Below are positions 1 to 64,000 of a stretch of 64,000 nt of DNA, piece after piece; within the stretch, counting starts at the first letter, position 1; each line of letters opens with the position of its first letter. Location of the stretch: the NCBI GenBank assembly GCA_958009085.1, contig OY253677.1, forward strand, positions 124,001 through 188,000, in the 5' to 3' direction. The position numbers and the translations under genes were made by a program. Source of the stretch: Protoeuglena noctilucae. Taxonomy: Eukaryota. The notes beneath the pieces were generated by a model that searched no databases, had not been told where the DNA came from, and saw only the letters and a list, made by a program, of their open reading frames with translations.

Positions 1-1623
1 CGACTCGTCGTCGGTGCTGGACGGCAGGTCGTTCAAGACCCCGGCCAGCTCCAGCGCGTGGACCCTTTCGACCACCGTCACGCTGATCCCGTGCCCCCCT
101 CCCGACTTCCCTCGACCGAGCGACGCGGGCACCCTCACCGCTTGCTCGGTAGTCAGGTCCGAACGAGCCGACAGCGGGTTCTCGGCGGCTCTGTCCGTCA
201 CCGGGCTGTGGAGGCGCTCCAGGAGTGGCAGGTTGTGGCAAATGAGGTGCGTCTTGAGCGTCGCGAGGTTGGGGTCCGCGAATTCTGCGGGGGGGGCGGG
301 GCGGGGCGAGGGAGCCAGGGGGGGGGGGTGGGGCCCGCGGGTGCCGCAGAACACCGCGTGGCTACGTCCGCGCCCAGCGACACCTGCCCTACGCACCCAG
401 AATACAGTGGAGGAGGCAGAGGCTCGTGCGCATGTTCCGGCGCGTCGTCAGCCCCTCTTCCGACAGGCGCTCGGACGGGGGCGTCGTCACGCCAACCGCC
501 TTTTCCAAGGGGAGCACGCGCTCGTCCGACTGGAAGCAGGTGACCATCCCCGGCACTTGCTGTAGCTAAATGTTGCCGGCCTTGAAGCCCTTGTCCTCCA
601 TGAGCTTGGCCTCGACCACGTCTCGCGGCGCGTACTTGGCCAGGACTGGGCCAGTCCACGACACCAGCCGGTCGAGGGCGGTGTTCAGGCCCAAGCGGGT
701 GAAGTACACCGCTGCGCTCTGCGCGAGGTCCCAGACGACCCTCATCTCTTTGCTCAAGTAGTCCCCATCCGCGCCTTGGAAGACGAGATTGGAGTGCGTC
801 GTCGTGAACCATTACCAATCTTCGCACGTGTACGACGCACGATCGTCCAGGCATCGATAGGAGCCGCCGGCGACGGGGAAGGACGTGGTGGCTCTCTCGG
901 CTCTGCGGATCTTCTCAATGTCACACTTGCCGAGGACGGGGTGCTTCGTGGGGGACATAATTTGCCCCACGATGGTGCATATCAAGCCCTGCGGACATCG
1001 TGGTCACCAGGCAGGTCAGTCGCCCGCGGCAGGCTCGCGCACCCGGCTTCCATGTCCCGGGGTGTGGGCGGGCACGGGTGCGCCCCCCCGGCGTCCGCGG
1101 CCGCGGGCTGCTAGGCATGCGCCTTGCAGTAGAAGAGATGATATAGGGCCGGCCACGCGAGTGGCTGCTGGGGGCAGTAGTCCAGGATGAGCGTGGGGAA
1201 GCACGGCCCCTTGGCACCGGCGAGCCACCTGTTGTAGTCAGGGTGCTCAGCGGCCCTCTTGGCGCTCTCCCACACCTTGCGCTGAACGTCAGACCCCTTC
1301 CCTTGATCGAGCGCTGTTCTTTCATCGCAGAAGAGGCCATCATTGGCCAGAGACGCGAGGTGGGCGAGCGAGCGCTCCTCCAGGAACTCGTTGTCGATCT
1401 GGATCTCAAGATCTTGCGTGTGGGAGGGGGGTCCGTGGAGGCACTCTACGTGCCTTGCATCAGCCACGGCGTCTTGCGGGTTGTGGCGCCAGAAGAACAC
1501 CTGAGTGACAGATTTGGCATTCCCCAGGAAGCGCATGCCTGTGAGGGGCTCGCCGTCCAGGTAGGAGATGCCGCGGGGGTCACGCGAGGTGGTGCGGATT
1601 GCGTGCGCGTAGCCCGCCTGCAT
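1..1623 (-). mobile_element. Degenerate CACTA/EnSpm-like DNA transposase relic (runs off the window edge)
   Basis: Minus-strand translation across stops gives 'WPALYHLFY', 'GGSYRCLDDRASYTCEDW*WFTTTHSNLVF', 'YLSKEMRVVWDLAQSAAVYFTR' and, after an acceptor near 283, 'NLATLKTHLICHNLPLLERLHSPV'. These resemble the CACTA T-x-N-x-H...GP and 'T.xDW' motifs. In-frame TAA/TAG stops are present. No terminal inverted repeats were seen. Confidence 0.45.
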
Positions 1624-1751
1624 GGATGAGGCCGTAGGCGGGGAGCATGTCGGTGTTCACGGCCAGACCTGTGCGAGCTGTCGCCGGCGCTGGGGCAGAC
1701 GAGAGCGCTCATCCGCACCCGCACCTGCACCTGCGTGCGAGGCCCATCGCC

Positions 1752-2721
1752 ATGGCGCCCGTCGACCCTCCGTCCCTCCCCCGCGCGCGCCTGCCCTGCG
1801 CCCTCGCCCTCGCCCACGCCGGCCTCGTCCCCGTCGTCCCCGTGCATCACCATGCGAATGATCCTCTAGTCCTCCTCCACGTCGCACAGGGCCTTGCTTG
1901 ACACGGGCGCCCCAGTGGCCGCGCAGCTGGCGCGAGGGGGCCTGGACCTGTCTGGGCAGCGCGTGGTGCTCCTTACGGGCACGTCCCCGCTCAACTTCCT
2001 CGGCAACGCCCTTCTGAGGCTGGCACGCACGGGCATGCTGACGCGAGCCGTGTTCGTGTTCGAGTCAGAGGACGACTGCCGGCGGCTGGAGGGCGTGGCG
2101 CCCTGCTGGTGGCACGACGCGGCATCGTGGGGGAACACCTTCGCAGCCGGAGTGACGGGCGCCGTCGACCGCCACTGCGTCCTGGGCGCCAACCTCAACA
2201 CGGTGCTCTCCCGCCCCGTCAAGTGGTTCTGGGCCTGGCGGCTGATGCGGGAGGGCTTTGACGTCGTCCTCATGGACCCAGACGTGGCCCTGTTCCGCAA
2301 CCTGGTGGCCGACGACTACGGGCTCTGGCAGGCGAGCGCTGAACTGGTGCCGGACTGCGGTGCTGGAACGCCGTGCTGGACCAGGGAGCGAGCAGGGCCA
2401 GGCCCCGCTGCCTCACCTCGATCGCAGGACATGTGGGACGTGGCTGGGCTGTCCGACGCCCGCATGGACGGCGACAGCCTACTGCCGTTTCGGCCCCTGC
2501 CTCAGCACGGGGCTCGTCTTCCTCAAGGCCAGCCTGGGGGCGCTGGCCCTGGTCGAGGCGAGTGTCGGTACCATGCACAGCCACGGGGCATGCCCCGTCG
2601 CGGCCGTCATGCGGAGTTGCCTTGGCCGCTGGTTCGCGCAGGACGCGGTGGCGAGGCTTGAGATGGGGCAATGCTTGGAGTGGGAGCAAGAGCTCTTCAA
2701 CGACGTCGCCCGCCACGACCG
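1752..2721 (+). pseudogene. Nucleotide-diphospho-sugar transferase (GT77/PF03407-like) pseudogene, 3'-truncated
   Basis: Motifs 'VKWFWAWRLMREGFDVVLMDPDVALFRN' (DxD), 'CLSTGLVFLKAS' and 'EWEQELFNDV'. There is a GC-AG intron at 2332-2427 and a frameshift near 2470. An LTR starts 26 nt into the intron that opens at 2722. Confidence 0.7.
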
Positions 2722-2747
2722 GTGAGGTACTGCTTACGCACACCCAG

Positions 2748-2916
2748 TGTTGGGGATTGACCCCTGCGTTAGCGGATCAGGGTACTCCCTGCGGCAGCAA
2801 GGGTGATAGAGCGCAGAAGGCGCTAGGCATCAAAGAGTCGTCATAGAGCCGCTAGAACTGTGGCAGCCTGGCACACCGGCCTTGAAGCTCCATTAGAGAA
2901 CCCCTAGAACCCATCA
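2748..2916 (+). repeat. 5' LTR (169 bp) of Ty3/Gypsy element, followed by a putative PBS
   Basis: Starts TGTTGGG and ends CCCATCA (TG...CA, 6/7 terminal inverted match). TGGTGC at 2918 is PBS-like and lies directly upstream of gag remnants. Confidence 0.7.
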
Positions 2917-5390
2917 CTGGTGCTTCGGCCGGCCCATAGGGATCCGGATGGCTCCAGCTGTCTTTTGCCGCGGATAGCGGGCGTCAACCCGCTGCTTTTC
3001 CGCCGCAGACCTTCACGATCGCACATCTTCTTTGGGAGCGTGTCGCGCATGGCTCAGCACGGCAAGCCCATGGAGCTGGGCGCCATTTCCCTGCTTGATT
3101 TGGCGCGGTGGATGGACCGCATAGAAACGCCTCTCCTATTCCTATTTGTTCGTTCCCCATGCATGGGGGGGGAGCGGAGGGCGCATGCCCCGACAGAGTG
3201 CGCTGATGTATCCGGGCGCGGCCTAGAGGGGTGCGACCCAGGGCGCGGCCCAGAGCACGGTTCCGATGGGCGTGGCTCAAATGGGCGCGGCCAGGCAGGT
3301 GTGGCGCAGTCAGACGCTAGCGGTGCGGCCGTAGCGTGCCGGACGTGCGGCCAGCCTGGCCACAAGGCATCTCAGTGCCTATGTTCCCCCCTATGCGTGA
3401 GGCCGCGAGCGGCTGCGCCCACGCTCGCGGGATCGGGAGCGGCTGTGCTAGCACAGTGCGAGGTCGGTCGTGTCCGAGCCTCGGCTGTGGCTGAGCCAGC
3501 GCCCCATGTTGCCCCCCGGCACGAGATGTCGTGTGCGGAGGGGGGCTGGCCGTTTTGACCCTGCAGCAGGAGCTGCTGCAGGCAGTGGTGGAGCAGCGCG
3601 GCGCCTTTGAGGGCTGGCGCTCCTTGTGGGTATGCGTGGAGCCCTGGAGGGCTCCACGGCTCACCAGCTGTTCCAGGCGGGCAAGCAAGCAAGGCTTGGC
3701 TCGTCGCCGCCGCAGAGAGGAGGCCCCGAGCTCTGCCACCTCGGCGGGGAGGCGCGGTCGGAAACGGCCGTCGCGTTCGTAGCTGAGGTCGGAGGCGTCG
3801 GCTGCCTCGCCCTGGTAGACTCGGGTGCGAGTCATTCGTTTGTTGCACGCACATGGGTTGAGCGGGCCCTTGCAAAGGCTGCTACCCTGTCGGTGAGGTC
3901 TTCGCACCACGTGACGGTGCTGGCTGATGGGTCGCAGTGCAGCGGCACTCGACGCTTTAAAGCAGAGATCTGTATCGATACGCTGCGTTTGCCGGTGAGC
4001 CTAGTTGGAAACACTGCTGACGTGCTATGATGTCGGTCCGGGAGCGACGCTCCCAGACTTGCAGTCCATGGTGGATGCCACGATCGGCGTCAGACAGCGG
4101 TCGGTGCTTGCCCAGTAGGGCGGAGTAGTGCACAATTTGGTCGTTCAAGGCCAGGTCGCGAGCGAGTCGGACCTGGCAGAGGATGGAGTCATCCCTGCAA
4201 TATCGGTCAGCTGGCTGTTGAGCCTGACGGGGGTGCTGCTGTAGACCCGGATGACGCGGATGATGACAGGGATCTGCGCGAGATGATGCTGCGAGAGTTT
4301 CCCGGCGTGTGGGAGGCGCCCACCCGTCTTCCGCCTGTGCGTGAGATGCGCCACCACATTCGCGCTGCTGAGGGCGCGAGGCCGGTGGCCACGAGGCCAT
4401 ACCCGCGATCCGAGAGTCCGTGGCAAGAGATCGAGCGACAGATCGGGGACCTGGTCGACAAGGGCTATGTACAGCCCTCACGGAGCCCGTGGTCGGCCCC
4501 CTTGCTCGTGGTGGGCAACAAGGATGGGAGCGCCAGGGTCTGTGTCGATTACCGAGGCCTGAACAAGGTCACTGAGAAGGACACGTATCCGATGCCGCTG
4601 GTGGATGAGCTGATGGACCAGCTGGGAAGTTGTCGGTACTTCACGACCCTGGACTTGGCGTCGGGGTTCCACCAGGTTGAGGTGGCGCCCGAGGATCGGG
4701 CAAAAACTGCCTTTTCGACCAGGTCGGGTCACTTTGAGTGGTTGGTGATGCCATTTGGGCTCTGCAGAGCGCCAGTGACATCCCAATGTTTGATAGACCA
4801 CGCGCTGAGGCCTGTCCTGAGAGCGTGTGCTGTGGTTTACGCGAATGATATTCTCGTGTACTTCCGCAGTAAGGCTGAGCACGAAAGAGATGTGAGGTCC
4901 GTGCTGCAGCTCTTTGCTGCCAACGGGTTGCACTGCAAGCTCAAGAAGTGTGCGTTTGGCAGGAGCTTAGTGTAGTTCCTTGTACCGTGTGACGACAGAC
5001 GGCGTGAGGCCCGTTGCGTCTAAAGTCCAGGCCTTTGTGTCGTGGTTGGCGCCTAGGAGTGTTGACAGAGATGCGAGCGTTCCTCGGCCTTGTCGGATTC
5101 TTGCGCAAGTACGTGCAAGGGCTCTCAGACTTGGCGCAACCCCTCACTGAGCTTTTTGAGAGAGGAGAAGCAGTGGAGCTGGGGGGCAGTGGAGCAAAAG
5201 GCGTCTGAGGCGCTGAAGATGGCAATCACATCCGCTCCTGTACAGGTCCTGCCAGACCCCACGCTGCCCTATATCGTGTCGACGGATGCCAGTATGATGG
5301 GCATCGAAGCCATGCAGGCTCAGCAGTACCCGGAGGGGTTGCGGCCTGTGGCGTTTTTGTTGCACAAGTTGATGCCGCATGAGGCAAGGC
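2748..5390 (+). mobile_element. Degenerate, 3'-truncated Ty3/Gypsy LTR retrotransposon
   Basis: Gag zinc knuckle CRTCGQPGHKASQC, protease ALVDSGASHSFV, RT (SPWSAP, VDYRGLNK, LDLASGFHQV, MPFGL, mutated YANDILVY) and RNase H start (TDASMMGI, RPVAF), in PR-RT-RH order. Contains frameshifts and stops. No integrase or 3' LTR. Confidence 0.92.
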
Positions 5391-7692
5391 GTGCCGCCAG
5401 GATACTAGCAGGATGTGCCACCACGTCGAGGTAGGCCAGGCAACATCACCTGTCGACTACGGCAATGCAATCGCATTGCCGTGGAAGCGTGAAATCGTGG
5501 AAGCGTCAACCACGAGCCAACACAGGCAACATCACCTGACGCGTTTGACAGGAGCGACAGCATTGCGTGAGCATGAGACCTTACCTCCCGCAGGCTTGAC
5601 GCAGGGCCTGCGCTTCACGTGGCCGCCATTGCCAGGGTATGCTGCGAGCCCGGCCAGCCACACCAGGGGCTGCGATGCGGTGCAAGATAGCAGCGAGTTC
5701 CGGAGGAATCCAGCGCAAAGCATTTACACCAAGTAATTGACATCCGTTCCGCGACAAGAGCACCCATCGCGATGTCGGCAGGCACCGCTATGGAGGGGTA
5801 AATGTGAAAGCCAAAGCACCGCTGCGATGGGGAGGGTCGTGAGTTGGTCAATGTGAGTGTCACACGCCTCTCCCCCTCCCCTGGTAAAGGCGAGGCCAGT
5901 CTCTCGTTCAGTCCCTCACCTGGCGAAGGCGAGTCGATGTCCAACTCGGTGAGGTTCCCTGGGGACGCCAGCAGGTACCGCAGCCCGATCCTCTCACACG
6001 ACAGCTGCCCCAGCGCGTGTGGATGCATGAGCGCGGGAACGCGGGAACGCGAAACTGCAGGAACGCGGTGGATGAATGCAGACAGGACCGGTGCTAAGTG
6101 CATCGGACCAGGTTTGGCCGGGTGGCCATTGCAGTCCGGGCGGTCGTGTACGCTGGAGGTCGGCAGGGCGGAACGAAATCGACGATTTCCGGCACACGCG
6201 GAACACCGAGCCATCGGCCCCCAGCCCTATGTCCCGGTCCCTGAGGCAGGGTCGTCGCGCGAGCCGATGCGCACCTCGAGGTCGGTCGGTGAGGCATGTT
6301 GATCCGTGTCCTGGCCATGTCGTCAGCCAGGCGCCGCCGGGCGCGCACATGCTGGTGTTTTACCCCGGTGCTCCCTCCTCAGGCGCGCCCAATCTCCCAC
6401 CAGTGAGTGTCCCTAGCTCGCTGGGGCCAACGCAGTTTAGCTCGGCGGCCATCTACTTCTCCCTCTCTTTCTCCTTCTTGCCCCTCTGGACTGGCTGGCC
6501 CTGTTCAGCCCCGAATCCCCCGGGGATGAGTCTGGCAAGTAGGTTGATGTCACAGAGTTTTCTGCCAGTAGGGTTACCCGTCCTACCCATCTGTTCTTTG
6601 ATCCTCGTTGGCAAAAGGACAGGCGACATACACGACATTGAAGCAACGTGGAGTGGACGACGCTTCTGCGACTCTCGACAAGATGGCGGTGCCACAGCAG
6701 CTCGTCGCGGTGCGGAATCTTTGCACGGCTTGCAAGAATGAAGACCGAAGCTGGCACGGGATGCATGGAAGCAACACTGCTCGGTCTGCATGCAGACCCG
6801 CGCTGCCGCTCAGCAGCTCGTCGAGACGTCCAACGCTTTCCAGGCGTTCATGGCGACACTTGTTGCTGCCATGGAGGCCGGACAGAACCCGACGCAGGCT
6901 CTGGGAGTCTCGGCGGAGGCGGACGTGAGGACCGATATTAAAGAACGCGCCCGGGAGCTCGTGCGCATGGCTGAGCAGATCCTCCACCTCGCGGGCATGA
7001 TCGGGTAAGTGAGAGCTTGTGGACGCGAGATCGGCGGAGCTTGCGCGCCAATCCGCCCGGGAGCCCTTCCTGCATGCACACAGACAAAGCACACAATTTT
7101 ACCGCGTTGTCGCAGGCATTCAGGTGGACCGCCCCGTCTTCGGTCGCTGCCCGCTCCTCTGCCACGAGGAGCGTCGCCAGCCGCGGCAAAGACTTTCGCG
7201 ATTTGAAGCTTGTGGCAAATTAGTGCATCACGCCGGTGTGTCGAAATCGAGCCAAACTGGACGCTTCCGCCGTCTGCGAGCAAGCTGCACCTGCCAATAA
7301 GCCGACGTGGCGCCGGCATCCGGGGCGTGGGATGCACATGGCGGCGCTGACCCGCGGTGCAGTGGCGTGTTCGGTGGAGTGCCCGGGAGGTACCGGCCAG
7401 AGTCGCTCTCAGCGCTAGTGTCAGTCGCAAGTATCGGCGAGGGGTCGCTCTCCCGGACCTGCGCACGCACCGGCGCAGAACTGCATGTGCATGAGTGATG
7501 CCGAGCCGCACCACGGTTTGTCAGCAGCGCGATCAATGATGCGGCGAGCATCCCAGTTTCAGCCAGGTCCACGAGTCCTCGTCGAAATAAGCGTCAAAGG
7601 GTTGAAAGCGGTGGCGGAGACATTAAGATCTTGCAGCGATGGACGGCCCATGCATGCATCGCAGATTTGTGCACCCTTCTTCGCCGCTCAAG

Positions 7693-7892
7693 NNNNNNNN
7701 NNNNNNNNNNNNNNNNNNNNNNNNNNNNNNNNNNNNNNNNNNNNNNNNNNNNNNNNNNNNNNNNNNNNNNNNNNNNNNNNNNNNNNNNNNNNNNNNNNNN
7801 NNNNNNNNNNNNNNNNNNNNNNNNNNNNNNNNNNNNNNNNNNNNNNNNNNNNNNNNNNNNNNNNNNNNNNNNNNNNNNNNNNNNNNNNNNNN
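7693..7892. other. Assembly gap (200 N)
   Basis: Run of exactly 200 N, typical of a scaffolding join of unknown size. Confidence 0.99.
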
Positions 7893-10086
7893 TTCGACGA
7901 GACTCGTGGACCTGGCTGAAACTGGGATGCTCGCCGCATCATTGATCGCGCTGCTGACAACCGTGGTGCGGCTCGGCATCACTCATGCACATGCAGTTCT
8001 GCGCCGGTGCGTGCGCAGGTCCGGGAGAGCGACCCCTCGCCGATACTTGCGACTGACACTAGCGCTGAGAGCGACTCTGGCCGGTACCTCCCGGGCACTC
8101 CACCGAACACGCCACTGCACCGCGGGTCAGCGCCGCCATGTGCATCCCACGCCCCGGATGCCGGCGCCACGTCGGCTTATTGGCAGGTGCAGCTTGCTCG
8201 CAGACGGCGGAAGCGTCCAGTTTGGCTCGATTTCGACACACCGGCGTGATGCACTAATTTGCCACAAGCTTCAAATCGCGAAAGTCTCTGCCGCGGCTGG
8301 CGACGCTCCTCGTGGCAGAGGAGCGGGCAGCGACCGAAGACGGGGCGGTCCACCTGAATGCCTGCGACAACGCGGTAAAATTGTGTGCTTTGTCTGTGTG
8401 CATGCAGGAAGGGCTCCCGGGCGGATTGGCGCGCAAGCTCCGCCGATCTCGCGTCCACAAGCTCTCACTTACCCGATCATGCCCGCGAGGTGGAGGATCT
8501 GCTCAGCCATGCGCACGAGCTCCCGGGCGCGTTCTTTAATATCGGTCCTCACGTCCGCCTCCGCCGAGACTCCCAGAGCCTGCGTCGGGTTCTGTCCGGC
8601 CTCCATGGCAGCAACAAGTGTCGCCATGAACGCCTGGAAAGCGTTGGACGTCTCGACGAGCTGCTGAGCGGCAGCGCGGGTCTGCATGCAGACCGAGCAG
8701 TGTTGCTTCCATGCATCCCGTGCCAGCTTCGGTCTTCATTCTTGCAAGCCGTGCAAAGATTCCGCACCGCGACGAGCTGCTGTGGCACCGCCATCTTGTC
8801 GAGAGTCGCAGAAGCGTCGTCCACTCCACGTTGCTTCAATGTCGTGTATGTCGCCTGTCCTTTTGCCAACGAGGATCAAAGAACAGATGGGTAGGACGGG
8901 TAACCCTACTGGCAGAAAACTCTGTGACATCAACCTACTTGCCAGACTCATCCCCGGGGGATTCGGGGCTGAACAGGGCCAGCCAGTCCAGAGGGGCAAG
9001 AAGGAGAAAGAGAGGGAGAAGTAGATGGCCGCCGAGCTAAACTGCGTTGGCCCCAGCGAGCTAGGGACACTCACTGGTGGGAGATTGGGCGCGCCTGAGG
9101 AGGGAGCACCGGGGTAAAACACCAGCATGTGCGCGCCCGGCGGCGCCTGGCTGACGACATGGCCAGGACACGGATCAACATGCCTCACCGACCGACCTCG
9201 AGGTGCGCATCGGCTCGCGCGACGACCCTGCCTCAGGGACCGGGACATAGGGCTGGGGGCCGATGGCTCGGTGTTCCGCGTGTGCCGGAAATCGTCGATT
9301 TCGTTCCGCCCTGCCGACCTCCAGCGTACACGACCGCCCGGACTGCAATGGCCACCCGGCCAAACCTGGTCCGATGCACTTAGCACCGGTCCTGTCTGCA
9401 TTCATCCACCGCGTTCCTGCAGTTTCGCGTTCCCGCGTTCCCGCGCTCATGCATCCACACGCGCTGGGGCAGCTGTCGTGTGAGAGGATCGGGCTGCGGT
9501 ACCTGCTGGCGTCCCCAGGGAACCTCACCGAGTTGGACATCGACTCGCCTTCGCCAGGTGAGGGACTGAACGAGAGACTGGCCTCGCCTTTACCAGGGGA
9601 GGGGGAGAGGCGTGTGACACTCACATTGACCAACTCACGACCCTCCCCATCGCAGCGGTGCTTTGGCTTTCACATTTACCCCTCCATAGCGGTGCCTGCC
9701 GACATCGCGATGGGTGCTCTTGTCGCGGAACGGATGTCAATTACTTGGTGTAAATGCTTTGCGCTGGATTCCTCCGGAACTCGCTGCTATCTTGCACCGC
9801 ATCGCAGCCCCTGGTGTGGCTGGCCGGGCTCGCAGCATACCCTGGCAATGGCGGCCACGTGAAGCGCAGGCCCTGCGTCAAGCCTGCGGGAGGTAAGGTC
9901 TCATGCTCACGCAATGCTGTCGCTCCTGTCAAACGCGTCAGGTGATGTTGCCTGTGTTGGCTCGTGGTTGACGCTTCCACGATTTCACGCTTCCACGGCA
10001 ATGCGATTGCATTGCCGTAGTCGACAGGTGATGTTGCCTGGCCTACCTCGACGTGGTGGCACATCCTGCTAGTATCCTGGCGGCAC

Positions 10087-12729
10087 GCCTTGCCTCATGC
10101 GGCATCAACTTGTGCAACAAAAACGCCACAGGCCGCAACCCCTCCGGGTACTGCTGAGCCTGCATGGCTTCGATGCCCATCATACTGGCATCCGTCGACA
10201 CGATATAGGGCAGCGTGGGGTCTGGCAGGACCTGTACAGGAGCGGATGTGATTGCCATCTTCAGCGCCTCAGACGCCTTTTGCTCCACTGCCCCCCAGCT
10301 CCACTGCTTCTCCTCTCTCAAAAAGCTCAGTGAGGGGTTGCGCCAAGTCTGAGAGCCCTTGCACGTACTTGCGCAAGAATCCGACAAGGCCGAGGAACGC
10401 TCGCATCTCTGTCAACACTCCTAGGCGCCAACCACGACACAAAGGCCTGGACTTTAGACGCAACGGGCCTCACGCCGTCTGTCGTCACACGGTACAAGGA
10501 ACTACACTAAGCTCCTGCCAAACGCACACTTCTTGAGCTTGCAGTGCAACCCGTTGGCAGCAAAGAGCTGCAGCACGGACCTCACATCTCTTTCGTGCTC
10601 AGCCTTACTGCGGAAGTACACGAGAATATCATTCGCGTAAACCACAGCACACGCTCTCAGGACAGGCCTCAGCGCGTGGTCTATCAAACATTGGGATGTC
10701 ACTGGCGCTCTGCAGAGCCCAAATGGCATCACCAACCACTCAAAGTGACCCGACCTGGTCGAAAAGGCAGTTTTTGCCCGATCCTCGGGCGCCACCTCAA
10801 CCTGGTGGAACCCCGACGCCAAGTCCAGGGTCGTGAAGTACCGACAACTTCCCAGCTGGTCCATCAGCTCATCCACCAGCGGCATCGGATACGTGTCCTT
10901 CTCAGTGACCTTGTTCAGGCCTCGGTAATCGACACAGACCCTGGCGCTCCCATCCTTGTTGCCCACCACGAGCAAGGGGGCCGACCACGGGCTCCGTGAG
11001 GGCTGTACATAGCCCTTGTCGACCAGGTCCCCGATCTGTCGCTCGATCTCTTGCCACGGACTCTCGGATCGCGGGTATGGCCTCGTGGCCACCGGCCTCG
11101 CGCCCTCAGCAGCGCGAATGTGGTGGCGCATCTCACGCACAGGCGGAAGACGGGTGGGCGCCTCCCACACGCCGGGAAACTCTCGCAGCATCATCTCGCG
11201 CAGATCCCTGTCATCATCCGCGTCATCCGGGTCTACAGCAGCACCCCCGTCAGGCTCAACAGCCAGCTGACCGATATTGCAGGGATGACTCCATCCTCTG
11301 CCAGGTCCGACTCGCTCGCGACCTGGCCTTGAACGACCAAATTGTGCACTACTCCGCCCTACTGGGCAAGCACCGACCGCTGTCTGACGCCGATCGTGGC
11401 ATCCACCATGGACTGCAAGTCTGGGAGCGTCGCTCCCGGACCGACATCATAGCACGTCAGCAGTGTTTCCAACTAGGCTCACCGGCAAACGCAGCGTATC
11501 GATACAGATCTCTGCTTTAAAGCGTCGAGTGCCGCTGCACTGCGACCCATCAGCCAGCACCGTCACGTGGTGCGAAGACCTCACCGACAGGGTAGCAGCC
11601 TTTGCAAGGGCCCGCTCAACCCATGTGCGTGCAACAAACGAATGACTCGCACCCGAGTCTACCAGGGCGAGGCAGCCGACGCCTCCGACCTCAGCTACGA
11701 ACGCGACGGCCGTTTCCGACCGCGCCTCCCCGCCGAGGTGGCAGAGCTCGGGGCCTCCTCTCTGCGGCGGCGACGAGCCAAGCCTTGCTTGCTTGCCCGC
11801 CTGGAACAGCTGGTGAGCCGTGGAGCCCTCCAGGGCTCCACGCATACCCACAAGGAGCGCCAGCCCTCAAAGGCGCCGCGCTGCTCCACCACTGCCTGCA
11901 GCAGCTCCTGCTGCAGGGTCAAAACGGCCAGCCCCCCTCCGCACACGACATCTCGTGCCGGGGGGCAACATGGGGCGCTGGCTCAGCCACAGCCGAGGCT
12001 CGGACACGACCGACCTCGCACTGTGCTAGCACAGCCGCTCCCGATCCCGCGAGCGTGGGCGCAGCCGCTCGCGGCCTCACGCATAGGGGGGAACATAGGC
12101 ACTGAGATGCCTTGTGGCCAGGCTGGCCGCACGTCCGGCACGCTACGGCCGCACCGCTAGCGTCTGACTGCGCCACACCTGCCTGGCCGCGCCCATTTGA
12201 GCCACGCCCATCGGAACCGTGCTCTGGGCCGCGCCCTGGGTCGCACCCCTCTAGGCCGCGCCCGGATACATCAGCGCACTCTGTCGGGGCATGCGCCCTC
12301 CGCTCCCCCCCCATGCATGGGGAACGAACAAATAGGAATAGGAGAGGCGTTTCTATGCGGTCCATCCACCGCGCCAAATCAAGCAGGGAAATGGCGCCCA
12401 GCTCCATGGGCTTGCCGTGCTGAGCCATGCGCGACACGCTCCCAAAGAAGATGTGCGATCGTGAAGGTCTGCGGCGGAAAAGCAGCGGGTTGACGCCCGC
12501 TATCCGCGGCAAAAGACAGCTGGAGCCATCCGGATCCCTATGGGCCGGCCGAAGCACCAGTGATGGGTTCTAGGGGTTCTCTAATGGAGCTTCAAGGCCG
12601 GTGTGCCAGGCTGCCACAGTTCTAGCGGCTCTATGACGACTCTTTGATGCCTAGCGCCTTCTGCGCTCTATCACCCTTGCTGCCGCAGGGAGTACCCTGA
12701 TCCGCTAACGCAGGGGTCAATCCCCAACA
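10087..12729 (-). mobile_element. Mirror copy of the degenerate Ty3/Gypsy element (LTR 12561-12729)
   Basis: Identical ORFs on the minus strand, e.g. RT ORF 10502..11194. Confidence 0.9.
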
Positions 12730-12755
12730 CTGGGTGTGCGTAAGCAGTACCTCAC

Positions 12756-13595
12756 CGGTCGTGGCGGGCGACGTCGTTGAAGAGCTCTTGCTCCCACTCC
12801 AAGCATTGCCCCATCTCAAGCCTCGCCACCGCGTCCTGCGCGAACCAGCGGCCAAGGCAACTCCGCATGACGGCCGCGACGGGGCATGCCCCGTGGCTGT
12901 GCATGGTACCGACACTCGCCTCGACCAGGGCCAGCGCCCCCAGGCTGGCCTTGAGGAAGACGAGCCCCGTGCTGAGGCAGGGGCCGAAACGGCAGTAGGC
13001 TGTCGCCGTCCATGCGGGCGTCGGACAGCCCAGCCACGTCCCACATGTCCTGCGATCGAGGTGAGGCAGCGGGGCCTGGCCCTGCTCGCTCCCTGGTCCA
13101 GCACGGCGTTCCAGCACCGCAGTCCGGCACCAGTTCAGCGCTCGCCTGCCAGAGCCCGTAGTCGTCGGCCACCAGGTTGCGGAACAGGGCCACGTCTGGG
13201 TCCATGAGGACGACGTCAAAGCCCTCCCGCATCAGCCGCCAGGCCCAGAACCACTTGACGGGGCGGGAGAGCACCGTGTTGAGGTTGGCGCCCAGGACGC
13301 AGTGGCGGTCGACGGCGCCCGTCACTCCGGCTGCGAAGGTGTTCCCCCACGATGCCGCGTCGTGCCACCAGCAGGGCGCCACGCCCTCCAGCCGCCGGCA
13401 GTCGTCCTCTGACTCGAACACGAACACGGCTCGCGTCAGCATGCCCGTGCGTGCCAGCCTCAGAAGGGCGTTGCCGAGGAAGTTGAGCGGGGACGTGCCC
13501 GTAAGGAGCACCACGCGCTGCCCGGACAGGTCCAGGCCCCCTCGCGCCAGCTGCGCGGCCACTGGGGCGCCCGTGTCAAGCAAGGCCCTGTGCGA
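12756..13595 (-). pseudogene. Mirror copy of the GT77-like pseudogene, lacking the 5' segment of the left copy
   Basis: ORF 12816..13583 encodes the same protein as 1894..2661. Sequence beyond 13595 differs from that upstream of 1882. Confidence 0.65.
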
Positions 13596-14650
13596 TACTC
13601 AGGCAGTCGTGTCCGTGTCCGGCATGATGTCCCCCGTAAGGCCCTTGAGCTGCCAAAGCAGCACTGGCCTGGGGCGGGAAGCACGAGCTTCCCGAGCGCG
13701 GCCACGCTTGATCCGGCCTCCCGTGTCCTCTGGGTCTGCATCACGAGCGGACGGTGTGAGCCCGGCCTGCATTCGCCGCTTTTCATGTGCAGGCCACGAG
13801 GGAACGCAAGAAGGGGACACCCAAACAGGCCGCCTCGTTCCCCGTGCGCCTCTTGCTGTGATCAAGACCTCGCTGACTGTCAAAATCAATGCTCTCTCGC
13901 ATCAAGCAGTGGCACTCACGCGCTTGTGCCGCACCACCCCCAGTCAGACAAGTTTTTTGTGATCGTCGGCGTCGGCTGCAAGCTTCAGTGCACTGTTTGG
14001 GTCGACGCCGTTGCACGCCGATCGTCTGGGTTTTCATCTGACTCGCAGTCGGTGAGCTCGAGAATCCTTGAAGGCTTCCGGGTGAGCGGCGCCTCTCTGG
14101 GCAGTTTTTCGGGGACTCTTGTCTGGCATCACGTCTTGGTGGGTCCGCGTCGCCTCCCGGCGCTCCTCGGGCTCGCGGCACCCTCGGGTAGGCCCGTTGG
14201 GGCTCCACGCGGCGTCCGGGCGCCGTTTTCCGGTCGTAGTGAGCATGTCATGGCAGTTGCAACCGCGGCGGGGGCCCCGTCGGGATGCCCTCATGAAGCC
14301 CGGGCCCTCCCCGGGGTGGAGGCCCTCAGGGCCTGCACCCTCCGCCCTCGCGCTCCCTTTGCGGCCCGCAAGCTGATCATCGCGCAGATGTCTTGTCACT
14401 CGGCAGCCTCGAGGCCTCGGGGGGCCACTGCATGCCCCAGCGGGGGGGCACGGGCCTCCACAACAACCTCGTGACGACGCGGCCGTCCTGGGCCCCCCGG
14501 GCCCGCTCGTCGACGTCCTGGATGCCTCCATGTCGTCATCGGTGCTTTAATGTATGCGCTGGCACCGCATTCGCCCCGCCGTCGACCCGCAGGGCAGCCT
14601 GGCCCGCGCACACGCCGGCCTGCCCATCGCAGCCTGGAGCGGCCTCCGGC

Positions 14651-17280
14651 ATGGAGAGGAACCACGCCGAGGCGAGAGCTGCTGAGTCGGGCTGGCCAGG
14701 CCTGTGCCACGTGCGGCACGCCACCCCTGCAGCCCCCCGTTTCCTTCGCAGGGCGGCGAGGCGCCCGGTTACGGCCACGGACACGGACACCACCCTCCCG
14801 TCGGCGCTCCCCCGGCCGGCTCTGAGGCGGCGGCGGAGGACGCGCGGGAGGGGGAGGTGGCGGAGGGGCTCGCGGCCATGCACCAGATGGGGCCGGGCCC
14901 CGGCGCGGGCCTGCCCCCCATGTTTGGGGTGGGCACCCAGGGGATGCTGATGCCTGGGATGCTGCCGCCGGGGATGCTGGGCCTGCCCATGGTGGGGCCG
15001 GGGCTGGGGGCCCTCGGGTCGGCTCCCATGGCCATGCCTGGGGCCGCGCCTGGCGTGGGGGGCATGGGGGGCATGGGGGGTGGGGCTGCCCCACCCCTGA
15101 ACCCGTCGATGCTGCCGTCCAACTTTCACGTGGACGTCAACATGCTCATCGCGCTGCAGGCGGGCATGGGCAAGGGCGAGGGGGACCACTACAAGGCGAG
15201 GGGGCCGGTGCTTTCGGTGGGGACAGAGAGTGGCTGGCCGCAAAGCTAACATGCAATGAACGAGACTCCTCCGCTCCTACATCTCCCCGCAGCCCTTCAC
15301 GAGGGACGTGTACAACGAGATGCCCTTCCCTGAGCTGCGCGCGCACTTTGCCCGCAAGTTCGGCCAAGCTCCCCGCTCCAACAACCGCGTGTGGATCATC
15401 AACAAGCTGACGGGCACCACCCCTGCCAAGGCAAGGGGAGGGGAGGGGGCGTGAGGGCGTGAGGGGCGGGCGCCTGCTGAGCTGAGGCGGAGTGGCCGGC
15501 CTTGCATCGCAGATGCGCCGGCAGATGGAGCAGTCGGGGATGCCGGGGTACGGGGGCGGGCAGGGGATGGACGACTGGGACGACGGGGATGAGGGGGACG
15601 GGGACGAGGGGACAAGCGGTGAGGGGATAGTGGGAGTGGTTGCACTGCAGGGGCCAGAACTGTGTGCATGGCATAAGCGGAGGTGTTCCTCTGAGTCAAC
15701 TCACCTAGGCACTCCCCTTCGCTTGCAAATGCAGGTGCCGCGAGTGTCCCACGCGACCCCGCCCCCCACTCGGCCCCCGCCCCATTGCCGATGCTGGCGG
15801 GCATGGGGTCGGCCCCCGCCCCCGCCCCCCCCGGCGGTGCCCTGGGCGTCATGTCCCTCCTGGCGGACCCCTCCTCGCTGTCGCAGGACCAGCTCCGCCT
15901 GCAGCTGGAGGTGCTGCTGCAGCAGGGGGTCATCAGCCAGGACCAGCTGCAGCAGGTGAGGGTGGGGGGTGCCAGTGGGGTACAGCGCGGGTGCTGACAG
16001 CCTCCCTTTCATCGCTCTCGCTGACTGCCTGTTCCGTCGACTGCCCCCCAGTCGGGCGTGCTCCGCCGCCGCAAGCGCAACAACATGTGGACGCCCGAGG
16101 AGACGGCAGCTCTGGTGGATGGGGTGGCGCGGCACGGGGTGTCGAAGTGGGCGGAGATCAAGAGGGAGAACCACCCGGAGCTGCGCCACCGCACCGCCGT
16201 GGATCTGAAGGACCGCTGGCGCAACCTGGTCCGCATGGTGCGGACGGGGCGGCACCGGGGGGAGCGCGACCGGGCGCTCACCCCGGAGCTCCTCACGCAG
16301 GTCCGGCAGGTGCTGGCGGCGGAGGGGGCCGCCAAGGGGGACGTCATAGGCATGGGCATGGCAGTGGGAATGGGCATGGGCATGGGCATGGGCATAAGCC
16401 AGGGGAGGTGAGGGGCCACGACTGCAGGGCCTCAGGGTTGCTGAGATGTCACGAAGTCATGCCCCTCACCGCACCCCTTCTCCCTCCCCCAGGCTCCCCG
16501 ACAACTTCAGCGCCGGCCTCCTCCTCGGCAACGCGGTCCCCTTCCCCATCGCGCCCCCCGGCGTGCCAGGCATCACCCCCTCGCCCTTCCACCTCCCCAT
16601 GGGGCCGCACTCCATGCCCCTCTCCATGCCCATGGCCATGCCCCTGGCCATGCACGCGGACCCGGCGGGGGGCAACGCGGCCAACCCCAGCGGACCCGGC
16701 AGCGAGGCAGGCGAGGAGACGCGCGCAGACGCAGATGGGTGATGCTGATTTCTGTCAACTTGACAATGGCGCATGTCGCTTGTTTCATCCATGGCTTCCC
16801 TCAACATCCCTGCCGCGCCCCCCCCGCAGCGTCGCTGGCCCCTGGGTCCGTGCCCCAGCTGCCCCTGGGCGCCCTCTCCATGCCCATGCCCATGCCCGTG
16901 CCATCCTTGCCCCTCCCGCCCCTGGCCGTCGGAGTGACTCCCATGGCGCCGCCCTTCCCGGCCATGGCTCAGGCGAGTGCGGCACAGACACATGGCAGCC
17001 ATTGACGCGGCAGATGCACGCGCCAGAGCCTCGCTCGTATGCATCGCTGCCTCCCCGTCAATCACCGCAGGTCCCCTCCGCCCTCCCCGCCTCGACTACG
17101 GCCGCGTCCGCCCCCGCCGCCCCCGCTTCAGGGGTGGGCGTGGATGGGGCATGGCAGGGGGTTGGGATGCAGCTCCCGGTGGGGATGGGGCAGTCGGGAG
17201 AGTCCGAGCCGCCTGCTGGGCGGGCGGAGGGTGGGAACGGGGAGGAGGGGGCAGAGGGAGAGGTGAAGAACGAGGGCTGA
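14651..17280 (+). CDS. TRF-like (telobox) single-Myb protein, ~9 exons; start codon uncertain
   Basis: Telobox Myb 'WTPEETAALVDGVARHGVSKWAEIK...RTAVDLKDRWRNLVR' (16070-16240). Upstream motif 'ELRAHFARKFGQAPRSNNRVWIINKL' resembles the plant TRFL N-terminal motif. The frame is maintained through 8 short introns (GC donors at 14672, 15196, 15431, 16711, 16973). TGA ends at 17280. Confidence 0.8.
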
Positions 17281-18125
17281 TGGGGTAGGTGATTGGATGA
17301 CAGGCGAGATTGGTGGCCGTCACTAGCCGCACACATGCTATGGTATTGCGCTTGCGCTGAAGGGCGTTGCATACGCGGCATTCAAGGGAGCTGCAGAGCG
17401 CTGCAACGCCACGGGTGGGGGCGGCGGTGCCCTGGCTGCGACGGCAGAGTCGCACCCAGGGAGGGCAACCCCCTGGCCGCCATCCCCGCACCGGTGGGTG
17501 CCGACGGGCGAGTCTACTCTGAAATGGAAAGGGGTAGACGGGCTGGCGAGCTTTTGGCTTAGGTGCAGGAAACACGCGCAGCATGACCATGGGGCTTGCT
17601 GCATGAGAATCACCAGATCGCATGGCGGGGAGCCAAAGCGACGCAGGCTCCTCGCGCCATGCGACCCGGGCAGGGATCGGAAGCCACCCACCACGTCGTC
17701 AAGGAGGGGGTGGGGGGATCAAGGGTCATGGGAAGGGGGGAAGGATCGAGGGAGTTGGGGAATCACGCGGGAAAAGAAAATCTATGAGTTGGAAACCACA
17801 GGTATTATGGGATTGGGGACCGAGTGACAGGGTTGGGGAAGCACAGCGGGACAGGGAGGGAAAAATACCCCCCTCCATCACTGAAAGCCGCCGTGCTCCT
17901 TGTACGGCGCTTGATGCTATGAACAGGAGCTGAGAGCGACAAACGTTCGGCAGGTACTGGGTCGAACGCCAATGCTTATACTTGCGGTATGCTTGCCCTG
18001 GGGCTGTCCTGCTGACGCCCTGAGCTCCACAGGGAACAGGACCAGCGAAGACCGCGCGGCATACCAGACCGGGCTCGTGCCAGGCCGTGCTGCGATGGGA
18101 TGCGAGGGCCCCGTTGCGGCCGCGG

Positions 18126-20189
18126 CTAGGCCGCGAGCGTTTTGGGCCTGCCCGTCGGTTGGTGGAAGTGCCTGAGGATGTAGTCTTTGCCGCTGATGGA
18201 CAGCGCCTTCCCGGGCCACTGCCGGCCCGAGTGCAGCGCCAGGATCTCCAAGACCGGACCGGGGACGTACCCTGAGGCAGCATGGGTGAGGAAGCGGCTC
18301 GGTCGTCACGTCGTGTCTCGCTGGCGTTCGAGGGAGCAAGTGCAGCACTGGCGCCCCTCATCGTTGGATGTCCCGCGTCTGAAGAAGGACGAGAAAACGT
18401 CACCACACGCCTTGCTGTCGGTCCTCAAGCGTTTCACCATTCCAAGGCCCAGCGCCACGAGCGTGGCGGAGTCCAGGGGCCTGGCCATCCACAGCACGAC
18501 GGCCTGCGAGGAGGGAGAGCGAGCAGCGGCTGGTGTGCGTCGCGGCAGGTGTGAGGTCAGCAACAGGCGTGGCCAAGCAAACAAAGAGTCTTTCAGTGTG
18601 GCACGCCACACTCGCCTTGACGACCACATCCGTCGGGAGCTGCACGTGGAGGCCCAGGAACCTCAGCTCCTCGGGTAGCACTATGTCGTTGAGATCCGGG
18701 ATGTGCTCGACGCGGATGCCATTCACCGTCAGGCGCGCCCCCGCGAGGAGGAAGCTGAGCGTGCCGCGGGTCACTCTTATGGAAACCCTGAAGCTGCTCG
18801 CGTCCGCCAGCAGGTGGGCAATGTAGGACTCCTGAGGTATCACCCGCGGGGCCAGCCATGCCGCCTGGACATGGGGCGGGACCACGGGGAGGTCGGGCAG
18901 AGGTGCCTGGGCTGGGGTCGGGTCAGGGGAGGGTGCCCCGTGGGCGACGTGCGCCGGGGGGTCGGACGGGGCGCGGTAGGGCGGAGGCACGAGCGCCTCG
19001 GGGGGCAGGGCGACGGGGGGGAAGAGGGGGGACGGCTGCATGGTGGCGGGGACGAAGTCGTTGGTCCGGACGCAGCGTCGGACGGCAGGAGGGCCTGCGT
19101 AGAGGGGATGCACCTTGACGCAATTCATGTCATGGGATCGGCACCACGACATGTCTGCGGCCATGCCTTACAGACCGGCCCCTGCGTGCCCACCTGCCCA
19201 GTAGGCCTCAGGTGCCAAGGCGGCACCATGTCCGGCCGCACTCGTGTCACTCGCCTCGGCCAGGGGCCGCTTGGTCCCCCGGGGCGACGGGGCTTGCTCG
19301 TGGGCCGAGGAGGGGGGCACGGGGCGGGGGAGCACGCCCTGCTCGGGGGGCCAGAATGGCTCCGTCGCCCCAGAATGATTCCTTGCATGCGCCGGCGACG
19401 GGGCGTTCTCCGCGTCGCAGGCGGCGTTGGCCATCGCCCAGAGAGGGGAAGGGACAGGATCCACCATGCCCGCCCCGGCGCTGCCCGCCGCGAAAGGATC
19501 TGCGCGATCATGCGTCGCGTGGAGAGGAGCGGTGTTTGTCGCCGCCCACGGCGCCGCGCCCGCCCACACAAATGACCCGTTGAGCACGGTAGCGGAGGCG
19601 TGGTGCGGGGGAGGCCCTGCCCCGCTGGGGCCGAAGAACGGCGGAACAGCAACCCGTGGCGTCGTATATGGATGAGGCGGGATCGGTCGCGGATAAAGCG
19701 GCCTCGGCGCTCGGGCCCAGACCACGTGGGTACCCAGCCGTCCAATTCGTCCGCGTCGTGCCGCGCCGCGTGGAGGGGCACCGGCCCGTGCGAGGGCTGC
19801 CAGTCCGTATACAGGTTCATCGCGGGCGCGGGCATCATCTGTGGCACCTGAGAGCGTGAGCGTGAGGAGGGGTTAACAAAAACACATTTTGCCGGCGGCA
19901 GAGCGCCCCCAAAGCCGATTCGCACGCATATTTGCTGCAAAATATGGGGTTCGCGTGTTCGCAACCTCGCGTGGGTGGAGGAGCATGCGCGGGTCGCCTG
20001 TGGGAAAAATCCCTGGCCGACATGGGCCGCAAAACCCCCTGGCGGCGAGAAAGGCAGCATATTTGCTGATCCGTGCGGTCTCCATGCGCCGGGGTCGATG
20101 GTGTCGGGCATGCGGGCGTGGCCCAGCGCCGCCGAAACCATTGGTAGCTGTGCGTACCCAGGGACATGAAAACAAGAAGCTTGATTCAT
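18126..20189 (-). CDS. Hypothetical spliced protein with Pro-rich N-terminal half and globular-looking C-terminus; boundaries uncertain
   Basis: ORFs 19168..19725 and 18400..19164 can be joined by a GT-AG intron. The C-terminal part 'ESYIAHLLADASSFRVSIRVTRG...LPTDVVVK|AVVLWMARPLD' has coding-like codon use and a GC-AG intron. No recognisable family. Confidence 0.45.
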
Positions 20190-20523
20190 CGATGCGGTGG
20201 TGGCCCTGCCGTGCGGGCCCAAGAAAGCGCGGAGGCGGCTTTGATGAGCCAGCCCCCGGCCAACCACCGTTTCAGCGGACGCACAACGCAATGGCGCCGC
20301 AATACCGACGCAAAGCGAACTCGTTACCACGATTATAGCCGTTTCTGGTGTTTGCGGCAGTCTGACCCGTGCAAAGACCCCCCTGGCTCGACAAAATGTC
20401 CTCCTTCCGGCCGATTTGGGACACTAATGTCTTACTGAATATGCCCAAATGCGTCAGAAAGGGCGTGGCGACCCCCGAGTTCAAAAAGAGGGCCACCAGA
20501 TGCTACGGCATGTATCGCCGCGC

Positions 20524-23500
20524 TCACTTCTTCCCCTTGCCCTTGCCCTTCTTCCCGTCGTCCTCCTTCTTCTGCCTGGCCGGCAGCTCGGCCGTCCACT
20601 GGTGGAACTGCGCCACCACGGCCGCGTCCACCGGCGGCACGCGCGTCATCCACGTCAGCACCTCCGCCAGGTCAATCTCGACGCCTGCGCCGGAGGAGCA
20701 GCTTGGGGCGCGTCAGCAGTCCCGACAGCAGGCACGCCCACTGCAAGACACGCGCCCCACGTGCCCCACTCTCTACGCACCCTCGTGGAGTCGCTCGATG
20801 CGCCGGGGCGTCGCGACCATCTGCACGATGCGGTCCATGTCCCCGCTGCTGTACCCCTCCGTGACCTTGGCCAGCGCGGGGAGGTCGAACTTGCGCGAGA
20901 GGGGCGCCCCGTGCTTGTCGAACTGCGAGCGACGCACAGCGTGGGTGGCTCGGGCGTCAGCCACCCCCCCTCACGCCACACATCTCGTCGCGTGCCCCCC
21001 ACCAGTTGCTTCCACAGCAGCACGCGCGATGCGTACGAAGGGAGGGGGCAGTAGAGGTGCTTCTGGAAGAACCCCACGAACGCCTTGCGGTCCTTCTTGG
21101 CGGCGTCAAAGGGGGCGTGGGAGAGGCCTAGGATGAGGACCTGGTCCCCGGGGGCGTTGAACTTGTACTCCTTGGCCAGGTCCTTCTTGATGCGGTTGGC
21201 GGGCTCGTCCAGGCGCAGCTCCTCGCTCCACGCCTTCTGGCGCTTGCGGTCCGCCACCATGACCTGGCGGGCAAGAGCGAGGGAGCGCGTCGGAGCAGGG
21301 CGATAGAGCCCAGTGGTGACAGGGAGGGGACCGAGAGCAGAGGCGTCTCAGCCTGCCACCCCAGCCGCAGCGCGTCCCCCTCGCCTTCTCGAAGTGGTCG
21401 ACGAGGATGACGGACGGCGCGTAGAGCCTCGCCACCTTGAACACCATGTGCACCATCTTGGCCGTCTCGCCCTTGCCCCGGTACCGCCCGTTCGTGGTGG
21501 TGGGCGACAGGTCCAGCAGCATGGCGCCCGCGGCCCCCGCCACGGCGCGCGCCAGCATCGTCTTGCCGCACCGCCTGGGCCCGTAGAGCAGCACGGCCTT
21601 GGCGTAGGGGGCGCGCTCGTGCACCTCCCGGATCCCCAGGGGGAGCACGCAGTACTCGGTCACCAGCTGGCGCACCTGGGGGGAGGGGAGAAGGGATAGG
21701 GAGGGTGACTGCAGGCGCAGAGCCCATCGCTGCGCTTTCCCTGCCACACGCCACGCACCGCAGCCCCTCTGCCCAGGCTTTGCCCGCGCCCCTCGCCTGG
21801 GCCATGCTGGGCTCCCTGAGGTCCCCCACCGCGGCCATCTCCCCCCCCACGGGGTTGTGCGACCCCAGGTAGTCATCCAGCGCTGCGGGCGGGTGCGGCC
21901 GGATGATGCCGTGGTTGACCAGCTCCGTGAAGAGCTGGATGGGGTCGCGGTCCCCCGTCAGGTCCTTGTACTTCTTGCCCTTCTTGCCGCCCTTCTTGCC
22001 GCCCTTCTTCTTCTGCGAGCGCCACGGCAGGTCAAGCTCAGGTCATGCTCAAGACCTTCTGTAGTCCATCTCCTCCTTATCTCCCCCACCCTCTCATCTA
22101 TATCAACATATTACATTCCCCCCCCACCTTTACTCCCCCCTCTCATCTATACCCCACATATCCCACTCCCCCCCTCTCATCTATATCCCACATATCCCAC
22201 TCCCCCCCTCTCATCTATACCCCACATATCCCACTCCCCCCCTCTCATCTATACCCCACATATCCCACTCCCCCCCTCTCATCTATACCCCACATATCCC
22301 ACTCCCCCCCTCTCATCTATACCCCACATATCCCATCCCCCCCACCTTCACTCCCGCCTCTCATCTATACCCCACATATCCCACTCCCCCCCTCTCATCT
22401 ATACCCCACATATCCCATCCCCCCCACCTTCACTCCCGCCTCTCATCTATACCCCACCTATCCCACTCCCCCCCTCTCATCTATACCCCACCTATCCCAC
22501 TCCCCCCCTCTCATCTATACCCCACCTATCCCATCACCCCCCCACCTTCACTCCCCCCTCTCATCTCCATACCCTCCCCCCTCGCCTTCTTCTTCTTTTC
22601 CTGTTACCCCAATTTCATCTCCATCCCCCCCCCCCACCCCCCTCGCCTTCACCTTCATCTGCTACCCCACTCTCTCCATGCCATCCACCCCATCCCCCCT
22701 CATCCCATCCCCCCTCGCCTTCTTCTTGTTCTTCTTCTTCTTATACTTGCCCCCCCTCTGCGCCGCCCTCTCCGCCTCCACCATGTCCACCAGGTTCTCC
22801 AGCAGCACACGCATCTCCTCGTCCACCTGCACGCGCACCTCCTCGAACACCAGCGGGCGCACCTCCTCCTTCACCAGCTCGGGGTCGTACTTCTGCCAGA
22901 AGTTGCCGCTCTCGTCCTTGTCCTGCCAACGCTGCGCGGAGGGGGGGGCGAGGGCGCACATCACGTCGCAATCCACAGCAGAGGGCCTGCTCCACTGCAA
23001 TGACTCTCCTCCACTCACCTCCACGTACTCCTTGACCGACTTCTCGATCTCCGGCACGAACTGGCTCAGCATCTCGACCTGCTTCCCGGCCTCCTCCTTC
23101 CCCCCCTTGCCCTTCCCCTTGCCCCCCTTCCCCTTGGCCCCCTTCTTGTCCTCGCCCCCCGTGTCCTCCAGGGGAGCGGGGGGAGGGTTCAAAATCACCT
23201 TGCTGCCGCCGTCTGCAAGGCACGAGGCAAGAGGGTCCATGCACCGCCACACGGCCCCCCCTTCGGCACCCCGCACGTGCCATTGTCGTCGCCCCTCGCG
23301 CATCGCATCACCCATCCCGTCCCCTCACCCTCCTCGTCCGGGAACTCCGGGTAGGTGCCGTCCGGCTTGCGGCTGTCCACGAACCAGGCGTTGATGGCGT
23401 CCTGCACCGTCTCCCGCATGTCCTGCCCCTCCATCTCCATCACGCGACGCCGCAGCACCACCAGCGCCTCCTCGTACTCCTCCAGGTTGTCCCGCTGCGT

Positions 23501-24855
23501 CACCTTGCGCCGCGTCACGTTCTGGCGCTCCGCCTCCAGCCGCTCGGGGGCCAGGGGGTCGGGGGGGGCGGGGACCATGCCCAGGAAGTCCATCTCGTCA
23601 TCTAAGGGGGGGGAGGACAGCAAGTGGAGATAGGCCCCAAAGAAAACGCATGCGCATGCGCACCCTCGTCATCCCGGCCCCGCCCCCCTCACCCCGCATG
23701 CGCCCCACCAGGCGCCGGGCCAGGAACGTCCGCACGGCGCTCTGCAACAGGGTGGCGGCCTCCCCCTTGTTGGGCACCACGCCGCGGCGCTCGCGGTCCT
23801 CCTCCAGCCTCTGGAATCGAGAGGGGAGGGTGACGGGGCGGGTCAGGTGGGAGCGCGTGCGCATGCCGGCAGTGACAACAGTCACACACACGGGCCATGG
23901 AACCACTGGCCGCCCTGTATGGGCCACCCCGCACCTTCAAGAGCATCTCCACGCGCATGGCCTTGTACCGCTCCCGCCCCTGCCTGCCCCGCTCGTTGCA
24001 CTTGATGATCCGCAGCGCCTCCATCGTGTCTGCGCCTCCGGGGACAGGCCAAGTCCCTCTCAGCCACGCGCAGGCAGCGGCAATCGGGCAGCCGCACGCA
24101 GCCGTGCACGCGCGTCACCGAGGGCGGCCAGCGCCGGGACGCGGTTGGGCGCCTCGGCCCTCACGGCCAGGCCCATGTGCTCGGCCGCCACCTCCATGAG
24201 CTTGCGGCCGTCCGCGGCCTTCTGCCCCTGCTCCTCCGCGAACAGCCGGGGCACGGGGACCTCCAGGTGCTCCGGGCGAAGCTTCAGGTCCACGAGCGCG
24301 CCGTTCAGCGTCACCTGGGAGGCACGGGTGGCAGGGACCGGGTCGCGTGCACCCTATGCAATGGGAAGCACCTGTCGAACATCCCTCGCCTCCCTCCCCG
24401 CTCGCCTCGTCCACGCCTCCGTTCAGATGCACGATCCACGCGCGGACCTCGAGGAGCCGCCCCATGACCGCGGCCAGGGCCTTGCGCAGGTCGGCGCGCT
24501 TCTGCGGGTGCACCATGAGGTCGTAGGCCTCCTCCAGGCGCCGGAAGATCTGCAGGTAGCGCACTGCGGGTAAGAGACGGAGAGCAGGCGTGAAAGGGAC
24601 GCCGCGTCACATCCTCAGCGGGTCCCACGGACCGCGTCGCACCGTACACGGCCGACCAGTCCTCGAGGGTCGAAGGGGCCATCTCGGGATCATCGGGGAC
24701 CTCCGCCTCGAGAAGTTCGAGCAAATCCATCATGGCCTCGCGCTGCGGGGGCGCGGGGCGATGCGCGACTGTTGCGGAGACGGCAGACATGTCGGGGGGG
24801 CCGCGCGGCGGGTGCTCGCGGCCCGCCGGGCCTCGACACGAGATCGTGATGACAT
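20524..24855 (-). CDS. DRC11: IQ and AAA+ domain protein, dynein regulatory complex subunit 11 (IQCA1-like), ~14 exons; start approximate
   Basis: Motifs 'VRYLQIFRRLEEAYDLMVHPQKR', 'LVDLKL..LEVPVPR', 'NERGRQG', IQ motif LQSAVRTFLARR, Lys-rich linker, 'KDLTGDR', Walker A 'LLYGPRRCGKTMLA' and 'TEGYSSGD'. Exons join in frame. TGA at 20524-20526. Confidence 0.92.
22091..22566. repeat. Intronic C-rich minisatellite, 34-bp unit plus a ~53-bp variant, about a dozen copies
   Basis: Unit CTCTCATCTATACCCCACATATCCCACTCCCCCC repeated in tandem within DRC11 intron 22013-22718. Confidence 0.93.
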
Positions 24856-26370
24856 TGATGGTACAACAGAATGCCGAGAGAGGGGGGCACGACGTTCCGG
24901 GCGCGGGCTCGCGCGCACGGTCGTCGGCGGGGCGAGCGCGCATGTTCCCCGCGCCGGAGCGTCGCAGCCGCGCCCCGGGGTCGCTCGTGGAAGCCCGCGC
25001 AGTCATTGCGGAAAGAAGCTCACCCATACGATGTCAAAGGTCACGTTCGCCATGTTTTCCCGCGGAGGGGGCCCATGGGCCCCCCGGAACTAGCCCCCCG
25101 CTCTTTGGCAGAGACACGCGGTCTCGTCCTCAGCAATTAGTCCGCAATAGACACGTCTGAGAGGCCTAATGACTAAGGACGAGGGCCGTCTGTAGCCCCC
25201 TGCCACCGCTCTGCGAAACGGCAAGCGCGGCTCTCTCCCGCCGCTTGAAAGCGCGCAGGAAGTGGCAGTGCAGTTGAGACTCGCCGCGAGAACTGTGTGG
25301 CGTCCCTGCCTGTTGTGCGGCACAATCGTCGTGCAGAGCAGAGCCGCCCGCCTTGGCTGGCACAGCTTTTTCTGCGAATAGCCCCCCCTGATATGCGTCA
25401 AAGTGGGCGAGACTGGTGTCAAGGGCTTGAAACGTTGGTTCTGGCCCGTCTGACTCGTACTCCGTTGGAGCTCTCATCTGCCCCCGGTCGCCCGAACGCT
25501 GGGTATGATTGTTTCGTGTGGTTGAGGGACTGCCGGGGACCGCCGTCGCTCGGAAGCCGACTGGATCGATCGGTGAGTGTGCGAGCTACGTGCGTGGCCG
25601 CCGCAGCCCCCCCCCTCCTCCGGTGTGCTCCGTTTCGATGTCCCAGACGTCTCGCGGCCCGGGCGCTCCCCTCCCGGCGCTGCTGCGCCACCCCGCCGCG
25701 CTTCGGGGCGCCACCGGGCTTCCCCGCACCGCGAGGCGCCTCCCGGCCCGTCCTGCAGCGATGGTGTCCTCCCCAACGCGCGCTGGTGGCGCCGCTGGCG
25801 CCGGGGGGGCCGCCCGGGGCCGCCGATCGGCGCCCTGCGCTTCGTTGTCCGAGGGCTTTTTCTCGCCCGGGCGCCCCGCTCGCCGCCCGCCGCGGTGCCT
25901 GCCGCGACAGCATTTCCGGTTGCTCGCGGATGCCGCTGGCCTGCCCCGGCGGCGGTCTCGCTGCGCGCCGGCGCACACTTGCTGGCCCGTTGGCCCGGCG
26001 TATCCCCGCTCCCCCCGGCCCCCCCCCCGGCGCCACCCCGCACGACTGCGCGTTTTCCTCCTCGCTTTGAGGCAGATCTCTTTGCGTTTGCCCCGCGTGG
26101 ACCGCCGGCGCGTCGGGGCCCGGGCCCGACAGGGTGGGGGTCGCATCCGGCCGTCTCGGACGCGTCTGCGTGGCCCTCGGACGCGTCTGCGTGTTTGTTG
26201 TGACATTTTCCTGGAGCTGCACGCGCGACGTGCCGCGAGCCACCCCCCTGGCCTTTCGCACCCGCAGGTCGCTTCCGCGAGTGGCACCCGTGCGCGTAGA
26301 GTGTGTATTTTGGTCGGCTTTTGTTGTCTCATTCACTGTGTCGCCTGCATCGTTTCGGAGGAACTGCGAG

Positions 26371-26574
26371 GTGAGAGCTGCAGCGAGGCCGGTTGGCCTT
26401 CTCGTCGACTGGGGACGCTCGCACCGCGTGCGACTTGTAACTGTCGCTGTATTTCTCTAATATCCCTCGGGGGGACTTCCGCGCCCCGCGGCGCAGAGTT
26501 GGCCCCGAGATCCTGGCCTGGCGGGTATCTCGCCAACAGAGTTTTCACAAGGTCTGCCTTCTTGCCCACCGCAG
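26371..26574 (+). other. Probable 5'-UTR intron of the giant adhesin gene
   Basis: GAG|GTGAGA donor and pyrimidine-rich ...CCCACCGCAG acceptor about 53 nt upstream of ATG 26628. Confidence 0.4.
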
Positions 26575-26627
26575 ATTTGCTACTGGGAGGAACCAGGGTT
26601 GTGGATTTTGCTTGACTTTTGCCAACC

Positions 26628-29600
26628 ATGAAGCTCTCTACTCTCCGCGCGGGCGCGGCCATGGCCCTGGTTGCCGCCCTCGCCACCCTGTGCGGTAGCG
26701 CCTTCGCTGGCGTGCAGAACGTCAGGCGAGAAGCCGCTCCCCGAACGCTGCTCGGAGCCGCCCCCCTCCCCTTCCCAACACTTCCTTGGAACACAATCGC
26801 CATCCCCCCCCTGCAGCGGAGTCGCACGTCCCGGCACGGGAGCGATGAACGTCACCGATCCGATGGCCCACGGATACGGTGAGGAGTCGCGGGCAGGCAC
26901 CCGCTGGCCTGGCGCGTCTCAGCCAAGGCCTTGTCCGAGCGCTGCCATGTCCCCCCCCTCCCCCCCCCCGCGCAGGCCGGCGCTCGCTGCTCAACGTGAC
27001 GGGGTCCACGACCGCCCCCATCATACGGGATGTCCCGCCCGTCGTCACCTTCGCCGAGACGCGGGACGAGGCGGGCATCTCCCAGGGGTACCCCAACGTC
27101 CAGCTCATGCCGACCGTGGAGGTCAAGGACCGCGAGGCCCTGCCCCTGGGCACGACGACGACCACCGACACCATCACCAGCATCACCGTCGCGTGGGACA
27201 CCACCACGGACGCCAACGTGAGCCCCACGCGCGCCCCCACGCGCCCCGCGTCTTCCACAGCCGGCCGCTGACCTGCGCGGGCCTCCCCTCCCTCCCGCAG
27301 GACGCCATCCTGACGTGCACCTCGTCCACGCATTGCTCGAGCACGCTCGTCGGCTCGGCGTCTTCGGCCGCCGCGGTGTACACCGGGTCGACCGGCACGC
27401 TGGCAGACGTGCAGGCGGCGCTGCGGAACCTCTACTTCGCAAACTCCTCCAACACTCCCGGTGAGGGGCACCCGCGGAGTGCGTCTGCGGAATGTCGCCC
27501 TCCCTCTCCGCCGCCGTTCCGCCCTGCAGCTGATCCGGCTGATCCGGCATCCACCCCTCCCCCCCCCCCCCTCCCCTGCAGTGGCCGGCAAGCGCACGGC
27601 GACCTTCACTGTCACCTACGGCAGCGGCACGTCGCAGACCTTCTCCCAGGTCATCTACGTCCTCGCGACTAACGAGGTGCCGGTGCTGTGCCTGATGCCG
27701 CTGGACAGCAGCCGCTGCCAGCAGACAAGCGCCACCGTCACGTACGTGGTGGAGAACGTCCCTGCCGACGCAACCCCCACGGTCAACGTGTTCGGGAGCC
27801 AAGTCACGTGAGGCAGGATGCCGATGGAAAACGACGGCGCTGCCCCCGCGCATTGCATTCGTGGGTCTGATAGCAGCCAGTCTGACCCCCGCCCCGTGCC
27901 CGCCACGCAGGGCCACGGACGTCGACCTGGTTGGCAGCGACCCGCGCCTCATGGTGCGCCTCACCGTCCCCGCCGGCTCCCTGTCCGCGGCTGACAAGCT
28001 GTTCATCGGTGAGCCGCCTCCGCTGATGGGGTGCCCCGCGTGTTAGTGCCTGGCGCATGCCTGCTGAGCTGCCCCGCTCCCGCCCCGCGCACGCAGACTC
28101 GGCGGCCGTCCCTGCCAACGTGAGCCTCTCGACGCTCCAGAACGGGACCATGCTCGAGTTCCGCACCACGCGGACGGCGGGCCCCGACGGCACGTTCGAC
28201 ACGGCCACGCTGACGGCGATCAACAACGACTTCGCCACCGTGCTGCAGAACATCCAGTACCAGGTGAGGGACGCCGTCGAGCGAGCACAGATCACAGACG
28301 TGCTCGACCTCCCTCGGATCCGTCGACTGCCTTGCCCACCCCCCCCCCCCGTTCGCTCGCCCCCGTTGCCGACCGCGCCTCCCGAGCCCCTCCCCGCAGA
28401 AGATCAGCGCCACGACGGACGCCATCACGACCACCTCGGACAAGGCCCGCCGCCTGGTGACGGCCTTCCTGTTCGAGAACCCCAGCAACCCCGAGGACGT
28501 CACCACGGTGCACGACGACCGCGACATCACGCGCCGCAGCAACGTCAACCGCCGCCCCGTGGTGGCCGGCCTCTGCGAGTCCGCGGCGTGGTACTACGAG
28601 AACGACCTGGAGGTCACAGGGACCAGCGACGCCAGCGGGAGCTTCCACTGCGACTACAACTCCTCGAAGACCAGCTACAACCCGCCCCTGTCGGCCGCGA
28701 CCCTCGGCGACGCGGACGGCAGCCCCCTCCTGCGCATGGAGGTGGAAATCACGGGCCCCAGCGGTGAGCACGAGCTGCAGTGCCCGGACAGCCTCCCGTC
28801 CGGCATGAGCTGCTTCGAGGTGTACCCCTCGACGCTGTCGAGCAACCAGTCCGACTACGTCAACACGGTGGTGGTGGAATCGGTCAGCGGCAACCCGGCC
28901 TCGGACTTCCAGGCCGTGCTGCGTGGCGTCGCGTACGTCAACCACGGCGGCGACGACCCTGTGAACGGCCCCAGCATGTGCGCCACGATCACCGTCACGG
29001 TGTGGGACAATGTGCCCGACGGCGTGGCGGACGTGATCGGCGACGACTTCGGGTCCCAGAGCGACTGCGTGCCCGACCTGTGCGCGGGCGGCGCGCAGGA
29101 CCGCCCCGTGTGCCGCGTCTCCGGCGGGACGTGCACCGCCGGCCACATCTCCCAGACGCAGCTGTGCGTGCTGCCGCGCAACGACCTCCCCGACGTGACG
29201 GCCTCTGGCACGGCCGTGTGGACGGAGATTTGCGACAACACGGCCAATGCCAGCAACTACATCAACGTGTTCGGCACCGGCAGCGACCAGGCGTCCATCA
29301 GCATCAACGACGTGGACAGCGCCGTGTGGATGGTCACGGTGGCGCTCGACACCGCCAGCACCGGGTCGCTGAGCTGCGCGGCCGCGGAGAGCAACAACTA
29401 CAACTGCAGCGTCTCGGGCAACACGCTGACGCTCGAGTACAAGGACGGGCAGTCCGCCCTCGTCTACCAGAGCGGCTCCGACATCCAGGGCGCGTCCGTG
29501 ACGGCGGCGCTGGCGTCGGTGGTGCGCTTCAAGGACATCGACGACACGCCCCAGACGGGCACCTTCGCCGTCATCGTCACCGTCTACGACGCCGAGCTCG

Positions 29601-32600
29601 ACACGGCCGCAGGCGAGGCGCAGACAAACCCTTCCAAGACGGTCCACGTCAAGGTCAACTCGTGCAACGACCAGTGCACGTGGAGCGGGTCGGCGCTCAA
29701 GGATGGCGGCCAGTGGACGGAGGCGAGCGACCAGGGCGTGGCGTGGGCGCTGTTCGACGCTTCGTCCGGCTCGCTGTCGATCGGCGACGTGGACAGCGCC
29801 GACCACATGGGCCGCGTGGAGGTGTCCCTGTCGGCCGACGCGTCGCCCGGCACGGGCGACTCGACCGGCGCGCTCATGTGCGGGTCGGACCCCATCGTCG
29901 AGGCCACGACCTTCACGTCGGGCGCGACGGCTGTGCCGGCCATTGCCTTCGACAGCAGCGGCAACGTCGTCACCAGCCTCGCGGCCGGCAGCAACTACGT
30001 CTTCTGCGAGTGGACGGGCACGGGCCTCGGCAAGACGGTCACCATCCGCGTCCGCGACAGCACCCTGGCCGAGCAGTACGTGACGGCCACCGACCTGATG
30101 GGCTACGTGAAGTCGTACGTCCGCTTCTTTAACACGAGCAACCTGCCCATGCAGGCCACCTACACGGTCAGCATCACGGCCTACGACGTCGATGACACGG
30201 GCGCCGGGCACGGTAACGACACGACGGACCCCAAGTCGTGCACGCCGTCCACCCCGCCCACCTTCACCACGACGCCCCAGCTCGACCCGCTGCTGCTGTG
30301 CATCGTCGAGGGCGCCTGCACGTCGAGCGGCCTGCCCACAGAGGCCGTCTGCGACGAGCCCAACAGCGCGGGCTGCACCCGGGCCATGGACACGGACGCC
30401 TCCGCCTCGTGTGCGTGCTACGCCTACAGCGACAACCAGACGGTGCTGCAGGACCAGGCGCTCCAGCAGTACCAGCCGACCTTCTCCGAGGGCGCCTCGA
30501 CGGGCGTGACGCTGCTGACGATCAAGAACGCCGACCGCAGCCCGACCTACACGGCCATCACCGGCCACTCGCCCTACTCCCCTTCCTGCACGTCGTGCAA
30601 GACGCAGAACCTCGACGCGACCGCCATGTACGTGCTCGACAAGGAGCACAAGGACGGGCAGCCCATCAACGTGTCTCTGAGCTGGGTGGCCAGCCCCGGC
30701 GGCAACGCCGACTACCTGTGCGCCACGGCGGCATGCACCCCCACCCTCGCGTCGGGGGCGTACTCCAACTACGCGACCCTGTCGCCCAGCTGGCTCGCGC
30801 AGGTCAGCGGGGCCTCCAGCGGGTCTTCCAGCATCACCACCGTCAGCTACGAGTACATCGGCGCCACGACCGCCGACACGATCGACATTTCCGATGTGGC
30901 TGACCGCGTGGTGCAGTTCTACTTCGGCAAGACGTCGTACACGAGCGACGACGACAACACGCGCCTGAGCGTGCACGTCGAGATCGGCCGCACGAGCCAC
31001 GCGTGCCAGCTCAGCGGGTCAACGACGTGGCAGTGGACGGAGCGGCTCAACACGGCCGAGATTGCCTGGACGGTCCAGAACCTGATGAGCAACAACGCCT
31101 CGGGCACGGGTACGAGCGCGTCCCTGTCGCTGACGGACCAAGACCGCCGGGGGTACCGCCACTGGACGACCTCGGACGGGACCACATACAGCTGCCCCGG
31201 GACGAGCTCGGCGACGAGCGCCCAGGACTGCTACTTCGCCCAGGTGCAGCTCACCACGTCGGACTACGGCCTGCTCGCCTGCAACGCGTCGGTCAGCTCC
31301 ACGTGCCAGGGCTACAACCTCGGCGGGACGGCCAACGCCTGCGTGGCGTGCGCGCTCTCCAGCGACCAGAAGACGGCGACGCTCTACTTCACCCATGACT
31401 ACGCCGACCGCATCTACTCGCAGTACACGTCGACGCTGACGTACGACGCCTCCAACAACCTCACCAGCGACGCGCCGCTGGTCGCCGCGCACAACGAGAT
31501 GACGGGCCTGGTCACCAATGCCCTGCAGAACTACGTGACGTTCGAGGTGGACGCGGACAAGCCCACCCTGGGCAGCACGTCCGTGAAGCTGACGGTCTGG
31601 GACGGCGGCGTGGAGGCCACCAACGCGTCGGCGGCGGTGGACCCGTCGACATGCACGCTCACGGCCAGCGTGGACGAGCTGTGCAAGAACGACACGATCA
31701 CGGTGTCGGCCACGTCGGGCAACACGTACACGGAGCAGAGCGTCCCGGTGTCCGTTTTCAACACGGTGACCATCGTGGACAGCGTCATCTCGCCTGCGGA
31801 GGACGACCTCCAGTCGGCCACGGTGCAGCTGGACAACGGCGCCGTCGGCCTCGTCTGCGGCGCCGCGTCCAGCTCTGGCTGCTCGTGCGCGGGAGCGGGC
31901 TCCTCGACGGGCCACCCGACGCAGGTGGCGGGCGGGTCTGCCGCCACCCTGTACAACAAGCTCTCCATCCAGTGCGTGGACGTGGCGGCCTCGGACATCG
32001 AGAGCGCCATCGCAAGCCTCGTGATGTACCAGAGCCCCGTCCGCGACTGCCTGCAGTCGGGGAGTGTGACCGGCACGCTGGCCGTCACGGACGCCAACCC
32101 CGACGGCTGCGACAACGGCACCAACACGGTGTCGACCACCTTCAGCATCACCCTGGCCGGCAAGGACGACCCCCCGCGCCTGTACCAGAGCAGCCCGAGC
32201 ATCGGGTTCTTCTACGAACCGTCGAGCGCGGCAGCGGGCACGTCCGAGGTCTCCGCCGCGGGGTCCACGGCCGCCATCTCGGGCTCCTTCAGCGAGTCGG
32301 ACCTCGACGCCGTCAACAACGGCGGATACACGTTCCTTGCCTCGGGTTTCCCCGGCGACATCTCCCCCCTGAGCATCGGCTTCCTGGCGGATGCGGATGG
32401 CGCCAGCCCCTCGGGCGCCTTCGACACGGTGGACACCCTCGTGGTGGTCATGACGGCCAACCACCCCTCCGAGCACACCCTGGCGTGCGGGGCTGCCGGC
32501 CCCTCCGTGTCTTGCTCTGCCTCGTACGGGGCTGTCGACGACAACAACACGATGGGGTGGACGGTGACGCCGGCCCCTCCGTGTCTTGCTCTGCCTCGTA

Positions 32601-35600
32601 CGGGGCTGTCGACGACAACAACACGATGGGGTGGACGGTGACGAAGTACACGGGTGACGTGGAGGGAACCAGCGCGACCAGCGCGGAGCAGGTGCTCGCG
32701 GTGCTGTCGGCGCTCGAGTACACCAACAACGGCCGGACGGGCTGTGGCAACACGTACCAGGACGCCCACGACACACTGACCTTCTCCTTCGCCCTCAAGG
32801 ACCACACGGCGAGCCAGTGCTCTGCCAACCCCGACTCCACCAACACGTACAAGAACGTGATCCAGCTCACGTACAACACAAAGAACAACCCCCCCACGGT
32901 GTCGGGCACCCTGGGCACCAAGACGTGGCAGGAGGGCGTCAAGTCCACCAACCTCGTGACGGGGCAGGAGGCGGGCGTGGAGACGAACCAGCACGCGCCC
33001 GTGCCGCTGTTCGACCCGCAGGTCATCTCGTTCAACGACGTGGACAGCTGTGACCGGATCGCCTCAGTCGTGGTGACGCTGACCCCCCCCACGCTGCCGG
33101 CCAACTACGTCCCGTCCGACGTGGGCCAGCTGGTGGCGGTGGACCCGAGCAATCTCAGCAGCTACAATCCCGCGGTCTCGGCGTCCATCCCGGGCATCAC
33201 CTCGGTGTCCACGACTGTCTCGGCCACATCCATCACGCTGACCCTCACGGGCAGCAACTTCACGGTGGGCCAGGCCGCGACGGCGCTCACGTACGTGGCC
33301 TACCTTAACAGCTCGGACACGCCCCTCGGGGGGCAGTACGCCGTCGACATCACCATCAACGACAACGGCGACCATGGCAACGACCCCAGCTCCAAGTCCG
33401 GGAACCTTTCCTCCTCGTCCTTCCTGACTGTGACGGCCACGAACGACGCCCCGGTCCTGTGCCCGAGCGCCACTTACGACTCTACCAAGACGTATCCGGA
33501 TCATGCCGGCGTTGAGGTCACCGACTCAGTCACCTACCCGCTCCCCACCCCCCACCACACGCACCCTTGGCTGGCCTTCAGCACGTCCGGTGCGAACGGC
33601 GGGGCCTGCGAGAAGACATGGACGGTGGACAGCAGCATGCATGTCACGTGGACGGAGCCGGCGGGCGGCACCTGCACGGGCACCAGCCCCGCGTCGGTGC
33701 CGCTGCTGGGCGACATGCCCCTCCTGTTCGACGCCGACCTGGACAACGCCTTCACGGTCATCGTGACCATGACGTGCGCCGCCACCGGCTGCGACCAGGG
33801 GGAGGGCCTGTCGGCCCCCCACTCCAACCTTCAGGGCAGCATCGCGAACAATGTTATCACGCTGCAGCCCTCGGGCACACTGTCCTTCGCGGGCGTGGCC
33901 ACCTTCCTCGCGGACGTGACGTACACCAACACCAACAACACCCCCACGAGCGGGTCCCGGGCCGTGGACATCATCATCGGTGACCACGCGTACGTGCCGA
34001 ACAACATGTCCTCGACCAACTCGTACGCGGAGATCGTGACGGCCATCACGGTCAAGTCCAGCAACGATCCGCCCACGACGAGCTGCACGGGCAGCGCGTG
34101 CAGCACCTGCGCGGACCCGACGAGCTGCACGGCGGTCGGCTACTCGGAGCACACGGTGACGTACAGCGCCAGCGACGACACCACCCACGGCCCCGACCGC
34201 CGCGTGGGCTACCTGAATGTGGTCACGGGCACGACGATCGGGGACGACACCAACTCGATCGGCTCCATCACGGTGGCCATCAGCAACGGCAGCGTGGCGG
34301 ACTACCTGTCGTGCGCCGCCAACATTGGCAGCGACTGCAGCGAGGGCAGCTGGGACGAGGACAGCATGACGACCGCGAACGACGAGATCACGTGCGGGTA
34401 CAACAAGCTTCAGGGCGCCGCGGCCATCGTGAGCACCACGGCCGTGAGCGGCTCCAAGAACGCGACGTGCTCCTACGACCCCACCAGCCAGACGCTGACC
34501 ATCACGCCGGCGGGCGGCGCCACGGAGTTCACGACGGACGAGGCCACCGCGGCGCTCGCCTCCGTCTACTTCAGCGTCTTCACCGATGCGCCGGCGGTGT
34601 CTGAGCGCACGCTCACCATCGTCGTGACGGACGTCAACCACTCGGACAACACCACGTGCGGGAACCAGACGACGACGACGTACGTGCTGGTGGACGTGAC
34701 GCCCGAGAACGACCCGGCCACGTTTGAGACGTGCCAGGCTGTGACGTGCCTGCAGCGGCCCGGCTCGAGCCCCGCGCGCATCTACCAGGGCTGCCACCAG
34801 GTGGCCAAGGGGGCGTGCGGCACGGGCCTGTCCGTGCAGTGCTATGCTTACGACATCAAGCAGTCCGTGGCCAGCCCCTACAGCTACGCGTCGGTCCTGG
34901 CGGCGCTCTACGCCGAGCCCGAGACCCACGCTGACGGACTCCCGGCGCAGTGCAACACGGTGGTCGTGCCCCAGAACGGCGGCAACGTGCTCAGCGGCAA
35001 CATCGGCTCGCTCTCGTCGCTCATCCAGGGGACCTTCGGCGGGCCCTCTGTCGACACAAGCTACGACATCGCGTTCGTCAGCAGCCCCAACGTCTGGGGC
35101 CAGGTGTATGTGACGGACAACGCCGTGCCCTACACCAACACCAAGGTGGTGGATCACTCGGACTCGCAGGCCACCTTCTCCTGCGGCACCATCGTCGTCA
35201 AGGCCAACAGCGTAAACATGCTCCAGGCCTTCACCAGTGCGACCAGCGTGTCGTCCCTGCCCAACAGCGTGACGATCGCGGTCCGCGCGAGCCTGGCCGA
35301 CCCCAACCACGCGGGGGCCTTCCTCCCCTGCACGGCCCTGTCGACCGGCAACCCCACGGGCACGATCCCCGCCGACCTCTCGGGCTCGAGCTACTCGGCG
35401 GACTTCAGCCTGAAGAGCCTGGCGTTCCACAACACGTGCGTGGGCGAGACGACGCTGTACGACACGGACAACCAGACGAACGGCACGTCCAAGACCAACG
35501 CGACGGGCACGGCTGATCAGATCCAGAAGGTGACGGTGTCGGTGGACACCACGTATGGCGTGTACGCGGACAGCACCTACAGCCCTGCGGTGCCCATCGA

Positions 35601-38600
35601 GAGCGAGGACAGCCTCACCTTCGCGCCGGTGCCTGCCGTGACGAGCGCCTGCACCTCCAACTGCTCGACCCCGTGCCCTCCCTCTGTCGCCTCCACGTGC
35701 TGGTCCCACCCCGACGTGAATGTCACCCTCGGGTACAACGCGAGTAGCCTGACGATGACGCTCGTGCCCAAGTTGGGCCAGTACATGACCCACCAGGACG
35801 TGGTGACGGCCCTGAAGACGGTTGAGTACGTCAACTCATCGGCAGAGCCGACGCGGTGCAACAACATGGACGGCCAGGTCTACTCGGGCCCGAACTGCAC
35901 GACGGCGGACCGCCGCATCGTGACGGTGCTGACGGACGACCTGGGCGCCATCACGGAGGTGCACACGTACCTGACGATCGAGGTGACGAACCAACTGCCG
36001 CAGGTCAGCCAGCCGGCTGACCAGGACTGGTACGAGTCCTCCAAGAAGCCCTTCGGCGCCACGGGGGCTACGACTGTCACGCAGCTCATCCCCACCCTCT
36101 CGACCCTCTACGACCCCGACAGCTTCGTCGAGATCCACGTCGTGTGCAACAACTGCCCAACCGGCGCCCAGATCCGGTGCCGGGACACGACGGGCACGGA
36201 CCTGACGGGCAGCAACCTCCCCTCGACCACCATCGCGTGCTCGGACCTGAACGCCGTCGACTCCACCCGCTATGGCGTGGTCCTCAAGCAGCAGGCGGGC
36301 CTGGCCGACTCGGGCATCCGCATCAACGACGCGGCCGGCAAGGCCAACGCCCTCGCGGCGCTGTCCTACGTCTACTACGTCGACAGCGACCGCGACGTGC
36401 AGCAGCAGTGCGTCAGCGTGACACTCGAGGTCAAGGACCTGGCGGTGCAGGCTCTGCCCCCCGCCAACGTGGTGTCCCAGGACTTCACCGTCTACCTACA
36501 CTCGTTCAACAAGCCGGAGTGGGGCGCGTACGTCTCCCCCGCCAGCCCCTTCACGCTGTCCGCCTGGGACGAGTCCACGCAGCAGGGCGCCCCCTTCTCG
36601 CTCTTCCCGGCGGGCACGGCGACCATCCTGCACGGTGACTCGGACACGCACCTGCGCTCGGCCAAGGCGGTCCTGACGTTGCCGTCGGTGAACCCCAACT
36701 ACACGGACGAGCCCGGCGCGCTCATGTGCGGCACGGACCCGTCGATCGCGGGTGCCACCTACTCGACTGACACGGTCGGCGGCACGGCCTTCGCGGTCGT
36801 GTTCGACGCCTCGACCCACGCCGTTGTGGCCTCCCCCGCGGTGGGCACCGCCTATGTCTTCTGCGAGGTGCAGGACATCAAGACGCTTGTGTTCACCACG
36901 CAAGCAGTCGGCGGCGGGCGGGGTGCGGGAGTCGCAGGACATGGACCGCGCCACGGTCCAGGGCGTCATCTCCAGCCTCCTCTACTACTGGAACACGAGC
37001 AACATCCCCCGGCCGGGCACCTACTCGGTGGCCATCACCGTCACGGACAGCGGCGACGACCTCCTCTCGGTGGATTCGTCCTCGTGCAACAACCAGAACG
37101 GCGGCGACTGCACGCCCAAGACTAGCGACGCGACGGTCATGAGCTTCACGCTCAACGACGCGGAGGACGGCCTCGAGATCTGCTGGCTCAAGTCGGCGGG
37201 GACAGCGGCCGACCTGCCCCAGGAGGCCGTGTGCGCCGTTCCGCACCAGCTGGACGCCAACGGCGCCGCGCTCTGCACTCTCAAGACGGACCAGCCGGCC
37301 AGCTCGGACGCGACCAAGGTGGTCTGCGCGCTGGACAGCGACTCGGACCCCGCTGAGCTCACGCCTTTCGCGCCCGGCACGGACCAGAGCACGTACAGCC
37401 CTCGCTTCGTCGAGAACACGGCCGGCGCGCTGATCTTCCCCATCACGAGCGCTTTCGGCACCGACAACGTCGACGTCTCCGACCTGTACGTCATCGACCG
37501 CGAGCACGGCGAGGGGGCCTACAACCCCATCAACTCGGCCGTGTTCTTTGCGTACGACGAGGTCCTCTGCAGCGCTTCTACGGCAAGTCCAGGGGGGCGC
37601 TGCCGGGGCCCTGGACAGACCCCAACCAATGCTCTCCTGTTTCCTTACAATTTTTTCTCCTTCCCCTCGCAGGGCTCGACCTACACCTTCTCCGTGCCCT
37701 CCAGCAACCCCTGGACGCCGGTGTTGGTCGGCTCGCTCACCGCGGGCGACTACCGCTTCACTCTCACGTCGGGCTGCCTCGCGTGGGTGCCCTCGGCCGG
37801 CGCCATGTCCACCTATGGTCACGTGTTCGGCAGCACAGGCGGCTTCAAGCTCACGGACAGCAGCGGGACCCCCCTTCCCATCAACGATGTGCACGGCAAC
37901 GCCCTCGGCTTCCTGCCGGGCGTCCCCGTGAGTGCGTCTGGCAATGTCGTCACCAGTACTCAGGTGAGGTCTGGCGGGGGCTGCCCGCGCATGAGCGAGC
38001 CGCGGCGAGCACGGGCTTCGCAACCTGACACCACGCCACCGCGACCCGCGTCCGCAGTGCGATAGCCTGCTGGTGAATGAGCAAGTTCTCATCTCGGTGG
38101 ACTTCACCATGACGAGCAGCGGTGGCGCTGTGCCCATCTACGTGGATCTTATCGCGAACGGCGTGTCGGCGGTGACGGGATCTGTGTCGTTCAAGATCGA
38201 GCCGCTGTCGGTGAGGGCCAGCGTACGGAGTCCGGGGGGGTTTGTGCCTTGAGAGGCCTGCCGAGCGCGACCCAACCCCACGCCTCTCCTCGCTCTTACA
38301 GTGCACGCATGTCGACAAGCTTCGGGAGTGCAGTTGCAACGCATCGACCTGCGAGAGCGCGGACCCCTCCCAGCCGTCGTGGTCGTCAACCTCCGACAAC
38401 GACTGCAATGGCCAGAGCTTCGGCCTGATCCCCAGCCCCGTGTGGACCAATAAGCTGGACGGGACGTCGGTGCAGAACGACGACTTTGCCGGCCTTGGGC
38501 TCTCCCATGACTCCACGGCGTCGGACGCGTCGGACTTCCTGGACATTGCGCCGCGCCAGGTCGAGTTCTTCTTCAAGAAGAGGTACGCGTCGGCGTACCG

Positions 38601-41600
38601 GTACGGCGCGGACTTCAAGGTGGACGTGCTCGTGATCCCCGTCAATATGCCCCCAACCGTCGCCATCACGGCGCCCCGGGCGCGCTACGTGGAGAGCAAC
38701 GCCACGAGTGCCTCGGTCACGGCCGACACGTGCAACACGGCCCAGACCGGCGACTGGCCGGCCGTGTCGCTGTGGACGCTCCTGAACCCGACGTGCGACA
38801 CGTCGCTGGGCGACATGTCCACGTGCTCCCAGGCAACGGCGGACAGTGACGTGGTGGCGGTCAGCGACAGCCTGACGCGCGGCTTCCGCTACTACAACGC
38901 CAGTACGGGCACCTGCAACAACGGCACGGCGTCCGCCACGAGCCCCTCCGACTGCTATTTCGCCGAGATCTCCCTGACGACGTGCGCGACGCCCACCTAC
39001 GCGTCGATCGACTGCGTCGCCACGGTCCCGACGAGCGTCTCGGACCTCTTCATGTCCGACGGCACGACCCCGAAGGTGGTGTGCAGTCAGGTTGACTCCA
39101 AGACGGTGCGCCTGGCCTTCTCTTCCAACTACCTGGCGACCTTCCCGGTGTGGTCGGACGCCACGACCCCCGAGAACCAGGCCAACACGACCCAGCAGGC
39201 CACCACAATCCAGGCGGCCATCCTTCACCAGGTCGTGTACCGCAACCCCGGCGACGACCCCAGCTACTGGCAGGGCTCCCTGCAGGTCACTATCTGGGAC
39301 AGCGGCTCGTCCGCCTCGGGCGGCACAACGAACCCCCCGCTGTCGTCCTCATCCAACGTCCAGAAATTCTGGAATGATAAGGTGAACGACGCGCCCACGT
39401 GCACGACGTCGGGCTCGCTGACCACCTACGTGGAGCAGCAGACGGTCTCGGCCTTCTCCGGCCTCACCTTCACCTTTACGGATGGCGTGGACCCCAGCAC
39501 GCTGGGCTGCAGCAGCACGTTCGGCGGCCCGCCGGAGAACCGCCTCGCCAAGGCGACGGTGTCGGCCAACGACTCCAACCTCGGCGTGCTCAAGAACTCG
39601 CTGTCATGCAGCAGCATCAACCAGTCGAGCATCCTCTCGGCCCTGGGCACGTGCTCGGTGGACGCCAACGGCCTGGTGACGCTGACGGCCGCCAACCTGT
39701 CTGGCAGCTTTTCTCAGCTGCAGCAGCTGCTCGGGGCGCTCCAGTTCACGCACGAGAGCGGGGACGCGCTCCAGTCGGGCACGGTGACCATCTACGACGA
39801 CGGCCACAACTACAAGGGCACGGTGGGCGCGGGCACCGTCCTCAGCGCGGACTGCGGCAGCATCCAGCTCTCCCTGTGCGCCGTGAACGACCCCCCGCGC
39901 GTCACGTTCAAGAACACCCTGCCGGCCGGGAAGGGGCAGGTCACGGTCACGGAGGGCCAGTGGGACCAGACCGCCGGCTTCGCCCTCTTCACGGAGACCG
40001 ACGGCAACGACTCGACGCAGCTGGACCTCAACTACGCCACGTTCGGTTTCACGGGCGTCGCGGACGACACGTGCGCCAGCGGCTATGACAGCGCGCAGAA
40101 GGACGTCCTCAAGTACGTCGTCATCACGGCGCGCGAGGCCACCAGCTACACAGACACGGTCGGCCAGCACGTGCTGTCGTGCGGCACGCTGACGCCGTCC
40201 GCCTCGCCCGTGTCGTGCACCCAGGGCAGCGTCACCTCCAACACGGGGGGGAACCTCACGATCGACAGCACGGACATGCTGTCCGTGACGCTCCAGTACA
40301 GCGGCAGCCAGGACGGCGACGCCTCCGTCCAGGCCATCGAGGCGGCCCTGCTGGACCTCGTGTACTTCAACCGCGGCACGACCCTCTGCGGCAACTGCGA
40401 GGCGAGCACCCTGGCCTTCGAGAATTTCACCAAGGACTCCTTTACGGGGGTCACCACGCCTGTGGGGTGGACGATCGACTCCGCCCTCTGGGAGGCCAAC
40501 CACACGTATTTGGTACTCGCCTCCTGTGGCACGCCAGCGCTCTACAAGGACCCCAGCGTTGTCCCCGCGGCAGAGGTGGTTGGGTACAACGACCCTACTG
40601 CCTCGGCGCCTTCGTGCGACTGGAGCACTATTGAGGGCGTTGACCCGCAGGCCGTGGAAGCGATGTCCCTGCTGCTCAGTGGAGCCAATGCCCCTTCCTC
40701 GCCCGTCACTGGCGACACCCACTACGACGCCCTGCAGCTCAACCTCAACTCGAGTTCGCCTATCGCGACCTCGTACAGCGTCACGCTAAACAGTCCCATT
40801 CTCAACGCGGGGAGTGGCACGATCCGCGTGACGTTCGACGTCGTCGCACAGATCTTTTCTCCGAACTCCTCCAGTGACGGGCGGACTGTGCTGGTCCACG
40901 TCCTCAACAACGGGTCAGATGAGGTGTCGCAGGTGGTGCTGACCGTGCCGACGCCTGCTGGTTCGCCGGCCGCTCTGTACCAGACGGTTAGCTTGACTCA
41001 GGCGTGCTTCACCTACACGTCCACGAGCTCGACGGAGCAGCTGCAGTTCGAGGTCCAGATCCCAGCAGGGGCAGTGGGGCTGGGCGCCGTCCTCGTCGAC
41101 AACGTCGCCTTTACGCAAGGTGGCTCGTGCGGCGCTCCCCTGGCGTCGCTTCCGCTCTCTTCCCCATACCTGACCGCGTCACGCCGCCTCGCGGCTACCT
41201 CGGACGTCCTTGTCCCCCTCGTCAGCACCGTCCTGCCCAACAACCCCTTCGCTTCGAGCGCGGCGACGCGCCGCCTGGCCGAGAGCCTCGGGGTGAACGT
41301 GTCCCGCCGGCGCCTGTCCACCGTTACCCCCGGCGACTACCCCACCTGCCTGGTGGAGAGCAAGGACGCCTACTGGCCGGACGCGACCCAGGACTGGGAG
41401 CTCATCCTGAACTTCACCATGGTCGACACGGCACTCGAGTCCTCGAGCATGGACATGTGGAAGGTGGAGCTCAAGACCAGCAACGATGCGCCGGCCATCG
41501 ACCACTCCGCCACGCCACCGATCAAGGTCTGGGTGGAGGACGAGCTCAGCCAGGATGGCAAGACGTCGGACAGCCTCGACCAGGGCAGGCCTTGGGCCAT

Positions 41601-44600
41601 CTTCGGCTACACGAACAACTTCCGCGAGGTCACCATCGGGGACATCGACAGCTGCGACAAGATCAACCGCCTGGAGGTCACGTTTGGGGCGTACGACAGC
41701 GCCAACGACACGACATACCCTGGCGTCCCCGCGATGTGCCCCAAGCCGACGTCGTGCACGTGCAAGCCCTGCAGCACGGGGACGTGCCAGTGCCTCCCCG
41801 ACGACACCGACCCCAGCTGCACGACGTGCCCTTCGGGTTTCACGTGCGGGGCGGTGTCTGTGACCCCTGCTGGCGCCCCCGCCATCATCGATGCCGAGTA
41901 CTGCCCCATCAAGAGCTGCTCGACTGACTTCGTGGGCGGGCCGGGTCCGAGCTGCCCGCCGGGACGCATGTACATCGACAACACCCTCGAGCTGGCCAAC
42001 CCGAACTCGCACCAGAAGATCATCACCAACCCCGGCACGCTCATGTGCGGCTACGATGCCTGGCTGACGGCCTTCTGGCAGGCGCTCGCCTCCGCGCAGG
42101 AGTACAGTAGCAATCCTGTCGTCCGTCTTCCCTCCACGCTTCCTGCCAACCCTGCCGCGCCGTCCGGCACTTCGGCGCCCAGTCGCTACCTGTGCGTGTG
42201 CGGCACAGCGCAGACGCCCTGCTACTGCAGCCTCGACACGAGGTGCAGATACGTCCAGCTCGCGGACCAGCCGGGTGCAAGCTGTGCGTACCTGACTTAC
42301 ACGGACCCGACCACAAACACCACGGTCAAGTGGACGGACCAGATGGCCCTGGCCATGGCGGACAGCGGCAACACCGACGCCCACACGGCGATGGTGGCCG
42401 CGCGTCAGCTTGTCGACATAAACGTTGCCGACACGGAGATCGACTCGTACGGCACCTACGCCGCCTTCGACGCGACCACGCTGAGGTGGGTGCCCAACAA
42501 CCTGCTGGTTGCCAACACCGACTACCTCGTCTGCGAATGGCTGACGGGCTTCATGGACGACAATGTCGTCCCTGGCGACTACACGACCGGCACGGACACC
42601 ATCTCGGGCTACTGGGGCGCCGACGCCAAGGTCACGCTGACCAAGCGCACCTTCACCGGCTCCGGGCTCAGCTCCACATACCTGGACATGACGATTGACG
42701 AGGCCGAGAAGCTGCTGATGAAGACCGACTACATGAACCCGTCCAACAAGCCACGACAGGGCATCTACTACGTGACGGTCGAGCTGTTCGACGATGGTGA
42801 CCAGGGCAACGACACGACGCAGCTCAGCGCCAAGACGACGGTGGAGTTTGACGTCACGGACTACAACGACCCCAACGACAAGGGCGGCAAGTACAGTTGC
42901 AGCATCTGCTCGTGTCTGGGCCCGAGCGCCACTGGCACTGGCACGTCCACGTAAAGCTGTGACTGCGAGTCGGACTCGCGGTGCACTGGTACGACCACCA
43001 GCACTTGCAGCCCAGCCAACAGCCAATCGCAGATCCCCAGCGACGGGTCATGCCCGTGCTGGTACACGGACCCCAACGTCAAGACATGCGGCCCGCCCCC
43101 TCCTCGCATCGAGGACTTCTGGCTGGGCCAGACGACTGTGTTCGTGGAGTACGGGCCGGGGGCGCAGGGCCTCAAGCCCTGCCCCTCGACGACGACGGGC
43201 CTGTGCAGCCTGCTGCAGAGCTCGGCGGACTACTACGCCAACGCAACGGCCCAGGCGCTGCTGGACCGAAACGCCCGCGGCATTGTCTTCATGGCCGACC
43301 AGAACACAGGCCGCACGCCGCTTTACGCGGAGAGGGTCAAGATGACGGACGCGGATCTGGCGTCGTACCACTTCGACATGATAGTAACGGGTGGGGATCC
43401 CGCGAATGACGTGATCGTCTACACAGGGCCCATCGTGTGCATGTACGGGACGGATCCTCAGACGCTGCTGTGCAAGCCGGGGCCCGGCAGCACCCCGTCT
43501 GCTCCGGGCGTCTACACGCCCGACGAGTACTCGTGCGCGAACGCGAACAGCCCCACGGTCAAGCCGGTCGTGAGCGCACCCAGCGTGACGCTCGGCCACA
43601 GCGTTTTGGACCCGATCGCCGACGACTACATGGTCACGACGCTGGACAGCCTGTACTACTGCACGCAGTTCCAGAACACCAGCAACGAGCCGGTGGCGGG
43701 AGTCCGCCGCGTGGATGTGACGATCACGCAGACGCAGAGCACTGGCAGCACCAACTTCACCGTCAACGTCCACAGCCGCGTACTCGTTATCCCCACCAAC
43801 GACCAGCCGGCCCTGTGCGACAACTCCACGGCCACGCCCTGCGCGACCACCATCACTTACACCGAGCACGCGGCTGCTGGTTGCGGCGGGAGCATCCCCA
43901 GCGCCAACGCCAACCCCGGCCCCGACCGGGACGTGTCGTTCCTGGCCCTCGTGCCCAGCGCCACCATCACGGACGACTCGACCAAGGCGCAGAAGGTGGT
44001 GTTCACGTTCGAGTCGGGCTACGCCCAGGGCCAGGACCTCCTCACGTGCTCGGGTGACGCGTCCCTGCGCCCCAACAGCGGCGACTTCGACCCGACGTCA
44101 CGGGGGCGTGCAAGCAGGACCTCTGGTACCCGCGCTTCAACTTCGACAACCAGAAGAGCTCGAGCACTGCCACGCTCGGCACCTCCACCTTCCTCCAGGC
44201 CGGCGTGCTCGGCTACCTCCTACCTAGCAGCAGCACCACGTACCCGCACCTCGTGGACGCGACGGGGTCGGACCTTTCCGTCCACCTGGACTACATGACG
44301 TGCGTGGACAACAAGCTGAGCAGTGCGGTCAGCAACAAGAGCACGATCACGACGTACTACGACACGGCCAACACTTGGCAGTGCGTCTTTGACCCGGTGG
44401 CGGGCACGCTGACCGTCACCAACACGGCGGGCCCTCAGAACAAGGGAGACTGGTCGGGCGTGCTGCACAGCGTGGCCTTCAGCACGTGGACGGATGCCCC
44501 CAGCACGACCAGCCGCGTGGTCCGCGTCGAGGTGCTCGACAAGGCCGAGGACGATGACTTCGGCTGCCAGGACAAGCTGCCGCAGCCCACATGCACCTCC

Positions 44601-47600
44601 AGCTGCCCTGCCGCCTGCGACATCACCGACTTCGGGTGCGACTGGGTGGTCCTCGCGAAGCCTTCCGCATCGATGCTGTCGTGCGCATGGACAGCGGCCA
44701 ACGCCACGTCGCTCGGCAGCTGCCACACGTGCGACCAGTGGAGCGTCGGCCACAAGTACGACCCCACTGCCACGGTCAGCCCGGCCGACGACGCCCTCGT
44801 GCGCCGGGTCACGGTCAGCCTCACGCCTGCGGATGACCCCCCCTTCATCACGGCTGAGTCGCCCCTCACGTTCGACGAGAACAGCCAGCCGGTGGCCACG
44901 ATCAAGATGTTTATTCAGGACGGGTCGACCAAGTTCAACATCTCGGACTTCGACGGCATCTCCGACGGCTTCAAGACCCTGACGATGACGTTCAACAACA
45001 ACCCCGCCTCCCCCCCAATCGCTGCGTATAGGATCCCGCGGACGAGCACCACTCCTAGCGTGCTGACCGATAATGCGAAGCAACTGCTGCTGGACCAGGA
45101 AACTGACACGACCATCTCGAGCCAGGGCCCCGTCTACGTGAGCACCGAGGATTCGTTCATGTACCAGTGTGGGAGCGACAACACCTTCACCTCGTGCCTG
45201 GTGCAGACGAACTACCTCCCACCCTCGGCGACGACGTGCTACCTGGAGGACAGCACCACTTCGCCCGACGGGTTGACGTACCGGATGTGCTGGTACCGAG
45301 ATGGCCGCGCCGCGTCCATTGGCACCTTGCTGCCGCCAGGGACGCTGGAGATCACGACAACGGGCGTCTCCGGAAGCAAGTGCATGACGGCTGCAGGTCT
45401 CAAGTACATCATGCAACGCATCTACTACCAGAACGCCGAGGAGTACCTGCCGGACCTGCGCCCGCGCGAGGTGGTGGTGCAGCTCACGGACTGCACGGGG
45501 GCGAGGGTGGCCGGCGCGTGCACGGAGATCGACATCCGACTTCTCGATGACGCGCGAGAACGACCCGCCCACCATCCAGGGCATCTCGGACGAGGTCATG
45601 TTCGTCGAGTCGTCGCTGTACTCGAACCAGTGCTACGACCTGACGACCCAGACCGTCATTACCAACACGGATCCGACCCAGACGTGTGATAACTTCACGC
45701 ACAAGATGCCCATCGTGCCCTTCGCCGTCTACAACGACGGCGACTCGGTCGCGACGATGGGTGGCCGTGTGCGGATCGAGATCAATTACACGCCGGCCCT
45801 GACTAACGTCAACACGGCCCCGCAGACCATCCTGGCCGTTGAGACGCAGGACGTCATGGGCTGCGACGTGTCGACGATCCAGCGCGCCCTCGACGACGCG
45901 CGCTGCCAGTGGAAGATGCTGACGGGCACGGACCCGACCGACAGCTCGGGCAACCCCGTCACGCCTAACTGCGTGCGCGAGCCTCAGCGCGACATCAACT
46001 ACGCGGTCATCAAGGATTCTGGTGGCCAGGTGGCCAAAGGCATCTGCTCGGCGGAGTGCACCAACGTCCCTGGCAGCACGTCGTGCATGTCTCTGACGCT
46101 CGATGTGCCGGCCTACGCGCCGTGGGGCCTGTACTCAGACACGTACATCACCGCAAGCGACCTGTGCAACAAGCTGCGGAACAATGAAGGAAACGGAACG
46201 ATGAAGGACCTCGAGAGCAAGATCAACGTCTACAACAGCAACGTGGGCACCATGGCGTGCGAGTGGGACCCGGCGTCTGGCGCCGTCTTCATCTGCCAGC
46301 CTGACCCCAACAACCCGCCGCCGGCCGGCGAGCCCCAGTGCTACACGAAGGACGGCTCGTGTGCTCTCGACTTCGCGTACTCGACGGTGGTGCCTGCGAG
46401 CTTCGACCCGACCATTTCCAACGACCCGCTCTACTCGGCTTACCAGAGCATCATGAACCTCAACACGTGCAGCGTGCCCCGCGGGTCGGCGTACACGCTT
46501 CCGATGGGCATGGACGTACTCAGCGCCTTCTACAGCTCGATCTACTACTTCAACTCCAACGACAACCCCAACCCCACGCCCCGCGGCCTCGCGGTGGTCG
46601 GGTGGGAGTGCGTTATTCACCCCGCCAACCCGGGCAAGTGCTCTTGCGTCGACGACTCGACCGTCTCCTCGGGCTCTACTCCTGCCCCTGCCGCCTCCCC
46701 TGAGCTCTGCTCCAACACAGCGCGCAAGGCCATGACTGTCCCGAGCGTCTACATCAAGCTCACCAACGACAAGCCGCGGCTCAAGCAGTCCCTGGACTGC
46801 ACTGTCGACCCCACGGGCTGCACCACCGCCGAGTACGTCATGTCGCTGCCAACGGACGACACCAAGCCCAACCCGCCGGCGACCGGCACACCCACGATCC
46901 AGTCTTTCAACACGAGCAACACGGCTGACGGCGTCGAGCTTACCCTGCTGTACCAGGAGCAGGCCAGCCCGCTGCTGGTCTTTGCCGACACGGATGTGTC
47001 GATGGTGGATTCGGACTACGTCTACTGGGTCCGCACGGTCATGACGGACGCAACACAGGGGCAGGACGAGCTGGGCTGCTACTACGGGGGCACGTTCGGC
47101 GTCACCGACTTCTGCCTCACGGCCAACGGCGACATCGTCACGGCGTGGAAGGCGGGTGACGCCGGGGCCCCGGCCGGATGCGACACGGCGAATGGCCAGG
47201 TCCACGGCGTGTGCGCAGTGCAGCCGTTCTGTGGCAAGGACGCCAACGCCACGGTGGACTGCGCCGACGGCGAGACGCACTCGACCTGCATGTACTTCTA
47301 CGACGCGAACGACTCGACGTCGTGCAACGCCACGTCCACGCGCGGCTCCATCTTCGTCAACATTATGCGCGCCGGCCAACTCGCCCCGACGGCGTGGGAT
47401 TCTACACCCGGGCTCACTGCCAGCCAGGCGACGTCCATCCTCCACACGCTGGCGTACTACAACCCGGGCAACTCGTCGACTTGCTACACGGACCTTAACG
47501 GCACCAAGTTGCAGCGCCGCCTGCGCGTCGTCGTGACGGACGAGACATACAACCTCATGAACTCGACGCCCTTCTCCAACTGGTTCACGCCTGGCCCCAA

Positions 47601-50600
47601 CCCGACGCCCGCGTCGACGGGCCCGGGGAGCGACCTCGTCACGGAGGGCTCGCAGTGGCAGGCGGGCCTGGACAGCAACCCGACGTTCCGGTCGCTCATG
47701 CTCCTGAACAAGGACAACGACATGAGCTTCTCGGACCCAAGCACGCCGGACTCGCCAGGCACGGACGCCACTGGCTCCCCGGGCTTCTCGAGCTCCAACC
47801 CTCTGCAGCGCGTGTGGGTCGAGGTCAACGGCCCGCAGCCGCAGACCAACGCGAACCTGCCGAACGAGCTCTACAACGGCATGATCTACCTCCTCCCCAA
47901 CGCCACCGTGTCCGACCTCGACGGCACCCTCTACCAGAGCGCGCGGTTCGAGTTCACGTCCAACTTCCACCGGCGGCAGGTGTCGCTGCAGAACTGTGAC
48001 TCCACGTGCCCCAACACCGGCACCAATGACCCGTGCAACTGTGGCGGCTTCACGGGCCCGATTGAGGACGAGATCTTCTGCAACTGGGACGAGTACACGA
48101 CGCTCAAGAGCAGCCCGACTCAGCTGCTGTCCAAGTACAACATGACGCCTGACGATGTGGACGCGCTGATGTCCAGGGTCGACTGCAAGTGGAGGTTCGA
48201 CGACAACACGAATTCGGTGCTGCTGGACAACGGCACGGTGGCCAGCGGCGGCACGCCAAACGCCAACCTGCTCATCCGCGGCGTGGTGGACGCGACCACG
48301 GGCGATCGGTACCTGCTGTCGCAGACCGACCTGACGCGCACGCTGCGGATCGTGGCGTACAAGAACAACTTCGCGTACCCGCACCCCACCAAGTACGACA
48401 CGACCAACAACGTCTACACATCCGAGGGTATGCACACCGTCACCGTGACCATCACGGACCAGGGCGACCTGACGCCCAAGGGCGGCACGGGCCCCGGGGT
48501 CGAGTGCGGGCAGTGGCTGCCGTGCACGACCAACTGCGGGTCGGACAATATCTCCAAGGTCAAGAAGCTCTACCTGGAGGTCGCGGTGCAGCCGGGCCTG
48601 GAGGACGCGCTGCTCCTCGAGAACATGCAGTGGGGCCCGTGCAGCGCGGCGCCCGACTGCGTGCAGACGCGCAACCCCATCTGTCAGAGCCACCAGTGGG
48701 CCTGGGGCGTGGCGCGCAAGACGGACACGACGGGCCACACCAGCCTGGGCAACATGACCATGACGCTCACCGACGGCACGGTCCTGACGGTCGAGCAGGT
48801 CAACTTCACGCCCATGTTCCACTCAGACGGGACGCCGTACGTCCAGCCCATCACCTTCTGCGGGGCGATGTCGACCATCTCGCAGACGTGCTCGTTCGTG
48901 GACTGCCCGCGCTTCCAGTGGGTTACGTCGGCGTGGAGCTCGTGCGACGCGACCACGTGCAACAGCACGCAGCAGCGCAGCGCCTTCTGCAAGGCGGTGG
49001 GCCTGCCCTTCTACATCACGCCGTCGTCGGACAACTGCGTCAGCCCGCCCACGGGCACGGACCTGGTGCAGCTCAGCCCCAGCGACTGGACTACCAACAA
49101 CTACTGCACGTGCAAGCAGTCCTCCGTGCCGACGCTGGTGCAGCAGTGCCCTTCGACGGACTGCTCAGGCACCAGGCTGGTGGAGGGCATCCTCTCGGCC
49201 TGCACCAAGACGTGCAGCACCAAGGACTCGAACGGCAACTACCAGGGCGGCAACCAGTCGCGCGTCCTGAAGTGCATGCAGTCCGGGACGGTGTCGACCG
49301 ACTTCGCCACTTGCATCCAGTCGGCCGCCCTGCCGGACAACTCCACGTGGACGTGCGTGGTGGGTGCCAACTCCGTCAAGACGTGCTCATCAAGCACAAG
49401 TGGGTCGGGCACGCGCACGGCCACCGAACTGCAGAACGGGTGCAGGCAGTGCAGCGTCTCGACCGACGGGAAGACGTGCACGGAGACGCTCCTCAACAGC
49501 TGCGGCATGACGCCCTGCCCGACGCCCTTCTACGTGCCGCAAGCGTGGGGCGCGTGCAGCGTGCCCAACCCTGCCCCGGCCAACAACCCCTGCGCCGGCA
49601 CGAGGACTCGTACCAACTACTGCATGATGCCGACGGCTTACGGCCTCGTCCCGACGTCCGACTCGGACTGCGGGACGGACTCGAGCCCTCCCACATCGCA
49701 GGCTTGCATCTCCACGTCGTGCAATTGCGACGCCGACACCACGGCAAAACTCGACATGACCTCCGGCGAGTTCGCCAACGGCACGTGCCTGGGCAGTGCT
49801 GTGACGTGCGACAAGGGCTACATCCTCGTCAAGGGCGACAACGGCCTCCTCAGCTGCGTGGCCGACCAGCTGCAGTGCCCCCAGGGCCAGATGTCCTACT
49901 ATGGCAAGGCCACAGATGACGCCGCGGACAAGTGGAGGTGCTGCGGCGGCCTGGACGTCACTGGCCTGTGCTGTGCGCAGGGTGCGCCGTCCATGATTGA
50001 CCCCACTACCAAGGTGAGTCTTGGCGTCGTGGCGGCAGGCCCTTACACAAACCGCGCAAGGAAGATCGAAATGCTTTATTTTGCTTCTCCCTCTTGTCTC
50101 CGCAGAATTCGGTTTGCTGCCAGGTCGGGGAGATCCTCGACGAGTGCGGCACGTGCCACAACCCCAACAACGGCCCTGGCGGCGTGTGGTCGGCGGCCGA
50201 CAACAAGTGCTGCACGGACGGCGAGATCTCCGTCGATGGCCACTGCTGCGCCGGCACGTCCAAGCGTGACGACTGCGGCGTGTGCGGCGGCAGTAACTCG
50301 TGCCTGGTCCAAGTATCCGGCGTGGCGGGTGTGGTCGGGACGCCCCAGGCGGTCACCGGCAGGCGCGCTCTCCAGCAGTCATCGGATGCACAGGCGAGGG
50401 TCAGGTGCTAGTGGCATGATGAAAGTTGTGTGGGTGGCAAGTGCCTCACCTCACCCCACCCCGCTGCATCTGCAGAGCATTGCCTCGGCGGTCGCCAGCA
50501 TCCTCGGCATCAGCACGAGCCGCGTGGTCGTGACGAGCACCTCTGACACGACTCTGTCGTCCACCTCCGGCAACCGCCGGCTCCAGCAGAGCGGGGCCGT

Positions 50601-51709
50601 CAACACGGTGGCCTTCACGCTGCAGATTAAGGCTGCCTCGGCAGTTGGCGACGTGCCGACTGTGTCGTCCGTCCAGGCGGCCCTGTCGGGCAACTCGGGC
50701 ACGTCCTCGGTCCTGTTCGGGTCCGTGTCGTCGTCGCCCCAGGGCATCGCGGGCAACATGCTCTGTGAGGTGGGCGAGTCGTACTCGACCGTGCCGGGCG
50801 ACTGCCCGACGCCGCCGACGACCCAAGTCTGCGAGACGCCCAGCTCTGGCGTCGGGAATGTGCTCGCCATGTGCGCTGGGAACGGGTCGTGCGTCCAGGG
50901 TGCCTGCCAGTGCAAGCCGGGCTACACGGGAACAGGCTGCAACATGTGCGCCCCCGGCTACCAGCAGTCTGGCCAGTTCTGCGTCGGCTCGTCCGCCTCG
51001 ACCGCCTCCACCTCGGGCTCGTCCCCGTCCTCTCCGGGGGCGGCCACCCCAGCGGCTGGGACTACCCCGGCGGCCGGCAAGTCGACGGGTGGTGCCACCA
51101 CCCCGGCTCCCGCGACGGGCTCTGGCTCGGCTGCGGCGGCGCCGGGCTCCAGCTCTGGCTCGTCGTCTCCGGGTGTTTCGGGCAACGCGGGCAGCGGTGC
51201 CCCCGCGCCCTCATCCAGGTGTGTGCCTGCAGCAGGGCATCACCAACGCCCAGCTGCCCCTGTGTTTCCTTGCCAGCCAAAACTGTTTCTCTCGCCGCTT
51301 CCGCAGTGCGCCGCCCACCCAGAACAGTGGCAACATGTCCACGGGCACAAGCACGGCGTCGGGCGGTTCGTCCAGCGCCGCCGGCACGGTGGGCGTGGCG
51401 TCTGCCTCGGGCGGCTCCAACGTGGCCATCATCGCCGGGTTCGCGGGTGCCGGCGTGGCGGTGGTGGGCATCGGCGCGTTTGCTGTGTACAGCATCAAGC
51501 GCAACCGGACGGAGGCGGCGACGGTGGCTGTGGCGCCCCTCGAGGAGGTGGTGCAGACGTCGGAGCCGTCGGCCGAGGCCGTCGCAAGCAAGGACACGAG
51601 CGTCACTTCCAAGATGGCTTCCGCCAAGGTGGCGCCGTCCCCCCCAGGGACGAGCGCCGGGCGGACCACCGAGGCGGTGGCGCCCGTGGATGATGTCGTG
51701 ATCTCTTGA
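26628..51709 (+). pseudogene. Giant (~7,900 aa) type-I membrane adhesin-like gene: signal peptide, tandem cadherin-like repeats with Cys-rich inserts, TSP1 repeats, SEA-like segment, EGF, S/T/G stalk, TM. Disrupted in this assembly by 4 frameshifts and 1 in-frame TAA.
   Basis: Signal peptide MKLSTLRAGAAMALVAALATLCGSAFA. 13 introns join in frame. Recurrent NDAP/NDPP, DxDS and 'ALxxVxYxNxSxxP..G.R.V.I.V.D' motifs. WVTSAWSSC/QAWGACS TSP1 motifs at 48900-49720, EGF at 50870-50985, TM VAIIAGFAGAGVAVVGIGAFAVYSI followed by KRNR. Lesions at 32569 (74-bp duplication), ~36898, 42952 (TAA), ~44099 and ~45536. Confidence 0.85.
32495..32642 (+). repeat. Perfect 74-bp tandem duplication causing a frameshift in the adhesin
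   Basis: 32495-32568 equals 32569-32642. The ORF switches from 28457..32641 to 31651..37125 here. Confidence 0.95.
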
Positions 51710-52452
51710 GATGTTTGTGACCTCTTGAGTGATCTTTGCCGAATGCCATGACGAGGAATGGGATTGGATAGTTTGCCCGTGATGGGCGTGGTTGCCCTCG
51801 CCTCTGCTGGGCCGCGGGGGTGGGGGTGCCGAGCGGGTTGAGTTTGCGTGCCATGGCACTGCTGCTCGTGACGCTGCCACGCTGTTTGCTGCATGTGGCG
51901 CACTGCTGTCGCATGTTTCTGTTGAGGTGTGCGTCGCCGGGAAGAGATTAGCGTGGTTGGCGCAGGCGACTCGTGCTGCTCGGAGCGTGTGGGCGGTAGT
52001 GACGGATGCGGGGCCAGAGGATTGGGGCGGAGGACTCGGCACCGGCGATCCGGCCAATGATTGATTGCCTGGCAGTCGCACACGGCGGCTGTTCGTCTTG
52101 CTGATTGAAGAGAGCCTTACATAAGCAACTGTCATTAGACGGGGCACAAGCAACAGAACGGTCATTAGGATAGGAAAGGATAGGAAAGGAAGCACGAGAA
52201 CAGAATAAACACACACCCTCATCCTCCACAAGTCATGGACACATCCCTGTGCGCTCATGCACAAAAACCAAACAGCCTTGAGAAGATCAAGAAGACAGAA
52301 GATCACGCACGAGAAGATCACGCACGAGAAGTACGCCCTTATCCTCTACAAGCCTTCATACCGCACATTGCCCTCACCCATGTGCATTCTAGGATGAAAA
52401 ACACAAGATCAATCATGCCTTGTTCTCCCAGCCAAGGTAGGCTCCCAGGGCG

Positions 52453-55400
52453 TCAAGCGTCCGGCTCCTTCCCAGCAGCGTCCGCTCGTTCTTCTTGGTG
52501 TCCCCCCCCCTCGACCTTGCGATCCTTGCCCTCGGCGTCGAGCGACCCAGCAGTCGAGGTCGTGCCAGAGGCAGAGGACTCGGAGACCTTTGACATGTCC
52601 ACTTCTACAGATGCAAGGAGGTCGATTGGTAGGCGGGGCTTCGTCAACGATGCAACATCTCAGCCCAACAAATGCGACGCACCCTTTCTCGCTGCTGCCA
52701 TCCGCCGAGAGCGTGTGACGAGCGCCCACACTCCAAAGGCGATTCCAACAATACCAGCGGCGGGAGGGGCCACGTAATAGGCCAGAGAGACGTAGTTGAA
52801 GCCTGACTTGCCCTTCCGGGTCGGTGACTGCGACCAGATTCAAGCATGCATGATCGACCATGAATCATCCTCTTCCGCGCAGGCCCCGGCGCGAGTCGCC
52901 CGTGACTTACCGGCGTAGGCGCCGGCGCCGTGCTGAACACGGTCGGCTTCGCTGCCACGGTCACCGAGTTGGCCACCACGGGCACACCTTGGGCCACAAG
53001 CGCCTGCTCCAGCGTGGCAGTTGACGTGCTGCGAGCAGTGCGGCACATGACATCGCCCCTGTGCAGCGCAAAACTCCAGGTCAGGCCTGAAGCATAGCCC
53101 TGCCTTGCCTGGATGTCTTGGCTTGCACGGTATCGGCCTGGGTCTGAGTCGGGGTCAAGATGCTGACTGACAGGGACACCTTCTGCTGCGCCTGCATCAG
53201 ACGTCGGTTGGACAGCGTCGTTGCCGTCACGCTCACGTACATGACGTCAATCTGCAGGGTGTTGGCCACCGCAACGCTCGTGTCGCGTTCCAGCTTGGAC
53301 AGATCCTGCGAGGGGCCCCCGACGTCCGTGACTGAGCTCTCTTGCCTGAGTCAGGCACCCAAGTTGCCGATTGTTCTGCTAAGCTCGGTAACGCACCTCG
53401 TTTGTCTTGACCTCCATGACGTACTCCACATGCACACCGTACGAGGGGGTCTTCTGCACGTCACTGCTGGAGATGCTCACGGAGACGGCAGGGACACCAG
53501 CGCCCACCAGTGCCTTCGTGACAGGATCCGATGGGCTGAGGGGGCAACGGAGCAGAGCAACTCGTCAATCAACGTCATGCAAATGACCCGTGGGCACTCA
53601 GCACCATTGCCACTCACTCGCTCTCGATGCTCTTGATGTTCTGCACGACCGAGTCTGGGACGCCTTGCACAACGAGCTTGAGAGTCAGCGTCGAGCTGCT
53701 CTGGGCGGGGCGCCTAGATGGGGCCGGCGTGCTGCCTGACGAGGACTGGTAAGCGTTGGTCTGAGTGTTGAACAGCGTCGTCAGGGCCAGCGAAACTTTG
53801 TCCGCAAGGTTGCCCGCGACCCCGGCCTGTGAGAGGTCCACACTGGAGTCCAGCACCACGGTGAGGAGCTGCACGAGAATGGACTTGGGCACTGCAGGCG
53901 TCGGGGCAGGTGTGGTGCCCGAGGGTGCGAGGGTGGGCGTGGGCGTGGCCGCTGGCGGTGCTGCCGTCGTCGCAGGTGTCGGAGTTGAAGGACCACTAGA
54001 AGCTGGCGTAGCTGGGGATGGCGTGGCGGGGGACGGTGAGGCTGGGGTTGGTGATGCGGGGGTGGAAGAGGAGGGTGTGGATGGAGCTGGCGTGGCGGGG
54101 GACGGGGATGCTGGGGTGGAAGAAGCAGGGACAAGTGTGGCCGGAGCAGGCGTGACAGGGGCAGGGGTGGCTGGAGCAGGTGGGGGGTTGGGTGCAGGTC
54201 CTGGGGGGTTGGGCGCAGGACCCGGTGGGCTCCCAACATTCACCACCTTCCAGTACAGCGTCACCGCCGTGCTCGACAGCACCGTCCCGTCCCCCACGCA
54301 CGTCACCGTCCCCGTCGTGTCGCTGCTCTCCGCCCCCCCCGTCACCGTGATGCCCCCCGCCGTGTACACCCACGCCCCGCTCGTCGCGCTCGCCGAGGAG
54401 GCCACCGTCAGCGGCGACCCCGTCAGCGTCACCGGCAGCCCGCTGCCCACCGTGCACGTCACCGTCCCGTCGCTCCCGATGTGCGACCCCACCTTCACGT
54501 ACACCGTCACCGACGCCCCCTCCGTCACAGACGTGTACGTGCCCGATGCTGTCGACACGCCCGTCGACCCCCCCGTGTCCGTGTAGAAGGTCAGCGCTGC
54601 CGGCACGTTCGTCACCTTCACGTACAGCGTCACCGCCGTCGACTGCAGCCCCGTCCCGTCCCCCGAGCACGTAACAGTCGCCCCTGTGTCTGAATCCACT
54701 TGCTGTGCCTGGAGTGTAATGCCCGACTGGCACAGGCCATTGACCCAGTTGCTGGAGGTGGAGGACACTGTGAGTGGGCTGCCTTGGACGGTGAGGGAAG
54801 ACGAGGATGAGGTGCAGGTCAGCGTCCCATTGGCTGCGACGGTGCGTGCAGGTCAGCGTCCCATTGGCTGCGACGGTGCGATCTGCCTTGGGGTAAATGG
54901 TCAGCGTCGACCCCTCTGCCAGGGACGTGGGGCTGGTGATGACGGTCGAGACTGCCGTGGTGCTGCTCGCCGTGGTGTTGCTGCTGTAGAGAGTGAAGAC
55001 TGCTGCCGCCGACTGCACTGTCAACGACAGCTGCACCGAGGTGCTAGCCAGCACTGAGCCATCGCCAGTGCAGGTGACCGTCACAAACTTGTCCTGCGTC
55101 ACGGTCTGCGCGCTCAACGTCAGCCCCGTCGTTTGTGTGCCCGAGCTCGTGCTGCTGCCGGTCAGAGTGCCTGAGTTGGAGACCGTGAGTGACGCGGTAT
55201 CCGAGCTGGTGCAGGTGATGGTCCACGACCCGCCTGGACCACTGCTGAAGCTCGGGTACAGGGTCAGGGTGCTGCCCGCACTGACTGTCGTGGGAGCAAT
55301 GCTGCTGGTCGACACGGCCGTCGCGCCAGCTGCGTCGCTGTAGTACGTCACTCCCGGAAGGCTCGTCTGGACTTTGAAGTACAGGTAGACGCCTGCTGGG

Positions 55401-58400
55401 CTCACCGGGTACACGTCGCCTCCGCTGGTTCCGATGCAGGCGACGCCGATGACACCCGAGTCGCCTGCCACGCTCGACGCCGTGATCGTCAGGCCTTTGG
55501 TGTATGTCAGGCCATTCCAATCGCCTGCGACGTAGTTGGACGCTTTAGGGCCGGGGACTGCTAGCGTCGAGGAGCTCACGGTCAGCTTGCCAGCATCGGG
55601 GTAGAAAACCGTGGCAAGCGTGGAGCACGTGATGGAGCCGCCAGTTGACGTGCTGGGGAGACTCGACTGCAGCGTCGGGTAGATGGTGATAGTGCTACCG
55701 CTGGTGATGACGGTGGGGTATGCCGGGTTGACTGACGCCGCACTCGAGTCGGGGGGGGGAGAAGTGTTGGATGTGTACATGCGAAAGGGTGTGACCCAAT
55801 TTGCTCCCGATGCGGGCGTGAAAAGCACGTAAAAGTTGTAGGGCGCCGTGGACAGCGAGTCGTTCCCGCTCCCCGTGCAGGTGACCGTGATGGTATTGGC
55901 ATACATCAGGCCCGTGATCGTCATGGGCGTCCCGTACACGCCGTAGTTCCTCCAGCTCCCCGTCGTCGACGCCAGCTCCGAGCCCGACATGGCCTTGACC
56001 GAGAGGGTGACTGAGGTCGTCTGGCATACGCCGCTGTTCGTGCAAGTGGACACGGTCGAGTATGTCGACCCGCTCCCCAACACCGCGTACGGCTTGGTGG
56101 TGTCATTGCCACTCCACGATGCGTAGCAGGTGATGGTCCCGTCGCTGTCGATGTCCCGGTCGATCATCGGGTAGATGAGCAAGGTCTGCCCGACAGTCCA
56201 CGACGTCTGTGTGCCGACCGATGTTCCGAACTTGAGCCAGCCCGGATTGGTGACGTACGACGCCACCAGGCAGCTGGGGTAGTCGCAGATGTAAGAGTAC
56301 GACAGATTGGCCTCCTTGGCTACCACCTGCACGTACAGCGTCACTTGATCCGTGGCCACCCCGCCAGTCCCGGCGCAGGTGATGGCGAGGGCGCCCGTGT
56401 CCGCCGTCACTGCGTTTGCCGTCACGGAGATCCCGCTCAAGTAGACGCCGCCGCTGTGCCACTTGCTGTCGCCCGTCAGCTCCGTGCCCGTCATCGTGAC
56501 CGTCAGTGCCCCCCCGACCGTGATGGACGAGGACGTCGTCGTGCACGTCACCGTGCCTGTCGCCGCCAGGTTCTGGTTGACCTTGGGATAGAGCGTCAGA
56601 GTCGCCCCCTCGGCGATGCTCGTCGGCCACGCGCTCTTGGTCGACACGGCCGTGGCACCGGTCGAGTCGCTGTAGAACGTCACCGTCGCCACGTTGACCC
56701 GCACATAGATGTTGGCATTGTATGCGTGGAGCGTCGTCGAGTTGGTGTTGGACGTCTGGATGGTCACCAACTCCGTGGCAGAGCTGGCTGAGGCGTTGGC
56801 CGTGAAGATGATCGGAGTCCCGTACACGCCCGTGAAGGCTGCAGTGCTGCCCGAGATCTTGACGCCCTTGTAGCTGGTCGAGCCCGAGGTGTACGTGTCC
56901 GGGCCAGTGCCGGTGAAGTTCGTGAGGCACGTGGTCGTTGTTGCGCAAGCGAAGTACAGGTACACGTCGGTCGTCTGACTGTTGGTCCCGTTGCTGACGT
57001 AGACGTTGAGCGTGCCGCCGGGTGCCACCACCTCGGGTGCGTTGGGGTCGGACGACAGCACCCTCGAGCAGGATGCGTCGGCGCACGGCGTCCATGAGTC
57101 GGTGATGGCGAAGGTCACGTAGTAGTCACGCGGGGCGAGGCTGCCCCCCGTCGTGCAGTGGAGCACCGAGGTGGTGTTCACAGACAGGTTCTTCGACACG
57201 ATCGAGAAGGACGGAACGTAGACCCCGTAAGTAGTCTGAGTAGTAGTCTTAGTAGTCCAGTACGACGTCGGGTCGCCTGCACTGTTTTTGAAATAATAAC
57301 CTCCCTTCTCGCTTCCCGGCACCGACAGGACTCGGAGTGTGCTGCTGTCGATGGCGTAGCCACTCTTCGGCGTGACCACCAGGTTGCCATCCACACTGAC
57401 GCACTTGACCCAGCCGTCGCTGTAGATGTCGCTCGAGAGCATGACGTACAGGGTATAGGAGAGCTGCTCTTGCATCGCGAAGGTGGAGGACGACGGGGAG
57501 GTGGACGGAGAGATGAGAGAGGACGTTAAAAAGTAATGCACCTGCAGGGTCGCCACCGTCTCCCACAGCGGGTAGGCCGTCTCCATGTCCGCGCTGGTGA
57601 CGGTGCGCGCGTTGTACAGGTTGTTGGTGCTGTCGACCAGCGTGCCGTCGTTGATCTCGATGCGGATGCCCAGGTTCTCCACCGAGTACGGACCGACCTG
57701 CGTCTGCACCTTGGACCCCACGTAGACCAGGTACCACGTGTCTGTCTTGATGCCGGGCCCCGCAGAATAGCCACCGAGTGCGGGCCACTCCGTCGCGTCT
57801 GCAAGGAGGGCGCAACAGCATGAGCAACAGACAGACAATGAACGGCACAAGCAAACATGCATATCGAGCCAGACGTATTGCACTCACAGGGGTCGCTGGG
57901 GCAAACCGCGGAACCGCCGCCCGAAAAGTCGTACATGTCATCGTAGCAGCATGCCGTGCACGACGATGAAGTCGTCCCATCCCCCAACATTGGCGTTGCC
58001 GTGTTTGTGCTGGGGTCGTACACGCCCACCGCCACGACTTGTGTCGAAGCTGCGACGAGGCGGCAGCGGGCCCATCAGGACAGCCGGCTTGGCAAGCGGT
58101 GGCCCCGACCGAGCCACCAGTGGCTCAACGCTCACCTGGTCTGTTGGCCACGGAAGAACGTTGTGGAGCTCTGTACCCGGTTGGCGCACGTCTGGATCCG
58201 AAGGTTGCACGTCGTGTTCGTGCAGTCGAAGGAGCTCTTGATCTTGAACGCGAACCACATGTCCGAATCGTACGTGTACCCGCCGCTCAGGTAGCAGAAG
58301 GCGCTTGTGTTCGGCGACACGTCGCTGGTGCTTTTACCGTTGGGTGGTGCAGCAGGGTTGGCGTCGGGGTAAATCTTGTAGCCCAGGGCCGACATGTGGA

Positions 58401-61397
58401 TGAAGCCGTCGAACGGCAGTGAAGTGATCACGTACGGGTTGTCTGCGAGCGCGGGGCCGCAAACGTGGCTTCCGCACCGACGGCATCGCCTGCGCGTGGC
58501 CCTCGCTCGGAAGCAACGCGATGCTCACCACGCTCGTCGCCGTAAGGCTCACGCTTGTCCAGCAGGGACACCGCGTAGATGCCCTTGTTCAGAAAGTCGT
58601 CCGTCCCACTCGTCACTTGCGTCTGGATCACGACGAAGTTGACGGGATCACCCATCTGCCTGGCGCGGTCGGTCGACACGGTGCTCGTGGACCCCGTGGC
58701 GCCCGAGGAGCTCCAGAGGGGGCGCTGGGCCACGGAGCTGTCCATGTTGAAGGTCACATAGACGGTCTTGGCGGAGGTGTTCGAGGAGGTGAAGGTGGCG
58801 CTGCGGGTGGGGAGCAACGCAGGACAGGTGAGCGCTTGAGGACCTCATCCAGCCAGACCGTCGAGACGCCTCCCCCGTGCCCACCTCGTGACGGAAGAGG
58901 AGGAGCTGAAGGACGCCGTGATGCCTATGTCGGAAGGGTCCACGCTCAGGGTCACCGTCACGGTCGCCCCTGACGCGGGGGCGCGCACCAAGGCCACCGT
59001 GAAGGTCTGCTGCGCCATGTCGGACGCCGTGATGGAGATGGACTGCTTGGAAGCGACGATGACCCTCTGCGGTGGGGCTGGGCAAAGGTGATGAATGACC
59101 TGGCCTTGTGGCTCCCACACCTGCCTGGCATGGCATCGCGCGTCGGTCCCGCACCTTGGACATGGGCAGCGAGTACACGAGGTTCTGATTGGTGGCCGAG
59201 CTGACCTCCGCCCCGGATGGCGGGACCCGCGCTGCGTCCACGCTGCCCTTGGTCAGCAGGTACTTGAGCGCGAAGCGATCGATCTCAGGTGAGTGGCCCA
59301 GGTAGGTCGCGGCGATGCCTGCGAGGTGGAAGGCGGGGAGGAGGTCGCTGTTCCTTCGTTCGTCTGCTAGTCTACCCCGCAGTGTCGACCGCAGAGTCCC
59401 TCTTTGCCACTCGCCTGCCACCACGGGGGCCGCCATGCTCGTCCCAGTGTCACCAATGTAGGACGTGTTGCTTGTCGCGCAATGTAAGGTGGACCCTGAA
59501 CATGCCGCAAAGTCGTTGTACCCGGGGGCATACACGTCGACGCAAATGCCGAAGTTGCTCCCGTTCTGGTTTGCGCCACCGTACCACTTAGCGTCAAGAG
59601 CTGCAGGGATGGGGAAGGAGCGCGGTGTGACTGCGCATGCCGGTGAATGCAGAAGAGTGGGCTACTCCCAGGCTGCCGCTCTCACCCTGGGAGGATATGC
59701 CCGGCTCGCTGTTGGATGCCCCCACCGTGACCCCAAAGTAGGAGTCGGCGGGGAACAGGGAGCACGAGTCCGTCTCCGAGTTGCCAGCGGCGATACTCGC
59801 GAGCACGCCCAGCGACATGGCGCCCTGCAGCGCCTTGCCCAGGTAGGGAGAGTGCGAGCCTGGGCTCCCGCCGTAGGACAGGTTGATGACCGCGGGGTAG
59901 TAGGACGTTGTGTTGGACACCGTGTAGGCGACTGAGGTGGGGGCAGGAGGGCAGCGGTCGTGGCGTGCCAATCACTGCACCGCAAGCACATGCTATCTTC
60001 CCCCGCCACTCACTCGAGGTCACCATGTCCGCGACCTTCGACGCGCTCGCCGTCTGGTCGCTGTCCGACAGGGTCGCCACGATGCGCACGAACGCGCCCT
60101 GCGATGGAGCCATTGCAGCTATTATCATGTCTGCCACAGCGAAGAGCGGCAACTTCGCCCCAACTGCTCAGGGCCCTCACCTTGGCCACGCCCGCGTTGG
60201 TGCCCGCGGCGATGCTGGCCACGACTGTGCCGTGGCCGCTCCGGACGTCGAACGGGCTCTGGTCGATCTCGCTCGTGCTGCCGTAGTAGATGGCCCGCCC
60301 ACCGAAGTCCACGTGGTCCTTGTTGACGCCTGAGATGACAGCGACCACCCTTGCTCAGCACAGGCTCCATCCGCCACATGGCCGCACCATGCGTCACGGG
60401 CGTCCTGACCCGTGTCCATGACGAAGATGCTGACGCGGCCACCGGAGAAGGAGTACCCGTCCCCGTAGTAGTTGAACTTGCCGTCCAGGAAGTTGCCGTT
60501 GCTCTGCACTGTACTCTCCGCATACAGCTGGTCGATGCGGTCCAGGTGGTGGAAGTACTCGTTGTTGCTGATCGCGGTCGTGCTGGAGTCGATCGTCTCC
60601 GTGCTGACTGAGGGAAGGAGGGAGGAGCGGGCACCTGTCCATTCTGCTAAACTTAAAGTTGACAGGTGCCCCATGTGCCAGCACCCCACTCACGCGACGA
60701 TCCCTCTCCCCCCGACACGTCCTGTAGGGAACGCCCCTGTGGGACCTCTCCCGCCCTTCCCAGCCTCCCTGGCGCCCGCGACGGCAGCGACGCCCGCACC
60801 ACAGCGTCCTCGAATACCAGCAGGACCTGGGCGCCCTCCTCCTCCGCCACTTGTGCAGCGACGTCCACCACGACCTCCTCCGCGCCCCACGCCTCCGTCG
60901 CCGCCTCCTCCGGGGTTGGCGACATGCGCTGCTCGCACCGGCGCACCCCCACCCCGTGCAGCTCCATGCACAGGCGCTGCGCTGCCCGCCAGTGGGCCCC
61001 GGTGGTGGGGCCGTGCTGTCCCTCCGCGAACTCACTGTCACCGAACACCACAATCCTGCGCGGCGCACGCACGGCAGGGTCGCGAGAGCACGTCCCCAAG
61101 GCCTACGTATGCAGCAAGCGTCCCCCCGTCGTCCTCTCACCAGGGCACGTTCTCGGGCACAACTCCGTCAACCCCATCGCCCGACATTTCGATGAGACGC
61201 CGCTGCGGCCGCGGCGTGCGCCGCATGACCTGCAGGCGCCGGGGGGATCGCTTGACGCCCGCGCCACCTGGGTGTGCTGGAACGGACCCCGCAGCCTCCG
61301 CGGGACTCGCCTGCACGGCAGCATGACATGGAGACGCCAGAAGGAATCCCAAACCCAGCAGTGCGAGCGCCGCTAGCAGCGCCTTCCAGCCTCTCAT
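52453..61397 (-). pseudogene. Large (~2,400-2,500 aa) membrane-anchored subtilisin-like (S8, proteinase K/aqualysin-type) protease gene. Two frameshifts in this assembly.
   Basis: Signal peptide MRGWKALLAALALLGLGFLLASPCHA and I9-like prodomain (WIVVF...VFEDAVV). Catalytic region: HLDRIDQ, FVMDTG (Asp), GHGTVVAS (His), AAGN (oxyanion Asn), GTSMAAP (Ser). Then a PPC-like domain, Thr/Ser-rich repeats, P/A/S/T stalk, TM (YVSLAYYVAPPAAGIVGIAFGVWALV-TRSRR) and an acidic tail ending TGA at 52453. Frameshifts at 58039-58040 and 54812-54879. Confidence 0.88.
54812..54879. repeat. Perfect 34-bp tandem duplication causing a frameshift in the subtilase
   Basis: GTGCAGGTCAGCGTCCCATTGGCTGCGACGGTGC twice. 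The reading frame moves from ORF 53996..57883 to the frame of ORF 53614..54768. Confidence 0.95.
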
Positions 61398-62458
61398 GGT
61401 GAGTCCCGCCACTGCTGGCAAGCCCTCCAAGGCGCGTCTGAAGCGGGAAGGGGTGCAAGCGAGACGATCATAACGACTCTGTGAAGCAGGTCCGGAAAGC
61501 GGGCCCAGCCGGGCAGGCACCGCGGAAAGGGCACTGACGCTCCGCGCGTCGTGATGGCGGGTGCGGGAGCGAGGTATACTGGGGCACTCCCGGCGCGCAA
61601 CATGGGGAGCTCCCCAGGCCAAACATCATGCATCGAGTGTCAGGTCCCGGCTCCGACGCGCACTCTAGCTCCAGGACGCTTCAGGCGGAAAAACGCCACG
61701 CGCGTCCGCGTGCGGGTTGCACATCGCGCGAGCACAACACAGTGACGGGATAAGCGACCAGACCGCGGCCGGCAGCGAGGTGGATGGGGGAGAAGGGTGG
61801 TTGGACGGCCAACCTTCGATGCCGGCGAATCGGCAGGTCCTTCGGCCCAAGACGAAGGCGAATGAAAAGGTGGGACGATGCGCGTTTCCGGGACGCGAGG
61901 CGCCCACGCAAACGCGAACCCCCGGCGAACACCCACAAGGAAGGCCGATGCGATTCGCGCGACAGCCCCCGTGCGAAGACAGACAATAAACAAGCCGACT
62001 GTGCGGTCGATTCGCGCCGCAGACGGTCCCGCCAGCGTGCTCCGCCCCGAAAAGTGCCACGCGAGCAGACCGCTTGCCTGATTGATTCTCTGAAGATGCA
62101 CAGGGGGAAAATCACATTCGACTCGAGTGCGGGGTTGGATACGACTGCTCCTGTGACCGGGCGCCTACAAAACGCCTTCGTAGCGCCGGCCTCCTATAAC
62201 TACGCGGACAGCGACAGTGACAGTGCACAGTAAAGAGCACCTGCCGCACCTCAGCCTGGGCATGAGCGGCAAAGCGTGGTGAGAACTGCATGTCAGTGCA
62301 ACAGGGGCAGGTGAAAGCACCGCCGCCACCCTCGGCGTATCCGCAGCGCCGTTGCGGTCAAGACAAGAGGACTTGAGGGGCTAACCCGAGGGTACTCGTC
62401 AGGTGGCCTGCGTGTCCGGCCGCGCAGGTTTGCATGCCCTGGACACACATGCGCAGGG

Positions 62459-64000
62459 ATGGGCAAGGTGAGGCTGAGGTCCGCCTTTATAACCACGCGC
62501 ATTGATTGTGCAGGATACCGGGAGCTGTCGGACGTCGGAAGGCACGCCGGACGCGCGCGATTTCAACCAGCCTGGGTGGTCCCACCCCACGGCCCCTCGT
62601 CGCGACCCGCGACCCTGCGTGCCCGCAGAGACCTCCCAAACGCTCGGTTGAGCCTCCTCTGGGCGTGCGGGGCCTCGAGTCCTACTATGCCGCCGCCGGC
62701 GGCCTCTTGCGTGGCCAGCAGGGGCACAGCGTGGACACAGGCCCTCGAGTTGGAGCTGGAGCACCCGCGCCGGCGCCCCAAGGTCAGACTGGCGGGTGCT
62801 GAAATTCAACTGCTTTGCGCCATTGCTCGGTGGCCACCGTTCCGTCGCAAACGTCCCAGAGTGGTTCTCCCATCCCCGCCGCAGTCGGTCGGGACGCTGG
62901 GGCGGCAGATGCTGGTATCCCCGCGTCCCCGCGCTTGGGGAGTAAGCGGGCCGCGTCGGCGCAGGTGGTGGGCGATTTGCGGGCCACGCTCGCCGTCCCC
63001 CAGCACCCCGCGTGCAGCCAGGAGGAGCCCGTTGTGACGTGGCAGGAGGCACGCCCGTGGGCTGGCGGAGCCGCCCATGCGTCCAGCAGCCCGGCCAAGC
63101 GGCTGCGGACGGCTCTTGGGGTCGGCCCGTGGGTGGAGCAGCCTGTCAGGGCCGTGGGACCTTTGAAAGCCACGCATGGCTCCCCAACCCGTGCCACCAC
63201 GGCAGTGGATGCGCCTGCCGAGGGTCGCTGGGGACGGCGTCCCGCCCCTCACCACACCGGCGTCTCTCCCGACGGAGCCGGCGTTCGCAGCCCCGTTGAC
63301 CGCGCCGGGGCCGCGCTTGGCGCGGGCGGGGGTGCCGCGCCGGGTAGCGCGGGAAGGGGGGACCTTTTGCGGGTGCTAGACGCGGTGGAGCGGATGGTGC
63401 GGGAGGGGCAGGAGGTGGACGAGGCGACGCTGCACGAGGTGAGTGTGTGTGGAGGGGGGAGGGGTTGTATCGATGAGAGCGAGGCAGTAGTGGTGCTCAT
63501 CGCGACACAACCAGGCTGCTCTGCCCTCGCAGCTTGGCTCGACTATTCTGCACTTCGGGGACGTGGTGACGGGGCAGACGCCCCCGGAGCATGCGGATGA
63601 AGAAGGGAAGGAGAATGTGCCGCCCTCCGCGGCGGATGCATCGGGTGGTGAGGTGGGGGAGCAGCTGGCATGTGCGACGGGGAGAGGCATGGGACCATCG
63701 CAAGACTCGTGCACGGCGTCGCGGGCGTGCCGGGCCGTGCAAGGGCTGTCAGCGGGGGCACACGGGGGCTCGCAGGCGCACTCGGGGGTCCCGCATGCCT
63801 GTGGGCCCGACAGGGGCGGGGCGGGGTCCCAGAAGCCACGGGTGTCCTTGGGGACGGTCGACCGGCAGTTACTGGTGAGTAGCTGCGCGTGGATGGGGCG
63901 TGCTGCGGGGTAGATGACTACCTGTCCGCAACACGCGTCCCTGCGCTCTGCCCCGACACAGGCGTTGATGGAGGCGGGGCTGCTGGACGGGCCGCTGATG
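62459..64000 (+). CDS. 5' part of a spliced gene with a disordered N-terminus (continues beyond the window); possibly DNA2-like N-terminus
   Basis: ORFs 62815..63600 and 63563..63913 are linked by GTGAGT...CAG introns (63439-63532, 63875-63961). Motifs 'VVTWQEARP', 'RGDLLRVLDAVERMV' and KEN. Start uncertain. Confidence 0.5.

Follow-up and report, generated by a model that had tools for sequence, protein, structure and literature searches.

Among the closest described systems are the giant bacterial proteins that carry DUF4347, RTX-T1SS or T9SS modules. Their unnamed helix-bearing repeat of ~135 aa has a core homologous to that of the algal gene reported here, with the same linker and the same DxD, helix-Y-x-N and xDx motifs. 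The bacterial giants carry secretion tags, whereas the algal gene has a signal peptide, introns, an EGF-like domain, a transmembrane (TM) helix and a cytoplasmic tail instead, and its repeats carry large Cys-rich inserts and are highly diverged. Classical cadherins and protocadherins (PF00028) are likewise tandem beta-sandwiches in a type I membrane protein, and their Ca2+-ligand positions (acidic linker, xE, DxD and xDx) are common to the algal repeats. Ca2+ held between neighbouring cadherin domains stiffens the array. Calsyntenin has the architecture cadherin-cadherin-LamG, in contrast to the 26 copies of the algal gene, which has no LamG and no canonical cadherin pair. Residues 143-258 of human B4GALNT1 also belong among the closest known systems. 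The literature already contains cadherin-like modules from non-animals, namely the oomycete nonagonal cadherins (PMC7409359) and cadherin-like domains in chlorophyte receptor kinases (PMC12757656). Such modules are common to the algal gene, these receptor kinases and the non-animal giant cadherins (oomycete nonagonal, choanoflagellate), but the algal gene encodes a single TM helix and no kinase, its repeat is of another type, and its array is far longer. A description of this giant algal family was not found in a literature search that covered few of the subscription papers.

The gene lies in a 64,000-nt stretch of DNA, the window (G000:C10:124001-188000), of a 26.3-Mb genome (27 contigs; about 66% GC). 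Its features are collected in Table 1.

Table 1. Coordinates of the giant-repeat gene, its protein modules and its reading-frame breaks, in window positions.
Feature	Position	Strand	Remarks
Whole gene, ATG to TGA	26628..51709	+	14 exons, 23,826 spliced nt
Predicted signal peptide	26628..26714	+	hydrophobic stretch, Kyte-Doolittle 1.96
26 helix-bearing, predicted beta-sandwich (cadherin-like / CLSTN_C-like) repeats with Cys-rich inserts	27026..48588	+	147-532 aa each
TSP1-like and Cys-rich region	48589..50312	+	Atlas TSP1 clusters 0.82-0.85, lead only
SEA-like juxtamembrane module with dibasic RR-L motifs	50313..50760	+	read from sequence
EGF-like domain	50872..50970	+	PF23106, E 2.4e-6, above cut-off
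Ser/Thr/Gly/Pro stalk, single TM helix (about 51416-51485), short cytoplasmic tail	50990..51709	+	TM hydropathy 2.21
Break 1: perfect 74-bp tandem duplication, frame shift	32495..32643	+	TRF; DNA junction contigs X1, X4
Break 2: frameshift in repeat 15 (near 36910)	36900..36925	+	X1, X4, RNA X7 contigs
Break 3: in-frame TAA, repeat 21	42952..42954	+	X1, X4, X7, X9 contigs
Break 4: frameshift, repeat 22 (near 44088)	44086..44091	+	X1, X4, RNA X7 contigs
Break 5: frameshift, end of repeat 23 (near 45538)	45536..45541	+	X1, X4, RNA X7 contigs

A sequence-only reading of this DNA had closed the gene at 48600; with its 13 introns (82-136 nt; GC-AG in 3) it in fact runs on to 51709. In the range 26601-46600, contigs of RNA run X7 contain all ten of the ten intron joints and those of run X9 seven, and the intron at 37583-37672 was detected solely through RNA run contigs. 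Support for the last three introns and the C-terminus comes from database protein P0152, which matches model residues 5999-7911 at 100% identity in an ungapped alignment. Reading through the breaks, with an X at each, gives 7,906 residues plus 5 X. The size of ~7,900 aa proposed earlier thus stands for the read-through model, but no continuous frame encodes such a protein, as the frame is broken five times. By hydropathy, the read-through model has two hydrophobic stretches only, one N-terminal and one at the TM helix. Pfam searches gave no match for the TSP1-like region, which is 53% identical between the window gene and a paralogue on contig C15, and none for the juxtamembrane module, which we take to be SEA-like.

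The "more than 20" repeats first noticed number 26. When each was left out in turn and scored by HMM against 20 shuffles of itself, 25 of the 26 came out above the shuffles, R6 being the sole failure; rows were dropped after joint alignment, which leaves mild leakage in this test. The helices, DxD(S), TLTL and R.V.I.V.D motifs quoted earlier are all present in the translation. Of the boundaries, 13 of 27 fit [ND][DEN]xP and 19 of 27 the shorter [ND][DEN]. Acidic positions are retained among those repeats (of 26) that align there, with xE in 9/10, the two positions of DxD in 13/15 and 11/15, and the F-strand D in 16/18; no conserved LDRE column was found across the repeats. A helix followed by Y-x-N precedes strand F, and the repeat cores are predicted to be beta-sandwiches. 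The Cys-rich inserts noted before are real, with 1-21 Cys per repeat. Cys makes up 3.6% overall, versus 0.03% in the match columns of non-own repeats. Five reciprocal pairs that lie ten repeats apart record an old duplication of a 10-repeat block inside the array.

Kinship with the repeats of giant bacterial adhesins, as suggested from the sequence, is well borne out by profile comparison (hhalign probability 98.3, E 1.4e-14); the giant proteins that carry the homologous repeat look bacterial for the most part. When scored with a model built from 425 units, which come from 109 of 148 non-own hits, 21 of the 26 repeats exceed 50 shuffles. This repeat type counts more than 1,000 relatives, but neither a dedicated Pfam model nor a solved structure was found for it. 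The ~135-aa bacterial repeat cross-matches Pfam CLSTN_C and Cadherin_4, and NCBIfam tandem-95 below cut-off. Among relatives scanned in two sets, 9 of 14 and 23 of 42 match CLSTN_C (PF19699), which has no direct match in the pieces of the window gene or the C15 paralogue, so that the repeat appears linked to the calsyntenin C-terminal family transitively, through its relatives. PF00028 and Cadherin_3/4/5 gave no match at E<=0.1 in nine window pieces and the paralogue pieces. The family profile aligns to strands F-G-A-B of N-cadherin, Ca2+ motifs included (E 0.0027), and a fold search ranked B4GALNT1 and cohesins above cadherins. RTX, DUF4347 and T9SS secretion or retention modules are absent from the window pieces scanned.

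The repeat had also been proposed to be bacterially derived. The homologous core holds, but a bacterial origin does not emerge from the tree: in a FastTree analysis with midpoint root and long branches, 23 of the 27 algal repeats that were kept (of 50) group together in one clade (0.867), and no donor was identified. The repeat may instead have come down from early eukaryotes as a calsyntenin-type domain, with no transfer from bacteria into the alga, and we give this a little less than an even chance. P0132, a protein that looks eukaryotic, carries the same repeat. Against such inheritance, the 148 non-own hits for the most part contain almost no Cys, DUF4347, RTX and T9SS tags occur among the 14 scanned relatives, and the Atlas match of the repeats is to bacterial clusters (0.95), all four clusters among the matches listed being bacterial. 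No algal orthologue came out of the orthologue searches either, which is weak evidence of absence.

The five breaks of the reading frame had been regarded as frameshifts to be corrected. This is not how they appear in the reads. The three frameshifts other than the duplication and the TAA, on which the earlier reading was silent, match DNA and RNA contigs, and the 74-bp duplication is confirmed in DNA reads. DNA runs X1 and X4 each cover 32614-46600 in one contig with 0 other letters and 0 gaps, and these long single contigs show no second allele. Contigs of RNA run X7 agree with the window letter for letter across breaks 2-5, and those of X9 span the TAA; contigs lose rare forms and are no proof of a single transcript. 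Junction contigs in X1 and X4 cross the duplication, whose unit is raised in depth (26.5 versus about 15 in X1), and X7 contigs are interrupted around break 1 at the same places as the DNA contigs, with no X7 junction contig among the records listed. The runs examined show no differences over 20 kb and look like one clone, with no second strain seen among them. The duplication is missing from database protein P0002, through either assembly collapse or genuine variation, yet this protein ends in the wrong-frame tail of break 2; P0001 terminates at the TAA and P0036 ends in the wrong-frame tail of break 5. In a 714-kb frameshift scan, three events fell in this gene and only one in the 45,793 strong-coding codons outside it (p 0.015); the scan overlooked break 1 as well as the TAA, and has less power where exons are short. 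The case warns that a giant exon may hold genuine frame breaks, whose correction would create a protein that this genotype lacks.

The paralogue on contig C15 is unbroken. Positions 567093-585857 form one open frame of 6,255 codons, which aligns on either side of all five break positions, and 24 repeats lie in that exon, ahead of the same C-terminal layout as in the window gene. A signal peptide is visible by eye, and an insert in this protein is a P-domain. For window repeats R3-R26, the best match is the positional counterpart in 20 of 24 cases, and the other four match a copy ten repeats away. Because the paralogue is colinear and open across all five positions, the breaks of the window gene are derived. 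The best reading is that the two genes make up a two-member family of giant surface rods, apparently lineage-restricted.

Translated literally, the window gene reaches its first stop at 32639-32641. The product has 1,764 aa and no membrane anchor: a signal peptide and eight whole repeats, an end in mid-repeat and 23 wrong-frame residues. More than 18.5 kb of spliced sequence lies beyond this stop, untranslated, and the mRNA persists all the same. The frame is disrupted relative to an intact homologue, and the gene is transcribed and spliced (X7, X9, P0152), as in a transcribed pseudogene. The window copy is therefore probably a recently broken, still transcribed gene that has lost its function, and its mRNA would yield just the anchorless fragment. 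The loss appears recent because one stop in 6,165 codons corresponds to about 0.2% neutral divergence (range 0.01-0.8%, assumed rate matrix). In its 3' half the gene has a GC3 of 0.90, down from 0.95; this is not decay after the loss, because neutral decay predicts about 24 stops, against the 1 seen.

Of the other accounts of the breaks, a useful truncation survives best, although it is improbable. Here the 1,764-aa secreted fragment would have been retained for use as a decoy or soluble matrix protein, with decay confined to the part past break 1. The first 1,741 codons are indeed unbroken and have the highest GC3 (0.95), and all seven of the 5' introns are spliced in X7. Five random lesions would all spare these codons with a chance of 0.29, however, the product stops within a repeat and carries its wrong-frame tail, and no shortened transcript was seen. 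Far less probable is programmed recoding, in which four frameshifts and UAA readthrough would give some full-length protein from an mRNA that is fully spliced up to the C-terminus and has few stops despite its lower GC3. A canonical slippery heptamer occurs at none of the five sites, downstream folding stays inside the background of 40 windows (z -0.67 to +0.53), a perfect 74-bp duplication bears the mark of mutation, and the paralogue, in which the breaks are absent, requires no recoding; the product of five low-efficiency events would also be nearly zero. Least probable of all are assembly errors in an intact gene, a reading that P0002 favours by reading through break 1, as does the possibility that X1 is the assembly's own source DNA, but that is largely refuted for this genotype by the match of the window to both DNA and RNA contigs, whose runs come from four studies, and by database proteins P0001, P0002 and P0036, which stop at the same breaks.

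The unbroken C15 paralogue probably continues to produce the surface rod, which is predicted to be stiffened by Ca2+. In the intact protein, the signal peptide and TM helix would place the ectodomain on the cell surface, where Ca2+ would sit between neighbouring domains, held by acidic residues of the linker (NDxP) and of strands A (xE), B (DxD) and F (xDx), in the manner of cadherins. With a domain length of about 4.5 nm, some 26 domains stiffened in this way would form a rod of roughly 120 nm, decorated by disulphide-bonded, glycosylated inserts that would act as binding or spacer modules. The dibasic RR-L sites would allow clipping or shedding by a subtilase-type convertase. From these features we infer Ca2+ binding, rod shape and processing, and a likely role of the intact protein in adhesion or as a surface coat. 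To our knowledge, giant cadherin-like surface rods are not known from green algae, and the C15 paralogue offers a candidate that can be tested for a part in adhesion, coat structure, or contact with viruses or grazers.

Next to the window gene, a convergent neighbour encodes a membrane-anchored subtilase whose frame, in the assembly sequence, is shifted by a perfect 34-bp duplication. That a substrate and its protease were lost together is a speculative idea. A broader scenario, which we hold only tentatively and consider rather doubtful as a whole, is that the alga took up a bacterial adhesin repeat and multiplied it to ~26 Cys-decorated copies on a TSP1-SEA-EGF-TM anchor; the C15 gene would display the Ca2+-stiffened rod of ~120 nm, and the broken window copy and neighbouring subtilase would mark the recent loss, or conversion to a secreted decoy, of one surface system. 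If this is true, the repeat would define an unnamed family of domains that joins bacterial adhesins, calsyntenin and the alga. The host is likely a green alga; its genome contains light-harvesting (LHC) genes and two nuclear rbcS loci interrupted by an intron.

Across its 3′ end, the giant gene is covered by an RNA contig of 20,755 nt (window 32614-53900). This exceeds the spliced gene, counted from 32614 to the stop, by ~2.2 kb, and the contig therefore probably extends into the 3′ end of the convergent subtilase gene. Besides its S8 domain, the subtilase product contains repeats, a Pro/Thr stalk, SEA-like modules and a TM. In the assembly sequence, 34 bp of this gene are perfectly duplicated in tandem (54812-54880), which shifts its frame. 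The duplication in L060, a locus on contig C5 that we take to be a bZIP-like gene, is a third lesion of duplication type in the genome assembly.

Features of the window and of two other loci in the same genome
Feature	Location	Strand	Remark
Membrane-anchored subtilase gene, convergent to giant gene	window 52600-61400	-	Pfam S8
Intact paralogue of giant gene, L011-L013	G000:C15, about 565300-587985	+	
bZIP-like gene (presumed), L060	G000:C5:799774	+	frame shifted by 7-nt tandem duplication
Insert within repeat 19 of giant gene	window 40400-41200	+	jelly-roll likeness by eye
IQCA1/DRC11-like fragment (presumed)	window 21131-22042	-	

The insert in repeat 19 resembles, by eye, a carbohydrate-binding jelly roll, with no more than an NPCBM_assoc match below threshold (E 0.049). 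Three RR-L motifs, dibasic motifs proposed as convertase clipping sites, follow it. In the C15 paralogue, the N-terminal insert is Gly/Ser/Tyr-rich with RR-LMDS motifs, and one repeat holds an inserted proprotein-convertase P-domain. GC3 is 0.94-0.97 along this entire paralogue. Within the giant gene, it is 0.90 in the 3′ half (36926-51709, +) versus 0.95 in the 5′ half, a lowering for which decay after loss does not account.

Elsewhere in the window, a 5.7-kb inverted repeat (arms 1882-7586 and 7893-13595, 99.93% identity), whose arms sit either side of an N gap (7693-7892), is likely an assembly fold-back. The fragment that we liken to the flagellar protein IQCA1/DRC11 had no match in a Pfam scan, and a 34-bp tandem array (22135-22543) adjoins it.
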